Positions 1-64,000 of a stretch of 64,000 bases of DNA are shown one piece after another. Numbering within the stretch: the first letter of the stretch is position 1; every line of letters starts with the position of its first letter. A program made the position numbers and the translations under genes. Location of the stretch: NCBI GenBank assembly GCA_905214315.1, contig CAJMLN010000006.1, forward strand, positions 3,210 to 67,209. The letters are read 5' to 3'. The notes beneath the pieces were generated by a model. The model searched no databases and was not told where the DNA came from. It saw nothing but the letters and a program-made list of their open reading frames with translations. Source of the stretch: an uncultured bacterium. GTDB lineage: Bacteria; Bacillota; Clostridia; Christensenellales; QALW01.

Positions 1-1269
1 ACACTGGAGCAGACCGGGCTTGAATATGACGAGGGTCCCGGTAAGGAACAGGGCCGGGGGCCGTATTTTCAGTCCCAGCGCAGGGAAATTTATAAAAAGT
101 ACGCGCAGGAGCTGGTGGAAAAGGGTGCGGCGTATTACTGCTTCTGTACCGACGCGCATCTGGAGGAGGAACGCCGGGCAGCCGAGGAACAGGGTCGGAC
201 CTATAAGTATCCCAAAACCTGTCTTTCCTTAAGCAGGGAGGAGATTCAAAAACGCATAGAGGCGGGAGAGCCGTATGTAATTCGCCAGAATACGCCGGAG
301 ACGGGGGTCGTTTCATTTGAGGACGTAATTTTCGGCACCATTACTGTGGACTGCGCCGACCTGGACGATATGGTGCTTTTGAAAAGCGACGGGCTGCCCA
401 CCTATAACTTTGCCAATGTGGTGGACGATCATTTGATGGAGATCACGCATGTGATGCGCGGCAGCGAGTATCTTTCCAGCACGCCCAAGTACAATCTGCT
501 GTATCAGGCCTTTGGCTGGGAGCCGCCGGTATATGTGCATCTGCCCCTGATTATGAAGGACGCGACCCATAAGCTTTCCAAGCGCAACGGGGATATGTCG
601 TTCCATGATCTTCTGGACGCGGGCTATCTTTCCGATGCGGTGGTCAATTATATCGCTCTTTTAGGCTGGAACGACGGTACCAATCAGGAAATTTATACGC
701 GCCGGGAGCTGATTGAGGCGTTTTCATTGGAGGGAATCAGCAAATCGCCCGCGATTTTTGATATTCCCAAACTGAAGTGGATGAACGGCGAATATATCAA
801 GGCGATGCCCTTTGACGATTTTTATCAGGCCGCGGAGCCATGGCTGGCACAGAACGAGGCTTTGAAGCAGTACGACTTTAAAAAGCTGGCCGCGCTGATT
901 CAGACGCGGATAGAGATTTTTTCGGAAATCCCCCAAAAACTGGCGTTTTTGCCGGAGGTGGCCCCGCATGAAACGGCGCTTTACTGCCATAAAAAGTTTA
1001 AGCTGGACGAAGCCGGCGCACGCGAGAGCCTGCAGCAGGTAAAAGAGGCGTATGAGGGAATTGAAACCTGGTGTGAGCAAAGCATCCATGACACGCTGAT
1101 TCAGCTGGCGCAGGAAAAGGGAAAAAAGAACGGTGCTATTATGTGGCCGGCGCGTGTTGCCCTGTGCGGGCTGGAGAGCACACCCGGCGGCGCCGTGGAG
1201 CTGGCGGATATTTTGGGAAAAGACGAGACGCTCCGGCGGCTGGATAGGGCGATTGCGATGTTTTCCTAA
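1..1269 (+). CDS. gltX: glutamyl-tRNA synthetase, 5'-truncated by the window edge
   Basis: Frame 1 is open from nt 1; the ORF track shows only the 115..1269 part. Motifs: GPYFQSQRREIYKKYAQELVEKGAAYYCFC, LPTYNFANVVDDHLMEITHVMRGSEY, and a KLSKRNG KMSKS-type loop. Confidence 0.93.
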   Translation, partial: TLEQTGLEYDEGPGKEQGRGPYFQSQRREIYKKYAQELVEKGAAYYCFCTDAHLEEERRAAEEQGRTYKYPKTCLSLSREEIQKRIEAGEPYVIRQNTPETGVVSFEDVIFGTITVDCADLDDMVLLKSDGLPTYNFANVVDDHLMEITHVMRGSEYLSSTPKYNLLYQAFGWEPPVYVHLPLIMKDATHKLSKRNGDMSFHDLLDAGYLSDAVVNYIALLGWNDGTNQEIYTRRELIEAFSLEGISKSPAIFDIPKLKWMNGEYIKAMPFDDFYQAAEPWLAQNEALKQYDFKKLAALIQTRIEIFSEIPQKLAFLPEVAPHETALYCHKKFKLDEAGARESLQQVKEAYEGIETWCEQSIHDTLIQLAQEKGKKNGAIMWPARVALCGLESTPGGAVELADILGKDETLRRLDRAIAMFS

Positions 1270-1273
1270 AAAA

Positions 1274-1300
1274 GGCGAAGAAATTTTCTTCGCCTTTTTT
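1274..1300. terminator. intrinsic terminator hairpin, bidirectional (A-run / stem / T-run)
   Basis: The ggcgaaga / tcttcgcc 8-bp stem is followed by tttttt and lies directly after the gltX stop. It also faces the convergent minus-strand SBP gene. Confidence 0.65.
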
Positions 1301-1383
1301 AGGCAGCACGATAGCCGCATAAAAGTCCGCTTGCCCATAATTTTCTAAGATATTGGCCTTTTCCATGCTTTTTTTCTTACGCC

Positions 1384-3030
1384 TCAAGAGGTTTCCTGTG
1401 TCGGTTCGGCAGGCTTTAAAAAGTACCAGGTGCTGATTTTGGAATACACGTCGAAATCTCTTTTGATTCCCGAGGGAACGAGGTCGGAGCGGTATAAAAA
1501 CGTATTTCTTTCAAAAAACAGGCCGATGTGCGGCAGCTCCTGTGCAAACAGAAGCTGCAGGCTGTTTGCCGCGGCCTTTAATTCCTCCAAGGTGCCGGCG
1601 TTATCTATCCGGGTAAGGATTGCGTCCATTTCCGCTGAGGAATAATTGGATAAATTGCCCTCGCCCTGCGACAGCGCAAATTTTAAATTGGGCGCTTCGG
1701 AGAGATAATAACCGCTTAAAATCAGGTCATAGCTGCCCTTTTGGATTACATCCTTCAAAGCAGCCTCAGCCAGGGCGTTTACATTCACTTTGATGCCAAT
1801 TTCTTTTAAATTCCGCTGAATGGAAAGCGCTGCTTCCCGGCGGACGGGATTTTCCGGGACGTTGATAACGGCCAGGGTCAATTCGATAATTTTGCCGTCG
1901 CTTTCCAGATACCCGTCGCCGTCGGTATCGGCATATTCCAGCTGTGCCAGCAGCTCCCGGGCGCGGGTCAGGTTTGTATCATACCGCTGGACGTTGGCGT
2001 TGGAGAGAGAGGAATCGTTATACAGGGGCTGTTCGGTGCCGGTGGCCTTGGTAAGATAGATGTTGTTGATGATATCCGTCCGGTTGATTGCATACGCAAC
2101 GGCCTGCCGGAAGGCGGTATTTGCCAAAAACGGATTTTTAAAGTTCGTGCCTAAATATACATAATTGCGCGAGGTATAGTCCAGCGCGGAAACGCCGTCG
2201 ATGATTTCATAGATATCCGTGGTCATTAAGGATGTGGGAACGCAGTCCAGCTCACCGGCCAAAAAGGCGTTGATAATCGATTCGGTATCGGCATAGCCGA
2301 CGGCTGTTACGCTCTCTAATACGGGCGTTTTTTTCCACCACTTGGAGTAGGCCTCCAGCTGCATCCGGGTTTCGCCTTCAAGGGAAAGGCTTTGGGCGTA
2401 AAAGCAGCCGCTTCCGCAGGGCAGCTCAAGCGTGGACGCGGGCTTGCCGCTGTAGTAGGCCTCGGGAATTATGGGAATGTTCAGGGCGTACAGCAGCGCA
2501 TAGGATTTTACTTTGGGATACAGCATCAGCGTCGTGCCGTAGCCTTCGGCCCGCTCGATGTAATAGGAGAGCGTGGCGTGATAGATGCTGGAGGCGTCGT
2601 TTAAGGCGGTGTTGATTGTATAGGCGGCGTCGCTGCCGCTGACCTCGCCCAAGTCGTTGTGCCAGTGTACGTTGCTGCGCAGCTCGAAAATCCAGACGTT
2701 CTGCGCTTCGTCATACCGCCAGCTCTGCGCCAGGCAGGCGGCAGGCTCCATAGCGTCGTCAAACTCTATCAGCGGCTCAAAGATCATAGAATAGACGCTG
2801 CGCATCTGCGCTTCCTTCAAGTACAGCGGGTGCATGGTGGCGGGGGAGCGCGTCATGGGAATGCGCAGTGTGCCGCCCGGCAGCGCTTCCTGCGGCTGCG
2901 TCTGGGTCACGCCTGCGTCGCCCGGCGGAGAAATGGGGGCCTCCGGCTCCTCCTGCCGGGAGCAGGCGCACAGAAGCAATGTTAAAAACAGCGCCGTCAG
3001 CTTAAGAATACAGCTTTTGATAGATTTCAT
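1384..3030 (-). CDS. ABC transporter substrate-binding lipoprotein, family 5 (peptide/nickel type)
   Basis: Signal peptide with a cysteine lipobox (LTLLLCACS). GGTLRIPM...MHPL...LAQSWRYDE..NVWIFELRSNVHWHN is typical of SBP_bac_5. Confidence 0.82.
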   Translation of the reverse strand: MKSIKSCILKLTALFLTLLLCACSRQEEPEAPISPPGDAGVTQTQPQEALPGGTLRIPMTRSPATMHPLYLKEAQMRSVYSMIFEPLIEFDDAMEPAACLAQSWRYDEAQNVWIFELRSNVHWHNDLGEVSGSDAAYTINTALNDASSIYHATLSYYIERAEGYGTTLMLYPKVKSYALLYALNIPIIPEAYYSGKPASTLELPCGSGCFYAQSLSLEGETRMQLEAYSKWWKKTPVLESVTAVGYADTESIINAFLAGELDCVPTSLMTTDIYEIIDGVSALDYTSRNYVYLGTNFKNPFLANTAFRQAVAYAINRTDIINNIYLTKATGTEQPLYNDSSLSNANVQRYDTNLTRARELLAQLEYADTDGDGYLESDGKIIELTLAVINVPENPVRREAALSIQRNLKEIGIKVNVNALAEAALKDVIQKGSYDLILSGYYLSEAPNLKFALSQGEGNLSNYSSAEMDAILTRIDNAGTLEELKAAANSLQLLFAQELPHIGLFFERNTFLYRSDLVPSGIKRDFDVYSKISTWYFLKPAEPTQETS

Positions 3031-3577
3031 AGCGCGTAGTCACCTTTGAAAGATATTTGGAGGTCTCTTTATAGGGAATGACATAGAGGGTTTTGCCGTC
3101 GGAGGAATATTTTTCATTTTGCAGCCACTGGCGCACATTGCCCTCGCCGCCGTTGTAGGCGGTAACAGCCAGGTCCGTGCTGCCGTCAAACCGGGAGAGA
3201 AGATAGGAAAAATAGCAACAGCCGATGCGGATATTCGTCTCCGGATCGGTAAGCGCGCCGGGATCGCAGGAAAGATCGTATTTTTCGGTAATCCACCGGG
3301 CGGTCTCGGGCAGAAGCTGCATCAGGCCCACCGCGCCCTTGGAGGATTCGGCGGCCGGGTCAAAGCCGCTTTCGGTGCTGATAATCGCATACACCAGATA
3401 CTTATCCAGTCCGAATTCCTCGCTGGAGGCTTCCACGTATTCGGAATACTGAATCGGAAGCTTTTGGCGGATCACCGTATTGCTCCAGATAAAGGCTATG
3501 TATAAAAGCACGGCCAGCGCCGCCGCGAGCGCGATAATTTTAATCAGCTGCTGTGAAAGAAAGGTTCCCTTTGCCAT
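3002..3577 (-). CDS. lytic transglycosylase (SLT domain), membrane anchored
   Basis: N-terminal TM segment, and the SLT catalytic motif ISTESGFDPAAESSKGAVGLMQLLPETA. Confidence 0.85.
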   Translation of the reverse strand: MAKGTFLSQQLIKIIALAAALAVLLYIAFIWSNTVIRQKLPIQYSEYVEASSEEFGLDKYLVYAIISTESGFDPAAESSKGAVGLMQLLPETARWITEKYDLSCDPGALTDPETNIRIGCCYFSYLLSRFDGSTDLAVTAYNGGEGNVRQWLQNEKYSSDGKTLYVIPYKETSKYLSKVTTRYEIYQKLYS

Positions 3578-4160
3578 AATATCCTCCTAATTTTTGAAGA
3601 ATCGCATCCGTCTGCCGCAGGGTCTGCGCCAGGGTGCCGGTGTTGTCAATGATGAAATCCGCCTTTTGCCTGCGGGTGCTGTCGTCCGTCTGGCGGGAAA
3701 TCCGCTCTAAAATTTCCCGGCGGGAAAGTCCGTCCCGCGCCTGGGCGCGGCGGATGCGCGTTTCGGTTTCGCACACCACCGCGATGACCTTATCGCAAAG
3801 CTGATCCAACCCGCTTTCCATCAGCAGCGGCGCGTCGAGAATCTTGATCGGCGCCGGGCTCTCTTCCATCCGGCAAAGGAGCTCCGCCTTGATGATGGGG
3901 TGCAGCAGTCCGTTCAGCTTTTCGGTGCGCGCGGAATCCGCAAATACGTACCCGGCCAGCTTTTTCCGGTCCAATACGCCGGCGGCGTCAAAAAAATCCC
4001 CGCCGAAAGCTTGGGCAATCGCCTGCGCGCCGGGGCCGCCTTTCTGGGTAACCCGGCGGGAAATTTCGTCCGCGTCGAACACGGGAAGGCCTTTTTGGGC
4101 CAGATAGGCCGAAACCGTGCTCTTGCCTGAGGCGATGCCGCCGGTAAGTCCTACAATCAT
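3540..4160 (-). CDS. coaE: dephospho-CoA kinase
   Basis: MIVGLTGGIASGKSTV P-loop. Family-typical length (206 aa). 4-nt overlap with polA. Confidence 0.9.
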   Translation of the reverse strand: MIVGLTGGIASGKSTVSAYLAQKGLPVFDADEISRRVTQKGGPGAQAIAQAFGGDFFDAAGVLDRKKLAGYVFADSARTEKLNGLLHPIIKAELLCRMEESPAPIKILDAPLLMESGLDQLCDKVIAVVCETETRIRRAQARDGLSRREILERISRQTDDSTRRQKADFIIDNTGTLAQTLRQTDAILQKLGGYYGKGNLSFTAAD

Positions 4161-6658
4161 TTCAGTTCAAACCAGGTCCTTCCTATGTTGGCCTCGGCAA
4201 CCAGCGGAACCGTAAGGGCCGCCGCGGCCTCCATGCGTTCTTTCAACAGGGCCGCCGCCCGCTGGGCGTCTTTTTGGCGGACCTCAAGGATCAGCTCGTC
4301 GTGTACCTGCAAAATCAGCTTGCCGTCGATATCCGAGCTTTCCAGGCCCTCCTGCACGTGCAGCATTGCCAGCTTGATAATATCGGCCGCACTGCCCTGA
4401 ATTGGCGCGTTCATCGCCACGCGCTCGCCGAAGGCGCGTACGTTGTGGTTCTGCGCCCGCAGCTGCGGAATCTCCCGCCGGCGGCCTAAAATTGTAGTAA
4501 CAAAGCCCTTTTCCTTTGCCTTTTGTACGCAGGCGTCCATATATTTCCTGACCTTGGGATATTTTAAAAAGTATTTTTCAATAAACGCGGCGGCCTCTTT
4601 GCGGGTAACGCCGGTATTTTTCGCCAGCCCGAAATCGCTGATGCCGTAAACGATGCCGAAATTTACCGCCTTGGCCGCGCTGCGCTGCTGCGGCGTGACG
4701 TCCGAGAGCGCCGTACCGAAGACCTCCGCCGCGGTGCGCGCGTGGATATCCTCGTTGTTCAAAAAGGCCCGGATCAGCGTTTCATCCCCGGAAAGGTGGG
4801 CCAGAATCCGCAGCTCTATTTGGGAATAATCAGCGTTTACCAGCAAAAAATCATCCTTTTCCGCGCGGAAGGCCCGGCGGATATTCTTGCCGTAGGCGGT
4901 GCGCACGGGAATATTCTGCAGGTTCGGCTCGGTGCTGGAAATCCGCCCGGTGGCGGTTACGGCCTGATTGAACGTGGAGTGGATTCGCCCGGTTTTGGGG
5001 GAAATCAGCGGATACATGCCGTCCACGTAGGTGCTTTTGAGCTTCTGCGCCTGCCGGTATTCGATAATGGGCTGAATAATCGGATGCTCCAGCTGCTCCA
5101 GCACGTCGTTATCGGTGGAATATCCGGTCTTGGTCTTGCGCCTGGCGGGCAGGCCGAGGTCCTGAAAGAGCACCTCGCCCAGCTGCTTGGGGCTGTTGAT
5201 ATTAAAGCTTTCGCGGCCGGAAAGCGTAAAAATTTCGGCCGAAAGCTCGTTTAAGCGCTGGCTGAATTCGGCGCCCAGCGTGCGCAGAATGTCGGCGTCC
5301 ACAAAAAAGCCGGTTTTTTCCATTGAAAACAGCACGCGCGCCAGCGGCAGTTCAATATCGCGGTACAGGGCGGACAGCTGCTTTTTTTCCAGCTCCTTTT
5401 GCTGCAGGGAAAAAATATGGCAAAGCGCCGCCGCCCCCGGGGCGGTATGATATTTTTCGGCGATGCGCGCAAAGGAGAGGTCCTCGTTGCCCGCGTCGAT
5501 CAGATATTCGGCCAGCATAACGTCGCCGGATATCCCGGCGATGGGATAGGGAAAAAAGTGCATGGCCTGTTTGCTGTCAAAAAAGATTTTCCGAATTTTG
5601 GGGTTTTCCAAAAACGGCTGCAGCAGCGCGGCGGCCGCTTCCTTTTCCATGCCGCCGGAGAGCAGATCTACCGCCAGGGGCAGAACGTACTGCACCTGCC
5701 CGCCCGGGCACAGGGTGATTTCCTGCTGTGTAATAAATACGGCCAGCGTGTCGCCGGCAAAGGTAAATTCCTCAAACGGCTTTGTGGTAAAGCTGAGGCG
5801 CGCTTCCGTCTTTCCGGTGCGCTCCAGCAGGCTTTTGAACTCATAGCGCGCAAAAATCTCGGCCGTTCTTTCGCTGTCCGGAGGCGCGTAGGCGCACTCG
5901 GCCAGCGGGGGAACGTCCACGTCCCGCACGATCGTCGCTAAATATTTGCTCTCCGCGGCGGCGGCCCCTCCGGCGCGGATTTTTTCGCCCAGCTTTCCGG
6001 TAATTTCCGCGGCGTTTTCCAGCACGCCCTCCACACTGCGGTATTTTTCCAAAAGGGAGAGCGCCGTTTTTTCCCCTACGCCGGCAATGCCGGGAATATT
6101 GTCGGAGGAATCGCCCATCAGGCCCTTTAAATCGCAGATCTGCGCGGGGGTAAGGCCGTAGGCGTCCTTCAGTCCTTCCGGCGTGAGCTTTTCCACCTCG
6201 GTAATACCCTTTTTGGTGAGCCACACGGTGGTGCTTTCACTGATCAGCTGCAGGGAATCCCGGTCGCCGGTCAGAATGACGCACCGGCCGCCCACTTCGT
6301 CCGAAAGCCGGGAATAGGTGCCGATGATATCGTCCGCCTCAAAGCCGGGCGCCTCCACGCAGCGCACGCCCAAATCCGTAAGGATTTCCTTCAGCAGGGG
6401 AAGCTGGGGAACCAGCTCCTCGGGCATTTTTTTGCGGCCGGCCTTATATTCGGCATATCTTTTGTGCCGGAAAGTGGGCTGCTTTACGTCAAAGGCGCAC
6501 ACGATGCAGTCGGGCTGATATTCATCGGCCACGCGGTAGAACATCTTTAAAAAGCCGTATACCGCGTTGGTATAGGTGCCGTCCTGGGCAGATAACAGCG
6601 GCAGCGCGTAAAAGGCGCGGTGAATCAGGCTGTTGCCGTCAATTAAAAGTGTTTTCAC
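4157..6658 (-). CDS. polA: DNA polymerase I
   Basis: 5'-nuclease N-terminus (LIDGNSLIHRAFYA, GDSSDNIPGIAGVGEKTA). Pol A motifs DYSQIELRILAHLSGDE, RSAAKAVNFGIVYG and QVHDELILE. Confidence 0.96.
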   Translation of the reverse strand: MKTLLIDGNSLIHRAFYALPLLSAQDGTYTNAVYGFLKMFYRVADEYQPDCIVCAFDVKQPTFRHKRYAEYKAGRKKMPEELVPQLPLLKEILTDLGVRCVEAPGFEADDIIGTYSRLSDEVGGRCVILTGDRDSLQLISESTTVWLTKKGITEVEKLTPEGLKDAYGLTPAQICDLKGLMGDSSDNIPGIAGVGEKTALSLLEKYRSVEGVLENAAEITGKLGEKIRAGGAAAAESKYLATIVRDVDVPPLAECAYAPPDSERTAEIFARYEFKSLLERTGKTEARLSFTTKPFEEFTFAGDTLAVFITQQEITLCPGGQVQYVLPLAVDLLSGGMEKEAAAALLQPFLENPKIRKIFFDSKQAMHFFPYPIAGISGDVMLAEYLIDAGNEDLSFARIAEKYHTAPGAAALCHIFSLQQKELEKKQLSALYRDIELPLARVLFSMEKTGFFVDADILRTLGAEFSQRLNELSAEIFTLSGRESFNINSPKQLGEVLFQDLGLPARRKTKTGYSTDNDVLEQLEHPIIQPIIEYRQAQKLKSTYVDGMYPLISPKTGRIHSTFNQAVTATGRISSTEPNLQNIPVRTAYGKNIRRAFRAEKDDFLLVNADYSQIELRILAHLSGDETLIRAFLNNEDIHARTAAEVFGTALSDVTPQQRSAAKAVNFGIVYGISDFGLAKNTGVTRKEAAAFIEKYFLKYPKVRKYMDACVQKAKEKGFVTTILGRRREIPQLRAQNHNVRAFGERVAMNAPIQGSAADIIKLAMLHVQEGLESSDIDGKLILQVHDELILEVRQKDAQRAAALLKERMEAAAALTVPLVAEANIGRTWFELK

Positions 6659-6870
6659 AAAAAACCTCGCATCCGGCGGAAGGCCGTTTTTATAAAGTAT
6701 ACCACGTTTTCAGGAAAAATAAAAGGGATTTTCCGCTGTTTCCCCACTGCCTGCGAAAATTTGCAGCGGACAAAAAAATAATCTGTACTTTAAAGGGTGT
6801 TTATGGTAAAATAAATGAAAAATCGGCCGTGCGCCGCCCCGGCGGCGGTCTCAGCAGAGGAGGAAGAACG

Positions 6871-8273
6871 ATGAAGGTTTTATTTGCCGCGTCCGAGGCC
6901 GCGCCCTTTGCCAAGGTGGGCGGGCTGGCCGACGTTGTAGGCTCGCTGCCGGCGGCCCTGGCGCAGAAGGGCGTGGAGACGGCGGTGATTCTTCCTAAAT
7001 ATAAAGTGATTGACGAAAAATACAAGGGCACCTTTTTGGGCAGCACGGAAGTCGTTATGGGCTGGCGCAGGCAGTACGCCGGGCTTTTTCTGCTGGAGTA
7101 CCGCGGCGTAAAGGTGTTTTTTGTGGACAATGAATATTATTTCGGCGGGGACAGCGTGTACGGATATTTGGAGGGAGAGGCCGAAAAATACGCGTTCTTT
7201 TCGCTGGCGGTGCTGGCGCTGCTGCCGCTTTCGGGCTTTATGCCCGACGTTCTGCACTGCAACGACTGGCAGACCGGTCTGCTGCCGCTGCTGCTGAAAA
7301 AGAAAAATTTTCCCGTAAAAACCGTGCTGACGATTCATAACCTGCAGTATCAGGGAACCTTCGGCCAGCAGGTTTTTAAGGATCTGCTCGGGTTTTCCGA
7401 CGATATGTTTACCGTTGACCGGCTGGAATTCTACGGCGGCGCCAGCTTTTTAAAGGGCGGCCTGCTCTATGCCGATCAGCTGACCACGGTGAGCCCCACC
7501 TACCGTGAGGAGACGCTGACCGCGCAGTACGGCGAGCGGATGGAGGGCGTGCTGGCCTGCCGCGCCGGGGATTATACCGGCATTTTAAACGGAATTGACG
7601 AAACCGATTACGATCCCGCCGCCGATAGCCTGATTTCCTTCCCCTACGCGGCGCCGGAGGGAAAGGCCGCCAATAAGGCTGCCCTGCAGGAGGAGCTGGG
7701 GCTGTGCAGGGAGGATGTGCCCCTGGTGGCGGTGGTCTCCCGCCTGTATGACCAGAAGGGGCTTTCCCTGATCCGGGAAAAGCTGCACGAGCTGCTGTTT
7801 TCCCAAAAATTCCAGCTGGCGGTGCTCGGAACGGGAGAGCCGGAATACGAACGGTTTTTTACCGATATCGCCCGGTGGTATCACGGCCGTGTTTCGGTGC
7901 GCATCGGCTATGACAACGCTCTGGCGCACCGCATCTATGCCGGGTCCGATCTGTTTTTGATGCCCTCGCGCTTTGAGCCCTGCGGGCTTTCCCAGCTGAT
8001 TGCCATGCGCTACGGCGCTCTGCCGGTGGTGCGGCGCACGGGAGGGCTCAGCGATACCGTAAAGGACGTCGGCGACGGCGGCTGGGGCTTCTGCTTTGAC
8101 GATTACAGCGCGGAGCAGATGGCCGGCGCGCTTTGCCGGGGCTTTGAATGCTTTTATGATTCGGCGGCCTTTGCCGCGGCGCAGAAGAGGGCCATGGCGC
8201 AGGATTTTTCCTGGAACAGGAGCGCGGAGGCATACCGGAATTTATATAACAGGCTTTGCGGAGGTGAGCATTG

Positions 8274-8274
<1 letters not shown>
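6871..8274 (+). CDS. glgA: glycogen synthase (ADP-glucose type, GT5)
   Basis: Start taken at the internal ATG 6871, preceded by gaggagga. MKVLFAASEAAPFAKVGGLADVVGSLP; C-terminal PSRFEPCGLSQLIAMRYG. The upstream 74 codons of the tracked ORF look non-coding. Confidence 0.92.
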
Positions 8275-10669
<2,395 letters not shown>

Positions 10670-10691
<22 letters not shown>

Positions 10692-12595
10692 TCTTTGATT
10701 CTCACAGCACGGCGTTTCGCTGTCCCCAGGGGGCAATCAAGCGCGGAGAAACCCTGAAACTGTCGGTTTTTGTCAGCGCGGCGCTCTCGCCGGAGCGCGT
10801 AACGGCAAGGCTGTGGGAAAACGGCGCCGAGCGGCTGCTGCCTCTGGAGCGGCGCCGCTTCTTTTCCCATACGCCCTACGGTGATTTTCTGCAGGAATTC
10901 TGCCTGAATGTTTCATGTGAAACAATCGGGCTGTTCTGGTATCAGTTCCGGATTGACACGCCCGGCGGGCCGTTGTACTGCGGCAATCGCGAGGATATGC
11001 TCGGCGGCGCGTGCGCCGTGCGGACGGAGCCGGATTACCGGTACAGCTACCGGGTAAACGTCGTGGACGAGGCCTTTGCCGTGCCGGACTGGGCGCAGGG
11101 CGCGGTGATGTATCAGATTTTCCCCGACCGCTTTTTCCGGGCGCGGGGGGAAGGGGATCCGGCCGGCCGGCGGATGCACGCGGACTGGAGAGAGCAGCCG
11201 GAATATCTTCCCGATCCTGAAAAGGGCTATTATCCTGCGGATGATTTTTTCGGCGGCAATTTAAAGGGCATTGAGGAAAAGCTGCCGTATTTCAAGAGCC
11301 TGCACGTTGAGGTGCTGTATCTGAACCCGATTTTCCGCGCGTATTCCAACCACCGCTACGATACCGGCGACTATGAGACCGTTGATCCGCTGCTGGGAAC
11401 GCGGAAGGATTTTGAAGATCTGTGCGCCGCGGCGGAAAGCCTCGGGATACGGGTGATTTTAGACGGCGTGTTTTCCCACACCGGCAGCGACAGCCGCTAT
11501 TTTAACCGCGAGGGGACGTATCCCGAATTAGGCGCGTACCAATCCGAGGCTTCCCCGTATTATCCGTGGTATAATTTTTCGGAATTTCCCCGAAAATACG
11601 ATTGCTGGTGGGGCGTGTGGTCCCTGCCCTGCGTGAAAGAGATGACGCCCTCGTATATCGATTATATCCTTACCGGCAGGGAGAGCATCGTGCGGCGCTG
11701 GCTGAGAAGCGGCGCCTCCGGCTGGCGGCTGGACGTGGCCGACGAGCTGCCGGATGAATTTATCGCGCTTCTGCGCCGCTGCGCGAAGGAAGAAAAGAGC
11801 GACGCGCTGATTCTCGGCGAGGTGTGGGAGGACGCGGCCGACAAGGTCAGCTACGGGCGGCAGAGGGAATTTCTGTTCGGCCGTGGACTGGACAGCGTTA
11901 TGAATTATCCCCTGCGCGAGGCGATTGTCGGGCTCCTGACCGGGGAGCTTCCGGCGGAGGCGTTCTGCCGCCGCGTGCTTTCCCTGCGGGAGAATTATCC
12001 GCCGCAGACGTTTTTCAGCACGATGAATTTCCTCTCCACCCACGATGTGGCGCGCATTACCACGCGCCTGGCCGGAGATACGCAGGGGCTCTCCCGGGAG
12101 GAGAAGGCGCGGCATCGGGTGAGCGGCGATGCCCTGATGCGTGCAGCGGCGCTGCATAAGCTGGGCGCCCTGCTGCTGTATGCGCTGCCCGGTATGCCCT
12201 GCATCTATTACGGCGATGAGGCCGGTCTGCAGGGCTGTGAGGATCCCTTCAACCGCGGCACCTATCCCTGGGGAAACGAGGACGCCGGGCTTCTGGCCTG
12301 GTACCGGGCCCTGGGCGAGCTGCGGGACGAGGTCTTCCGCCGGGGTGCGCTGTGCCTGGAGGCGGCCGGGCCGCTGGTGAGCGTCCGGCGGGAATACGGC
12401 AGCCGGCGCCGCAGCGTGCTGATAAATCCCACCGACGACTGTGCCGAAACACTGCTGGACGCCTCCTATTTTAAAGAGGAGCCGCGGCTGCTTCTGGCCA
12501 CCGGGGGGGACGTGCAGTATTCCGTGCGGGAAAACGGATGGTATCTGCTGCTGCCGCCCTATGGGGGCGCGGCGTTCGGAGAATGTTTCACATGA
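10670..12595 (+). CDS. GH13 alpha-glycosidase (neopullulanase / cyclomaltodextrinase-like)
   Basis: The four GH13 conserved regions are present: DGVFSHTG, GWRLDVADEL, ILGEVWED and NFLSTHDVAR. The start overlaps the glgP 3' end. Confidence 0.85.
10907..10926. repeat. palindrome copy 1: AATGTTTCA-TG-TGAAACAAT (inside the GH13 CDS)
   Basis: Read directly from the sequence. Core is GTTTCA-N2-TGAAAC. Confidence 0.9.
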
Positions 12596-12604
12596 AACAT
12601 TCTG
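12579..12604. repeat. palindrome copy 2: GAGAATGTTTCA-CA-TGAAACATTCTG (spans the GH13 stop codon)
   Basis: Read directly; the arms match 11 of 12. The TGA stop at 12593-12595 lies in the right arm. Confidence 0.9.
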
Positions 12605-12617
12605 AGACAAAGGCGGA

Positions 12618-12636
12618 AAGGGAAGGTCCCTTTTTT
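12618..12636 (+). terminator. weak intrinsic terminator after the GH13 gene
   Basis: aagggaAGGtccctt hairpin (6 bp) followed by tttttt. Confidence 0.4.
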
Positions 12637-12642
12637 ATAAAA

Positions 12643-12658
12643 AGTTTCACGTGAAACA
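12643..12658. repeat. palindrome copy 3: AGTTTCA-CG-TGAAACA, just upstream of the VOC gene RBS
   Basis: Read directly. It ends 3 nt before the aggagag RBS of the 12674 gene. Confidence 0.9.
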
Positions 12659-12673
12659 AAAGGAGAGAGTTTT

Positions 12674-13081
12674 ATGGCAAATGAAAAGATTGCAGGAATG
12701 GGCTTTCATCATATCGGCCTGAAGGCGGCGGATTTTCAGAAATCGGCAGCCTTTTACAAGGCGCTGGGGCTGAAGGAGGTCGTAGGCTGGGGCGAGGGTG
12801 AAAAAGAGATTATGATGCTGGATCTGGGCGACGGCGGCAGGATAGAGCTGTTTGCCAGCGGCGGCGACGAGTTTAGCGAAAACGGCAAGTGGATCCATTT
12901 CGCCGTGCAGGTGGAGGACGTGCAGAAGGCCTATGATACCGCCCTGGCGGCCGGCGCGGTTTCCCATATTGCGCCCAAGATCATGGAGCTGGCCTCCCGC
13001 CCGTATCCGATGGCCATTCAGGTGGCCTTTGTCAAGGGCCCGGACGGAGAACAGATCGAGTTTTTCAAGCAGGTTAAATAA
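12674..13081 (+). CDS. VOC (glyoxalase/bleomycin-resistance/dioxygenase) family protein
   Basis: GFHHIGLKAADFQKSAAFYKALGLKE and HFAVQVEDV..AYD are typical paired beta-alpha-beta-beta-beta VOC modules. 135 aa. Confidence 0.8.
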   Translation: MANEKIAGMGFHHIGLKAADFQKSAAFYKALGLKEVVGWGEGEKEIMMLDLGDGGRIELFASGGDEFSENGKWIHFAVQVEDVQKAYDTALAAGAVSHIAPKIMELASRPYPMAIQVAFVKGPDGEQIEFFKQVK

Positions 13082-13102
13082 GCTGCGGCTTCTTAAAATT
13101 TT

Positions 13103-13138
13103 CCCGGCTCCGGCAAAAGCGGAACCGGGCGTTTTTTT
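13103..13138 (+). terminator. intrinsic terminator
   Basis: cccggctccg / cggaaccggg stem with one mismatch, then a run of seven T. Confidence 0.6.
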
Positions 13139-13265
13139 GTCGGAAAATCCGATTGGCGCGGATGAAGACGGTTACCGGTGCGGGCGCTGAAATATTCAAA
13201 AAACCCGAAAATTTCGGGCTTTTTCAGGATGATCCGAGCCTGCCGGATATAGAAAAGACGGCCGC

Positions 13266-14045
13266 CTACTCCGTGCCGGACGGAAGAGGGTAGAGCTTCA
13301 GGCAGAGCAGCTCCGGGCGGTTGTTGACCCGCAGGGGAAGCAGGCGGTTGCCCAGCCCGCGGCTGATTACCATCTGCGTGCGGCCCGTCCGGTGCAGTCC
13401 CGCGGTGTAGCGGGGGAACAGCCCCTGGTTCGGGGCGATCAGTCCCCGGCCGCGGGGAAGACGGATCTGCCCGCCGTGCGCATGGCCGCAGAGAACCACG
13501 TCGAAGCCGAAGGCGGCGTATACGCGCAGCAGGTCCGGCCGGTGGGAGAGCAGAATGGTAAAAAAATCGTAGTTGAGCTGAATGGCTTGCAGATTCTCGC
13601 TCATAACCGCCGCGGTTTTGCGGAAGGGTTTAAATGAGGGATCGTCTGCCCCCGCAAGCAGAATCGTACTGCTTTTCCGCGTGAGCTTTACATAGGTGTT
13701 GCGGAGAATATGTGCCCCGCAGGCGGCCATTTCCGCCTCTAAAAGCGGATAGCCGCCGGTGTGCGCCTCGTGATTGCCGGTTGCGTAAAACATCGGGGCG
13801 ATCTCCGCCGCGCCGCGGACCAACGTCAGTGCGTGAAGGTAGTTTTTGGAATCGATGATATCGCCGGTGATGACGATGATATCGGGCGTCTGCCGGCGGA
13901 TTTCCTCTAAAAGCGGCCTCTGTCCTTCCCCGAAGCTGGCGTTGTGGAGGTCGGAGAGATGCACGATGGTAAAGCCGGAGAACGCCTCGGGCAGCCGGGC
14001 GCTTCTGACGGCGACGGCGGTGGTTTCAAAGGAGAGCGTTTTCAT
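13266..14045 (-). CDS. metallophosphoesterase (YkuE-like calcineurin-fold)
   Basis: IVHLSDLHN, ITGDIID, GNHE and GHAHGGQIRLP metal-ligand motifs. Confidence 0.85.
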   Translation of the reverse strand: MKTLSFETTAVAVRSARLPEAFSGFTIVHLSDLHNASFGEGQRPLLEEIRRQTPDIIVITGDIIDSKNYLHALTLVRGAAEIAPMFYATGNHEAHTGGYPLLEAEMAACGAHILRNTYVKLTRKSSTILLAGADDPSFKPFRKTAAVMSENLQAIQLNYDFFTILLSHRPDLLRVYAAFGFDVVLCGHAHGGQIRLPRGRGLIAPNQGLFPRYTAGLHRTGRTQMVISRGLGNRLLPLRVNNRPELLCLKLYPLPSGTE

Positions 14046-14064
14046 TTGGGGCCTCCTGTCCTGT

Positions 14065-15015
14065 TTATAAAGTGGGCTCTTTTAAGTTTTCCGCTGATTT
14101 TTTTGTTTTATTCTCTTTTCTGCTCGCCTGCATTTTTTGTTCCGGCAGGCCCGGCCGTCTGTACACGGCGGGATTTTTCATCTCTGCCGGCGCGCGGCGT
14201 CGGTATTCCGAGGGGGAAACGCCCATACTGTGCTTAAAGGTTTCGGAGAACCACGCGGCACCGGAAAAAGCGCAGGCGGCGGCGATATCACCGATGCTCA
14301 TATCCGTGGAAAGCAGCAGCGTACAGGCCAGGCGGAGTTTTTTGCGAATGATATAGCTGTGCAGCGTATTACCGAACTGGGCAAAAAAGAGCTGATTTAA
14401 ATAATACGGATGATAGCCGAATTTTTCCGCGATGGCGGCGTTGGAGGGGGGTGTTAAAAAATTTTGATCTAAAAAGCCTTTTACTTGGTCTAAAATCCGG
14501 GGATAGTTTTTTTCTGCCGCGCGGTGCAGGGCGGCGGCCCGCAAGATTATATATTTCATTTCGGCAGAGGCTAATTCGGCAAAAAGCGGAGGTTCTTCGG
14601 TAAACAGAGCGCATATGCCGCGGAGCCGTTCTTCTAAAAAAGAAGCATTTTTTATCAAAAGCGGCTGGTCAAACGGCGCCATGCGCAGGGGCGAGAGCAG
14701 CCTCTCGGGCAAAAAGCTCTCTGTGGGCTGCGGCGTCTGCGGCGCCGCGCCGAAACAGGAGAGATCCAGATCAAAGTTGAACAGAAGAACCGATGCCTCT
14801 TTTGCGGCGCACGTAAAACGGTAGGGCAGCGCAGGGGGCAGAAACAGCATATCACCGGGCGAAAGGGGGTAGTCCGCGCCGCCGGCTGTTATAATAAAGG
14901 TGTTTTCGGCACAATAGAACAGCCGGTGGTCGTAGGCGAGTACTTCGCGGGGATAGGTGCGCAGCCGTACGGGCATGGCAAAACGGATGCAGGGATACAG
15001 CGCTTCAAATTCCAT
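14065..15015 (-). CDS. AraC family transcriptional regulator (cupin sensor + HTH)
   Basis: C-terminal AraC double HTH (IAEKFGYHPYYLNQLF..., IGDIAAACAFSGAAWFSETFKHSMGVSPSEYRR). Divergent from the TIM-barrel operon. Confidence 0.85.
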   Translation of the reverse strand: MEFEALYPCIRFAMPVRLRTYPREVLAYDHRLFYCAENTFIITAGGADYPLSPGDMLFLPPALPYRFTCAAKEASVLLFNFDLDLSCFGAAPQTPQPTESFLPERLLSPLRMAPFDQPLLIKNASFLEERLRGICALFTEEPPLFAELASAEMKYIILRAAALHRAAEKNYPRILDQVKGFLDQNFLTPPSNAAIAEKFGYHPYYLNQLFFAQFGNTLHSYIIRKKLRLACTLLLSTDMSIGDIAAACAFSGAAWFSETFKHSMGVSPSEYRRRAPAEMKNPAVYRRPGLPEQKMQASRKENKTKKSAENLKEPTL

Positions 15016-15226
15016 AGCATAAACCTTTGTTTTGTTATAATTTAAATTTACTTTTTTTCTTGATTATAGCAGATTTTTTTGATAATATCAAGAAAATAAA
15101 GCAAAGAATATCTTTGTTTTAAAAAATGAAAAGGAACTGCTTTCCCTCGGTGTTTGCATTGCTTGGATGCCGGTTTTTTGAGGGATAAAACCGCAAGATT
15201 TGTCCTGAAAATATATAGATTCGTCT

Positions 15227-15255
15227 TGAAATAGAAAAAATTTTCCTTTATACTA
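15227..15255 (+). promoter_or_regulatory. sigma-A type promoter TTGAAA-N17-TATACT
   Basis: Hexamers and the 17-nt spacer read directly. The -10 ends about 30 nt upstream of the 15285 start codon. Confidence 0.5.
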
Positions 15256-15284
15256 TAATAAAAGAACAAAAAGGAGCGCTTGCT

Positions 15285-16019
15285 ATGAAAAAACAATTTG
15301 CGCTGCAGCTGTATTCCCTGCGGGAGGATACTGCCAGGGATGCCGCGGCGGTACTGAAACAGGTTGCGGCAATGGGCTTTCAGAGCATTGAATTTGCCGG
15401 GTATTACGGCATGGATGGCAGGGAAATGAAACTGCTGCTGGAGGATCTGGGCCTGACGGCCGTTTCCTCCCATGTGGGATACAACCGTTTTACCGATCAC
15501 TTTAAAGAGGAAATCGAGTTCAACCATGCGGTGGGCAATCACCATATTGTTTTGCCGTATTATGGCATCCAAAATACCGAGGACGCCAAAAGAGCCGTGG
15601 AGGATATTGGAAAAATGCGGGAAGCGTTTATCCGCGAGGGCTTTGATTTCGGCTATCACAACCACGCCTTTGAGTTTGCGCCCTTGGATGAAGCCGGCGC
15701 CTGCGGCATGGATTATATTATTTCCATTCAGGATTTAAAGCTGCAGCCGGATGTGTTCTGGATTAAAACCGCCGGTATCGATCCGGTGGCGTTTATCCGG
15801 CAGAACACCGGACGACTGATTTCCGTTCATATGAAGGAATACGGCAGCGACGGCAAAAACGCCGAATTCGGCACCGGAATTTTGCCCTGGAGGGAAATTA
15901 TGCAGGCCGCCGAGGCAGGCGGAACGACCATAGGCATTTTGGAGCAGGAGGAATATTCCTGCCCACCGCTGGAGAGTGTTGCAATCGGCGCAAAAAATAT
16001 AGAAAAAATTTTTAACTGA
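15285..16019 (+). CDS. sugar phosphate isomerase/epimerase (xylose isomerase-like TIM barrel)
   Basis: AP_endonuc_2-like pattern (LYSLRE..., GFQSIEFAG, YHNHAFEF). RBS aaaggag. Confidence 0.78.
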   Translation: MKKQFALQLYSLREDTARDAAAVLKQVAAMGFQSIEFAGYYGMDGREMKLLLEDLGLTAVSSHVGYNRFTDHFKEEIEFNHAVGNHHIVLPYYGIQNTEDAKRAVEDIGKMREAFIREGFDFGYHNHAFEFAPLDEAGACGMDYIISIQDLKLQPDVFWIKTAGIDPVAFIRQNTGRLISVHMKEYGSDGKNAEFGTGILPWREIMQAAEAGGTTIGILEQEEYSCPPLESVAIGAKNIEKIFN

Positions 16020-16032
16020 CAGGAGGTTTTTT

Positions 16033-17001
16033 ATGAAACTTGGTGTTTTAACCGTTCCGCTGTATGACAGAAGCCTGGAGGAGGCCCTTGCCTGGCTGCA
16101 CGCGCGCGGCGTGCAGACGGTAGAGCTGGGCAACGGCGGCTTTCCCGGCAATACCCACGTAAACCCGGACAATTATCTGGGTAATCCTGCAAAAATTGAG
16201 GAGCTGAAGGCGCTTTTAAACAAATATCAGCTGGAAATTTCCGCGCTTTCCTGCCACGGCAACTGCGTGCATCCCAACCGCGAGACAGCCGCAAAATTCC
16301 AGAGTGATTTTGAAAAAACCGTGCAGATGGCCGAGCTTTTGGGCGTGGATACCGTGGTTACATTCTCCGGCTGCCCGGGCGGCTCTCCGGAGGATAAAGT
16401 GCCCAATTGGGTCACCTGCTCCTGGCCGCCGGATTTTGCCGATATTCTGGAGTATCAGTGGAACCAGGTGCTGATTCCCTACTGGAAAGAGGCCGTGGCC
16501 TTTGCCAACGCGCACGGGGTTACAAAGATCGCCCTGGAAATGCACCCGGGCTTCTGCGTGTACAACACTGCTTCACTGCTGCACCTGCGGGAGGCCGTGG
16601 GCGATACCATCGGCGCGAACTTTGACCCCAGCCATCTGATCTGGCAGGGGATGGATCCGGCCGAGGCCGTGCGGATGCTGGGCGGAAAGGCGATTCATCA
16701 CGTGCACGCCAAGGATACGTACCTGGATACGGCCAATATCCGCAAAACCGGCGTGCTTTCCACCGGCCATTACAGCGACGTGCTCAACCGTCCCTGGACG
16801 TTCCGCACCGTGGGCTACGGTCTGGACACGGCCAGGTGGAAGGAGTTTGTCAGCATGCTGCGGATGGTGGGCTATGACGGCGCCCTTTCCATCGAGCATG
16901 AGGATATGTTTATGAGCGTGGAAGAGGGGCTGGAAAAGGCCATCGCGTTTTTAAAGGATATCATGTGCGTCCAGCCCATGGGCGAAATGTGGTGGGCGTA
17001 A
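16033..17001 (+). CDS. sugar phosphate isomerase/epimerase (xylose isomerase-like TIM barrel)
   Basis: GVQTVELG..., IALEMHPG, NFDPSHLIWQGMD, HVHAKD and LSIEHED metal-site pattern. Confidence 0.78.
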   Translation: MKLGVLTVPLYDRSLEEALAWLHARGVQTVELGNGGFPGNTHVNPDNYLGNPAKIEELKALLNKYQLEISALSCHGNCVHPNRETAAKFQSDFEKTVQMAELLGVDTVVTFSGCPGGSPEDKVPNWVTCSWPPDFADILEYQWNQVLIPYWKEAVAFANAHGVTKIALEMHPGFCVYNTASLLHLREAVGDTIGANFDPSHLIWQGMDPAEAVRMLGGKAIHHVHAKDTYLDTANIRKTGVLSTGHYSDVLNRPWTFRTVGYGLDTARWKEFVSMLRMVGYDGALSIEHEDMFMSVEEGLEKAIAFLKDIMCVQPMGEMWWA

Positions 17002-17019
17002 AGCTTAAAAACGATATGG

Positions 17020-17049
17020 GAGCTGAGAAACTTTCTCAGCTCTTTTTTT
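17020..17049 (+). terminator. intrinsic terminator
   Basis: gagctgagaa / ttctcagctc 10-bp stem, 3-nt loop, then seven T. Confidence 0.75.
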
Positions 17050-17052
17050 GTA

Positions 17053-17081
17053 TTGCTATTTTGGGGCGGTTTGTTTATAAT
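17053..17081 (+). promoter_or_regulatory. sigma-A type promoter TTGCTA-N17-TATAAT
   Basis: Read directly. It sits about 205 nt upstream of the GH25 start codon. Confidence 0.5.
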
Positions 17082-17287
17082 AAAAACTGAAAACATACCG
17101 CCGGCTTTTGATGAGCCGGAGCACAGGCTTTTTGGGATTTTATACCGTTGCCGGTAAAAAGACAGTTTAATGACGAAGCGCCCGGATGTCCCGCCCGGTG
17201 AAAGTGCGCGCTGTGGGGCTTTCGCACAGCGGCAGAACGGGGATTCTCTGGTTCTGCCGGCGGCAGAGGGGTGCTCAGGAGGAGAAT

Positions 17288-18025
17288 ATGACGCGCGTAA
17301 AAAAAGGACTGCTGATTGCTTTTTCCGTAGAAATACTGCTTGTAACCTTAGTGTTTTTGCTGATTTTTTTCGGCGTGATTTTGCTGAACAACCCCTCCCG
17401 GGAGGTTTATCCGGTGCGGGGAGTGGACGTTTCGGCGCATCAGGGGGAGATCGACTGGGAGGTTTTAAGCGGGCAGGGCATTTCGTTTGCCTTTATCAAG
17501 GCCACCGAGGGCGCGACGTTTGTCGACGAGCGCTTTGCCTATAATTATGCCGAGGCGGTCCGATGCGGCCTGCGCGTGGGGGCGTACCACTTTTTCCGCT
17601 ATGACCGTACCGGTGCCGAACAGGCGGAAAACTTTATCAGCCGGGTGGAAAAGACGGAAAACATGCTGCCGCCGGTTATCGATGTGGAGTTTTATGGCGA
17701 GAGCGAAAAAAATCCGCCCGCGCAGGCGGATGTGCGGCGGGAGCTGGACAGTATGGTGCAGCTTCTGCGCGAGCATTACGGAATGGAGCCGATCCTCTAC
17801 GCCACTGAGCGCTCCTATCGGCTGTATATCGCCGGCGCCTATGAGGACTGCGATATCTGGATCCGCAATGTCACGTCCCAGCCGCGGCTGAACGACGGCC
17901 GTGCCTGGATTTTTTGGCAGTTTACCAACCGCCGGCGGCTGAAGGGGTATCAGGGGCGGGAGCCCTATATCGATGAAAACGTGTTCTGCGGCAGCCGCGA
18001 GGAATTTCTGCAGTACGCGCGGTAA
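17288..18025 (+). CDS. GH25 muramidase (lysozyme), N-terminal membrane anchor
   Basis: Start at ATG 17288, after caggaggagaat. TM segment LLIAFSVEILLVTLVFLLIFFGVILL. GH25 motif VRGVDVSAHQGEIDWEVL..GISFAFIKATEG. Confidence 0.85.
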   Translation: MTRVKKGLLIAFSVEILLVTLVFLLIFFGVILLNNPSREVYPVRGVDVSAHQGEIDWEVLSGQGISFAFIKATEGATFVDERFAYNYAEAVRCGLRVGAYHFFRYDRTGAEQAENFISRVEKTENMLPPVIDVEFYGESEKNPPAQADVRRELDSMVQLLREHYGMEPILYATERSYRLYIAGAYEDCDIWIRNVTSQPRLNDGRAWIFWQFTNRRRLKGYQGREPYIDENVFCGSREEFLQYAR

Positions 18026-18466
18026 GATTGTGTTGCAAAATTTTTCAGGAAAATCAGATATTGCGGAATGAAATTTTTGGAATCGGTTGTAATTAGAAGC
18101 GTTTGATGCCCAACATGGGGAAATCGCTGCATAACTCCGTGTGTTCCAACGCCCCCGTACGAGTATTTTCTCTGGTTTGCCTCGCGTATCCCATATTTGA
18201 AGCAGCGCCAACGAGAAGAATTTGTGCTTCTGCTGTTTGAAATGCAGCCTTAAACGGCGGGCGTTTTCCTATCCCTGCTGTGCCAAGTGTTGTAACGTCC
18301 ATCCAGCAGGGCAAACGCCATGACTCAAGACAAAATTTTCAAATCACGCTTGATAAATAGCGGATATTTGCTGCTGTAAATTTTTTGTTTTCACAAGATT
18401 CACAATGGAAAAACACAGCTGTTTGTGATAAAATACCGACGAAAATAAAAAAGGAGAGGTGCGAAT

Positions 18467-20398
18467 ATGAAAAAATGGATTTCCCTGATGCTTTCTGTGG
18501 CGGTAATGTGCGGTATGCTGTCGTTTTCCCTTGGGGTGCGGGCGGATTTGCCGAATCTTTTGGAAAACGGGTCGTTTGCAGACGGCATTGGAACGTTTGC
18601 CAAAAGCGGAACCTGTATTCTGGAGGAGAGCGACGAAGCTCAGGACGGCGACGGCTGCAGCGCGCTGATTTCCGGGCGGGAGCAGAATCACAGCTCGGTT
18701 GCCTTTAACGCTGCGCCTATTGTGCAGCAGCAGGGAAGCGGAGAATATACCTTCAGCGGCTGGGTAAAGCTGGCCGAGGCGGACGCCGCGAAGATAAAGC
18801 TGGCGGCCACCTACCAGCTGACTTGGGGCGGAAAAAATGAAACCCGCCAATGGCCCATGGGAACAAAGACGGAGCTTTCCTATGACGATTGGACCTATTT
18901 GGAGGTTAAAACGGAAATTGAAGCCGAAAAGGACGGCGAGACTATCAGTGAGGTAAAGCTGTATTTTGTGCAGGACGCGTTTGACGCCGGTCAGGCGCCG
19001 GATTTGCTGTTTGACAATCTTTCCTTTATCAAGCACGGGGAGTATGTGCAGGTAACGCCCGCGCCGGAGGTAGAGGTTCCGGCCTCTAAGGACGTGCAGA
19101 GCATTAACGGATTTGATGCCACGCAGATCGGTGCGATTCGCTGGGACGCTTATTTTGAAACCGGCAGCAGCCCCACCGCGGTATCCGATCAGGTAGCGGC
19201 CTGCTTAAGCCCCGCCCAATACCACTGGACGGCGCCGTTTTTTGCCCGGGTTGCCTCCGACGGCAAAGTGAGCTTTCCAGAGGAGTCCCTTGCGCTTTGG
19301 GAAGAGGAGGCGCGCTACGCCATTGACGCGGGCATCGATTATTTTGCCTACCTCTGGTATGATTCCAACGACAGAATGAGCTATGCCCGGAAATTCCACA
19401 CCCGGAGCGAGCTTCGGAACCAGATCGAGATGACGGCGATTTTAGAATCGCTGAATCGCTCGGCGGCCACCTTTGAAGAGCTGTTTGCCGCCATGAAGGA
19501 GGACTATTGGCTGTATATGGACGGAATGCCCGTCGTCTATGTATACGATGCCGGCAGTAAGGATGCGGCGTTTGTGCAGCAGCTGCGCAAAATGGCGGCG
19601 CAGGCGGGCATTGAACAGCCGCTGTATATTATCGGTATGGGATACAGCGACGCCGCCACCGCGATGCTGGGCGCCAATAATGATTTTGACGCTGCGAGCT
19701 TTTACAGCATGGGCGCTTATGAGGTAGGCTGGACCTATGCCCAGCTATGCCAGGCAAACCTGGAAAACCATAATAAAGTATTGCCTGCCGGCGCGGCTAT
19801 GCCGTTGGTGCCCTGCGCTACGATGGGCCGGGATACGCGCGCCCGGATTGAAACCGGCGTTTCCTGGTGCGAGAATACGCGGGGCGGTCCGGATAATTTG
19901 CAGTACGGCGGAAAGTTTGCCTATACCGGAACCCCCGAGGAAATTGGAAATCACCTGCTGGATATGCTCAACTATACCAAGCGCAACCGGAAAAACACCA
20001 AGTGCAACACGGTGCTGATGTATGCCTGGAACGAGCATGACGAGGGCGGCTGGATTTGCCCGACGCTCTCCTGCGACGAGGAGGGCAATGTACTTTACAA
20101 CGAGGACGGCACGGCAAAGCGGAACACCGCACACATCGACGCGGTGAAAAAGGCAATCGCCTCCTACCGTTCCCAGGAAGCCAACGCCGGGGTGTATACT
20201 GATTTGGAGGGCAATATCGTCGAGGGAAATCCGGTTACGGACGCTTCCGGTACGCCTGCTCCTTCGCCGGGCACGGATATAAACGCTTCTTCCGGCGGAG
20301 GCGTATGGATGGTTATAGGAATCGGCGCGGCAGCTGCGGCTGCCGCGGCCGTTATCGCCGTTGTGGTCATCCGGCGGAAAATCATGCGCCATCGGTAA
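18467..20398 (+). CDS. surface protein: signal peptide + CBM4/9-like module + uncharacterised glycosidase-like domain + C-terminal TM anchor
   Basis: Strong RBS. Signal peptide MKKWISLMLSVAVMCGML. NLLENGSFADG...FSGWVKL...LLFDNLSF resembles CBM_4_9. A central domain of about 380 aa ends in MYAWNEHDEGGWICPT. Poly-Ala TM segment plus RRKIMRHR at the C-terminus. Confidence 0.65.
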   Translation: MKKWISLMLSVAVMCGMLSFSLGVRADLPNLLENGSFADGIGTFAKSGTCILEESDEAQDGDGCSALISGREQNHSSVAFNAAPIVQQQGSGEYTFSGWVKLAEADAAKIKLAATYQLTWGGKNETRQWPMGTKTELSYDDWTYLEVKTEIEAEKDGETISEVKLYFVQDAFDAGQAPDLLFDNLSFIKHGEYVQVTPAPEVEVPASKDVQSINGFDATQIGAIRWDAYFETGSSPTAVSDQVAACLSPAQYHWTAPFFARVASDGKVSFPEESLALWEEEARYAIDAGIDYFAYLWYDSNDRMSYARKFHTRSELRNQIEMTAILESLNRSAATFEELFAAMKEDYWLYMDGMPVVYVYDAGSKDAAFVQQLRKMAAQAGIEQPLYIIGMGYSDAATAMLGANNDFDAASFYSMGAYEVGWTYAQLCQANLENHNKVLPAGAAMPLVPCATMGRDTRARIETGVSWCENTRGGPDNLQYGGKFAYTGTPEEIGNHLLDMLNYTKRNRKNTKCNTVLMYAWNEHDEGGWICPTLSCDEEGNVLYNEDGTAKRNTAHIDAVKKAIASYRSQEANAGVYTDLEGNIVEGNPVTDASGTPAPSPGTDINASSGGGVWMVIGIGAAAAAAAAVIAVVVIRRKIMRHR

Positions 20399-20599
20399 AC
20401 CCTCAGAACAGGCCGTTGTTTTGCAAAAGGAGAGAGGAAAATTGTATCCCTGATTACAATAAAGCATAGGGCAGAGAGATAGGAAATTCAAAAAAGTATG
20501 ACCTTTTAACAAAGGGTGCAGTGCTTGAATAAAATTCCCCCTGAGCCTTGAAAGGAAAAGGACGGATTGCAGTCCGTCGTATCTCTTGGTTCCACACAA

Positions 20600-20891
20600 G
20601 GCTGCTCTTTCCTGCTCATAAGGGCAGGAAAAGCTCATAACAAGAATAGGCATGGTAGATACAGCAGAGAATATCAGCGCTTTACATCTGATTGTTGACA
20701 AAAGGGAAGCGGAACCGTTATCTTGCAGATATTAACGAGCAGGCGGAATCAATGTTCTTTATTCTGGAGCGGCGGCAAGGGAACACGAACAACTAAAGGC
20801 TGAAAAGCAAATGATCTGGGTTGGCGGCACGAACGCCGCCCGAGAAGCGGCAACGGAGCTTGTCAGCCATACAATCCTGTGTTGTCCATAG
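20600..20891 (+). pseudogene. decayed TnpV-like (transposon-associated) gene fragment
   Basis: Three reading frames joined by frameshifts give ..RHGRYSREYQRFTS / LLTKGKRNRYLADINEQAESMF.. / EHEQLKAEKQMIWVGGTNAAREAATELV. From memory, this follows the TnpV pattern GKYGRMRLKYLKEH..LLLSG.L..HLAEID....GVTE.LKA.DQM.WV..MN.IR..AEE. Stops and frameshifts interrupt it. Confidence 0.5.
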
Positions 20892-21130
20892 CTTAATTCT
20901 TGTTCAGCGTGGTAACGATGAAAGCTCTGTCCTGTCTGCCTTGATGACGGAAACATGAAAAAAGCGCTGAGCTGAAGATAGGAGTATAGAAAAAACGTGG
21001 TGCGGTAAATCTGTACTCTGTTCTTTTATACCGCAAACGCTCTGAAAAGCTTATGCTGTTATGGAAAAAAAAGGTTGAAACGTAACTGGTTTTGTGATAA
21101 AATGTAAATATTAAATTTGTTCAAAAAGGG

Positions 21131-21159
21131 TTGACAAGAAAAGTGGCAGGGGGTATACT
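21131..21159 (+). promoter_or_regulatory. near-consensus sigma-A promoter TTGACA-N17-TATACT
   Basis: Hexamers and the 17-nt spacer (agaaaagtggcaggggg) read directly. About 165 nt upstream of the surface-protein start. Confidence 0.6.
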
Positions 21160-21192
21160 CATACATACATACATACATACATACATACATAC
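21160..21192. repeat. tetranucleotide microsatellite (CATA)8 / (ATAC)8
   Basis: catacatacatacatacatacatacatacatac read directly. It starts 1 nt after the -10 hexamer. Confidence 0.97.
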
Positions 21193-21325
21193 AGTCTAAT
21201 TCTGCCCTTTTTTCCTGCCAGGCCGGCAATAGAAGCAATTTGAAAGGCATATTCTGCCCACTTTACAGTGGACGGGACTCGCCTTTTTTTTGTTTTTTTA
21301 AAATTTGATGAAAGGACTGAAAAAG

Positions 21326-23767
21326 ATGAAAAAGAGATTATTAGGCCTGCTGATCTGCCTTTCTATGGTGCTTTTCATTTTTCCGCAGATAGTACTGGCA
21401 GAGAATACGCAGGATAGCGGCACGGAGGCTGAGTGCGCTTGCAAGACAAAATGTACTGAAGACAGAGTGAATATTGCCTGCCCAATCTGCGGAGGAAGAG
21501 GAGCAAATCTGGAATTATGCAAAGGCACGCGGAATGATGAAGCTATAGAACAAAAGAATATTTTAACCGTGTCGTCCTATAGCGATGGCATAGTAGCAAA
21601 GGTTGGAAACGATGCGTTTTTTTCTCTTTCCGACGCTGTTGCCGCTGTTATAAGTACAGACGATAAAACCGGAACCGTGCAAATTGTTGAAGACATTGAA
21701 CTGAGTGAGTTTATTATTATTCCCAACGGGGCGAATATTAAGTTGGTTGACGATGGGGTTGCGCATACGATTACGATGGTATCCAACAAGGATCAGTATT
21801 CATACGCGGCTTTTGTAATCGAACAGGGAGGCGCGCTCTCCATTGACGGTGCAAATCTTACTTTCACACGGCAGGCATATAATGAACGCGTGAGCGGTTT
21901 AATTGCATGCCATGGGGCGTTTACGCTGGAAGACGGCACCTTTGATTTAAATGGTCAAAATCTTGCCTGGAACACAAATACGAACAGTGCAAGCGCCATC
22001 ATTCATGTGTGTGGCGCCAATGCCATATTTACCATGAACGGCGGCACAATCCAAAATGCTTCCTTAAGTACTAATACAGGGGGAATTCAAGTCAGCAGCT
22101 ATGCAAAGTTTATTCTGAATAATGGTGTTATTAAAAATATAACCGGAGGGAATAATGCAAGAAGTGGAGCTGTGCTTGTCTATGCCCCTGATACCTCTTA
22201 TAATTACGGAAAAGGAACAGCCTACTTTGAGATGAACGGCGGTATCATAAAAGATAATACCGGATACCGTGGCGCCGGGGTGCATGTGGTTGGGCAATCT
22301 TATAATTTCCGTGCTACAATGCTTTTGAACAACGGAACAATTCAGGGAAATACCTGTAACAGCAATGTATCACAGTTGGCGGGCGGCGGCGGCGTTTATA
22401 TTGAGGGCAATGCCGAAGTCACCATGGAAGGCGGTAAGATTTTAGACAATACAGCTGTTAACGGTGTGGGCGGCGGCATATGTACAATAGACGGATATAC
22501 GACGAACTTTCCTGACCCGAATGCTCCCAACGCATGGGCAATTGAGACATACAGTCGGTATTATCCTGCTGCGTTCACAATGCTGGGCGGCACAATCAGC
22601 GGCAATCAGGCTAAAACAAGCGGTACATCACAAACCATTATAGGTGACGGCGGCTGCGGCGGCGGCGTTTACATTGCCTCCAACTGTGTAACCCTAAAAG
22701 GCGGCTATATTGAGAATAACACTGCCCAACGGCAGGGTGGTGGTGTTTATGTTGGTTCCATTCCCTACAAACTGACCATCTATAACGCGGTGGTAACGGG
22801 CAACGAAGCTTCTGTTCTTGGCGGCGGTGTATGGGCTTGTCCTACGGGCGATACCGAGGTATTCGTCACTAACGGGGCCGGAGTTTACGGGAACAAATCC
22901 GACGGTGCCGGCGACGATATAGCGTCTGTCAAGGTTCATGGCAAGAATTATGGGCTGACACTTGCTGACCGTATTTTAGGCAGCGGGCAGGTACTGTGGT
23001 ACAAAGATGGCGGGATTGCTGATAATGAAAACAATCTGGGCAATCCAGACGATTCACCGCGCTATAACTCCAGCGGAGATGCTAAGCCCATCACCCAAAT
23101 CCAGAATAACATCGATCCGTATGCGCTCAAGGCGGTCGTTTCCAATAACGCAAAAGAGCTTGCCCAGAACAGTGCAGCACTGTTCATACGCGGCAATAAG
23201 TCTGCCCGTGGCGGCGGAATCGGCACCAATGGCGGTATCGTCATGGGCGAAAAGGATAACGAGTATACCTTAAAAGTTACAAAGGACTGGGGCGATACCG
23301 ATGAGAGCCTGAAGACGCCTGTAACGGTTTCCCTGAAGGTGGGCGATACCGTCCTTGATTCGGTTACATTGAACGCGGAAAACGGCTGGACGGCGGAATT
23401 TACCCAACTTCCTGATCCTGCGACGCTCTCTGAGGAGTTTTTCTATGGAGTTGTGGAAAATCCGGTACCAGAGAATTTCGAAGCGGCCTATTCCGATGCG
23501 ATAATGGATGAGGCAACCCGCATAATCGCCGTTAAAGTTACGAATACACAGATTATAGAGAAGGATCCCACCGGCGATCCTCCGCTGGAACAGCCTTCTG
23601 AACCGCCGAAGGATATCACCGGCGGCAATCAGACGGGGAATACAAACTCCTCGCAGACAGGCGATAACAGCAACCTTGCCCTTTGGATTGCCGTGATGCT
23701 GGCAGCGGGAGCTGGGTTGATCGGTACAGCCCTTTACAGCCGAAAAAAATACGGCAGTAATTCTTAA
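21326..23767 (+). CDS. cell-surface protein: signal peptide, Cys-rich stretch, parallel beta-helix / Pmp-like repeats, Cna-B domain, sortase-type sorting signal
   Basis: MKKRLLGLLICLSMVLFIFPQIVLA. Recurring GGGVY/GGGI/GGAV repeat turns. EYTLKVTKDWGDTDESLKTPVTVSLKVGD..NGWTAEFTQLP is Cna-B-like. C-terminus is SSQTGDNSN + LALWIAVMLAAGAGLIGTALY + SRKKYGSNS. Alternative starts at TTG 21305 and ATG 21308. Confidence 0.8.
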   Translation: MKKRLLGLLICLSMVLFIFPQIVLAENTQDSGTEAECACKTKCTEDRVNIACPICGGRGANLELCKGTRNDEAIEQKNILTVSSYSDGIVAKVGNDAFFSLSDAVAAVISTDDKTGTVQIVEDIELSEFIIIPNGANIKLVDDGVAHTITMVSNKDQYSYAAFVIEQGGALSIDGANLTFTRQAYNERVSGLIACHGAFTLEDGTFDLNGQNLAWNTNTNSASAIIHVCGANAIFTMNGGTIQNASLSTNTGGIQVSSYAKFILNNGVIKNITGGNNARSGAVLVYAPDTSYNYGKGTAYFEMNGGIIKDNTGYRGAGVHVVGQSYNFRATMLLNNGTIQGNTCNSNVSQLAGGGGVYIEGNAEVTMEGGKILDNTAVNGVGGGICTIDGYTTNFPDPNAPNAWAIETYSRYYPAAFTMLGGTISGNQAKTSGTSQTIIGDGGCGGGVYIASNCVTLKGGYIENNTAQRQGGGVYVGSIPYKLTIYNAVVTGNEASVLGGGVWACPTGDTEVFVTNGAGVYGNKSDGAGDDIASVKVHGKNYGLTLADRILGSGQVLWYKDGGIADNENNLGNPDDSPRYNSSGDAKPITQIQNNIDPYALKAVVSNNAKELAQNSAALFIRGNKSARGGGIGTNGGIVMGEKDNEYTLKVTKDWGDTDESLKTPVTVSLKVGDTVLDSVTLNAENGWTAEFTQLPDPATLSEEFFYGVVENPVPENFEAAYSDAIMDEATRIIAVKVTNTQIIEKDPTGDPPLEQPSEPPKDITGGNQTGNTNSSQTGDNSNLALWIAVMLAAGAGLIGTALYSRKKYGSNS

Positions 23768-23803
23768 TAATGGCTCCTGTGAAAGAAATAGTTTTTATGT
23801 ATG

Positions 23804-23836
23804 CCGCCGCATGGGTTCCCTATGCGGCGGTTTTCT
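23804..23836 (+). terminator. intrinsic terminator
   Basis: ccgccgcat / atgcggcgg 9-bp stem followed by ttttct. Confidence 0.6.
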
Positions 23837-24024
23837 ATGCCTGTCGGCTGTTTTCCTTCTCTGGCGCGGCTGGCTTTTCTGCCTGCCCGCTGCCTAAAGC
23901 AGGCGCTTTGCCGCCTCCCCGGGAGAGGGCGGCTGCATAGGAGCCGTCAGATTGAGGAAAGGAACTGATAAAATATATGCTATCAGGCATCATGTTTGCT
24001 TCCTGAATCAAACAATTTTCCATA

Positions 24025-24903
24025 TTAGCGGTCTTTTTTCTCTATCTGCGGGGAGACATCTTTGCTATAATGAAGATGTGTTTCCGCTTGCTGTGCCCGT
24101 TTTCGGAATTGGCCCGGCGGCAGTCCCGTTTCCCGGGTAAACACCCTTGAAAAATAGCTTTGATCGGGAAAGCCGCACGCGGCGGCAATTTGATATACCG
24201 AGGCGTCCGTGGAGGAGAGCAGTTTTTTTGCCTGCTCAATGCGCGTCTGCGTTAAAAATCGGTTGATGGAAATGCCAAAGGCGTTTTCAAAGGCACTGAT
24301 AACCGTGGATTTGCTGTAATGAAAATGGGCGCAGAGCAGGGGAATGGAGATCTTCTGTGCATAATTTTTGGCAATGTACTGCTTAAGGCTCTCCGCCAGG
24401 TCTGCCCGCGGGGGATTCACGGCGTTCGAGAGCGTTAAGTATTGGGCGCATACGGTCATAATCTGTGCGAAGGCGCTGATCTTGTTTGCATCCAGTATCG
24501 CCAGCGCGGCAACCGCGTCCGGCAGCTTCGCGTCGGTACAATAGGCCGCGGCCCGGGTCAGCACGTCCTTTTTTTCCGTTTCGCGCAGAACCTGCCCCAT
24601 CATCAGGTAGCCCGCCGGCACGCCGAAATTGTACAGCGGGCTCACCGCCTCAAACAGGCCGAAGCGGCATTGGTACAGGTACGGCTCGCCGGTTTGTGCG
24701 GCGGCCTGAAAAGCGGCTCTGTCCGCCTGCAGGCAGCATTGCCGGGCCTGGGGATTTTTCTGAACCAGCGCGCAGAACGGAGCGATTTTTTCAGGATAGG
24801 CGGCGATCTCGTTAAAATCCATGTCGTGCAGGGAAATCCGAAAGCCGGAGACCTCATGCAGGGCCTTAAGTACCGATAAAATATTGGAATTCATGGCGTT
24901 CAC
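24025..24903 (-). CDS. PocR sensor domain + AraC-type HTH transcriptional regulator
   Basis: N-terminal PocR-like region (..FRISLHDMDF..FCALVQKNPQARQCCLQADRAAF..GEPYLYQCRFGLFEAVSPL). C-terminal AraC HTH (VYQIAAACGFPDQSYFSRVFTRETGLPPGQFRK). Confidence 0.85.
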   Translation of the reverse strand: MNAMNSNILSVLKALHEVSGFRISLHDMDFNEIAAYPEKIAPFCALVQKNPQARQCCLQADRAAFQAAAQTGEPYLYQCRFGLFEAVSPLYNFGVPAGYLMMGQVLRETEKKDVLTRAAAYCTDAKLPDAVAALAILDANKISAFAQIMTVCAQYLTLSNAVNPPRADLAESLKQYIAKNYAQKISIPLLCAHFHYSKSTVISAFENAFGISINRFLTQTRIEQAKKLLSSTDASVYQIAAACGFPDQSYFSRVFTRETGLPPGQFRKRAQQAETHLHYSKDVSPQIEKKDR

Positions 24904-24979
24904 CTTGTAAAAAAGTATAGAAAAAAACGATATTACAAAAATTATAATACAAAATGTTTAAAAAGGAAAGTCTGTTTTT

Positions 24980-26056
24980 ATGGAAAATATCCAAAAAGTT
25001 TTACTGGCCTATGGGCTGGATCCGCAAAGGGCGCAATACCGTCCCTACGGCAGCGGACACATCAACGATACGTATCTGGTAACGGAAGAAAAGAAGCGCT
25101 ATATCCTTCAGCGCATCAATACTCGTGTTTTTAAGGACGTGGAGGGCCTGATGCGCAACATTGCGCTGGTTACCGGTTTTTTGCGGGAAAAGGTTCTCGC
25201 CCGCGGCGGCGATGTTTTGCGGGAAATGCTGACCCTGCTGCCGGGCGCCGGGGGGGAAATTTATATTACCGATGAAGACGGCCTCTGCTGGCGGATGTAC
25301 GGGTTTATTGCCGACGCGGTCAGCCTGGACCAGGCGCAGACGAAGGAGGAGTTTTATGCCAGCGGCGAGGCCTTCGGAAGCTTTCAGCGGCAGCTGAAGG
25401 ATTTTGACGCCGCGCTTTTAACCGAGACGATTCCCGATTTTCATAATACCATAAAGCGGTACGAAGCCTTTTGCGCGGCTGCGGACGCAGCCGAACAGCC
25501 GCTTAAGCGAGCCGCCGCACGGGAGATTGATTTTATTTTCAGCCGGTTTGAAAAAATAGTATCGATTCAAAGCCAAAGCGATAGCCTGCCCCTGCGGGTG
25601 ACGCATAACGATACCAAGCTCAATAACGTCATGCTGGACAGCGCTACCCGCCGGCCGCTGTGCGTAATCGATCTGGATACCGTAATGCCCGGCACGGTGA
25701 TTCACGATTTCGGCGATTCCATCCGCTTCGGGGCAAGCACCGCGGCGGAGGACGAGACGAATTTAGACAAGGTGACGCTGGATCTTTCCCTGTTTGAAGC
25801 GTATTCCCGCGGCTTTTTAAAGGGCTGCGCCGGCACGCTGACGCCGGAGGAAAAGGTTCTGCTGCCCGAGGGCGCGCTGATTATGACCCTGGAGTGCGGC
25901 ATCCGCTTTCTGACCGACTATCTGCAGAACGACGTGTATTTTAAAATTCACCGGCCCGGGCATAACTGGGACCGCTGCCGCACGCAGCTGAAGCTGGCCG
26001 CGGAAATGGAAAACAATATGGACGCTATGCGCGGGATTCTTGCGCAAATAGAATAA
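24980..26056 (+). CDS. nahK: N-acetylhexosamine 1-kinase
   Basis: Co-linear by recall with Bifidobacterium NahK: YGSGHINDTYLV..RYILQRINTRVF, LRVTHNDTKLNNVMLD, IDLDTVMPG..HDFGDSIRFGASTA.ED, ECGIRFLTDYLQNDVYF. Confidence 0.82.
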   Translation: MENIQKVLLAYGLDPQRAQYRPYGSGHINDTYLVTEEKKRYILQRINTRVFKDVEGLMRNIALVTGFLREKVLARGGDVLREMLTLLPGAGGEIYITDEDGLCWRMYGFIADAVSLDQAQTKEEFYASGEAFGSFQRQLKDFDAALLTETIPDFHNTIKRYEAFCAAADAAEQPLKRAAAREIDFIFSRFEKIVSIQSQSDSLPLRVTHNDTKLNNVMLDSATRRPLCVIDLDTVMPGTVIHDFGDSIRFGASTAAEDETNLDKVTLDLSLFEAYSRGFLKGCAGTLTPEEKVLLPEGALIMTLECGIRFLTDYLQNDVYFKIHRPGHNWDRCRTQLKLAAEMENNMDAMRGILAQIE

Positions 26057-26075
26057 AAAAAGGAGTGTCGTTTTT

Positions 26076-27743
26076 ATGCTGAAAACCCGGATTGTATCCT
26101 CGATGGAAAAATGCTTTCTCGATACGCCCGTGGAGGCCTTTGAGCCCATAGCGGAGGAGCGGATCTTTCAGAACCAGAAATATTCCTTTCAGGTGCTGCT
26201 TGCCGGCGGCAAAGAGGAACGGATTCCCGTTCTGCCCAAAATCGAGGCCGGGGAGCTGACCCCGTACATAACGGTGCGCGAGGTTGTGCCGGTACCGGTG
26301 GATTTCCCCGCGGCGGCGGATCACGACGACGGCTATCTGCGCGATACGCCGGGGCTGTATCCCGACCTGCTGCGCCCGCTGCACTATGACGGACATCTGC
26401 GCCTGTTCCTGGGGCAGACGCGCGCGCTGTGGATCGATATCGCCCCCGAGGGCGCGCTTACCGGCCGGTTTCCCATTACCGTTAAACTGTTTTGTGACGG
26501 CGCGTTAAATTACGGTATCGGGGGACTTTTGGCCGAGGAAACCTTTACCGTAGAGATCATGCCTGTATCGCTGCCGCCGCAGGAGCTGATTTTTACCCAG
26601 TGGTTTTACGCCGACTGTCTGGCCGATTTTTATCAGGTGCCGGTGTTCAGCCCGCGGCATTGGGAGATCTGTGAAAACTTTATGCGCGCGGCCGTTTCCG
26701 GGGGAAGAAATATGATGCTGACGCCGGTGTTCGGGTATCTGCTGGACACCTTTCCGGGCAGACGCCGCACGCATGTGCAGCTGGTGGACGTCTTTTCAGA
26801 AGACGGGCGGTATCGCTTCGGCTATCAGAATCTGGATAAATGGCTGGATCTGTGTAAAACGTGCGGGGTGGAATATTATGAGATATCGCATCTGTTCACC
26901 CAGTGGGGCGCCTCCTTTGCACCAATGGTGGAAATAACCGAAAACGGTGAAAAAAAGAAGTGCTTCGGCTGGGAAACCGACGGGGCAAGCCCGGAATACG
27001 CGGCGTTTTTGCGGGCGTTTCTGCCGGATTTTCTGCAGCATATGCGCGCGCGCGGCGAGGACCGGAAGTGCTGGTTCCATCTTTCGGATGAGCCGCCGCA
27101 GGAGCATCTGGAGCACTACAAAAAGGCAAAGGCAATCGTTGCGGATTTGTTGGAGGGATATCCGATTCTCGACGCGCTTTCCAACTACGATTTTTACGCG
27201 CAGGGGCTGGTGAACCGGCCGGTGCCGGTGCTGCAGCATCTGCAGCCGTTTCTGGAAAATCATGTTCCCGATCTTTGGACGTATTACTGCGGCGGAAATC
27301 TCGCGGGATACAGCAACGCGTTTTTAGCCATGCCCTCGGCGCGCACCCGCTTTATCGGCACGCAGTTCTATCAATATGACATTAAGGGCTTTTTGCATTG
27401 GGGCTATAATTTTTATAATAATCAGTGGTCGTTTGACCGTATAAATCCATTTTTGAATTCCTGCGGAGAAGGGTTCGCACCGGCGGGCGACTGCTATTGG
27501 GTGTATCCCGAAAAAGACGGTACGCCGTTGGAATCCCTGCGCTTCTGCGCGTTTTATCAGGGACTGGAGGACCTGCGCGCGATGAGGCTGTGTGAAAAAT
27601 ATTACGGCAGGCAGCGCGTTAAAGAGGAAATCGAAGCCGTCTGCGGGCCTGTGGCGTTTTCTTCCTGTGTAAACGAGACCGCCGTGATGCGGCGCCTGCG
27701 GAAACGGATCGACGATATGATTTTTGAAGCGGCGCTGAAATAA
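26076..27743 (+). CDS. DUF4091-containing glycoside hydrolase-like protein (GH123-type fold), no signal peptide
   Basis: N-terminal SSMEKCFLD and C-terminal FLHWGYNFYNN pattern, recalled from DUF4091 / GH123 proteins. Placed 20 nt after nahK. Confidence 0.65.
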   Translation: MLKTRIVSSMEKCFLDTPVEAFEPIAEERIFQNQKYSFQVLLAGGKEERIPVLPKIEAGELTPYITVREVVPVPVDFPAAADHDDGYLRDTPGLYPDLLRPLHYDGHLRLFLGQTRALWIDIAPEGALTGRFPITVKLFCDGALNYGIGGLLAEETFTVEIMPVSLPPQELIFTQWFYADCLADFYQVPVFSPRHWEICENFMRAAVSGGRNMMLTPVFGYLLDTFPGRRRTHVQLVDVFSEDGRYRFGYQNLDKWLDLCKTCGVEYYEISHLFTQWGASFAPMVEITENGEKKKCFGWETDGASPEYAAFLRAFLPDFLQHMRARGEDRKCWFHLSDEPPQEHLEHYKKAKAIVADLLEGYPILDALSNYDFYAQGLVNRPVPVLQHLQPFLENHVPDLWTYYCGGNLAGYSNAFLAMPSARTRFIGTQFYQYDIKGFLHWGYNFYNNQWSFDRINPFLNSCGEGFAPAGDCYWVYPEKDGTPLESLRFCAFYQGLEDLRAMRLCEKYYGRQRVKEEIEAVCGPVAFSSCVNETAVMRRLRKRIDDMIFEAALK

Positions 27744-27783
27744 AAAAGAACCTGCCGCTTAAAAACCGGCAGGTTCTTTTTTG
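27742..27783. terminator. bidirectional intrinsic terminator
   Basis: gaacctgccg / cggcaggttc 10-bp stem flanked by an A-run and a T-run. It lies between convergent genes. Confidence 0.8.
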
Positions 27784-27784
27784 T

Positions 27785-28288
27785 TTACTGAAGAATTTTG
27801 ATGCCGCCGATTAGGGGAAGCTCTTTGGCCTTGCCCTGTGCGGCGTTTACGATGCCCAGGATCATGAATACCAGCAGTGCAATACTTAACAGTATGGAGA
27901 TCAGCCAGCCGATAACGGGAATCCATACCAGAATTCCGCTTGCAATGCTCGCCACAATACCCGCTAAAAAGAGTATCAGACCCTGATTGGCGTGGAAGCG
28001 TGCAAATTTGGAATCCTTTGCCGCCAGCAGCGGTATCAGGAACAGGATGCCGATATAAGCAAGCACGGCCATAACCTTGTTGTTCTGGATATCCGCCGGG
28101 TCAAACTCGCCGGTGGTGTCCTTGGTATTGGTAAAGTTATTTATCGCTGCGTTAAAATTGTTCTGGGCGCTGCCCTGGGTGTTTTGCTGGGCGCCATTCT
28201 GGGCGGTTTCGTTTACCGCCGCGCCGCAGCCGGGACAGGCGCTGCTGCCCTCGGGGATTTGTGTGCCGCATTTTCCGCAAAAAGCCAT
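27785..28288 (-). CDS. zinc-ribbon + DUF4870-type membrane protein
   Basis: Start at the internal ATG (28288) behind ggaggtattcttct. MAFCGKCGTQIPEGSSACPGCG zinc ribbon. AYIGILFLIPLLAAKDSKFARFHANQGLILF is DUF4870-like. Confidence 0.7.
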   Translation of the reverse strand: MAFCGKCGTQIPEGSSACPGCGAAVNETAQNGAQQNTQGSAQNNFNAAINNFTNTKDTTGEFDPADIQNNKVMAVLAYIGILFLIPLLAAKDSKFARFHANQGLILFLAGIVASIASGILVWIPVIGWLISILLSIALLVFMILGIVNAAQGKAKELPLIGGIKILQ

Positions 28289-28597
28289 AGAAGAATACCT
28301 CCAAAAATAATTTAACAGAACCGCCGGTACTGTTTTATAATCAGGCCGGAAAAAACAGATAACGGCTGATTTATCAATAAAAGTATAATGGCAAAATCCT
28401 CTGTTGTCAACCATCCCGGGCATTTTTTTAACAAAAATTCCGCTTTAAAAGGAAACGGTACTGTTCCGGCCCGGCTTCTTTGGAAAAAGATTGCAGATAT
28501 TTGGCCGAATATCGTTTTCTTTGCACAACATTTACAATGGAAAGGATTCGCCGTTTATGATAAAATATATGTAAGGATACAGATAAGGAGCGGAAAA

Positions 28598-30280
28598 ATG
28601 AAAGAACGATATAAAAAACCGTATATTGAGGAAATCGGTGCGCCGCGCGAGGCGTGGTTTCACTATGCCGGTGCGGTAAACGAGCCGGTGTTTCCGTATT
28701 TTGTAATGGACGGCGGCGCCTTTCTTTTTATGAACGACCGGCTGGGAATTGCAGACGGCGATCAGCTGCTGGAAAAGGTGATGGACGGAAGCTTTTTTGC
28801 GCTTTGGCAGAAGGACGGCCGTTTTGACTGGGACGCGGTGTTCAGCCTGCCCGCCCAGGATACGATGCGCAATTTTGAATGGCATATTTTCCTGCAGCGG
28901 CTGTATATTCTGATGCCGCTGGCTGCGGCGTATAAAAAAAGCGGGGAAAAGCGCTATGCGGAAAAATTCCTGGCGCTGCTGAAGGACTGGATGGAAAAGC
29001 ATCCGTACGAGGAATTCGACGCCTCCGTCAGCTACTTTGCCACCGGCTTTTACTGGCGCGATATGCAGGTGGCCTGGCGCACGATTGTGCTGGCCTTTTC
29101 GCTGTTCTTTTTGGACGGCGCGTTTGCAAAAGAAGATTGGCTGTATCTGTATGCGGCTTTGCAGAAACATGCGGATCACCTGTATCAGGAGGCCGGGGCG
29201 CATTTGAAAACCGGATACGCGCAGAACCACGTGCTGCAGGTGGGCACGGCGCTTCTGTACGTCGGCTGCCTTTTCGGGGAGTTTCCCAACGCGCAGGAGT
29301 ATATTGCGCTTGGCAAACGCATTGTAAAGCAGAATTTGGACAAGGCGATTTTTGCCGACGGCGGCAGCGATGAGGATTCCCCCAGCTACAGCCATTTTAT
29401 TGCGCGGCTGTACCTGGACGCGCATGTGCTGCTGATAAACAACGGCTATGAGAGCATTCCCGGCCTGAGGGAATCTGTTGTAAAGCAGTATGAGCTCCTG
29501 TATCAGTTCAGCACCGGGGACGGCAAAACCCTGCAGCTTAACGATTCCTATACTATGGACGTTTTGCATGACCTTGCCGTCGTGCAGGAAATTATGCCGA
29601 TGGAGTTTAGCCTCAAAAGGGAATCCCGCCTGTTTCCCGACAGCTGTCTGGCCGTGCTGCGGAATGAAAATTATGAAATTTTCATCGACGCGATGCCCCT
29701 TTGGGCCTGGCATCAGCACGCCGGCAGACCGAATATCGTGGCGTATTATCAAAACCGGCCGATCCTGGTGGACAGCGGCGCCTGCAATTATGACGACCGC
29801 AACCTGCGGGACGAATACCTGATCTGTGCAAAGGCGCACAACGCGGTGTCCTGCCGGGAGCTGGGCGCCCACAGCAGCGCCAACGTAAAGGATCATTATG
29901 CGATTACCCGGTTTGAAGCCGGAGACCCTCAGCGCATTGAGATAGAGGGCACGTTTGCCTGCGGAGAGGTCTGCTTTGCCTTAAAGCGCACGGTGGTGCT
30001 CTATGCAGACCGCTTTACCGTGGAGGACGAGGCCCGGGCGGAGAGGGAATATGAATTTTATAATGTCATGCATCTGGCGCCCGGCCGGTTCACGCAGACG
30101 GAAAACGGTCTGCTCCAGCAGCACGGGGAGCGTTTGCTGCATGTGCAGTGCGGGCCGGACAGGGAAATACAGCTGCTGCCCTGCGTGATGCAGCAAAACC
30201 GGCTCGGTGTTTCTCCGGCAGTGTTTGTTAAAAACACGGGCAAAGGCATAAAAACCTTTTTTGAATTTCAAATGCGGTAA
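28598..30280 (+). CDS. heparinase II/III-like (polysaccharide lyase fold) protein, no signal peptide
   Basis: Start at ATG 28598, after aaggagcggaaaa. ..NHVLQVGTALLY..ADGGSDEDSPSYSHF.. and C-terminal HAGRPNIVAYYQNRPILVDSG resemble the alginate-lyase N-domain plus Hepar_II_III. Confidence 0.7.
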   Translation: MKERYKKPYIEEIGAPREAWFHYAGAVNEPVFPYFVMDGGAFLFMNDRLGIADGDQLLEKVMDGSFFALWQKDGRFDWDAVFSLPAQDTMRNFEWHIFLQRLYILMPLAAAYKKSGEKRYAEKFLALLKDWMEKHPYEEFDASVSYFATGFYWRDMQVAWRTIVLAFSLFFLDGAFAKEDWLYLYAALQKHADHLYQEAGAHLKTGYAQNHVLQVGTALLYVGCLFGEFPNAQEYIALGKRIVKQNLDKAIFADGGSDEDSPSYSHFIARLYLDAHVLLINNGYESIPGLRESVVKQYELLYQFSTGDGKTLQLNDSYTMDVLHDLAVVQEIMPMEFSLKRESRLFPDSCLAVLRNENYEIFIDAMPLWAWHQHAGRPNIVAYYQNRPILVDSGACNYDDRNLRDEYLICAKAHNAVSCRELGAHSSANVKDHYAITRFEAGDPQRIEIEGTFACGEVCFALKRTVVLYADRFTVEDEARAEREYEFYNVMHLAPGRFTQTENGLLQQHGERLLHVQCGPDREIQLLPCVMQQNRLGVSPAVFVKNTGKGIKTFFEFQMR

Positions 30281-30358
30281 CGGAAAAAGCAGCCGGAGCA
30301 ACGGCTGCTTTGTTACTATCCTGAAAAAACGAAAGAGTAATTTTGGAGGTTCCGGTTC

Positions 30359-31177
30359 CTATTCTGTAAACTCTATCCGCACGCTGCCGGTGGTGGTGTT
30401 TGCCTCCAAGAGTTTGGGTCCGTCTCCTCCGGCGGGAACGTCCCGGCGGCCGGTGGTCGTATGGCCGGTTATTTTAAAGTTTGCGGCGCTGTCATGAATC
30501 CGGCATTTAATGCTTCCGGTCGTCGTTTCGATATGCGCGCTCTCCGCCACGGCGGTCAGCTCCGCGTCAATGGCGCCGGTGGTGGTTTGCAGCTTCATGC
30601 GGTCGGCCGACGCGCCGGTAAGCGCAATTTTTCCCGTGGTGGAAACGGCCCGCAGCTCGCGGCAGGTCAGATTTTCCCCCTCTATTTTGCCGGTGGTCAT
30701 ACAGATGCGCAGCTCTCCCGCCGCGTCGATATCTTTTAGGGAAATGCCGCCGGTGGTGGCGGTAAAGGAGGCGTCCTCCGGCAGGGAAAGGCCGGAAGCG
30801 TTTATTTTTCCCGTTGTGGTTGTAATGGAAAGCCCGCCGGAATAATTTTCGGGAATACCGATGCGCAGGCTGTAATCCTTCCGGCCGAAGAGGAAATTCC
30901 AGTTGAGGCGGGGATAGTCCCGCCGGATGCGCAGGATGCCGTCCCGTTCTTCTATAACGCACTTGTCGTTTTTGTAATTCCGGTATTCCACTGTAACGGC
31001 GTCGCCCGGGCAGGCGAACAGCGTAACGTCTGCAATTTCCATTTCGGCGTCTATTTCTGTAATATTGTAAAAACTCTCCTGCATGGCTTCTTCCTCCGGC
31101 ATTTTTCCGCATCCGGTGCAGCAGCACAGGGCTGCCAGAAAAAGGGCTGCGAGCCCCGCAATTTTTATTTTACGCAT
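30359..31177 (-). CDS. DUF4097 beta-strand-repeat lipoprotein
   Basis: Lipobox LAALCCCTGC. About nine repeats of the T(T)TG.I motif (TTTGKINA, ATTGGISL, MTTGKIEG, STTGKIAL, TTTGAIDA, TTTGSIKC, TTTGSVRI). Confidence 0.7.
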   Translation of the reverse strand: MRKIKIAGLAALFLAALCCCTGCGKMPEEEAMQESFYNITEIDAEMEIADVTLFACPGDAVTVEYRNYKNDKCVIEERDGILRIRRDYPRLNWNFLFGRKDYSLRIGIPENYSGGLSITTTTGKINASGLSLPEDASFTATTGGISLKDIDAAGELRICMTTGKIEGENLTCRELRAVSTTGKIALTGASADRMKLQTTTGAIDAELTAVAESAHIETTTGSIKCRIHDSAANFKITGHTTTGRRDVPAGGDGPKLLEANTTTGSVRIEFTE

Positions 31178-31186
31178 TTCTCCTCC

Positions 31187-32080
31187 TCAGCCGTCGTTCC
31201 CCCGGCGCGGCACGGCGGTTTTCGGGGGCTCCTCCGGCGTTTGCACCGGAGAGGCGCGGCGGATGTGTTTTTTTAATTTTTTTATATTTCTTTCTATGTC
31301 GCCTAAAAAATATGACAAGGCAAAGCCGCACAGCAGAATAAAGAACGATACAAGAGTCGGAACATTGAAGCCGATTTTACAGCTTTCGTTCAGCACGCTG
31401 GGAATAATGGAGAGAAACAGGCCGAAGATCACCGAAAACGTAGCGGTGTAGAAGCGTTTGATCAGCTTGTTAATGATAAAGGAGATCACCAGCGCGCCTA
31501 TGATCAGCCCGAAGCCCGCCGGTATCAGGACGGAAAGGTTGAAATCGGCAAGTGAGCCGACATATAACTCATATAGCCCCAGCGAGGATAGAATAACCGC
31601 GCTGTCGACGCCCGGAACAATCGAGGAGCCCGCCACGGCGACGCCTAAAAGCACGGACTGGAGCAGGTTCGGGTCCGTGATAACGGGAAACAAATTTTTG
31701 TTAAAGGAAAACAAGGCAAGGCCCGCCGCGGCCGAAAGAAGGATCACTCCGTAATATTTTGGGGCAAAGCCCTCCTTTTTTACCTCTTTATAAAAAAGAG
31801 GAATCGTACCCAGCACCAGGCCCAAAAAGGCAAAGCGCGTATACATCTCAAAATGGGTCAGTAAAAAGTCTACGGCCTTGCTGAACAGCAGCGCACCGAC
31901 GCCGAAGCCTAAAAACAAAGGCGTTAAAAACAGAAGATTTTGTTTGAAATTCTTAAATAACGTGCCGATGGCCGTTATGGTTTTCTGGTATAGCCCCAAA
32001 ATAACCAGCAAAACGCTTCCGCTCAAGCCCGGCGCAATGCCGCCGAAGCCCGCAATGATGCCCTTAAAAAAATTTTTCAT
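31187..32080 (-). CDS. DUF368 family polytopic membrane protein (PopT-type undecaprenyl-phosphate translocase family)
   Basis: Start set at Met51 of the tracked ORF, after ggaggcggaaa. MKNFFKGIIAGFGGIAPGLSGSVLLVILGLY and the internal repeat GSSIVPGVDSAVILSSLGLY are DUF368 signatures. Confidence 0.78.
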   Translation of the reverse strand: MKNFFKGIIAGFGGIAPGLSGSVLLVILGLYQKTITAIGTLFKNFKQNLLFLTPLFLGFGVGALLFSKAVDFLLTHFEMYTRFAFLGLVLGTIPLFYKEVKKEGFAPKYYGVILLSAAAGLALFSFNKNLFPVITDPNLLQSVLLGVAVAGSSIVPGVDSAVILSSLGLYELYVGSLADFNLSVLIPAGFGLIIGALVISFIINKLIKRFYTATFSVIFGLFLSIIPSVLNESCKIGFNVPTLVSFFILLCGFALSYFLGDIERNIKKLKKHIRRASPVQTPEEPPKTAVPRRGNDG

Positions 32081-32293
32081 TTTCCGCCTCCATTTCTGCT
32101 TTTTAACATATAGAAAAAAACCGGTGAATATAACCTGTATTTTTAAGGAAAAGGAAATTTTCCGCCGTACTCTTGCCCACCGGCGGGGCGGCAGAAGGAG
32201 AATTTGCCTTTTGCCGGTGCAGTGACGCATTTCCGGGCAAATTAATCTCTCTGACCTTCGGGGGGCTTTAGCCGCGCCGGTTTTTTTATTCTG

Positions 32294-32322
32294 AAAAAAC
32301 AGCCTGCCGGAGAGCGGCGCTG
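32294..32322 (-). terminator. candidate intrinsic terminator after metA
   Basis: On the minus strand: cagcgccg..cggcaggctg stem followed by UUUUUU. Confidence 0.45.
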
Positions 32323-32418
32323 AAAATTTGCGTTTTTTGAAAAAATCTGTCCCGGCATGAAAGGAAACGGCAGCTTTGCTTCCTGCGGGGCGCGCCGGGC
32401 TTTGTTGCCGTGCGCCTG

Positions 32419-33336
32419 TTACCGAATTGTGCTGATATCATAGGGCGTGGTCTGATACACAAAGTAGTTCAGCCAGTTGGAATACAGCAGATTGGCGTGC
32501 GCGCGCCAGGTAACCACGGGCGGATTTTTCGGATCGTCGTTTAAAAAATAGTTTTTCGGCACCTGAATATCCAGCCCGGCCTTTACGTCCCGCTCATATT
32601 CCTTTTTCAGCGTGTCGGCGTTATACTCGGGGTGGCCCATGATAAAAATCTGCTTGCCGTTTTCGGTAAACACCGCGTAAACGCCGGCCTCCTTGGAGGA
32701 CGCTAAAATTTTAAGCGCGGGGACTTTTTCAATATCCTCCCGCGCCACGGTGGTGTGGCGGGAGTGCGGCACATAGAACACGTCGTCAAAACCGCGGAAG
32801 AGAATGGCTTTTTTATAGTCCAGCGTATGGGGAAAGATGCCGAACATCTTTTTTTCAAGGGGCTGCTTCTGAATGCCGTAATGGTAATACAGCCCGGCCT
32901 GCGCGCCCCAGCAGATGTGCAGCGTGCTGGTGACGTTGGTCTTGCTCCACTCCATGATACCGCAGAGCTCCTGCCAGTAGTTCACATCCTCAAAGGGCAT
33001 GTTCTCCACCGGCGCGCCGGTGATAATCAGCCCGTCGAATTTCTGGTCCTTTACATCCTCAAACACCTTATAAAAGGCCAAAAGATGTTCCTGCGAAATA
33101 TTGGCCGAAACGTGAGACTGCGTATGCAAAAGCGTCAGCTCCACCTGCAGGGGCGTATTGCCCAAAAGGCGGGAAAGCTGGGTTTCGGTATCGATTTTCA
33201 GCGGCATTAAATTTAAAAGCGCTACCTTCAGCGGCCGGATATCCTGCGTAATGGCGCGGGTTTCGGTCATAACAAAGATATTCTCCTCCAGCAGCGTCTT
33301 TACCGCGGGCAGATCGTTGGGTATTTTAATGGGCAT
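32419..33336 (-). CDS. metA: homoserine O-acyltransferase (MetA family)
   Basis: [11 protein letters not shown]...[32 protein letters not shown]. Confidence 0.92.
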
Positions 33337-33351
33337 ACAAAGCCCCCTCCT

Positions 33352-34635
33352 TTATACGGTTTCCAAGGCCTGGGCGATATCATCAATCAAATCCTGCGCG
33401 TTTTCCAGTCCGCAGGAGAAACGCACCAAATCACCTGAAACGCCCGCGGCCAGAAGCTCCTCGTCGTTCATCTGGCGGTGGGTGGCGCTGGCCGGGTGCA
33501 GGCAGCAGGTGCGCGCGTCGGCCACGTGGGTTTCAACGGCGGCGATGCGCAGCCGCTTCATAAATGCCTCAGCTGCCTTTCTTCCGCCCTTTACGCCAAA
33601 GCTGACAACGCCGCAGGTGCCGCCGGGCATGTATTTCTGCGCCAGTGCGTAATACGCGTTCCCCTCCAGCCCCGGATAGTTGACCCAGGCGATTTTTTCA
33701 TGGCTCTGCAAAAAGCGGGCGACGGCCAGGGCGTTTGCGCAGTGGCGCTCCATCCGCACGTGCAGGCTTTCCAGCCCCAAATTCAGCAAAAAGGCGTTTT
33801 GGGGGGATTGAATCGAGCCAAAATCGCGCATCAGCTGTACGGTGGCCTTGGTGATAAACGCGCCGGCCAAACCAAAGCGCTCGGTATAGGTAACGCCGTG
33901 GTAGCTCTCGTCCGGCGTACACAGGCCGGGGAATTTTTCCGCCTGCGCCGTCCAGTCAAATTTACCGGAATCCACAATGCAGCCGCCTACGCCCGCGCCG
34001 TGGCCGTCCATATACTTGGTGGTGGAATGGGTCACGATATCGGCGCCCCATTCAAAGGGGCGACAGTTGAAAGGCGTGGCAAAGGTATTGTCCACAATCA
34101 GCGGCACGCCGTGCCGGTGCGCGGCGGACGCGAATTTTTCAATATCTAATACCGTAAGGGCGGGGTTGGCGATCGTTTCGCCGAACACGGCCTTGGTTTC
34201 GGGGCGGAAGGCCGCCTCCAGCTCCTCCTCGGTGCAGTCGGGGGAAACAAAGGTAAACTCGATGCCCATACGCTTCATCGTTACGGCAAACAGATTATAG
34301 GTGCCGCCGTAAATGGTGGAGGAGGATACGATGTGATCGCCGCAGGAGGCGATGTTGAAAACGGCGTAGAAATTGGCCGCCTGGCCGGAGGAGGTGAGCA
34401 TGGCTGCGGTGCCGCCCTCTAATTCGCAGATCTTTGCCGCCACATGGTCGTTGGTGGGGTTCTGCAGGCGGGTATAGAAATAGCCGCTGGCCTCTAAATC
34501 AAACAGCTTGCCCATATCCTCGCTGGTATCGTATTTAAAGGTAGTGCTCTGGATAATGGGAATCTGGCGCGGCTGTCCGTTCTCCGGACGGTAGCCGCCC
34601 TGTACGCATTTGGTTTCGATTCTGGTCTGGCTCAT
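33352..34635 (-). CDS. metY: O-acetylhomoserine sulfhydrylase / aminocarboxypropyltransferase (PLP)
   Basis: Start at Met22 of the tracked ORF, after aggagg. QNPTNDHVAAKICELEGG, SSTIYGGTYNLF, and the PLP-lysine region HSTTKYMDGHG. Confidence 0.92.
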   Translation of the reverse strand: MSQTRIETKCVQGGYRPENGQPRQIPIIQSTTFKYDTSEDMGKLFDLEASGYFYTRLQNPTNDHVAAKICELEGGTAAMLTSSGQAANFYAVFNIASCGDHIVSSSTIYGGTYNLFAVTMKRMGIEFTFVSPDCTEEELEAAFRPETKAVFGETIANPALTVLDIEKFASAAHRHGVPLIVDNTFATPFNCRPFEWGADIVTHSTTKYMDGHGAGVGGCIVDSGKFDWTAQAEKFPGLCTPDESYHGVTYTERFGLAGAFITKATVQLMRDFGSIQSPQNAFLLNLGLESLHVRMERHCANALAVARFLQSHEKIAWVNYPGLEGNAYYALAQKYMPGGTCGVVSFGVKGGRKAAEAFMKRLRIAAVETHVADARTCCLHPASATHRQMNDEELLAAGVSGDLVRFSCGLENAQDLIDDIAQALETV

Positions 34636-34648
34636 GTTTTTTCCTCCT

Positions 34649-34692
34649 AAAAAAATAAATACCCGTCGCAAAGCAACCCCTTGCGGCAGGCC
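34649..34692 (-). terminator. leader (attenuator-type) intrinsic terminator between the promoter and the metY RBS
   Basis: Minus-strand RNA CCUGCCGCAAgggguugcUUUGCGACGGG followed by UAUUUAUUUUUUU, then AGGAGG and AUG. Confidence 0.6.
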
Positions 34693-34770
34693 GTTCAAAA
34701 CAGCTTTGGATAAAAGCGCCGGAAAAGCTCCCTGTTCTGTTTTTTGCGGTTTTTTCCGCAGTGCACTTTT

Positions 34771-34798
34771 ATTATATCCATTCAGGAGGATTTGTCAA
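34771..34798 (-). promoter_or_regulatory. sigma-A type promoter TTGACA-N16-TATAAT for metY-metA
   Basis: Read on the minus strand: ttgacaaatcctcctgaatggatataat. Confidence 0.55.
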
Positions 34799-34824
34799 CA
34801 GGAACGTCGGTTTGCGGCAGGGGA

Positions 34825-34860
34825 CAAAAGCAGCCGGAAACAGAACGATGTTTCCGGCTA
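34825..34860 (-). terminator. intrinsic terminator after the GH4 gene
   Basis: agccggaaa / tttccggct 9-bp stem with a 10-nt loop. On the minus strand it is followed by GCUUUUGU. Confidence 0.6.
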
Positions 34861-34883
34861 TTTTTTATTTCCGCGGCGCGGGG

Positions 34884-36197
34884 TTATGTATAGTCGCCTA
34901 AAAATGCGTGGTTGGCCTCAAACAGCTCGTCGACCATCCGGCGGATCTCCTCCAGGCTGCATACTGCCGAGGAGAGCGGGTCCATGTATACGGCCTGATA
35001 GACCATCTCCCGGCTCTTTTTCACGGCTGCTTCCACCGTCAGGCTTTCGATGCGGGCGGTGGTGTTTACCAGTATGGCTAAATGGGCCGGCAGGGGACCG
35101 GCCATCGTCGGCCTAAAGCCCATATAATCCGAAACCACAGGAATTTCCACGCAGGCGTCCGCCGGCAGGTTGGGAATAGACCCGTTGTTGAGTACATTGC
35201 CGTTGAATACAAAGGGCTTGCCGTCGCCTAAGCGGGAATTGAAAATATCCGCCGCGTATTCCGGGCTTTTGTTTGGATCCACCTCTTTGGCCAGAAACTC
35301 CTCGTATTGTTTTTTCCAGTTTTTCTGGCGTTCCAGCCGCAGGTTGAGGGAAAACGCGTATTCTCCCGGATTCCAGCCCGTGGAGTGGGTGCAGTATTTT
35401 TCAATCAGGTCCGGGCGCTTGCGGAACCATTGGTTATATTCGGAATTATGGCCGCTGGACTCGGTAGGATAATATCCCAGCTTTAAAAACATTTCGTTGC
35501 GCACCTGTTCCCTGTTATAGTATTCTTCATCCTCTAAAAGCTTGCGAAGCCGGGGGTACAGATCCTGTCCGTTGTGCTCCAGTCTTGTATAAAATGCCTG
35601 ATGGTTTACACCCATGCACTGATATACCACCTCCTGCTCCGGTACGTTCAGCCACTGGCAGAGCATCCGTATCGTTCCCTGTACGCTGTGGCACAGCCCT
35701 GTTACCTCTACGCCGCTGTATTTCTGCATTGCGCCGCACAGCATGGCCATGGGGTTGGTATAATTCAAAAAAACGGCATGCGGACAGTATTTTTCGATAT
35801 CCCGGCAGATCTCCAGCATCAGCGGAATATTGCGCAGGGCCCGGAAAATGCCCGAAACGCTGCGGGTATCGCCTACGTTGATATCTACGCCGTATTTTTT
35901 GGGGATTTCGATATCATACCTCCAGATATCGATATCGCCGTTGAAGACGGTGCACAGCACTCCATCGGCGTCCTTTAAGGCCGCTGCACGGTCCATGGTG
36001 GGAACAATCCGGCATCGGGGACACTGCATGGTTTGGGTAATTTTTTCACAGATCTTTGTGATATAGTCCAAATGCGCTTTATTGATGTCCATCAGGCGGA
36101 TTTCACATTCTTCAAAAGCGGGAAATGTCAGCAGATCCCGCACGCAGCTGGTGGTGAACTGCAGGCTTCCCGCACCGATCAAAGCAAATTTTTTCAT
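34884..36197 (-). CDS. GH4 NAD/Mn-dependent glycosidase (alpha-glucosidase / alpha-galactosidase type)
   Basis: MKKFALIGAGS.QFT Rossmann N-terminus. FLNYTNPMAM and TGLCHSVQGT are GH4 signatures. Confidence 0.85.
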   Translation of the reverse strand: MKKFALIGAGSLQFTTSCVRDLLTFPAFEECEIRLMDINKAHLDYITKICEKITQTMQCPRCRIVPTMDRAAALKDADGVLCTVFNGDIDIWRYDIEIPKKYGVDINVGDTRSVSGIFRALRNIPLMLEICRDIEKYCPHAVFLNYTNPMAMLCGAMQKYSGVEVTGLCHSVQGTIRMLCQWLNVPEQEVVYQCMGVNHQAFYTRLEHNGQDLYPRLRKLLEDEEYYNREQVRNEMFLKLGYYPTESSGHNSEYNQWFRKRPDLIEKYCTHSTGWNPGEYAFSLNLRLERQKNWKKQYEEFLAKEVDPNKSPEYAADIFNSRLGDGKPFVFNGNVLNNGSIPNLPADACVEIPVVSDYMGFRPTMAGPLPAHLAILVNTTARIESLTVEAAVKKSREMVYQAVYMDPLSSAVCSLEEIRRMVDELFEANHAFLGDYT

Positions 36198-36333
36198 GAT
36201 AGTTACCTCCTATACTTTAGGATACTGCCTGCCGGTAAAAATGAAAATAGAAGATTTTGCTGTTTTTATGGATTTTCCTGCTATTGACAAATTTGCCTTT
36301 CCCGTGATATCCTGTAAAAGCGGAGGTGGACTT

Positions 36334-37134
36334 ATGGAAAAAAACGTATACACCAATGAGAATTTAACCAATTTTCCTTCTGAGGAATATTTTCATATCA
36401 ACAGCTGTGGAATGCAGAATAACCACAAAAATCACTTTACGATCCTTCGGCGGGAGGGGAGGGTGGATTTCCACATCCTCTATATTATAAAGGGCAGCCT
36501 TACCGTTGTCTATGCGGGAAGGGAAGAAACGCTTTTGCCTGGGAATTTTGTTTTGTATCCGCCGGGAATGCTGCAGAGGTATACCTTTCCCGGGGAAGTG
36601 GAAACCGTGACGTTTTGGGTACATTTTACCGGCCGCACCGTCCCGGAAATTTTGGACGGGCTGCATTTGAAAGGGGGAGTTTACGCCAAGCGGTTTTATA
36701 TAGAGGAGACCCGGCTGCGGAGCATTGTGGAAAAATTCAAGCGGGAGGGCTTTGAGGCAAACGGTGAGCTTTTGTATTTTCTGCATCTGCTGGCGCAGCA
36801 AAACAAAGAGCAGCCTTCTGTACGAGGGCTCGACAGCCTGCTTCCGGCCCTACTGCATATGGAAACGCTGCAAAAATGCACTGTGGCGGAGTGCGCGGCC
36901 CTCTGCGCGATGAGCGAGAGTCGGTTTTCCCATCTTTTCAGGCAGACGATGGGTGTTTCGCCGCATCAGTATTTCTTAAAACTGCGGCTGGAGCAGGCGC
37001 GGAACTATTTGCGGGATTCTGACCTGAGCGTTGCCCAGATCGCCCAGCTGACGGGCTTTGAGGACGCCCTGTATTTCAGCCGGCTGTTTAAAAAATACTA
37101 TGGGGTTTCTCCCTCTCTTTACCGCGGAAAATAG
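36334..37134 (+). CDS. AraC family transcriptional regulator (cupin + HTH), divergent from the GH4 gene
   Basis: Start at ATG 36334, after ggaggtggactt. C-terminal VAQIAQLTGFEDALYFSRLFKKYYGVSPSLYR. Confidence 0.85.
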   Translation: MEKNVYTNENLTNFPSEEYFHINSCGMQNNHKNHFTILRREGRVDFHILYIIKGSLTVVYAGREETLLPGNFVLYPPGMLQRYTFPGEVETVTFWVHFTGRTVPEILDGLHLKGGVYAKRFYIEETRLRSIVEKFKREGFEANGELLYFLHLLAQQNKEQPSVRGLDSLLPALLHMETLQKCTVAECAALCAMSESRFSHLFRQTMGVSPHQYFLKLRLEQARNYLRDSDLSVAQIAQLTGFEDALYFSRLFKKYYGVSPSLYRGK

Positions 37135-37214
37135 AATTTGCGCTTTTTACAAGAAAAAACAGGGGATGCGTTTTTTCCTCCTGTTTTTACGTTGCAGCTG
37201 ATGTCAGCCTGTTT

Positions 37215-37541
37215 TTACCGGCGTTCTTTTTTGGGAAAAACACCTTCGGTTTTTGCTTCTTCCAGTCTTTCGGCCAGCCGTTCCAGAATTTTTTGAGCCT
37301 TTTCCTGGGGAAGAATTCCGTATTCGGCGGATTTTTCGATCAACTGGCGCTCGGCGGCGAGCTTATCCTCCAAAATGGACAAAAGCTCGTCCTTTTGCTC
37401 CTGGGGCAATTCCTCCCAGTTCTGCTCGGCGGGCGCATAGGCGGGCGCGGCCGAAGAGGTGAGCATCAGCCCGATGCAGGCAAAGGCCAGAAGCGCGCAG
37501 GTAAGCGCAATATATAAACGGTTGTTTACCATATAAAACAT
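37215..37541 (-). CDS. small hypothetical secreted or anchored helical protein
   Basis: One hydrophobic N-terminal segment (LYIALTCALLAFACIGLMLTSSAAPA), then a charged helical region. The start is ambiguous (37541 or 37532). No family assigned. Confidence 0.45.
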   Translation of the reverse strand: MFYMVNNRLYIALTCALLAFACIGLMLTSSAAPAYAPAEQNWEELPQEQKDELLSILEDKLAAERQLIEKSAEYGILPQEKAQKILERLAERLEEAKTEGVFPKKERR

Positions 37542-37685
37542 CCTTTCCTTTTTTTCTGTTTTTATTTTTTCCGCAATCACAAAAAATATCAAAGCAAAAA
37601 TTGACAAATTTTCTCTTCCGCTGTCTTCTGCTTTTCGCCCGCGCCGGAGAACAGTGCGGCTTTGGAAAGAAATACCGTGCTCTGC

Positions 37686-37714
37686 TTGCTTTTTCAAAGG
37701 CTTTGTTGTATAAT
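37686..37714 (+). promoter_or_regulatory. candidate promoter TTGCTT-N17-TATAAT for metK
   Basis: Read directly. It leaves a leader of only about 50 nt before metK. Confidence 0.45.
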
Positions 37715-37770
37715 GTAACAGAATATAAAAATTTATGGAACATTGTTTGTTTGCAGAGCGGAGGATTATT

Positions 37771-38955
37771 ATGGCAAAGCATTTTTTTTCATCGGAATCT
37801 GTTACCGAGGGGCATCCGGATAAGATCTGCGATCAGATCTCTGACGCGATTCTGGACGCAATTTATAAAGAAGATCCCTATGCGCGCGTGGCCTGCGAGG
37901 TCTGCTGCACTACGGGGCTGATCCTTGTTATGGGCGAGATTTCCACAACGGCTCAGCTGGACGTACAGCAAACTGCGCGGCAGGTGGTGCTGGATATCGG
38001 CTATGACCGGGCCAAATACGGCTTTGACGGCCATACCTGCGGCGTGATCACTGCGCTGGACAAGCAGTCGCCGGATATTTCCATGGGCGTCAGCCAGGCG
38101 CTGGAGCAGAAAAACGGCGAGAGCGACGCGAAATTTTCCACCGGCGCGGGAGATCAGGGCATTATTTTCGGCTATGCCTGCAACGAGACGAAAGAACTGA
38201 TGCCGCTGCCGATTTCCCTGGCGCATCAGCTGGCCAAGCAGCTGACGAAGGTCCGCAAGGACGGTACGCTCGGCTACCTGCGTCCCGACGGCAAGACCCA
38301 GGTGACGGTGGAATACGATAACGGCGTGCCTGTGCGGGTGGACGCGGTGGTCGTATCCTCTCAGCATGCGCCGGAGGCGGAAATGGAGCAGATCCGCCGG
38401 GATATTATCGAGCATGTGATAAAGCCCGTGATTCCCGCGCAGATGATGGATGAAAATACAAAATTCTTTATCAATCCCACCGGCCGATTCGTTATCGGCG
38501 GCCCGCAGGGGGACAGCGGCCTGACGGGGCGCAAAATCATCGTGGATACCTACGGCGGCTATTCCCGCCACGGCGGCGGCGCGTTCTCGGGCAAGGATCC
38601 CACCAAGGTAGACCGCAGCGCGGCCTATTTTGCCCGGTATATCGCCAAAAACATCGTGGCCTCGGGCGCGGCGGAAAAATGCGAGGTGCAGCTGGCCTAC
38701 GCCATCGGCGTGGCGCGGCCGGTCTCGGTGCTGGTGGAAACGTTCGGTACGGCAAAGGCTCCGGAGGAGAAGATCGCCGGCGCGGTAAACGCCCTCTTTG
38801 ATATGCGGCCCGACGCGATTATTGAAAAACTGGAGCTTCGCCGGCCGATCTACCGGCCCTTGGCGGCCTACGGACATATGGGCCGGGAGGAGCTGGGCGT
38901 AAAATGGGAGAATACCGACATGGCGCAGAGCATAAAAGAGTATTTGGGGATGTAA
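37771..38955 (+). CDS. metK: S-adenosylmethionine synthetase
   Basis: [56 protein letters not shown]. Confidence 0.97.
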
Positions 38956-38965
38956 GGAGAAGAAT

Positions 38966-41722
38966 ATGGGTTTTTTAGGCATCTTTGGAGATAATACCGC
39001 CCAGCAGCTGAAAAAGATTGAAAAAATCGTCCGGAAGGTGGAGGCGCTGGAGGACTATATGAAGGGCATGGGCGACGATGCCCTGCGCGCGAAGACCGAT
39101 GAATTCCGCGGCCGGCTGCAAAGCGGCAAGGAAACGCTGGACGATCTTCTGCCCGAGGCCTTTGCTGTGGCGCGGGAAGCCGCCTGGCGGGTTTTAGGGC
39201 TGCGGCCGTTCCATGTGCAGCTGATCGGCGCGGTGGTTCTGCATCAGGGGCGGATTGCCGAGATGCGCACCGGTGAGGGAAAAACGCTTACCGCTACACT
39301 GCCGGCCTATCTGAACGCCCTGGCCGGCGAGGGTGTGCATATCGTTACGGTAAATGAGTATCTGGCCGGCTATCAGTCGGAAATGATGAGCAAGCTCTTC
39401 GGCTTTTTGGGCATGACGGTGGGCAATATCTACAACGGCATGAGCCGCGAGGACCGGCAGGCGGCCTATCGGGCCGATATTACCTACGGCACCAACAGCG
39501 AATTCGGCTTTGACTACCTGCGCGACAACATGGCCGTGCGCGGCAGCGACCGCTCCCAGCGCAGGCTGAATTTTGCCATTGTGGACGAGGTGGACAGCAT
39601 CCTGATTGATGAGGCCAGAACGCCGCTGATTATCTCCGGCATGGGCGGCGAGTCCTCGGAGATGTACGGCAAGGCCAACGCCATCGTCAAGGGGTTCCGG
39701 GGGCTTGCCGAGAAGGAAAAGCAGGGCAAGCTGGATTTAGTGGATGAAGAGTATGAGCAGGAGCGCCTGAAATACGATTTTACCATCGACGAAAAGGCGC
39801 GCACGGTATCCCTGACCGAGCCGGGCGTTTCCAAGGTGGAAAAGGCGCTGGGCATCGAGGATCTTTCCGATCCGGCCAATACCGAGCTGGCGCACTTTAT
39901 CAACCAGGCCCTGAAGGCCAATTTCCTGTTCAAGCGCGACCGCGACTATGTGGTCACCGACGACGGGCAGGTTAAGATCGTAGATGAATTTACCGGCCGT
40001 ATTTTAGAGGGCCGGCGGTACAGCGAGGGGCTGCATCAGGCCATCGAGGCCAAGGAAAACGTAAAGGTGGCCCAGGAAAACCAGACGCTTGCCACCATTA
40101 CGTATCAGAATTATTTCAGAATGTATAAAAAGCTCTCGGGTATGACGGGTACCGCCAAAACCGAGGAGGAGGAATTCCAGGGCATCTACGGGCTGGACGT
40201 TGTGTGCGTTCCCACCAACAAGCCCATGATCCGCAAGGATCTCAACGACCGGCTGTACAAGAACGTGCAGGATAAATTCAGCGCCGTGGTTGAGGAAGTG
40301 ATCTCCCGCCATGCCACCGGTCAGCCGGTTTTGGTGGGTACCGTTTCGGTGGAGATCAGCGAAAAAATCAGCGATATGCTGCGCCGCCGCGGCGTTAAGC
40401 ATGAGGTGCTCAACGCCAAGCATCACGCCAAGGAAGCGGAGATTGTGGCCCAGGCGGGCCGGTTGGGCGCAGTGACGATCGCCACCAATATGGCCGGCCG
40501 CGGTACCGATATTCTTTTGGGCGGCAACCCGGACTTTATGGCGCGCCGGGATTTAAAGGGACAGGGCTATGAGGAGGAAAAAATCGACCTTGCCACCGGC
40601 CGCCAGAGCACGGAGGATGAAGAAATTCTCGCTCTGCGGGCCGAGTACAACCGGCTGCTGGCGGACTATAAAAAGCTGACCGACGAAGAGCATATAAAGG
40701 TAGTGGAGGCGGGCGGCCTCTGTATTTTAGGCACCGAGCGCCACGAGAGCCGGCGTATCGACAATCAGCTGCGCGGCCGTTCCGGCCGCCAGGGCGATCC
40801 CGGCGTAAGCTGCTTCTTTATCTCGTTTGAAGACGACCTGATGCGCCTCTTCGGCGGGGATAAGATGCAGATGTTTGCCTCTAAGGCCATGGGCAGCGAA
40901 ACGATGGTGGAGGCGGGCATGCTCTCCAAGGCGATTGAAAACGCCCAGAAGCGTGTGGAGGGACGCAATTTCTCCATACGAAAGAACGTTCTGCAGTATG
41001 ACGACGTTATGAACAAGCAGCGTGAGCTGATCTATTCCCAGCGGCGCCGGGTTCTGGAGGGCGAGGATGTCTCCGAGTCCATTCTGGATATGACCGACAA
41101 GGTCATTGAGCGCACGGTACATCAGTTTACGGCCGACGCGGACAAAAATGAGTGGAATTTAGGCGGCCTTTTGGAGGAGCTTAAGCGCATCTGCCTTGAC
41201 CGGGAGACGGAAAAGACCGCGCTGGAGGGGCTCTCCCGCGACGCTGTGATAGAAAAGCTGCAGGAGCTTTCCCGCGCGCGCTATGAAAAGCGCGCCGGCG
41301 AGCTTGCCGAGGCGGGCCTCAGCATCAAGGACGTGGAGCGCTTCGCGCTTCTGCAGTCGGTAGACCGCCACTGGATGGATCATATCGACGCGATGGATCA
41401 GCTGCGGCAGGGCATTTCCCTGCGCTCCATGGCGCAGAGGGACCCGCTGCAGGAATTCAAGATGGAAAGCTACGATATGTTTGAGGAGATGAACCGCTGT
41501 ATTCAGGAGGACGCGGTGCGGCTTTCGTTTAACGCGATGATCTCCGTGAACGCGCGGCCCAAGGCGCCGAAGATCACCGGCGAGGGCAAGGCCGGAGAGA
41601 ACGCTCCGGCACGGCCGAAGAAGGCCGGGCAGACGGTAAGCGCGCCCAAGGTGGGAAGAAACGATCCCTGCCCCTGCGGCAGCGGCAAAAAGTATAAACA
41701 CTGCTGCGGTGCGGCAAAATGA
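38966..41722 (+). CDS. secA: preprotein translocase ATPase SecA
   Basis: MRTGEGKTLTATLP, DEVDSILIDEARTPLIISG, TNMAGRGTDI, and the C-terminal zinc motif CPCGSGKKYKHCCG. Confidence 0.97.
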   Translation: MGFLGIFGDNTAQQLKKIEKIVRKVEALEDYMKGMGDDALRAKTDEFRGRLQSGKETLDDLLPEAFAVAREAAWRVLGLRPFHVQLIGAVVLHQGRIAEMRTGEGKTLTATLPAYLNALAGEGVHIVTVNEYLAGYQSEMMSKLFGFLGMTVGNIYNGMSREDRQAAYRADITYGTNSEFGFDYLRDNMAVRGSDRSQRRLNFAIVDEVDSILIDEARTPLIISGMGGESSEMYGKANAIVKGFRGLAEKEKQGKLDLVDEEYEQERLKYDFTIDEKARTVSLTEPGVSKVEKALGIEDLSDPANTELAHFINQALKANFLFKRDRDYVVTDDGQVKIVDEFTGRILEGRRYSEGLHQAIEAKENVKVAQENQTLATITYQNYFRMYKKLSGMTGTAKTEEEEFQGIYGLDVVCVPTNKPMIRKDLNDRLYKNVQDKFSAVVEEVISRHATGQPVLVGTVSVEISEKISDMLRRRGVKHEVLNAKHHAKEAEIVAQAGRLGAVTIATNMAGRGTDILLGGNPDFMARRDLKGQGYEEEKIDLATGRQSTEDEEILALRAEYNRLLADYKKLTDEEHIKVVEAGGLCILGTERHESRRIDNQLRGRSGRQGDPGVSCFFISFEDDLMRLFGGDKMQMFASKAMGSETMVEAGMLSKAIENAQKRVEGRNFSIRKNVLQYDDVMNKQRELIYSQRRRVLEGEDVSESILDMTDKVIERTVHQFTADADKNEWNLGGLLEELKRICLDRETEKTALEGLSRDAVIEKLQELSRARYEKRAGELAEAGLSIKDVERFALLQSVDRHWMDHIDAMDQLRQGISLRSMAQRDPLQEFKMESYDMFEEMNRCIQEDAVRLSFNAMISVNARPKAPKITGEGKAGENAPARPKKAGQTVSAPKVGRNDPCPCGSGKKYKHCCGAAK

Positions 41723-41753
41723 TTATATACCCTTATATAAGGGCTTTAAGGAG

Positions 41754-42876
41754 ATGAGAAATTTGATAGAGTTCGATTCATTCAAGCAGCGCGCGGCGCA
41801 GGCGGCCGCCAATATCAAATTGGCAGGTGAATCCCTTTAACCCGGATGGGATGAAGGAGAGGATCTTAGAGCTGAACGAGGAGATGGCCCAGCCGGAATT
41901 CTGGAACGATCCGGAAAAGGCGCAGGCCAAAAACCGCGAGCTTTCGCACCTGGAAAACAAGATAAAGGAGCTGGAGGGCTTTGAACGGCGCCTGGAGGAT
42001 ATCGGGGCGATGATCGAGTTGGGCGCAGAGATGGACGACGCCGATACCGCCGCCGAGGTGGAGCAGGAGCTTTCCTCTCTGGAGGAGGCCGTGGAGCGGC
42101 TGCAGCTGGAGACCATGCTTACCGGCGAGTATGACGCCAACAACGCGATTTTGACCCTGCACGCCGGCGCCGGCGGCACCGAGGCGCAGGACTGGACCGA
42201 TATGCTGTTCCGGATGTACCGCCGGTACTGCGAAAAGAGCGGCTACCAGGTGGAAATTTTGGATTATCTGGCCGGCGACGAGGCCGGGGTAAAGAGCGTG
42301 ACCTTCCGCGCCGTGGGAGAAAACGCCTATGGCTTCTTAAAGGCCGAAAAGGGCGTGCACCGTCTGGTGCGCATTTCGCCCTTTGACGCGAACAGCCGCA
42401 GGCATACGTCTTTTTCCGCACTGGAGGTCATGCCGGAAATTGAGGACGAGGGCGCGATTGTGATTCCGCCGGAGGATATCGAGATTGAAACGCGGCGTTC
42501 CACCGGCGCGGGCGGACAGCACATCAATAAAACCGAATCGGCCATCCGCATTATCCACAAGCCCACCGGCATTGTGGTGCAGTGCCAGCAGGAGCGTTCC
42601 CAGATACAGAACCGCGAAACGGCGATGAATATGCTGCGCTCTAAGCTGATTGAGCTGCGGGAGCGCGAGCGCGAGGAAAAAGAGCTGGAGCTGCGCGGCG
42701 ACATCAAAAAAATCGAATGGGGCAGCCAGATCCGTTCCTATGTGTTCCACCCGTACAATATGGTAAAGGATCACCGCACCAATGCGGAGACCTCGAACAT
42801 TCAGGCGGTAATGGACGGAGAACTGGAACCGTTCATCCGCGCCTATTTAGGCAAAAAGGACAGGGAACAGAGTTGA
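41754..42876 (+). CDS. prfB: peptide chain release factor 2, with programmed +1 frameshift (41754..41837 joined to 41839..42876)
   Basis: ORF0 reads MRNLIEFDSFKQRAAQAAANIKLAGESL and ends at CTT TAA C (41835-41841). The +1 frame continues NPDGMKERILELNEEMAQPEFWNDPEKAQ.., with SPF and GGQHINKTESA motifs. An AGGTGA Shine-Dalgarno-like element lies upstream of the slip site. TTG 41763 may be the true start, because the RBS abuts ATG 41754. Confidence 0.9.
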
Positions 42877-42893
42877 AAACAAAAAGTACGGCA

Positions 42894-44177
42894 ATGCAAA
42901 AGCTCTTCGGCGTTCTGATTGGATTGCTGCTGGTGTACGCCACGTTTTTTTCGGCGTTTTCCTCCATGCTCTACAGTCCGTCGTTCTATCTGAAGCAGGA
43001 TTCCCGCTATCAGATCACCGAAAATGCCGAGCTTAAAAATGCCGACGAATACCGCGGCATTTATACCGCGGTAATCCAGGCACTTAAGCACGGCGCCGAA
43101 ACCGTTCAGGATGCCGTGGTGGTAAAAAAGGGGTATGCCGAGGATTTTTCCGATACTGTACTTTCGGCCGGGAATTTTACGCTTACCAAGGAGTGGCAGC
43201 CGTTTTCGGCGGAGATGACGCTTGGGGAGAACTATTTTGAAACGGTGAACCGCCTGTATGAATACGGCTATGACCAGGCGCGCACGTTCAGCCTTAAGTT
43301 TTTCCATGCCTCCGCTGACGAGGGGACGGGGTTCCTGCTGGATAACCTTGCGCTGGTTCTGTTGGAGGAAACGGAAGAAACGCTTTTGGCGTCTTCGGAT
43401 TTGGAGACGGACGAGCTGACCGGCTGGCGCGTGTTTTCCCGCGGGGACGGTCTTTTGGAGCGAGCCGCCGGCGGCGTGGAAAATTCGGCGGGAGCGGTGC
43501 GGTTTACCCCGTATGCGCAGCAGAGCGCCCTGGCCTTTGCGGCGGGGGATGCGCTCGGCGGGCTTTGCCGGGCCGGGAAAGAAATACGCTGCCGCGTGAC
43601 CTTTTTTGCCCGTCTGCCGGAAGAGGCGGAGGTAGAGAGCGCCGAAGTGACGCTGCAGCTGGCCTCTGCCAAGGAGAGCACGGCGGCGGAGGCGGCCGGG
43701 GAAATCGGCGGCGAGCATCTGCCGATGTTCGGCCCGGAAGAGCTGGCCAGGCTGGAAAAAGGACACCGGCTGCTGCTTATCGGCAATATTCTGCGCTGGT
43801 TATCGCTGGGAATTGCTCTGGCGCTGGTCATTGCTGTTGTTGTAAAGGACCGCCGGCCGGGTCTGCGCGGGCTGGGGCTTGCAGCCCTTGTAACCGTTTT
43901 GCTGCTGTTTTTGCTGCTGGACGTCCTCGTGCTGGTGTGCATGAGCCGGTCCGCTCAGGTGCAGCAGGCGCTTTACGGTGTTCTGGGCAGCGCGCCGATG
44001 GACGGAGCGTTTTTGCCCTTTGTGCTGGGCGCCAATTATGCCAATGATTTTATAAAGGGATTTTTATCGTTTTTCAGCTTTATCATGTGCATTCCCGTAG
44101 CAGTTTCCTTCTTTCTGTTCCGGCTTTCGGTGGTAAGGGATGATTTTACAAACGATGATTATATGTATCAGGAATGA
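42894..44177 (+). CDS. polytopic membrane protein, DUF1461/TIGR01906 (Lit)-like ends with a large insertion
   Basis: N-terminal TM segment plus SPSFYLKQD..Y. Soluble insert of about 250 aa. Then FGPEELARLEKGHRLL followed by 3-4 TM segments. Start ambiguous (ATG 42894, or a TTG about 20 nt upstream). Confidence 0.55.
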   Translation: MQKLFGVLIGLLLVYATFFSAFSSMLYSPSFYLKQDSRYQITENAELKNADEYRGIYTAVIQALKHGAETVQDAVVVKKGYAEDFSDTVLSAGNFTLTKEWQPFSAEMTLGENYFETVNRLYEYGYDQARTFSLKFFHASADEGTGFLLDNLALVLLEETEETLLASSDLETDELTGWRVFSRGDGLLERAAGGVENSAGAVRFTPYAQQSALAFAAGDALGGLCRAGKEIRCRVTFFARLPEEAEVESAEVTLQLASAKESTAAEAAGEIGGEHLPMFGPEELARLEKGHRLLLIGNILRWLSLGIALALVIAVVVKDRRPGLRGLGLAALVTVLLLFLLLDVLVLVCMSRSAQVQQALYGVLGSAPMDGAFLPFVLGANYANDFIKGFLSFFSFIMCIPVAVSFFLFRLSVVRDDFTNDDYMYQE

Positions 44178-45265
44178 CGTATTTTGAAATTGCGCAAAAA
44201 AAAGCGGAAAAGTTAAAAGAGAAAAACAGCGCGCTGATTCTGGCAATCGAATCCTCGTGTGATGAAACCGGCGCGGCTGTGGTCAGGGACGGGCGTACGG
44301 TTTTAAGCAATGTAATCGCTACACAGATCCCCGTGCATAAAAAATACGGCGGCGTGGTGCCGGAGATCGCCTCGCGCAGCCACACCGCGGCGCTCGTTCC
44401 GGCAGCGGAGCAGGCCCTGGAGGACGCGGGGGTGACCTTTGCGGATATCGAGGCCATAGCCGTTACCCAGGGGCCGGGGCTGATCGGCGCGCTGCTGACG
44501 GGGGTCAGCTATGCCAAGGCGCTGGCTTACAGCTTAAAGCTGCCGCTAGTGGGCGTGCATCATATTCACGGACATATCTGTGCCAACTTTCTTGCGCATC
44601 CGCAGCTGAAGCCGCCGTTTATGGCCCTTGCGGTCTCCGGCGGCCACAGCCATATTATCATGGTAAAGGACTACTGCGACTTTTTGCTTTTGGGCGCCAC
44701 GCGGGACGACGCCGCGGGCGAGGCCTTTGATAAGGCCGCGCGGATACTGGGGCTCGGGTATCCCGGCGGCGCCGCCATCGACGCGCTGGCGCAGACCGGA
44801 AATCCCGGGGCCTTCCGCTTTGCCACCAGTTTAGAGAGAGAGGAAACCTATGATTTTTCCTTCAGCGGCATGAAGACCGCGGTTGTGAATTTAGTGCACC
44901 GGCTGGAGCAGAAGGGGCAGGAGATCCCGAAAGCCGATATTGCGGCCAGCTTTCAGGCCGGCGTGGTGCGGATGCTGACGGAAAAAGCCGTAAAGGCCGC
45001 GCAGGCGCAGGGGGTTGACCGGCTGGTGCTGGCGGGGGGCGTGGCGGCCAACAGCCGGCTGCGGCAGGAGCTGGAGCGAATGTGCCGCGCAGGCGGCATT
45101 GCACTGTATGCTCCTTGCGGGGAGCTTTGTACCGATAACGCGGCAATGATCGGCTCGGCCGGTTTTTATACCCTGATGCAGGGCAGGCTTTCCGGTTTGG
45201 ATATGAATGCCTTTGCTACCGGCGGGCTGCGTGAGTTTTATGAGGAGGAAACCCTGAATGTGTGA
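44174..45265 (+). CDS. tsaD: tRNA N6-adenosine threonylcarbamoyltransferase
   Basis: ILAIESSCDETGAAVV, VGVHHIHGHI, AVSGGHSHI, GGVAANSRLR. Confidence 0.93.
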   Translation: MTYFEIAQKKAEKLKEKNSALILAIESSCDETGAAVVRDGRTVLSNVIATQIPVHKKYGGVVPEIASRSHTAALVPAAEQALEDAGVTFADIEAIAVTQGPGLIGALLTGVSYAKALAYSLKLPLVGVHHIHGHICANFLAHPQLKPPFMALAVSGGHSHIIMVKDYCDFLLLGATRDDAAGEAFDKAARILGLGYPGGAAIDALAQTGNPGAFRFATSLEREETYDFSFSGMKTAVVNLVHRLEQKGQEIPKADIAASFQAGVVRMLTEKAVKAAQAQGVDRLVLAGGVAANSRLRQELERMCRAGGIALYAPCGELCTDNAAMIGSAGFYTLMQGRLSGLDMNAFATGGLREFYEEETLNV

Positions 45266-47198
45266 AAAAAAACCGTATTATATATCAACGCCCATCTATT
45301 ATCCCAGCGATAATCTCCATATCGGCCACAGCTACTGCTCGGTGGCGGCCGATACGATTGCGCGCTTTAAGCGTATGCAGGGGTATGATGTTTACTTTTT
45401 AACCGGAACCGACGAGCATGGCCAGAAAATTGAGCGCAAGGCCGCACAGGCGGGTCAGACGCCCAAGGAATATGTGGACGGCATCGTGGCCAACGTAAAA
45501 AAGCTGTGGGAGCTGATGGACGTCTCCTACGACGGCTTTATCCGCACCACCGACGACTATCACGTGGCGGCCGTGCAGAAGATTTTTAAAAGGCTCTATG
45601 ACCAGGGCGACATTTATAAGGCCGAGTATGAGGGCTGGTACTGCACCCCCTGCGAAAGCTTTTGGACCGAGACCCAGCTTGTGGACGGCAAGTGCCCCGA
45701 CTGCGGCCGGCCGGTGGAGCTTACGCGGGAGGAGAGCTATTTCTTCCGCCTGTCCAAATATCAGGACCGCATCATCGAGCATATCCAAACCCATCCGGAT
45801 TTTATTCAGCCGCCCTCCCGGGCCAGGGAAATGCTGAACAATTTTCTTTTGCCGGGCCTGGAGGATCTGTGCGTTTCCCGCACCAGCATCAAATGGGGCA
45901 TTCCCGTCACGTTTGATGAAAAGCACGTGGTGTATGTGTGGATCGACGCGCTGAGCAACTATATTACAAAGTTAGGATATTTAAGCGGGGACGATTCGCT
46001 TTTGAAAAAATACTGGCCGGCGGACGTGCACCTTGTGGGCAAGGAAATCGTGCGCTTTCATACGATTATCTGGCCCGCCATGCTGATGGCGCTGGAGCTT
46101 CCGCTGCCCAAGCAGGTGTTCGGCCACGGCTGGCTGGTGTTCGGCGGGGAAAAGATGAGCAAAAGCCGCGGCAACGTGGTGGACCCGGTCATTCTGTGCG
46201 AAAAATACGGCGTGGACGCGATCCGCTATTTCCTCATGCGGGAGATGCCCTTCGGAATGGACGGCAATTTTACCAACGAAGCGCTTTTTTCCAGAATCAA
46301 CAGCGATTTGGCCAACGATCTGGGCAACCTAATCAGCCGTACCTGCGCGATGATTGAAAAATATTTCGGCGGTGTTCTGCCCGCGCCGGGCGAGGGGGCG
46401 GAGCCGGATGGCGAGCTGATTGCTTTGGCCGAAGCCACGCTGCCGGCGGTGGAGAAAAAGATGGATGAATTCCAGTTCTCCCTGGCGCTGACGGAGATTT
46501 GGAAGCTGATTTCCCGCTGCAATAAATATATTGACGAAACCATGCCCTGGGCGCTGGCCAAGGACGAGGGCAAAAAGGGAAGGCTGGCCACGGTGCTGTA
46601 TAATCTGGCCGAGGCCGCCAGAATTATCAGCGTGCTGATTGCGCCGGTGATGACGAAAACCCCTGCTAAAATACAGGCTGCGCTGGGCGTGCCGGGGGAG
46701 CTTGCCACGCTGGAGAGCATCCGGCATTTCGGCGGCATCCGCCCGGGCAGCGTGGTAAAGAAGATGGAGCTTCTGTTCCCGCGCATTGATATCGAAGCGG
46801 AGCTTGCCGCGCAGGAAGCGGAAAAAGAAATGAAAAAAGAAGAGAAAAAAACGGAGGAGCCGGCTCCGCAGCCGATGATAACGATTGAGGATTTTGCAAA
46901 AGTATCGTTAAAAACAGCGCGGGTTTTGACCTGTGAAAAGCTGGAGGGCTCGGATAAGCTGCTGAAAATGCAGTTGGATGCCGGAGGGGAGAAACGTACG
47001 GTTGTCTCCGGCATTGCCAAGTGGTATACCCCCGAGGAGATGGTGGGCAAAACCGTGGTATTGGTAGCCAATTTAAAGCCGGCTAAGCTGCGCGGCGTTG
47101 TAAGCGAAGGCATGATTTTGTGCAGCGAGGATGAAAACGGCCGCCTCAGCCTGGTAGCGCCGGAGCAGACAATGCCCGCGGGCGCTGTGGTGCGCTGA
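45258..47198 (+). CDS. metG: methionyl-tRNA synthetase with C-terminal tRNA-binding (EMAP-like) domain
   Basis: PIYYPSDNLHIGH (HIGH motif), KMSKSRGN (KMSKS motif), zinc knuckle CTPCE..CPDCG, and C-terminal ..KLLKMQLDAGGEKRTVVSGIA. Confidence 0.96.
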   Translation: MCEKKPYYISTPIYYPSDNLHIGHSYCSVAADTIARFKRMQGYDVYFLTGTDEHGQKIERKAAQAGQTPKEYVDGIVANVKKLWELMDVSYDGFIRTTDDYHVAAVQKIFKRLYDQGDIYKAEYEGWYCTPCESFWTETQLVDGKCPDCGRPVELTREESYFFRLSKYQDRIIEHIQTHPDFIQPPSRAREMLNNFLLPGLEDLCVSRTSIKWGIPVTFDEKHVVYVWIDALSNYITKLGYLSGDDSLLKKYWPADVHLVGKEIVRFHTIIWPAMLMALELPLPKQVFGHGWLVFGGEKMSKSRGNVVDPVILCEKYGVDAIRYFLMREMPFGMDGNFTNEALFSRINSDLANDLGNLISRTCAMIEKYFGGVLPAPGEGAEPDGELIALAEATLPAVEKKMDEFQFSLALTEIWKLISRCNKYIDETMPWALAKDEGKKGRLATVLYNLAEAARIISVLIAPVMTKTPAKIQAALGVPGELATLESIRHFGGIRPGSVVKKMELLFPRIDIEAELAAQEAEKEMKKEEKKTEEPAPQPMITIEDFAKVSLKTARVLTCEKLEGSDKLLKMQLDAGGEKRTVVSGIAKWYTPEEMVGKTVVLVANLKPAKLRGVVSEGMILCSEDENGRLSLVAPEQTMPAGAVVR

Positions 47199-47965
47199 TG
47201 CGTTTGATCGACGTACACTGCCACTACGAGGACGGCCGCTTTGATAGCGACCGCACGGAGGTTCTGGAAAACATCCAAAAAGCCGGCATTGTCGCCGTAG
47301 ACGCCGGCTGCAGCGTAAGCGACAGCCGCCGCGTTTGCGGGTATGCGGAAGAGTTTGCCAACCTCTATTTCTGCGCCGGGATTCATCCGGAAAATGCGGC
47401 GGAATTTTCACAAAGCGCGCTGGAGGAGCTGCAGATGCTGTGGCGGCATGAAAAATGCGTGGGCGCCGGGGAGATTGGGCTGGATTATTACTGGAAGGAA
47501 AATCCCCCCAAAAACGTGCAGCAGGAGGCCTTTTTAGCGCAGGCCGAGGCGGCGAAGGCCGCGGGACTGCCGGTGGTGATCCACTGCCGCGAGGCCGCCG
47601 GCGATATGACGCGGCTGGTGCGCGCGCACGATATCTCCTTTGGCGTGATGCACTGCTTTTCCGAGAGCCGGGAGACGGCAAAAATTTATCTGGACCGGGG
47701 ACTATATTTTTCCTTCGGCGGCACCTCCACCTTTAAAAACGCGGTGCGCGCGGTGGAAAACCTGCGGTATCTGCCCCGCGACCGTGTGCTGCTGGAGACG
47801 GACAGCCCCTATCTGGCGCCGGTGCCCAGGCGGGGAGAGCGGAACGATTCGCGGAATCTTATTTATATTGCCGAGAATTTAGGCCGCCTTTGGGGTGTTT
47901 CGGCCCAAGAAGCCGCGGAGATTACGTTTCAGAATGCCTGCCGCCTGTTCGGGCGTGCGTTTTGA
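47198..47965 (+). CDS. TatD family metal-dependent hydrolase
   Basis: LIDVHCHYED, GEIGLDYYW, PVVIHCREA, LLETDSPYLAP. The ATG shares one nt with the metG stop (TGATG). Confidence 0.9.
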   Translation: MRLIDVHCHYEDGRFDSDRTEVLENIQKAGIVAVDAGCSVSDSRRVCGYAEEFANLYFCAGIHPENAAEFSQSALEELQMLWRHEKCVGAGEIGLDYYWKENPPKNVQQEAFLAQAEAAKAAGLPVVIHCREAAGDMTRLVRAHDISFGVMHCFSESRETAKIYLDRGLYFSFGGTSTFKNAVRAVENLRYLPRDRVLLETDSPYLAPVPRRGERNDSRNLIYIAENLGRLWGVSAQEAAEITFQNACRLFGRAF

Positions 47966-47970
47966 AAAAA

Positions 47971-47999
47971 AGACTATTGATTCAATAGTCTTTTTTTTT
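47971..47999 (+). terminator. intrinsic terminator ending the prfB..tatD gene string
   Basis: agactattg / caatagtct 9-bp stem followed by nine T. Confidence 0.8.
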
Positions 48000-48239
48000 G
48001 CTGCATGTTACGGCTCTTTTTTGCAAAAATAAAAAAGACATAAATTTTTTCTGTACGGCAGCGTCCGGTGCGGTAAAAGTAAAACGGAAAGGCGCCGCGG
48101 AATCGGGGTTTAACGCGGAAGCTCTGTTCTTTATGGAATTTTACAAGGAATAATTCCGAGGCACTATGGTGTATACAGAGTTAGAGAAATCAACTATAAT
48201 GGAACGGAAAGTGCCGATATATGGAAGGTGAAAGCAACC

Positions 48240-48521
48240 ATGGATCCGACGAAAATTAAATGTGAAGATTTAAACGGCGCATATAATGATCTGGCGAATC
48301 TGCTGGGAGTGGAGGCGGTACTCAAGCTGCATGCGTCCTATCGGGGGCAGCAGCTGACGTTTCCGGTACAGTTGTTCAGCAGAGAATATATGATATCACA
48401 AATTTTAAGGGAATATGACGGATCCAACGTAAAAAAGCTGGCTACGCAGTTTGGCTACAGTGAAAAATGGATCCGCAAAATCATAAAGGATCATAAAGAA
48501 AGTATAAAAAGCTCAAAATAA
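48240..48521 (+). CDS. Mor-like small DNA-binding protein (phage Mor transcription activator family pattern)
   Basis: ..AVLKLHASYRGQQLTFPVQLFSREYMISQILREYDGSNVKKLATQFGYSEKWIRKIIK matches the recalled Mor pattern (GG..IYIP ... R...I...F.G.N...LA..Y.LS...I..I). Lies in an AT-rich stretch. GTG 48228 is an alternative start. Confidence 0.5.
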   Translation: MDPTKIKCEDLNGAYNDLANLLGVEAVLKLHASYRGQQLTFPVQLFSREYMISQILREYDGSNVKKLATQFGYSEKWIRKIIKDHKESIKSSK

Positions 48522-48599
48522 GCTTTTTGGGAAAAATTTTTCGCACTGCGGCAAAGCTGCCGCGGCGAAGGAAAACGCCTTGAAGGAGAACATAAAAAC

Positions 48600-50339
48600 G
48601 TGAAACAAGAAAACTCCGCGGATAAAAAAAATACGGTCCGGACCAGGCTGGCGGAGCTTTGGCGGGATAAGCGCGGCTACTGGAAGCGATTTTTCATCGC
48701 CTTGCCGGTATTGCTGTGCCTGTGCTTTACAGTGCTGTTTTTCGGCCCGGTGGAGATTACGGCCTCCGGTGCCGACTCCCTGATCTTCGGGCTGGGCGAT
48801 ACGGCGTTGGCGGCGGGTCTTTTTGCGCTGGCGGTGCTGGCTGTTTCGTCTTTTGGGCTGGCCGCCCTGCGGGGGCGCGTGTTCAACTATGCGGCGTCGG
48901 TTATCTTTGCCGCCTCGCTGGGGGCGTATATTCAGGGAAATTTCCTCTCCGGAAAAATGGGCGCCCTTACGGGAGACGCGATTGCCTGGCAGGAATATAC
49001 CGGGGCAATGGCGGCGAACCTGGCCTTTTGGGCGATCCTTCTGCTGGCGGTGTTTTTTCTGCTGTATCTGAATAAAAAAATATGGACCAATGCGCTGCGG
49101 CTGATTTCCTGCCTTTTGGTGGTCATGCAGCTGGCGGGGCTGGGCAGTATTCTGGTAAAAGCCTCGCAGAAGGAGAGTGAAATAGCCGCAAGGGAAGTGT
49201 ATCTTTCCGATAAAGAGCTTACGGATTTTTCAAAAAACAAAAATGTTCTGGTGTTTTTGCTGGACAGGCTGGACTATGATTATATTGAGCAGGTGCTTGC
49301 TCAGGATCCGGATTTTTTTGACAGACTGGACGGCTTTACCAGCTATACCAACGCTACGGCCGAGTTTGCCCGGACGCGTCCCGGCGCAAGCTTTCTGCTC
49401 TCGGGCTATGAGGAGGGCGCCTATCGGATGCCGGCGGAGGAATATTTTGAAAAGCAGTGGACGGCCGGCGGGCGCAATCTTCTGGCGGATTTGAACGCGG
49501 CGGGGTATACGGTCAATCTCTATGGTGATACCTTGGGCATGATCGGCTCCGGGCAGGGATTTGAAGCGTATGTTTCCAATCTTTCCACGGCGGAGGAAAA
49601 GCTGAATTACGCGCGGCTGCTGAAAAATGTGCTGAATCTCTCCTTTTATCGTTATGCGCCCCAGGCGATGCGGCCGTTTTTCTGGTGTTATACCGATGAC
49701 GTAAACCGCGGGCTGTACCCGGAAAGCGGGCGGTATGAAATTGACGAGGCAAAATATGCGCCGCGCTTTCAGCAGCTGCAGCTGAAGGAGCGGAACTATT
49801 TTAAATTTTATCATTTTAACGGACCGCATCCGCCCTATACGCTGAATGAGGACGGGAGCCGTACGGCGGGCACGGAGACGGATGCCGTGCGGCAGACCAG
49901 GGGCTGCTTCCGTATTCTGTACGGGATTTTTGATCAGATGAAGGCGCAGGGAATTTATAAGGATTCCGCTATTTTAATTTTAGCCGACCACGGCAGCGCC
50001 GTTTCTGACCATGAGCCGGTGACCAAGGCGACGACGATCGGCCTGTTCTATAAGCCGGCGGGAGCGCAGGGACAGAAGCTGGCCCATTCCAATGCACCGG
50101 TTTCGCATAAAAACATTCCTGCTACGGTAATGAAGGCGGCCGGGAGTGAGTACGCGGCCTACGGCACTCCCCTGGACGAGGTAGCCGAGGATGCGCAGCT
50201 TGTGCGGCATTTTTATAAGAGCGTCATGGTAGGGGACCACGAGAGCGAGGTCTACGTTTATGATATCACGGGCGACGCCAACGTGTTTGAAAACTGGAGG
50301 GTGTCCCATACCTTTAAAGCAGAGTATTATTTTTATTGA
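48600..50339 (+). CDS. LtaS/EptA-like membrane-anchored sulfatase-superfamily phospho-group transferase
   Basis: About five N-terminal TM helices, then an extracytoplasmic alkaline-phosphatase/sulfatase-fold region: VLVFLLDRLDYDY, FARTRPGASFLLSG, ILILADHGS. GTG start. Confidence 0.72.
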   Translation: MKQENSADKKNTVRTRLAELWRDKRGYWKRFFIALPVLLCLCFTVLFFGPVEITASGADSLIFGLGDTALAAGLFALAVLAVSSFGLAALRGRVFNYAASVIFAASLGAYIQGNFLSGKMGALTGDAIAWQEYTGAMAANLAFWAILLLAVFFLLYLNKKIWTNALRLISCLLVVMQLAGLGSILVKASQKESEIAAREVYLSDKELTDFSKNKNVLVFLLDRLDYDYIEQVLAQDPDFFDRLDGFTSYTNATAEFARTRPGASFLLSGYEEGAYRMPAEEYFEKQWTAGGRNLLADLNAAGYTVNLYGDTLGMIGSGQGFEAYVSNLSTAEEKLNYARLLKNVLNLSFYRYAPQAMRPFFWCYTDDVNRGLYPESGRYEIDEAKYAPRFQQLQLKERNYFKFYHFNGPHPPYTLNEDGSRTAGTETDAVRQTRGCFRILYGIFDQMKAQGIYKDSAILILADHGSAVSDHEPVTKATTIGLFYKPAGAQGQKLAHSNAPVSHKNIPATVMKAAGSEYAAYGTPLDEVAEDAQLVRHFYKSVMVGDHESEVYVYDITGDANVFENWRVSHTFKAEYYFY

Positions 50340-50383
50340 GTCTGCCCTTTTTTAAAGGGGCGGCAGGCAGGAAAGGATGCAGA

Positions 50384-50698
50384 ATGAAAAAAGTTATAAA
50401 AACCGCGGCGGAATTCCTTTTGTTTTTTGCGCTGGGATGCGCGTTTTTCACGGCGACGGTAAGCGCGTATATCGATCCCTCGGCCATGACGTATATCGTG
50501 CAGGTGGTGGTGGGCATCGTAATCGCCGGTGCGGCGGCCTTTGGCTTTTATTTTCAGCGGCTGCGGCGCAAGCTGAAAAAGAAGGAGGAAGCTGTGCCTG
50601 AGGACTATGATTCGGCCGCGTTCTCCGAGGAGGAGATCGAGGACGACGGCGAGTTTGACGACAGCGATATCCCTGATGACGACGAAGATACCCAATAG
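50384..50698 (+). CDS. small two-TM protein with a strongly acidic C-terminal tail
   Basis: Start at ATG 50384, after aaaggatgcaga. MKKVIKTAAEFLLFFALGCAFF..AYIDPSAMTYIVQVVVGIVIAGAAAFGFYF, then EEIEDDGEFDDSDIPDDDEDTQ. Confidence 0.5.
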   Translation: MKKVIKTAAEFLLFFALGCAFFTATVSAYIDPSAMTYIVQVVVGIVIAGAAAFGFYFQRLRRKLKKKEEAVPEDYDSAAFSEEEIEDDGEFDDSDIPDDDEDTQ

Positions 50699-51191
50699 GA
50701 AAAAGCAGAAAAAACCGGAGCTTTTGTTTTTGCTGCTTGTTGCGGCGGCCCTGGCGGCCGCGGCAGCGGTATCGTTGTTTTTTGTACGCCCCGCGCGGGT
50801 GGACGGCGCTTCGATGGCCGGTACCCTGAACGCGGGAGACGTTATTTTGCTGGAGCAGTGCAGCTACCGCAGGGGAGAGCCCCAAAGGGGCGATATCGTT
50901 GCTTTTTTTAAAAAGGATGTAACCGGAGGCCTGCTTATAAAGCGGATTGTGGGGCTTCCGGGCGAGACGGTGGAAATTGCGGAGGGCGTGCTGTACGTCA
51001 ATGGTTCCGCCCTGCCGGGATATTCCGGCTTTTTGGAGGATATGCCGGCCTGCCGGATAGCACGGGACTGCTACTTTGTGATAGGGGATAATTTTAAAGA
51101 ATCGGTGGATTCCCGTGCTTGGCGGGAGCCGTTTGTCCGCCGGGAGGATATCCGCGGCCGGTATTGGCGCCGCATTGTCTCGTTTGGCTGA
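50676..51191 (+). CDS. lepB: signal peptidase I
   Basis: RVDGASMAGTLNAGD (catalytic Ser box), GDIVAF, LIKRIVGLPGETVE (Lys box), GDNFKESVDSR. The start is uncertain because there is no clear RBS. Overlaps the upstream small ORF. Confidence 0.82.
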   Translation: MTTKIPNRKKQKKPELLFLLLVAAALAAAAAVSLFFVRPARVDGASMAGTLNAGDVILLEQCSYRRGEPQRGDIVAFFKKDVTGGLLIKRIVGLPGETVEIAEGVLYVNGSALPGYSGFLEDMPACRIARDCYFVIGDNFKESVDSRAWREPFVRREDIRGRYWRRIVSFG

Positions 51192-51216
51192 AAATCTTTA
51201 TTTTTAGGAGCTTTTC

Positions 51217-53328
51217 ATGGGAATTATTGGGGAAATTCTCGGCACGCCGCTGGGATATGTTATGAAGCTGTGTTATGATCTGATTCACAACTACGGCTTT
51301 GCCATTATTGTGTTTACGCTTTTTACCAAGGTGATTTTGTTTCCGGTTTCAATGCTGGTGCAGAAGAACTCGGTAAAAATGATTAAAATGAAGCCGGAGC
51401 TGGACGCGCTGAAATACCAGTATATCGACGATAAGGACGGCCTTTTGGACGCGCAGGCCGCGCTGTACAAGCGGGAGAAATACAGCCCCTTTGCCGGGAC
51501 GATTCCGCTTTTAATTCAGCTGCCGCTGATCTTCGGCCTGATCGACGTGGTCTATCGGCCCTTAAAGCACATCCTGCACTTTCCGGCCGAGGCGATTTCT
51601 GCGTTTACCGCCAAGGCCTCGGAGCTTTTAGGCACGGCCGAGCTGGGCTCCTCACCGGAGCTGGTGGTCATGCGCTGCGCCAATGACCCGGCCAACCAGC
51701 AGGCGTTTCTGGATTTGCAAAACGGCGCGCTCTCCGGGCACGACGTAGGCGGTATGCTGGAGCGGATGCAGAGCGTGGATATGAACTTTTTCGGGTTCGA
51801 TCTTTCAGCGGTGCCCTCGGTGGCCGTGCTGAACCTGCTGTTTCTGATTCCGGTTCTGGCGGGCCTGAGCGCGCTGATTATGTGCGTGGTGCAGAATAAG
51901 ATCAACGTGCTGCAGATCGAGCAGAGCCCCCTTGCCCAATGGGGCATGACGCTGTTTATGATTGCTTTCTCCGTGTATTTTGCGTTCCTGGTGCCGGCGG
52001 GCGTGGGCGTATACTGGATTTTCGGCAATCTGTTTTCCATACCGGTTATGTATTTGGTAAACCTGATTTATAACCCCAAGGAATATATTGATTATAAAAC
52101 GTTAAATAAGCTCAAGGAAAAGGCGAAGGCCGAGCGGGAGCAGAAGCGCGCGGACAATAAGCTTTCGCGCCGGTATTATAAGGAGCTTTGCGCCGATCAC
52201 AATTTAAGCAAAATGCGCCTGATGTTCTATTCGGAGCAGAGCGGCTTTTACAAGTATTTTGAAAGCATTATCGACGCGCTTTTGAAGAACAGCGACGAGA
52301 CGATCTATTATGTCACCAGCGATCCTAAGGACGCGGTTTTTCAGAAGAACAACCCCAGAATCAAGCCGTACTATGTGGCGGGCAACCATTTGATCGCGCT
52401 GATGATGAAGCTGGAGTGCCGCATCGTGGTGATGACTACGCCGGATTTGGAAAAATATCATATCAAGCGCTCCAAGGTGCGCAGGAATATTGAGTATATT
52501 TACGTGGACCACGGCTGTACCAGCCTCAATCTGACGTACCGTCCCGGTGCACTGGATTATTTTGACACTATCTTTGCGGTAAGCCGGAATCAGGGCATTG
52601 AGGTGCGGGAAATCGAGCAGCTGCGCGGCACGCGGAAAAAACGGATTGTAAAATGCGGCTACGGGCTGATCGATAACATGACCCGAGCCTATGAAAAGCT
52701 GGAAAAAACACAGAACGACCGCCCCGCGATATTGATTGCGCCCTCCTGGCAGTATGACAATATTCTGGACAGCTGTCTGGATAACCTGCTGGAAAGCCTG
52801 CTGAGCTGCGACCGGTATCGGGTTATCGTGCGTCCGCATCCGCAGTATATCCGGCGCTTTCCGCTGCAGATGGAAAGTATTTTGGAAAAGTACCGCGGCC
52901 GCTTTAATGAGAATTTTAAAATAGAGACCGACTTTTCCTCCAATGTTACCGTTTATACGGCGGACATGGTGATTACCGACTGGTCGGCCATCGCCTTTGA
53001 ATTCAGCTTTACCACCTTAAAGCCCACGCTGTTTGTCAATACGCAGATGAAGGTGGTCAATAAGGATTATAAAAAGATCAAGATGAAGCCCTTTGATATC
53101 ACCGCGCGCAATATTGTGGGAAAATCCGTGGAAAAGGAAGAGACGGCCGGTATTGCCGCCATAGCGGACGAGCTGCTTGCGCATCAGGCCGACTATACGC
53201 AGAGCATTGCCCGGCTGAAGGAAAGCTATTTTTATAACCTGGGTCATAGCGGCGAGGCGGGAGCGCAATATATCATCGACCGCCTTTGCACCGGCCCTGC
53301 ATCGGCGGAGGCGGCCCAGGAGGAGTAG
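51217..53328 (+). CDS. fusion protein: YidC/Oxa1 membrane insertase (aa ~1-300) + TagF-type CDP-glycerol glycerophosphotransferase domain (aa ~340-703)
   Basis: One uninterrupted 703-codon ORF with RBS taggagc. YidC motifs: GFAIIVFTLFTKVILFPVSMLVQKNSVKMIKMKPELDAL, PLLIQLPLIFGL, PAGVGVYWIFGNLFSIP. TagF/TagB-like motifs: ILIAPSWQ, VIVRPHPQ, MVITDWSAIAFEFSFTTLKPTLF. Confidence 0.8.
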   Translation: MGIIGEILGTPLGYVMKLCYDLIHNYGFAIIVFTLFTKVILFPVSMLVQKNSVKMIKMKPELDALKYQYIDDKDGLLDAQAALYKREKYSPFAGTIPLLIQLPLIFGLIDVVYRPLKHILHFPAEAISAFTAKASELLGTAELGSSPELVVMRCANDPANQQAFLDLQNGALSGHDVGGMLERMQSVDMNFFGFDLSAVPSVAVLNLLFLIPVLAGLSALIMCVVQNKINVLQIEQSPLAQWGMTLFMIAFSVYFAFLVPAGVGVYWIFGNLFSIPVMYLVNLIYNPKEYIDYKTLNKLKEKAKAEREQKRADNKLSRRYYKELCADHNLSKMRLMFYSEQSGFYKYFESIIDALLKNSDETIYYVTSDPKDAVFQKNNPRIKPYYVAGNHLIALMMKLECRIVVMTTPDLEKYHIKRSKVRRNIEYIYVDHGCTSLNLTYRPGALDYFDTIFAVSRNQGIEVREIEQLRGTRKKRIVKCGYGLIDNMTRAYEKLEKTQNDRPAILIAPSWQYDNILDSCLDNLLESLLSCDRYRVIVRPHPQYIRRFPLQMESILEKYRGRFNENFKIETDFSSNVTVYTADMVITDWSAIAFEFSFTTLKPTLFVNTQMKVVNKDYKKIKMKPFDITARNIVGKSVEKEETAGIAAIADELLAHQADYTQSIARLKESYFYNLGHSGEAGAQYIIDRLCTGPASAEAAQEE

Positions 53329-53457
53329 GTGTTCAAAAACAGAAAAGAACAGCGCCAGAATGAACGACGCTTTCTTTTTGTTCCCAAAAATCCGTAAAGC
53401 TTCGGTTTTGCGTTCACATACAAGCAAGAAAAATAAAAAATGAACGGGGAGGAATCC

Positions 53458-54453
53458 ATGATGAAACGCATCAGAAACCTTATTTCTTTTGTACTTATTT
53501 CAGTGCTTTTCCTTTGCGCAGCCTTTACCGGCTGCGGCGGAGAGAAAAAGGAAAAAGTAGTCATTTACACCAGCGCCGAGGATTTCCGGGTGGAAGACCT
53601 GCGGGAGCGGCTCAACGCACAGTTTCCGCAGTATGAAATCAATATCGAATATATGTCCACCGGTAATCATGCGGCCAAGCTTTTGGCCGAAGGCGTTAAT
53701 ACCGAATGCGATATTACCCATGACCTGGAATATCCGTATCTGGACAAGCTGGCCGAGGCGGAGGGACTGGCCGATCTTTCGGAATATGATATGTCGGTAT
53801 ACGCACCCGATGCGGCGGTAAGCAAGTATTATATTCCTGAGGTGCGCAACGGCGGCGCGGTGATTGTGGACGCGGCCGCGCTTACGGAAAAGGGGCTGCC
53901 GGTGCCCGGCAGCTATCAGGATTTGCTGAAGCCGGAGTATAAGGGACTGGTAATTATGCCTAACCCCAAATCCTCGGGTACCGGATATATGTTTGTAAAG
54001 GCTCTGGCGGTTTCTATGGGCGAGGAAGAGGCTCTGGCTTATTTTGATCAGCTGAATGAAAACATTATTGAATATACCTCCTCCGGCTCCGGCCCGATCA
54101 ACCGGCTGATTCAGAAGGAAGCGGCTATCGGTTTGGGAATGACCAGCCAGGCGGTAAACGCCAATCAGGAGGGCGGTAATTTTGAAATTCTGTTCTTTGA
54201 AGAGGGCTCGCCGTATTCTATGTACGGGCAGGCCATGATCCGCGGCAAGGAAACGCGCGAGGCGGTAAAGACCGTGTTTGATTTTATGGTCAATACCTAT
54301 AACCGCGAGGCAAACAACAAGTTCTATCCCGAACAGATTTTCGCCGACGGCCCCGGCAAGGTGGAAAATTATCCCCAGAATATTCAGTATGCCGATATGG
54401 GCGATACCTCTCCCGAGAGCAAGGACGCGCTTTTGGCAAAGTGGAAATATTAG
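53458..54453 (+). CDS. ABC importer substrate-binding lipoprotein (Fe3+/polyamine/2-aminoethylphosphonate-type SBP cluster)
   Basis: Start at ATG 53458, after ggggaggaatcc. Lipobox AAFTGCGG. VVIYTSAED...PNPKSSGTGYMF... pattern. Confidence 0.78.
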   Translation: MMKRIRNLISFVLISVLFLCAAFTGCGGEKKEKVVIYTSAEDFRVEDLRERLNAQFPQYEINIEYMSTGNHAAKLLAEGVNTECDITHDLEYPYLDKLAEAEGLADLSEYDMSVYAPDAAVSKYYIPEVRNGGAVIVDAAALTEKGLPVPGSYQDLLKPEYKGLVIMPNPKSSGTGYMFVKALAVSMGEEEALAYFDQLNENIIEYTSSGSGPINRLIQKEAAIGLGMTSQAVNANQEGGNFEILFFEEGSPYSMYGQAMIRGKETREAVKTVFDFMVNTYNREANNKFYPEQIFADGPGKVENYPQNIQYADMGDTSPESKDALLAKWKY

Positions 54454-54463
54454 GAGCAAAAGC

Positions 54464-55228
54464 ATGGAAAACGGCGATATCAAGCTGAAGGTCACCGGCC
54501 TTACAAAAAATTACGGGGAAAAGTGCGTGCTGGATCAGGTTTCCTTTTCCGTGTACGACGGCGAATTTCTTTCAGTGCTGGGCCCTTCAGGGTGCGGCAA
54601 AACCACGCTTCTGCGGATTCTGATCGGCCTGCTGGAGGCCGACGCCGGCTCGATCGTTAAGGACGGCGCGGAGATCACCCATGCCGCGGCCTCTGCCCGG
54701 GGGATGGGCATTGTCTTCCAGAATTACGCGCTGTTTGAAAACATGACGGTTCTGGGCAACGTGGAGTATGCCTTGAAAATCAAAAAGGATACAAAAAAGC
54801 AGGCGCGCGCTCTGGCGCAGGCGATGCTGCAAAGAATGGGGCTGGAGGAGCATGCGGGCAAAAAGCCGCACGAGCTCTCCGGCGGGCAGCAGCAGCGCGT
54901 GGCCATTGCCAGAACGCTGGTGCTGAAGCCCGACATCATTCTGTTTGACGAGCCGATGTCGGCGCTGGACGTTGCCACACGGCTGATGCTCCGGCAGGAG
55001 CTGAAGGAGATCCAGCGTGAGTTCGGCACCACGATGATCTATATTACCCATGATCAGGAGGAGGCCTTTGCGCTTTCGGACCGGATTATGGTCATGGATA
55101 AGGCGCGGCTTGTGCAGATCGATACCCCTGAGCATATCATCGATATGCCGGCGGACGACTATGTGCGCAGCTTTGTCAACGACAATCTGCGCATCAAGAT
55201 CGATTCGCTGGTAAAATACGTGAGGTGA
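54464..55228 (+). CDS. ABC transporter ATP-binding protein
   Basis: GPSGCGKTT (Walker A), LSGGQQQRVAIAR (signature), ILFDEP (Walker B), ITHDQ (H-loop). Confidence 0.92.
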   Translation: MENGDIKLKVTGLTKNYGEKCVLDQVSFSVYDGEFLSVLGPSGCGKTTLLRILIGLLEADAGSIVKDGAEITHAAASARGMGIVFQNYALFENMTVLGNVEYALKIKKDTKKQARALAQAMLQRMGLEEHAGKKPHELSGGQQQRVAIARTLVLKPDIILFDEPMSALDVATRLMLRQELKEIQREFGTTMIYITHDQEEAFALSDRIMVMDKARLVQIDTPEHIIDMPADDYVRSFVNDNLRIKIDSLVKYVR

Positions 55229-55233
55229 GGGGC

Positions 55234-56892
55234 ATGAAGCGATTCGTATCTGCCGCCCGGGGAGAGAAGGCCGGCGCGGCGGTGAGCAAGATCATTTTTG
55301 CTTCGGTGTTCGCGGCGTTCGTGCTGCTGCCGCTGGTGCGTATGCTGCTTTATATTGACGGCCGCAGTCTGCACGAGGTCTTTTCCGCGCCGTATTTTAA
55401 GGAGGCCGTCGTCAATTCTCTGACCTCAGGCGTAACGGCGTCGTTGATTTCCCTGCTGCTTGCGTACTTTTTAGCGGTATGTCTCTCCCGGGTGGATATC
55501 CGCCTTAAGAGCCTGTTCAGCGTGATTTTTATTCTGCCGATGCTGATTCCCTCCATTTCCCACGGCATGGGTCTGCTGCTGATTTTAGGCAACAACGGCC
55601 TGGTTACCCGGCTGCTGCATTTGGATTTCAGTATTTACGGCTTCTGGGGAATTGTGGCGGGTTCGGTGATGTATACGTTCCCCGTGGCGTTTCTGATGTT
55701 CAGCGATATTTTAAAGTATGAGGATTATTCGCCCTATGAGGCGGCAAAGGTGCTGGGGGTTTCCGCTCCGCGGCGCTTTGCCTCCATTACGCTGCCCTAT
55801 CTGCGGCGGCCGCTGATCTCCATTGTATTTACGGTGTTTACCATGATTATTACCGATTACGGCGTGCCGCTGATTATCGGCGGAAAGTTCAAAACGCTGT
55901 CGTCGGTGATGTATCAGGAAGCCATCGGTCGGCTGAATTTTGATAACGGTGCCGTGCTGGGCGCGGTACTGCTGGTTCCCGCGGTGATTGCGTTTGTATT
56001 TGACCTGCTCAACCGCGATAAGGGCAATATGAGCTTTGTTACCCGCCCCTTTGTGCTCTCTAAAAGCCGCGGGGCAAGGGCGGCGGCATATGGCTTCTGC
56101 ACGCTGGTGTCGCTTTTAGTCATGATTCCGCTGATCTGCTTTGTGCTGATCGGCTTTGCCAAACGGTATCCTACCGATCTGTCCTTTACGCTGAAAAACA
56201 TACAAAAGACCTTTACGATGGACGCGGGAAAATATCTGGCCAATTCGGTGATTATTGCGCTTTGGGTATCGGTGCTGGGCATGGGAATCTCCTTTTTTGC
56301 CGCCTACCTGACGGCCCGCATGAAATCCGGCCTTTCCCGGCTGCTGCACCTGATCTGCATTACCACCGCGGCGATTCCCGGCATCGTGCTGGGCCTTTCC
56401 TATGCCATCGTGTTTAATCAGAGCTTTATCTATAATACGCTGATCATCCTGGTGGTGGTAAACCTGGTGCATTTCATTGCCTCGCCGTATATGATGATGT
56501 ATAATTCCTTTTCCAAGCTCAATGAAAATCTGGAGGCCGTGGGCAAAACCATGGGCGTCGGTCGGCTGCGGATGCTGAGGGACGTCTTTCTGCCCCAGAG
56601 CCTTTCCACAGTGCTGGAGGTTGGCAGCTATTTCTTTGTCAACTGTATGATGACGATTTCCGCCGTGTCCTTTTTGGGCAGCTCTTCCGCCGTTAAACCG
56701 GTTGCGCTGATGATCAATCAGTTTGAAGCGCAGATGCAGCTGGAATGCGCGGCGGTGGTGTCGCTGATGATTCTTCTGGTCAACATGCTGCTGAAGCTTT
56801 TGATTTTTGCAGTAAAAAAACAGATGGCGCGGCGCGGCCTGAAAAAAGCGCAGAAGGCGAGGAGTACATATGCTTACAAAAAAACAGTTTGA
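55234..56892 (+). CDS. ABC transporter permease, duplicated (two fused BPD-type transmembrane domains)
   Basis: About 12 TM segments. Two EAA-like loops (YEAAKVLGVSAPRRFASITLPYLRRP and LEAVGKTMGVGRLRMLRDVFLPQS). ATG 55234 follows gaggtgagggg. Confidence 0.85.
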   Translation: MKRFVSAARGEKAGAAVSKIIFASVFAAFVLLPLVRMLLYIDGRSLHEVFSAPYFKEAVVNSLTSGVTASLISLLLAYFLAVCLSRVDIRLKSLFSVIFILPMLIPSISHGMGLLLILGNNGLVTRLLHLDFSIYGFWGIVAGSVMYTFPVAFLMFSDILKYEDYSPYEAAKVLGVSAPRRFASITLPYLRRPLISIVFTVFTMIITDYGVPLIIGGKFKTLSSVMYQEAIGRLNFDNGAVLGAVLLVPAVIAFVFDLLNRDKGNMSFVTRPFVLSKSRGARAAAYGFCTLVSLLVMIPLICFVLIGFAKRYPTDLSFTLKNIQKTFTMDAGKYLANSVIIALWVSVLGMGISFFAAYLTARMKSGLSRLLHLICITTAAIPGIVLGLSYAIVFNQSFIYNTLIILVVVNLVHFIASPYMMMYNSFSKLNENLEAVGKTMGVGRLRMLRDVFLPQSLSTVLEVGSYFFVNCMMTISAVSFLGSSSAVKPVALMINQFEAQMQLECAAVVSLMILLVNMLLKLLIFAVKKQMARRGLKKAQKARSTYAYKKTV

Positions 56893-57757
56893 TATTTTGG
56901 TATATCTTTCGGAAAACAGCTCCGGGCAGACGCAGCGGAGCATTGCCGCCGGCACAGGGCTTTCGGTGGGTACGGTGAATAAAACCATGGCCGAGCTTTC
57001 CGCCGCGGGCCTTGCGGGGGAAAACGCCATTGCCCCGGCGGGCCTGGCGGCGCTGGAGCCGTACCGGGTGCGCCGCGCGGTGTTTATTGCGGCGGGCTTC
57101 GGCTCCCGGCTGGCGCCCATTACCTTTAATACGCCCAAGCCCCTTGTGCGCGTAAAGGGACGGCGGATTATCGATTCCCTGCTGGACGCGGTTCTGGCGG
57201 CGGGAATTGAGGAAATTTACGTGGTGAGGGGATATTTGTGGGAGCAGTTCGACCAGCTGCTGTATCAGTATCCGATGATTAAATTTATCCAGAACCCCCT
57301 GTATAACGAGGCCAATAATATTTCCTCGGTATACTGCGCGCGGGACGTTATCCGGCAGGCCTATGTGCTGGAGGCGGATCTTCTGCTGTATAACCCCGCC
57401 CTGATTAAAAAATACCAGTATTCCAGCAATTATCTGGGCGTGCCGGTGGAGAAAACCGAGGATTGGTGCTTTGAAACCGAAAACGGCCGGATCACCCGGC
57501 TGCAGATCGGCGGGACGAATTGCTCGCACATGTTCGGCATTTCCTATTGGACGCAGGAGGACGGCGAAAAGCTGAGCCGGGACGTTGTAAGCGTGTATAA
57601 CGCCCCCGGCGGAAAGGAACGGTACTGGGATCAGGTGGCGCTGGAATATTACCGCGCCAACTATGAGATTTCGGTGCGGGAATGCAGTTTTCGGGATATT
57701 ATTGAGATCGATACCTTCAATGAACTCAAGCAGCTGGATCCGACCTACGATATGTAA
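56870..57757 (+). CDS. winged-helix (MarR-like) domain fused to a LicC-type nucleotidyl(cytidylyl)transferase
   Basis: N-terminus: LTKKQFDILVYLSENSSGQTQRSIAAGTGLSVGTVNKTMAEL. NTP-transferase signature: AAGFGSRLAPITFNTPKPLV. The remainder is co-linear by recall with S. pneumoniae LicC (VRGYL.EQF..L...Y....I.N..Y.E.N.I.S......). The start overlaps the permease 3' end by 23 nt. Confidence 0.78.
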   Translation: MLTKKQFDILVYLSENSSGQTQRSIAAGTGLSVGTVNKTMAELSAAGLAGENAIAPAGLAALEPYRVRRAVFIAAGFGSRLAPITFNTPKPLVRVKGRRIIDSLLDAVLAAGIEEIYVVRGYLWEQFDQLLYQYPMIKFIQNPLYNEANNISSVYCARDVIRQAYVLEADLLLYNPALIKKYQYSSNYLGVPVEKTEDWCFETENGRITRLQIGGTNCSHMFGISYWTQEDGEKLSRDVVSVYNAPGGKERYWDQVALEYYRANYEISVRECSFRDIIEIDTFNELKQLDPTYDM

Positions 57758-57874
57758 CGGGTTTTTGGGTTTTTAAAAGCGAGGGCACGGGCTTTAGGGC
57801 GCTGTGCTCTTTTTTTATATTAACAATATTTTCCGTAGAAAGCGCTTTTTCGGCCCGCCGACGGGGAAAAGCAG

Positions 57875-57903
57875 TGGAAAAAGCTTCTTCGCTGTGCTAT
57901 AAT
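57875..57903 (+). promoter_or_regulatory. candidate promoter TGGAAA-N17-TATAAT
   Basis: Read directly. It lies in the 380-nt gap upstream of the ECF sigma gene. Confidence 0.45.
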
Positions 57904-58012
57904 GGCTTCGGAATACAAGCGCGAGGGAACAGAAATTTGTTGGAACGGAAAAGATGCAAAAAAACAGTCTGCCCGAACGCTAAGGGATTTGAGGAACCGT
58001 CGCTTTCGGCAA

Positions 58013-58040
58013 AGGTCTGCGCACAATCAGACCTTTTTTT
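58013..58040 (+). terminator. intrinsic terminator about 100 nt upstream of the ECF sigma start
   Basis: aggtctg / cagacct 7-bp stem, 8-nt loop, then seven T. Confidence 0.7.
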
Positions 58041-58138
58041 GACCGGGTTTCAGGGCAAGAGGGAAAAAATTTTTTCTTTGCTGAAACATTTTGGCCTTTT
58101 GCAGCGTTTTAAGGGTGAAAGGGAAAGGAAAAACGGCT

Positions 58139-58621
58139 ATGAAGAACTATACCGATGAAGAGTTTAAACGAATCATGGACGACTGGGGCGATATGGTTCT
58201 GCGGATCTGCTTTGTGCGGCTGCGGAACTTTGCCGACGCACAGGATGCGTTCCAGGAGGTCTTTTTAAAGCTGTACCGCGCAAAAAAAACGCCGGAGCCG
58301 GAATTTCTGAAGCCCTGGCTGATTAAAACGGCCTGCAATACCTGTGCTTCGCAGCTGCGCAGCCGCCGGATTTTCCTTCCCCTTTCAGAGGATATCCCCG
58401 CGGCGGAGGCGTTTTATGACCGTACGGTTTTATCCGCTGTACTTTCCCTTTCCCAAACAGACCGCACGCTGGTGTATCTGTTTTATTACGAAAATTTAAA
58501 AACCGCGGAAATCGCCCGGATAACCGGTATAAAGGACGCGACCGTGCGTACGCGTCTGCGCCGGGCCAGGCTGACCTTAAAGGAAATTTTGCAGGAGGAT
58601 TTGTATGAGGAATCATTTTAA
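58139..58621 (+). CDS. ECF-type RNA polymerase sigma-70 family factor
   Basis: Region 2 (DAQDAFQEVFLKLY...PWLIKTACN) and region 4 (LKTAEIARITGIKDATVRTRLRRAR). Confidence 0.85.
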   Translation: MKNYTDEEFKRIMDDWGDMVLRICFVRLRNFADAQDAFQEVFLKLYRAKKTPEPEFLKPWLIKTACNTCASQLRSRRIFLPLSEDIPAAEAFYDRTVLSAVLSLSQTDRTLVYLFYYENLKTAEIARITGIKDATVRTRLRRARLTLKEILQEDLYEESF

Positions 58622-59924
58622 CGGCATCAGGGCCGATGAAGCATTAAAGCAGAAAACGCTGGAGAAAGCGAAGCAGAAGAGCCGAAAAGGACGGCTGCTG
58701 CCCTCTCTTTCCGCCGCGGCGGCCGTATTGGCGGCAGTGATCGGCCTTGCGGCGCTGGCGCCGTCGTGGATAAAAGGTTCCAACGCGGATAACGCTGTGC
58801 CGGAGAATCCGTCCCATAGCGTGGACGCGGAAAGCGCAGGCCGGGAAGAAATGAGCGGAATGCTGGGGGAAGCGCCGGCGGGGGCTCCGGAGGCGTCTAT
58901 AGAAACTGCATGGCCGGAGAGTCAGCCGCAAACCCGGATGACTGCCGCGGCCCTTGACGACAACGCCTGCTTTCAGCAATGGCTGGAACGAAAAAATGCT
59001 TCGGCGTTTGACCTTTACGGCTTTAAGGCCGACCGGCGCATTGCGGTTAAGGTGACGGGAGAAACCGGCGCGGCGTTGCCCTTTGCGGCCGTTACCTTGA
59101 CGGACGGACAGGGAAATATTCTGTATGACGCCGTTACCGACATCCGGGGAAACGCCTATCTGTTCTATGATTTTTATAATGTGTCGGGCACGCCCGCATC
59201 CGTGTGCGCTGCTTTTGCCGGCCGGAGGGCAGAGGCGGCGCTGACGCAGGGACAGACGGAGGTTTCGCTTTCCCTGCCGGTGCCGCCCGAGACGCCGCAG
59301 GCGCTGGATATTCTGTTTATGATCGATACTACCGGCTCCATGGGCGATGAGCTGGAGTATTTAAAGGAAGAAACCGCGCAGCTGCTCACGGAGCTTACGC
59401 TTGCCTACAGCACGCAGGTGAGTATTAACTTTTACCGGGACGAGGGCGATGCATACGTGGTAAAAAGCAATCCATTTACGGCGGACATCGGTCAAGCCGC
59501 AGCGCAGCTCAGGCAGGAAAGCGTGGACGGCGGAGGAGATTATCCCGAGGCGGTGGAAAAAGCGCTGGAAAATGGCATTTCCGGGCATCAGTGGCGCGGA
59601 AATTCCGTAAAAATTGCATTTTTAGTGCTGGACGCCCCGGCGCATAAGAGCGAGGGCGTGTCACAGAGTTTGTTTCAGAGCATTCAGGCGGCAGCCCGTC
59701 AGGGAATCCGTCTGATACCGGTGATGGCCAGCGGCGCGGATGAAGCCACGGAGATTCTTTGCCGCCAGCTTGCCTTGTTTACCGGCGGCCGGTTTGTATT
59801 TATTACCGACCACAGCGGGATAGGCAACGCGCACCGGGAACCCATTACTACGGTGGCTTATGAGGTAAAGCCGCTGATTACGATTTTAAAGGAGGTTATT
59901 TATGCGTATACAAAAATGGATTAA
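58605..59924 (+). CDS. putative anti-sigma factor: cytoplasmic N-terminus, one TM segment, extracytoplasmic VWA (MIDAS) domain
   Basis: 17-nt overlap with the sigma gene. TM segment LLPSLSAAAAVLAAVIGLAALAP. VWA motif LDILFMIDTTGSMGDELEYLK ... VLDAPAH ... ASGADE. Confidence 0.68.
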   Translation: MRNHFNGIRADEALKQKTLEKAKQKSRKGRLLPSLSAAAAVLAAVIGLAALAPSWIKGSNADNAVPENPSHSVDAESAGREEMSGMLGEAPAGAPEASIETAWPESQPQTRMTAAALDDNACFQQWLERKNASAFDLYGFKADRRIAVKVTGETGAALPFAAVTLTDGQGNILYDAVTDIRGNAYLFYDFYNVSGTPASVCAAFAGRRAEAALTQGQTEVSLSLPVPPETPQALDILFMIDTTGSMGDELEYLKEETAQLLTELTLAYSTQVSINFYRDEGDAYVVKSNPFTADIGQAAAQLRQESVDGGGDYPEAVEKALENGISGHQWRGNSVKIAFLVLDAPAHKSEGVSQSLFQSIQAAARQGIRLIPVMASGADEATEILCRQLALFTGGRFVFITDHSGIGNAHREPITTVAYEVKPLITILKEVIYAYTKMD

Positions 59925-60495
59925 AGCCACTGCGGTGGCTGTTCTTGCGGTAAGCATGACGGGATCGGCCTTCTGGCTGATTCATGCTGCGGGGCAGGAG
60001 GTGCCGCTCTCTGCCGGAGCGGGGAACTGGGACGGAGCTTCTGTCGTCATAAAGAGCGAGCCGTCTTCGCCGGCAGGGATTTCGTTGGCGGTGAGTATGG
60101 AAAACGCATTTTCGCAGGAGCAGGAAACGCCGCCGCTCTGCGGCGTGTCCGAGGATGCAGAGGAGTTGTTCGTTTCCTTTTCCGTGCTGGAAAGCTCAGC
60201 GGAGGGGTGCCGGCTGCAGGTTGTTAACAACAGCGCATCCCACATGCTTTCCACGGGCTACGCTTTTTCCCTGGAGGTGAAAAAGGGCGGGCAGTATGTA
60301 CCGGCGGATTACCATACGCCGCCCTGCTGGCCGGAGATCGCCTGCATGGTCGAGCCCGGCGGCACGCTGGTGCTGCGGTTTGACTGGCATGCTTCCTACG
60401 GCAGCCTGGCGCCAGGAGAATATCGGATTGTAACCGAATACTTTTCCGAAACTTCGGCCTTTACCCAAAAAACCCCGTTTACTGTAATAGAATAA
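59902..60495 (+). CDS. secreted Ig-like (Big_14-type) domain protein
   Basis: Signal/anchor AVAVLAVSMTGSAFWLI. LQVVNNSASHMLSTGYAFSLEVKKGGQYVP...VEPGGTLVLRFDW...LAPGEYRIVTEYF. 23-nt overlap with the upstream gene. Confidence 0.55.
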   Translation: MRIQKWIKATAVAVLAVSMTGSAFWLIHAAGQEVPLSAGAGNWDGASVVIKSEPSSPAGISLAVSMENAFSQEQETPPLCGVSEDAEELFVSFSVLESSAEGCRLQVVNNSASHMLSTGYAFSLEVKKGGQYVPADYHTPPCWPEIACMVEPGGTLVLRFDWHASYGSLAPGEYRIVTEYFSETSAFTQKTPFTVIE

Positions 60496-60497
60496 AA

Positions 60498-60527
60498 ATC
60501 CCTCCCTTATAAGGAGGGATTTTTTTC
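60498..60527 (+). terminator. intrinsic terminator
   Basis: atccctcc / ggagggat 8-bp stem followed by seven T, immediately after the stop codon. Confidence 0.8.
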
Positions 60528-60736
60528 GTATCCCGTTTTTTTTCGTTGTTAAGGCGCTTTTTCGGCGCGGCTGTGGCGTTTGGCTAAAAATGCTTACAAA
60601 CTACGGAAGATAAAAAGTCCCAAAAACTATAAAACACCCGGAGAAAGGCGTTTTATAGCTGTTTATGAAGTTCATCAGAAAAGGGGGGATGAGATGCCCA
60701 AAATTAAAATTGGTACTCCCCTTTTCGCCTACTATA

Positions 60737-61576
60737 TTACTCCAAATTTAATTTTTTTTCAAGTAAATATTTTGAAAGGAAAAAACAGCAGATTGCAAAT
60801 ATTGCGCTTATGATAATTGAAAGGGTATTGGTCAGGTTCATATAGGCGTCCGTACTCAATTCCAGCAAAGTACCGCTGCTTAACAGCAGGGGGAAAAATA
60901 AGACGATGGAGCTGACGATGCTCTTGATGGCCGATATGGCAAAAATCAGGCCGATTGCCGATAAAATCTTGTGCTTTCGGGCGATTACGGCGCCAAGAAT
61001 GATTGCCGTATAGATCATCAGTATCGTGCTGATGCAGGAGAGCACCAGGTTTATAAGCGTTAGGGCCAGCGCTGCCCAGTTTTGAAGCTCCAGAAGGTTT
61101 AAATTCAAAAAAAGCTGTTGGAGAGAGCGTGAAACGGCATCCAAATCCATTTCAAAAATATCCATAAAAGGAATAAATAGTACAATAAAAGCAAAAAATG
61201 TAGCAATCCATGCAATGAGGTTCCATACAAAAGCAGTGAATAGCTTGGAGCAAAGAATGTTGGCCGGCGATACCGGCAGGGTAAAAGTAAGATAGCCCTC
61301 GTCCGTCACCAGATTCTTATAAAAGTGCACCATCATGAAAACCATCATCAGCGCGCACAGCGCGAACAGGGCAAAAATGCACAAAGTAAATAAAAAAGCG
61401 CTGGAAATGGTTAAAAAAATGCCCAATGTAGATTCGAAGCCCGTTCCGGAAATCCCGCGGTTCAATAAGAAGGAAAATACGGCGCCCAAAACTCCCGTGC
61501 ATAGAATAGAGAGCACCAGCGGCAGCCCGTAACGCCGGGTATTGATAAAATCATATTTCAGCAGCTTGGAAAACAT
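60737..61576 (-). CDS. ABC-2-type exporter permease (six or more TM segments), no family assigned
   Basis: Hydrophobic throughout. 19-nt overlap with the upstream ATPase gene. AT-rich relative to its surroundings. Confidence 0.6.
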   Translation of the reverse strand: MFSKLLKYDFINTRRYGLPLVLSILCTGVLGAVFSFLLNRGISGTGFESTLGIFLTISSAFLFTLCIFALFALCALMMVFMMVHFYKNLVTDEGYLTFTLPVSPANILCSKLFTAFVWNLIAWIATFFAFIVLFIPFMDIFEMDLDAVSRSLQQLFLNLNLLELQNWAALALTLINLVLSCISTILMIYTAIILGAVIARKHKILSAIGLIFAISAIKSIVSSIVLFFPLLLSSGTLLELSTDAYMNLTNTLSIIISAIFAICCFFLSKYLLEKKLNLE

Positions 61577-62271
61577 CTGAACACCTCCCTGAAAAACTGA
61601 TCCAGCGACATTCCCTTCTGGGTACGTACGGTATCGGCGGTATCATGCACATAAATACGGCCGTTATTGATAAAAAGGAATTCGTCCAGAATCTTTTCCA
61701 CATCCTGTATCAGGTGGGTGGAAAGAATCACGGAGGATTCCGGCCGGTAGTTTTGCAGAATCGTATTTAAAATATATTCTCTGGCCGCCGGATCGACGCC
61801 GCCGATGGGTTCATCCAGCAAATAGAGCTTGGCTCTGCGCGCCATAACCAGTACCAGCTGGACCTTTTCCCGTGTTCCCTTGGAGAGCGTCCGGAGCTTC
61901 GCCTGGGGCGGCACCGCCAGCAGGCGGAGCATAGATTCGGCCTGCGCGGCGTCAAAATCCGCATAAAAATCGCGGAAAAAGGTTACGCAGCGGGCCACGG
62001 TCATGGAGGGGTTGAAATAGAGCCGCTCCGGCAGGTACGATACATAGGCCTTCGTTTCGGGGCCGGGAACATTTCCGTCAATGGTCACGCTGCCCGCGGT
62101 AGGGGTCAGAAGCCCGGCCAGCAGCTTGATCAGTGTGGTCTTTCCACTGCCGTTAGGGCCTAAAAGGCCGATAATTTTTCCCCTGGGCAGCTCCAGGTTG
62201 AGGTTGTCAAGCGCCGGCAGGCTTCCGTATTTTTTTGTCAGCCCGCAGCAGCGCAGAATCGGCTCGCTCAT
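61558..62271 (-). CDS. ABC transporter ATP-binding protein (ABC-2 / bacitracin-type exporter ATPase)
   Basis: Start at Met9 of the tracked ORF, after aaaggatgttttacc. GPNGSGKTT, LSKGTREKVQL, LYLLDEP. Confidence 0.88.
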   Translation of the reverse strand: MSEPILRCCGLTKKYGSLPALDNLNLELPRGKIIGLLGPNGSGKTTLIKLLAGLLTPTAGSVTIDGNVPGPETKAYVSYLPERLYFNPSMTVARCVTFFRDFYADFDAAQAESMLRLLAVPPQAKLRTLSKGTREKVQLVLVMARRAKLYLLDEPIGGVDPAAREYILNTILQNYRPESSVILSTHLIQDVEKILDEFLFINNGRIYVHDTADTVRTQKGMSLDQFFREVFRCFPSC

Positions 62272-62371
62272 GGTAAAACATCCTTTCTTTTTCATTTTTT
62301 CCGGCCGGCTGTGCGCTGAACCGGCAAGGCTTCTTTTTTTTTACAGAGAAATATTTCTTTTGTACTATTTC

Positions 62372-62400
62372 ATCATACGCTATTTTAAAAGAAAAGTCAA
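62372..62400 (-). promoter_or_regulatory. promoter TTGACT-N17-TATGAT for the ABC exporter operon
   Basis: Read on the minus strand: ttgacttttcttttaaaatagcgtatgat. Confidence 0.5.
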
Positions 62401-62486
62401 TATTTAAAACACAGAGGTTAGCCCCGTTGGTTTGCGCAGAGAGAACGTGGCGCAGGCATTATTTTTGCAAAAAAGCCCCCGGGGTA

Positions 62487-62515
62487 TTGACTTTGCTTTT
62501 GGGGTTTGCTATAAT
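62487..62515 (+). promoter_or_regulatory. promoter TTGACT-N17-TATAAT for the GH140-like gene
   Basis: ttgactttgcttttggggtttgctataat read directly. About 35 nt upstream of ATG 62550. Confidence 0.6.
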
Positions 62516-62549
62516 CGGGGAAAGATTAAAATTTGCGAGGTAAAAAATC

Positions 62550-64000
62550 ATGCAGCTTCAAAAATGGCTTTGCGGCGAGCTGACGTTTCATGCCGCTTCA
62601 GCCTATCAGGATCCTTTTGGCGAAGTGGAGATGACCGCTGTTTTCACCTGCGAGGACGGCACTGTTTTGACCCGCCCCGCTTTCTGGGATGGCGGCGACG
62701 TTTGGCGCGTGCGCGTAGCGCTGACGCGTCTGGGCAGCTGGACGTATACCACCGCCTGCTCTAACAGGGGCGATGCCGGCCTGCACGGCGTGTTCGGTGC
62801 CATAGAATGCGTGGAATATACCGGCGAGCATGCGATTTATAAACACGGCTTTTTAAAGGTGAGTGAGGACGGCCACTATTTTGTGCACGACGACGGCACG
62901 CCGTTCTTTTATTTGGGTGATACTCACTGGCTGATGCCCCACGAGCATTGGAACGATTCCAACGTGGAGGGCATTGAATCCCAGTTCCGCTTTATGGTGG
63001 ATGTGCGCATTGCCCAAGGGTTTACGGTATACCAGTCCGAGCCGCTTTCCCCGCCGAAGATGAATTTTCATGACGGCATCGACGAGGCCGACGTGGCCGT
63101 TCTGCGCGAGGCGTTTGATGAAAAATTCCGCTATATTGCCCAAAACGGCCTGGTGCACGCCAACGCCGAGCTGTTCTTTACCCCTACGATTAACGATAAC
63201 CGCTTTACGCCGGAATATTTAGTGCGCCTGACCAAGATGTGGTCGGCCCGGTACGGCGCTTACCCGGTGCTGTGGACCGTGGCCCAGGAAAGCGACGTGG
63301 ATTTTTACGGCGGTGCCGAGATACGCAAATGGATGGTGGTGGCGGAAACGCTTTATTTAAACGATTGCTATAAGCACCCGCTTACCGCGCACATGTGCAA
63401 CGACGGCCGCTGTTTTGCCCATAATACGGCCTGGGGCGATAAGTACTTCCATTTCTGGTTTGGCCTGCAGGCCCAGGGGATGTCCAATCTCAAATATTTC
63501 CGGGATTTCTATACCTACAGCCCCGCCAAGCCCATGGTCAATTACGAAACCGGCTACGAACACCTTTGGAACCCGGAAAACGGGGCCGTATGCGCGGGGT
63601 ATCGTTCCTTTTTAAACGGCGTGTTCGGCTACGGCTACGGCGCCCACGGCGTTTGGAACGGCAATTATGATATCAACGACTGGATGGATTACGGCGGCTA
63701 TATGCGCTGGTTTGAGGGGCTGAACCTGCCCGGCGGCGCCAAGCTGATTGCAATGCGGCAGCTGTTTGAAAGCATTCCCTGGTGGAAGCTCACCCCCCGG
63801 TTTGACGATACCGCCTGGTGGGATTTTGACGTGGAAATGTGCCTCTCTACGCTGGAGGACCATACGTATATCGCCATGCTGTTCCAATCCGGACCGGCGC
63901 ACGCGGTGTTTAAGCAGCTGAAAAACGAAAAGTATTCCGCCTTTTGGTTTGACGTTCACTCCGGCAGCCTGACGCTGGCCGAGGAATTTGTTCCCGAAAA
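62550..64000 (+). CDS. DUF5060 + DUF4038 (GH140-like) glycoside hydrolase, 3'-truncated by the window edge
   Basis: Absent from the ORF track because it has no stop in the window. I translated it by hand: MQLQKWLCGELTFHAASAYQDPF...TRPAFWDGGDVWRVR..., then GTPFFYLGDTHWLM (recalled DUF4038 signature PFFWLGDTAW). The frame stays open to nt 64000. Confidence 0.72.
   Translation, partial: MQLQKWLCGELTFHAASAYQDPFGEVEMTAVFTCEDGTVLTRPAFWDGGDVWRVRVALTRLGSWTYTTACSNRGDAGLHGVFGAIECVEYTGEHAIYKHGFLKVSEDGHYFVHDDGTPFFYLGDTHWLMPHEHWNDSNVEGIESQFRFMVDVRIAQGFTVYQSEPLSPPKMNFHDGIDEADVAVLREAFDEKFRYIAQNGLVHANAELFFTPTINDNRFTPEYLVRLTKMWSARYGAYPVLWTVAQESDVDFYGGAEIRKWMVVAETLYLNDCYKHPLTAHMCNDGRCFAHNTAWGDKYFHFWFGLQAQGMSNLKYFRDFYTYSPAKPMVNYETGYEHLWNPENGAVCAGYRSFLNGVFGYGYGAHGVWNGNYDINDWMDYGGYMRWFEGLNLPGGAKLIAMRQLFESIPWWKLTPRFDDTAWWDFDVEMCLSTLEDHTYIAMLFQSGPAHAVFKQLKNEKYSAFWFDVHSGSLTLAEEFVPE

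Follow-up and report, generated by a model that had tools for sequence, protein, structure and literature searches.

In three-component systems such as GtrA/B/C (O-antigen glucosylation), ArnC-ArnE/F-ArnT and CsbB-GtcA-YfhO (teichoic-acid glycosylation), a lipid is charged inside the cell and flipped, and its load is then transferred on the outside. The Lic-1 system of S. pneumoniae and H. influenzae comprises the LicB transporter, the LicA kinase, the LicC cytidylyltransferase and the LicD transferase, the last of which acts, in pneumococci, directly on a lipid-linked glycan. At the outer face of the membrane, transferases of the alkaline-phosphatase superfamily, namely LtaS, EptA and PptA, take head groups from phospholipids, and YidC/Oxa1 proteins are the textbook protein insertases. 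How PptA-type enzymes are supplied with their donor for phosphocholine transfer is an open question in the ChoP literature, and no co-occurrence of Lic-1 with such enzymes is known (PMC10434233). Lipid scrambling by YidC/Oxa1 proteins has been demonstrated in vitro only, for glycerophospholipids and the YidC of E. coli (PMC11047089). Lastly, in the Pnt (PntC) and the Campylobacter MeOPN (Cj1415-Cj1418) pathways, a small phosphorus compound is cytidylyl-activated for surface decoration (PMC6697681; PMC11800397).

The locus described here lies in a window of 64 kb, by which we mean the whole stretch of DNA that was analysed, and encodes a single protein that joins a YidC domain to a divergent TagF-like domain. 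This fusion and its partners are the core of a widespread, previously undescribed gene set. An earlier, sequence-only reading of the same DNA knew of no description of the architecture, and this part holds, as the searchable literature yielded no publication on it or on its gene system; rare, however, it is not, since databases contain thousands of entries, which are named just 'membrane protein insertase YidC' (PGAP, IMG). The only link that we found is a remark on sulfatase genes adjacent to the 'Group 4 phosphonolipid' clusters of Selenomonas (PMC8942020).

By analogy with the three-component systems, the gene set would combine a nucleotide-activated donor and a cytoplasmic transferase with a membrane carrier and an outside-facing delivery enzyme, and it likewise often lies within polysaccharide loci. 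However, none of the parts are homologous: here a TagF-like GT-B enzyme for phospho-alcohol transfer is found instead of a GT2 enzyme and a YidC-family protein with a small hairpin protein instead of GtrA/GtcA/ArnEF, and the cargo would be a phospho(no) head group instead of a sugar. With Lic-1 the window shares a LicC-like nucleotidyltransferase (NTase; best PDB match LicC 1JYK, E 7e-26, aa 62-290, followed by PntC-AEPT 6PD1), and in 20-21 sister loci the operon also contains genes for a choline/ethanolamine kinase and a BCCT transporter of the choline type. LicA kinase and LicB transporter are absent from the window, in which an ABC importer is present, and no LicD family member occurs among the annotated recurrent neighbour clusters of the fusion loci, where the TagF-like domain takes the place of LicD. 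Four further parts set the system apart from Lic-1, namely a YidC, a signal peptidase, a small protein and an enzyme of the alkaline-phosphatase type.

The TagF-like domain resembles TagF, TagB, TarL and the capsule polymerases Cps1B, Cps3D and Bcs3 in its GT-B fold and in the motifs AP(S/T)W, HP and (T/S)D(W/Y)S, and itself has two invariant histidines, yet it is very distant from them (33 bits to Pfam), is fused to or co-encoded with YidC, and occurs without CDP-glycerol or CDP-ribitol supply and without teichoic-acid or capsule export genes. It likely performs a single head-group transfer and not a polymerisation. The sulfatase-family partner, like LtaS, EptA (MCR-1), PptA, BcsG and PbgA, consists of a TM bundle and an alkaline-phosphatase-type domain with Thr at the nucleophile position and a D-H metal motif, while a sequence-level match to any of these five, or an NCBIfam model, was not found for it. 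The genes around the partner tie it to a YidC paralogue and to a CDP-X transferase of the cytoplasm; we know of no such tie for the five others.

The fusion protein

The open reading frame begins with ATG, 9 nt downstream of AGGAG, and continues through 703 codons without interruption, as had been read from the sequence, and all peptide strings quoted in that reading are found in it. Both Pfam families that had been proposed for a check scored above threshold, 60KD_IMP (PF02096) on aa 26-282 with 115.4 bits (cut-off 35) and Glyphos_transf (PF04464) on aa 333-627 with 33.4 bits (cut-off 22.1), the latter a weak match that covers profile positions 14-308 of 367. The NCBIfam model TIGR03592 (yidC_oxa1_cterm) matched with 106.9 bits (cut-off 84.3); no NCBIfam model matched the C-terminal half, and a phmmer search with the TagF-like domain against PDB chains gave no match. 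In the AF2 model (mean pLDDT 84.2), five core TM helices and the C1 hairpin are followed by a long linker helix and the GT-B domain, with the YidC-domain helices at aa 26-40, 42-68/73-86 (hairpin), 91-113, 207-229, 238-258 and 261-284. In Foldseek, TagF 3L7L ranked first (E 1.6e-8) and two TagF-like capsule polymerases, 8QOY and 8A0C, came next, while the N-terminal half matched YidC 6AL2 and 3WO7 (TM 0.68 on target). The protein is hence a bona fide YidC domain joined to a divergent TagF-like GT-B domain. The proposed topology is likewise sound, in that the C-terminus of a YidC core is cytoplasmic and the predicted order of TM helices, linker helix and GT-B domain fits it.

In a profile alignment with TarL 8VA1, the motifs APSW, RPHP (which includes H541) and TDWS correspond to APTF, HP and SDYS, and H432, D450 and H541 are invariant in fused and unfused relatives alike. 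In TagF, the pair H444 and H584 is what we take to be the catalytic, diphosphate-binding one, and H432 is no more than a candidate counterpart of H444. The hydrophilic groove of canonical YidC proteins has a conserved Arg, which belongs to TM1 (R366 in E. coli, R72 in B. halodurans). The residue aligned with R366 is Lys38 in the fusion, a Lys that is invariant in 42 fused homologues and also present in all seven unfused YidC paralogues of the system that were examined; by this alignment, the positive charge of the groove is kept, in a form that differs from the canonical Arg.

We can exclude a missed stop or frameshift because the junction within one reading frame is conserved among homologues, hundreds of which are full length and come from independent assemblies. 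Each of the 120 best homologues has a length of about 700 aa, with 98-100% query coverage and 62-93% identity, and nearly all of them have both Pfam domains. In a scan of 185,579 species genomes, relatives of the fusion were encoded by at least 453, a lower bound given that only two peptide patterns were searched for; all of these species are uncultured gut or rumen Clostridia, within which the distribution is patchy. There is no second yidC within the 64 kb, and neighbours of the housekeeping gene (rpmH-rnpA-yidC-jag type) are not recurrent in the window or in the 83 fusion loci.

Gene neighbourhood and supply modules

What the sequence-only reading overlooked is that the fusion belongs to a conserved system of four to eight genes in the same window (48600-57757; Table 1). 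The chromosomal surroundings of this accessory cluster vary between genomes; the cluster itself is conserved.

Table 1. Features of the gene system and of the fusion protein in the window.
Feature	Position	Strand	Basis or remark
Sulfatase/alkaline-phosphatase-superfamily membrane enzyme, 579 aa	48600..50339	+	Pfam Sulfatase 38 bits
Small conserved membrane protein, about 104 aa from MKKVIK	50384..50698	+	Conservation; unannotated family
Signal peptidase I (S26)	50607..51191, start probably ATG at 50676	+	Peptidase_S26 117.9 bits; TIGR02227 110 bits
YidC-TagF-like fusion protein, 703 aa	51217..53328	+	Pfam, NCBIfam, AF2, Foldseek
YidC core	aa 1-290, about 51217-52086	+	Within fusion
Extracytoplasmic helical insertion within YidC core	aa ~115-200	+	Within fusion
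Linker helix	aa 293-325	+	Within fusion, between YidC core and GT-B domain
TagF-like GT-B domain	aa ~333-690, about 52213-53286	+	Within fusion; divergent
Importer solute-binding protein, PhnS2-like	53440..54453	+	TIGR03261 192.9 bits, below cut-off 392.75
Importer ATPase, PhnT2-like	54461..55228	+	Profile matches
Importer fused double permease, PhnU2-like	55225..56892	+	TIGR03262 367 bits, below cut-off 593
Winged-HTH + LicC-like cytidylyltransferase, 295 aa	56870..57757	+	Pfam HTH_24, NTP_transferase, NTP_transf_3

The sulfatase-family gene lies upstream of the fusion in 75 of the 83 loci. Its AF2 model (pLDDT 89.3) places an N-terminal TM helical bundle (aa ~6-192) before an extracytoplasmic catalytic domain, and in the PDB its structure is matched best, along the full length, by PbgA/YejM (6XLP and 6V8Q), followed by LtaS (2W5Q, 4UOO). 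D222, T259 (in ARTxP), H405, H410 and D463-H464 are invariant, with T259 being assigned as the nucleophile from its motif position only. In five further proteins (P0122, P0128, P0131, P0136 and P0161) the sulfatase is fused to YidC-TagF as well, and such triple fusions exist in both orders, YidC-TagF-Sulfatase and Sulfatase-YidC-TagF.

The small protein, found in 78 of the 83 fused and 34 of the 69 unfused loci, consists of a signal-peptide-like first helix ending in VSA, an invariant Y-I-D-P-S, a second TM segment, a basic stretch and an acidic tail; after D-P the loop varies by clade (SAMTY vs GSGSA). Its family has at least 6318 members, all of them unannotated. The signal peptidase has intact catalytic features (the Ser of GASM, the Lys of KRIVGLPGE and the GDN..S.DSR box), occurs in 65 of the 83 fused loci and is itself fused to YidC-TagF in P0124. 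The gene for the solute-binding protein, which matches best the model TIGR03261 (PhnS2, a putative 2-aminoethylphosphonate binder), accompanies the fusion in about 28 of the 83 loci, in some of them, such as L003, inverted yet adjacent. The called reading frame of the importer ATPase starts at a TTG (54278) and overlaps the preceding gene, so that the real start probably lies near 54461. The LicC-like NTase, the presumed maker of a CDP- or CMP-activated donor, is present in 59 of the 83 fused loci and absent from the fetched flanks, many of them short, in about 21.

The supply modules of the fused loci are interchangeable, and each ends in a cytidylyltransferase. An ABC importer with the HTH-NTase is found in 25-28 loci; the 20-21 loci with BCCT transporter, choline/ethanolamine kinase and NTase never contain the ABC importer; and in four loci the NTase is fused to a CobD-type Ser/Thr-phosphate decarboxylase. 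The window has the PhnS2T2U2-like importer and no kinase. Since matches to PhnS2/T2/U2 and to the Cj1417 family score below the curated equivalog cut-offs, the head groups named for the window's organism are candidates only.

Proteobacteria, Pelagibacterales among them, encode these parts in separate genes, beside phosphonate- or phosphoramidate-type supply genes. For the unfused relatives of the TagF-like domain as a whole, an NTase gene is the directly abutting one in 27 of 60 loci, a separate YidC-family gene (94-109 bits) follows downstream in 19 of the 37 loci with enough sequence, and a sulfatase-like membrane protein is usually encoded between the two. The unfused relatives come directly after genes for either a PEP mutase-CTase (Ppm-CTase) fusion, Ppd and Fe-ADH, the phosphonate type, or PPDK-like, gamma-glutamyl-CDP-amidate-hydrolase-like (Cj1417-like) and NTase proteins, a set comparable to the phosphoramidate-type supply of Campylobacter (PMC11800397). 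In this respect they are like Pnt and MeOPN, whose transferases, however, are LicD-like or unnamed, and for which YidC and TagF-like proteins go unmentioned (PMC6697681; PMC11800397). The small protein, used as the lone seed, also led to YidC, TagF-like and sulfatase genes, in surface-polysaccharide loci of Halioglobus and Pelagibacterales. The unfused systems of Proteobacteria keep the YidC, which at 339-480 aa and within polysaccharide loci is clearly an extra paralogue, and a dedicated S26 is absent. As the fused YidC domain and the unfused YidCs of the system are only distantly similar (19-24 bits in phmmer), a shared origin of their association is unproven. Stand-alone transferases were also found to be mislabelled 'YidC' in databases.

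A proposed route to the cell surface and its alternatives

Whether the fusion is the central component of a conserved envelope-modification system for small phospho(no) head groups is, in our judgement, an even call. Such a system would probably move choline-, ethanolamine- or phosphonate-type head groups from the cytoplasm to the cell surface. In the first step, a head-group precursor would be imported, in the window by the PhnS2T2U2-like ABC importer; because no kinase is encoded there, this precursor likely contains phosphorus already, as do 2-aminoethylphosphonate, phosphocholine and phosphoethanolamine. The LicC-like HTH-cytidylyltransferase would then convert it into a CMP/CDP-activated donor, from which the TagF-like domain may place the phospho-head group on the hydroxyl of a membrane lipid in the cytoplasm, with release of CMP. 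Diacylglycerol would be the chemically simplest acceptor and a phosphatidyl-X lipid the product. Through its hydrophilic groove, which contains Lys38, the fused YidC domain could subsequently bring the head group of this lipid to the outer leaflet, where the PbgA/LtaS/EptA-like enzyme, with Thr259 as nucleophile, would pass it on to a surface polymer or protein and regenerate the lipid. The analysis shows which domains are present and how they fold, which residues are conserved, and how the genes associate, fuse further and vary in their supply modules; we infer the donor in the window's organism, the lipid acceptor, the flipping by YidC and the final acceptor, and the lipid intermediate purely so. 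PbgA/YejM, which the outside enzyme matches best in structure over its full length, is not known as a transferase.

More tentatively, one could imagine that the Lys-for-Arg branch of YidC is no general insertase and is instead dedicated to flipping or scrambling a lipid-linked phospho-head group. It might then act within a modular 'phospho-form relay' that is used from gut Clostridia to marine SAR11 for surface decoration and that could be made up of the Y-x-D-P hairpin protein, the cytidylyltransferase, the TagF-like transferase, the YidC paralogue and the outside alkaline-phosphatase-type transferase; phosphocholine, phosphoethanolamine, phosphonates or phosphoramidate are conceivable as decorations. 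Of the two readings offered earlier for the fusion, the comparative evidence favours the first, which makes the YidC fold a platform in the membrane, or a groove, for a substrate linked to a lipid. Taken by itself, the relay leaves the conservation of the procoat-like small protein and of the dedicated signal peptidase unaccounted for. Both, the Y-I-D-P hairpin protein and the peptidase, belong integrally to the system, most likely as YidC client or partner subunit.

These two parts are where an unlikely, though not negligible, alternative begins, namely that the YidC domain is a dedicated insertase which flips no lipid and inserts the membrane proteins of this very system, chiefly the small hairpin protein, after which S26 cuts behind A-x-A, whereas the TagF-like domain is fused for co-localisation only and acts directly on a lipid-linked glycan. 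The small protein, in which hydrophobic segments number two and the translocated loop is very short and contains an invariant Asp, does look like a YidC-only substrate, its A-x-A site directly precedes the invariant Tyr, the intact S26 recurs and is joined to YidC in one protein, and C1 hairpin and positive groove residue are retained. However, it is not easy to see why a one-off role in biogenesis would call for a permanent fusion, or strict stoichiometry, with enzymes on both sides of the membrane, the unfused Proteobacterial systems hold a YidC paralogue without a dedicated S26, and there is no account of how a head group attached in the cytoplasm would reach the extracytoplasmic enzyme.

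Quite improbable, in our opinion, is that the role of carrier or acceptor falls to the small protein. The TagF-like domain would then phospho-modify, while still in the cytoplasm, a residue of its Y-I-D-P-S/G loop (Ser, Thr or Tyr), YidC would translocate the loop and S26 trim it, and the outside enzyme would pass the head group on or leave it at the surface as a phospho-form, in the way of PptA on pilin. This is the sole model that has a job for every conserved part, and the position of the invariant motif is precisely that of the translocated loop. Yet the loop is short and its residues after D-P differ between clades, and we know of no TagF-family enzyme that acts on a protein hydroxyl and of no YidC that translocates modified loops. 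The Ser residues modified by PptA-type enzymes do lie in short D-x-S motifs of pilins (PMC10434233).

Even less credible is a CDP-glycerol glycerophosphotransferase of the TagF/TagB type that makes a teichoic-acid-like poly(glycerol phosphate), with the YidC fold as its anchor. Glyphos_transf does score above the Pfam threshold, TagF is the top structural match, the profile matches TarL, and in one locus (L001) a small CTP_transf_like ORF lies near the fusion. However, tagD-type glycerol-3-phosphate cytidylyltransferase, tagO/tagA and tagGH are not among the recurrent neighbours in the 83 fused loci, and no teichoic-acid genes recur within ±10 kb of the 83 fused and 69 unfused ones. The conserved nucleotidyltransferase is of the LicC type, the supply is one of choline, ethanolamine phosphate, phosphonate or phosphoramidate, and the subfamily has no NCBIfam match and just 33 bits to Pfam. 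The ORF in L001, which lies beside a TPP-enzyme fragment and an IS element, looks like the remnant of a Ppm-CTase/Ppd cassette that is intact in L125. The earlier label 'glycerophosphotransferase / polymer synthase' thus does not hold up against the LicC-type partner and the lack of recurrent teichoic-acid genes; the donor is probably not CDP-glycerol, and the fusion probably no teichoic-acid polymerase.

That a housekeeping YidC carries a passenger domain here, or that an assembly or annotation artefact joins two genes, is very improbable: the PGAP and IMG label would suit it, but the one-frame junction recurs across independent assemblies of hundreds of species, a conserved accessory cluster stands in place of an rnpA/jag-type context, the distribution in Clostridia is patchy, and in Proteobacteria the YidC of the system is an extra paralogue.

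Meaning for envelope biology

A YidC paralogue that is tied, and in Clostridia fused, to head-group transferases on the inner and the outer side offers a natural system in which a lipid role of this family can be tested genetically. If the more tentative relay reading is true, the protein would be the first natural, genetically hard-wired member of the Oxa1 superfamily acting on lipids, and the missing donor-supply route for outside phospho-form transferases would be identified. The system presents a possible path by which nucleotide-activated head groups of the cytoplasm reach outside transferases of the alkaline-phosphatase superfamily, a problem that is open for the donor of PptA-type enzymes (PMC10434233). 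It further provides a context for a small-protein family of more than 6,000 unannotated members and exposes annotation errors. The system is abundant in uncultured Clostridia of the human and animal gut and in marine Proteobacteria including Pelagibacterales, and decoration with phosphocholine, phosphoethanolamine or phosphonates bears on host mimicry, immune recognition, phage attachment and phosphorus cycling.

The fusion gene, its predicted structure and its relatives

Every peptide motif quoted for the fusion in the sequence-only reading was found in the ORF, and the two domains it had named were both recovered by Pfam above their cut-offs, namely 60KD_IMP over aa 26-282 (115.4 bits; cut-off 35) and Glyphos_transf over aa 333-627 (33.4 bits; cut-off 22.1). 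The NCBIfam model yidC_oxa1_cterm was likewise passed (106.9 bits; cut-off 84.3). Within the 64-kb window, no second yidC was found.

AlphaFold2, run with 42 homologues, gave a confident model (mean pLDDT 84.2). It starts with an amphipathic helix, which is followed by TM1, a cytoplasmic C1 hairpin, TM2, TM3 to TM5, a long linker helix (aa 293-325) and a two-Rossmann GT-B domain. The extracytoplasmic helical insertion between TM2 and TM3 is absent from canonical YidCs and, judging from the model, would be well placed for contact with an outside alkaline-phosphatase-type domain. Its conserved residues are Y113, P115, H118 and L149; the insertion is missing from the YidCs of unfused systems, in which the 60KD_IMP match covers ~200 aa as compared to 257 aa in the fusion. 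In a Foldseek search against the PDB, TagF (3L7L) ranked first, closely followed by the TagF-like capsule polymerases 8QOY and 8A0C, and the N-terminal half matched the YidCs of E. coli and B. halodurans. Single-sequence phmmer with the C-terminal half gave no PDB match; a profile of this half matched TarL as the sole PDB entry and did not reach TagF even at E<=10, and it gave no residue-level alignment of H432 of the fusion to H444, the catalytic histidine of TagF.

In an ungapped block, K38 of the fusion lies opposite R366 of E. coli YidC, the positively charged residue in the hydrophilic groove. K38 is invariant in the 42 fused homologues, and a lysine also occupies this position in all seven unfused, system-linked YidCs that were aligned. 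Apart from this residue, fused and unfused YidCs share little similarity (19-24 bits). Whether the R-to-K change is an old shared trait or convergent, the alignments point to a specialised groove in both cases.

The concern that a missed stop or frameshift had joined two genes is answered by the conservation of the junction across hundreds of independent assemblies. The best 120 database homologues are all ~700 aa long, with 98-100% query coverage and 62-93% identity, and nearly all contain both domains. Relatives are encoded in at least 453 genomes of a scan in which each GTDB species was represented by a single genome; the figure is a lower bound, as the scan used only two peptide patterns. 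All fusion-bearing genomes are MAGs that belong to uncultured Clostridia; the samples came from humans, mice, rabbits, horses, deer and reactors. Their fusion proteins, where named at all, are called 'membrane protein insertase YidC'.

When the C-terminal domain alone was searched against 1.84 billion representative proteins, 1,999 relatives were obtained at E<=1e-3, which fall into three groups, namely fusions of ~700 aa, proteins of far greater length, and stand-alone proteins of ~380 aa (30-38% identity). By Pfam, the larger proteins include the orders YidC-TagF-Sulfatase (P0122, P0131, P0136), Sulfatase-YidC-TagF (P0128, P0161) and S26-YidC-TagF (P0124), S26 being signal peptidase I. Since the sulfatase domain is fused in two orders, these fusions represent independent events, and they tie a sulfatase-family enzyme physically to the YidC-TagF pair. 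Some stand-alone proteins (P0182, P0199, P0403) carry the JGI/IMG name 'YidC/Oxa1 family membrane protein insertase' yet lack a YidC domain, a name apparently transferred from fused proteins; NCBI names their cluster 'CDP-glycerol glycerophosphotransferase family protein' (Holosporales MAG).

Conserved neighbours and putative head-group supply genes

Eighty-three fused loci were compared; the genome scan contributed 80 of them and exact look-ups the other three. A sulfatase-family gene is present in 75, a small ORF in 78, signal peptidase I in 65 and a LicC-like nucleotidyltransferase (NTase) in 59 of them; the module composition was derived by clustering all their ORFs, and several supply-gene family matches lie below curated cut-offs.

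Coordinates of the system genes, neighbouring features and example loci
Feature	Position	Strand	Remarks
prfB (release factor 2)	41754-42876	+	programmed +1 frameshift at CTT-TAA-C, 41835-41841
486-aa ORF	42717-44177	+	between prfB and tsaD
Mor-family protein, 97 aa	48228-48521	+	between tatD and sulfatase-family gene
Sulfatase/alkaline-phosphatase-superfamily membrane protein, 579 aa	48600-50339	+	upstream of fusion
Small ORF	~50384-50698	+	upstream of fusion
Signal peptidase I	50607/50676-51191	+	upstream of fusion; Ser, Lys and GDN..S.DSR boxes kept
YidC-TagF-like fusion	51217-53328	+	ATG start, 703 sense codons, AGGAG 9 nt upstream
Extracytoplasmic helical insertion, ~85 residues	51559-51816		TM2/TM3, fusion aa ~115-200 (AlphaFold2)
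Winged-HTH + nucleotidyltransferase protein, 295 aa			downstream of ABC importer
Sigma factor, VWA and Big_14 genes	58091-60495	+	just 3' of system
TPP_enzyme_C and CTP_transf_like ORFs of a Christensenellales relative	L001:6175-8895		beside IS30-type transposase
PPDK_N/PEP-utilizer + CDP-amidate-hydrolase-like + NTase operons	L154:10269-15822; L155:10273-15826; L119/L134/L141/L147 (~3600-9100)		unfused loci
Small-protein ORFs, examples	L125:4033-4248; L119:3233-3586		unfused; among L084-L155

For the sulfatase-family protein of the window, a single-sequence PDB search was uninformative. Its confident AlphaFold2 model (pLDDT 89.3) has PbgA/YejM as best full-length structural match in Foldseek, with LtaS next, and the invariant Thr259 (ARTxP motif) and D463-H464 pair are at the positions expected from sequence for the nucleophile and a metal ligand. 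For each of the three parts of the ABC importer 3' of the fusion, the best match is to the PhnS2/T2/U2 'putative 2-aminoethylphosphonate' transporter, with scores that stay under the equivalog cut-offs. The best solved relative of the window NTase is pneumococcal LicC (1JYK, E 7e-26, full length), a CTP:phosphocholine cytidylyltransferase, and the second best is the PntC-AEPT fusion of T. denticola.

In L003, L005, L023-L028 and other fused loci, the ABC and NTase genes are inverted and located on the opposite side of the fusion. Since they stay adjacent despite this relocation, we argue that the linkage is functional and not merely inherited. In 20-21 loci, all without the importer, the genes directly 3' of the fusion encode a choline/ethanolamine kinase, a LicC-like NTase of shorter length and a BCCT transporter; in one locus, NTase and kinase are themselves fused. 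Importer and kinase are mutually exclusive among the fused loci, which fits a rule whereby choline is phosphorylated after uptake, while the ABC system would import a compound that already carries phosphorus. In four loci (L001, L010, L014, L017) the NTase is fused to a PLP enzyme. An identification of this protein as PntC-AEPT (AEP transaminase) was rejected, as its C-terminal half is of the CobD type and not the class-V AEPT of 6PD1; it matches threonine/serine-phosphate decarboxylases (6OUX, E 8e-43; TIGR01140). An enzyme of this class, Cj1436 of C. jejuni, converts serine phosphate to ethanolamine phosphate (PMC11800397). L001 also contains short TPP_enzyme_C and CTP_transf_like ORFs beside the transposase (HTH_38), with an IS66 element downstream; these ORFs seem to be what is left of a phosphonate cassette with Ppm-cytidylyltransferase and Ppd, displaced by the NTase-decarboxylase fusion.

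Several other features of the window were recorded. Directly 5' of the system, the gene of a protein resembling the phage Mu middle-operon regulator Mor stands alone between gaps (47966-48227 and 48522-48599) and could be a cluster regulator or a prophage remnant. On the 3' side, an ECF-type sigma-70 factor, a 439-aa VWA-domain protein and a 197-aa bacterial Ig-like protein may form a sigma/anti-sigma envelope module. The prfB shift site, usually CTT-TGA-C, is directly preceded by an AGGTG Shine-Dalgarno-like element, and the predicted ORF (41827..42876) covers the post-shift frame only. Neither Pfam nor NCBIfam gave a match for the 486-aa ORF. As annotated, it begins ~160 nt before prfB ends, which makes a start further downstream probable.

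Unfused operons and a widespread small protein

A metagenome scan seeded with a single stand-alone relative yielded 69 loci, mostly marine or from sediment, 60 of which are unfused. An NTase of ~261 aa abuts the TagF-like gene in 27 of these 60, and in many of them the stop codon of one gene overlaps the start codon of the next. Of the 37 unfused loci with at least 1.5 kb of downstream sequence, 19 have a YidC-family gene of its own (363-482 aa; 94-109 bits by Pfam) 3' of the TagF-like gene and in the same orientation, and between the two usually lies a sulfatase-like membrane protein gene, the sulfatase domain of which was confirmed by Pfam in L134.

Two supply sets occur upstream of the TagF-like gene. 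One consists of a bona fide PEP mutase (TIGR02320, 399 bits; cut-off 319) fused to a cytidylyltransferase, phosphonopyruvate decarboxylase and an Fe-alcohol dehydrogenase and is a phosphonate cassette. The other, found in marine Proteobacteria including one Pelagibacterales MAG, combines a ~1,000-aa PPDK_N/PEP-utilizer protein (NF004508/PRK05849 'hypothetical', 1008 bits), presumably the Cj1418 counterpart, with an NTase and an amidotransferase-fold protein of ~210 aa; for the latter, gamma-glutamyl-CDP-amidate hydrolase is the best match in NCBIfam, with 131 bits and thus below the cut-off of 250. This domain set is that of the Campylobacter Cj1418/Cj1417/Cj1416 route, which leads to CDP-phosphoramidate (PMC11800397), and suggests that phosphoramidate-type surface decoration occurs well beyond Campylobacter.

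The small protein of the Clostridia starts with MKK, a hydrophobic helix H1, A-x-A and AYIDPSAMTY(I/M)IQ, after which come another TM helix, a basic segment and, last, an acidic tail. In one clade, a conserved coiled coil is added at the C-terminus. In 34 of the 69 loci, the first ORF of the unfused operon (64-100 aa) is built alike (A-x-A, then Y-[IL]-D-P-[GS]). Tyr and Asp never vary, and Ala(-1) and Pro hardly do. The profile has at least 6,318 database members in gut Clostridia, Pelagibacterales, Halioglobus, Ca. Ruthia, Rhodospirillales and others; among the matches listed, all are 'hypothetical' and none has a Pfam domain or name. With three small proteins as independent seeds, a YidC-family, a TagF-like and a sulfatase-type or ~587-aa membrane protein gene were recovered in every locus, in surface-polysaccharide clusters rich in glycosyltransferases and epimerases. 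We regard the small protein as a universal part of the system. The possibility that it controls yidC as a MifM-like arrest or leader peptide was rejected, since conservation across phyla lies in the N-terminal and TM regions and not at the C-terminus; the conserved coiled coil of one clade and the distance from the YidC gene in unfused operons also speak against it.

A proposed membrane relay for head groups and its alternatives

All functional statements on the system are drawn from sequence, predicted structure and gene context. GT-B transferases of the TagF family use CDP-alcohols as donors, whose phospho-alcohol goes to a hydroxyl while CMP is released. LtaS, EptA, PptA and BcsG take a phospho-head group from a phospholipid and put it on a surface acceptor. 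From our point of view, the most economical scheme, with established chemistry for each part, would be a relay in which (i) the cytidylyltransferase makes a CDP/CMP-activated small head group, (ii) the cytoplasmic TagF-like domain transfers it from CDP-X to diacylglycerol or another lipid hydroxyl, (iii) the YidC part provides a route for the resulting lipid-P-X to the outer leaflet, and (iv) the outside alkaline-phosphatase-superfamily enzyme passes P-X on to an acceptor and frees the lipid. The logic is the same as in GtrABC, ArnC/EF/T and CsbB-GtcA-YfhO, whereas the parts are non-homologous and the cargo is different. As E. coli YidC scrambles glycerophospholipids in vitro (PMC11047089), the proposed YidC step has a biochemical precedent. 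The nearest named relatives of the importer are AEP transporters, a kinase is lacking and the NTase resembles LicC; on these grounds, the candidate head groups of the window organism are AEP, phosphocholine and phosphoethanolamine.

The relay does not explain the small protein and the dedicated peptidase. Alternatively, the YidC part may be a real insertase for the small protein, which resembles a classical YidC-only client (hairpin, very short loop, acidic loop residue, A-x-A site) and next to whose gene a dedicated signal peptidase is kept in Clostridia. Unfused Proteobacterial systems retain YidC and the small protein and lack the dedicated peptidase, which argues for YidC and the small protein as the core pair and for the peptidase as an accessory. 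More radically, the small protein may itself be the carrier or acceptor of the head group. A poly(glycerol phosphate) synthase, in keeping with the glycerophosphotransferase and polymer synthase of the sequence-only reading, gains weak support from family membership but is contradicted by the conserved supply genes. A housekeeping YidC or an artefact is very unlikely.

Full-text searches, with subscription journals outside their scope, returned nothing relevant on YidC together with TagF, glycerophosphotransferase or phosphonate/PEP mutase. YidC and TagF-like proteins are mentioned neither in a study on nucleotidyl activation of phosphonates (PMC6697681) nor in an inventory of phosphonate gene clusters, which notes 'multiple sulfatases' beside Selenomonas clusters assigned to 'Group 4 phosphonolipids' (PMC8942020). 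A survey of phosphocholine pathways states the donor route of PptA-type transferases as unknown and saw no joint occurrence of Lic-1 and PptA (PMC10434233).

Overall, extracytoplasmic modification via a membrane-bound intermediate is a known type of system, and a YidC paralogue as one of its components would be unprecedented. The small-protein family, large and unannotated, deserves a family definition of its own.
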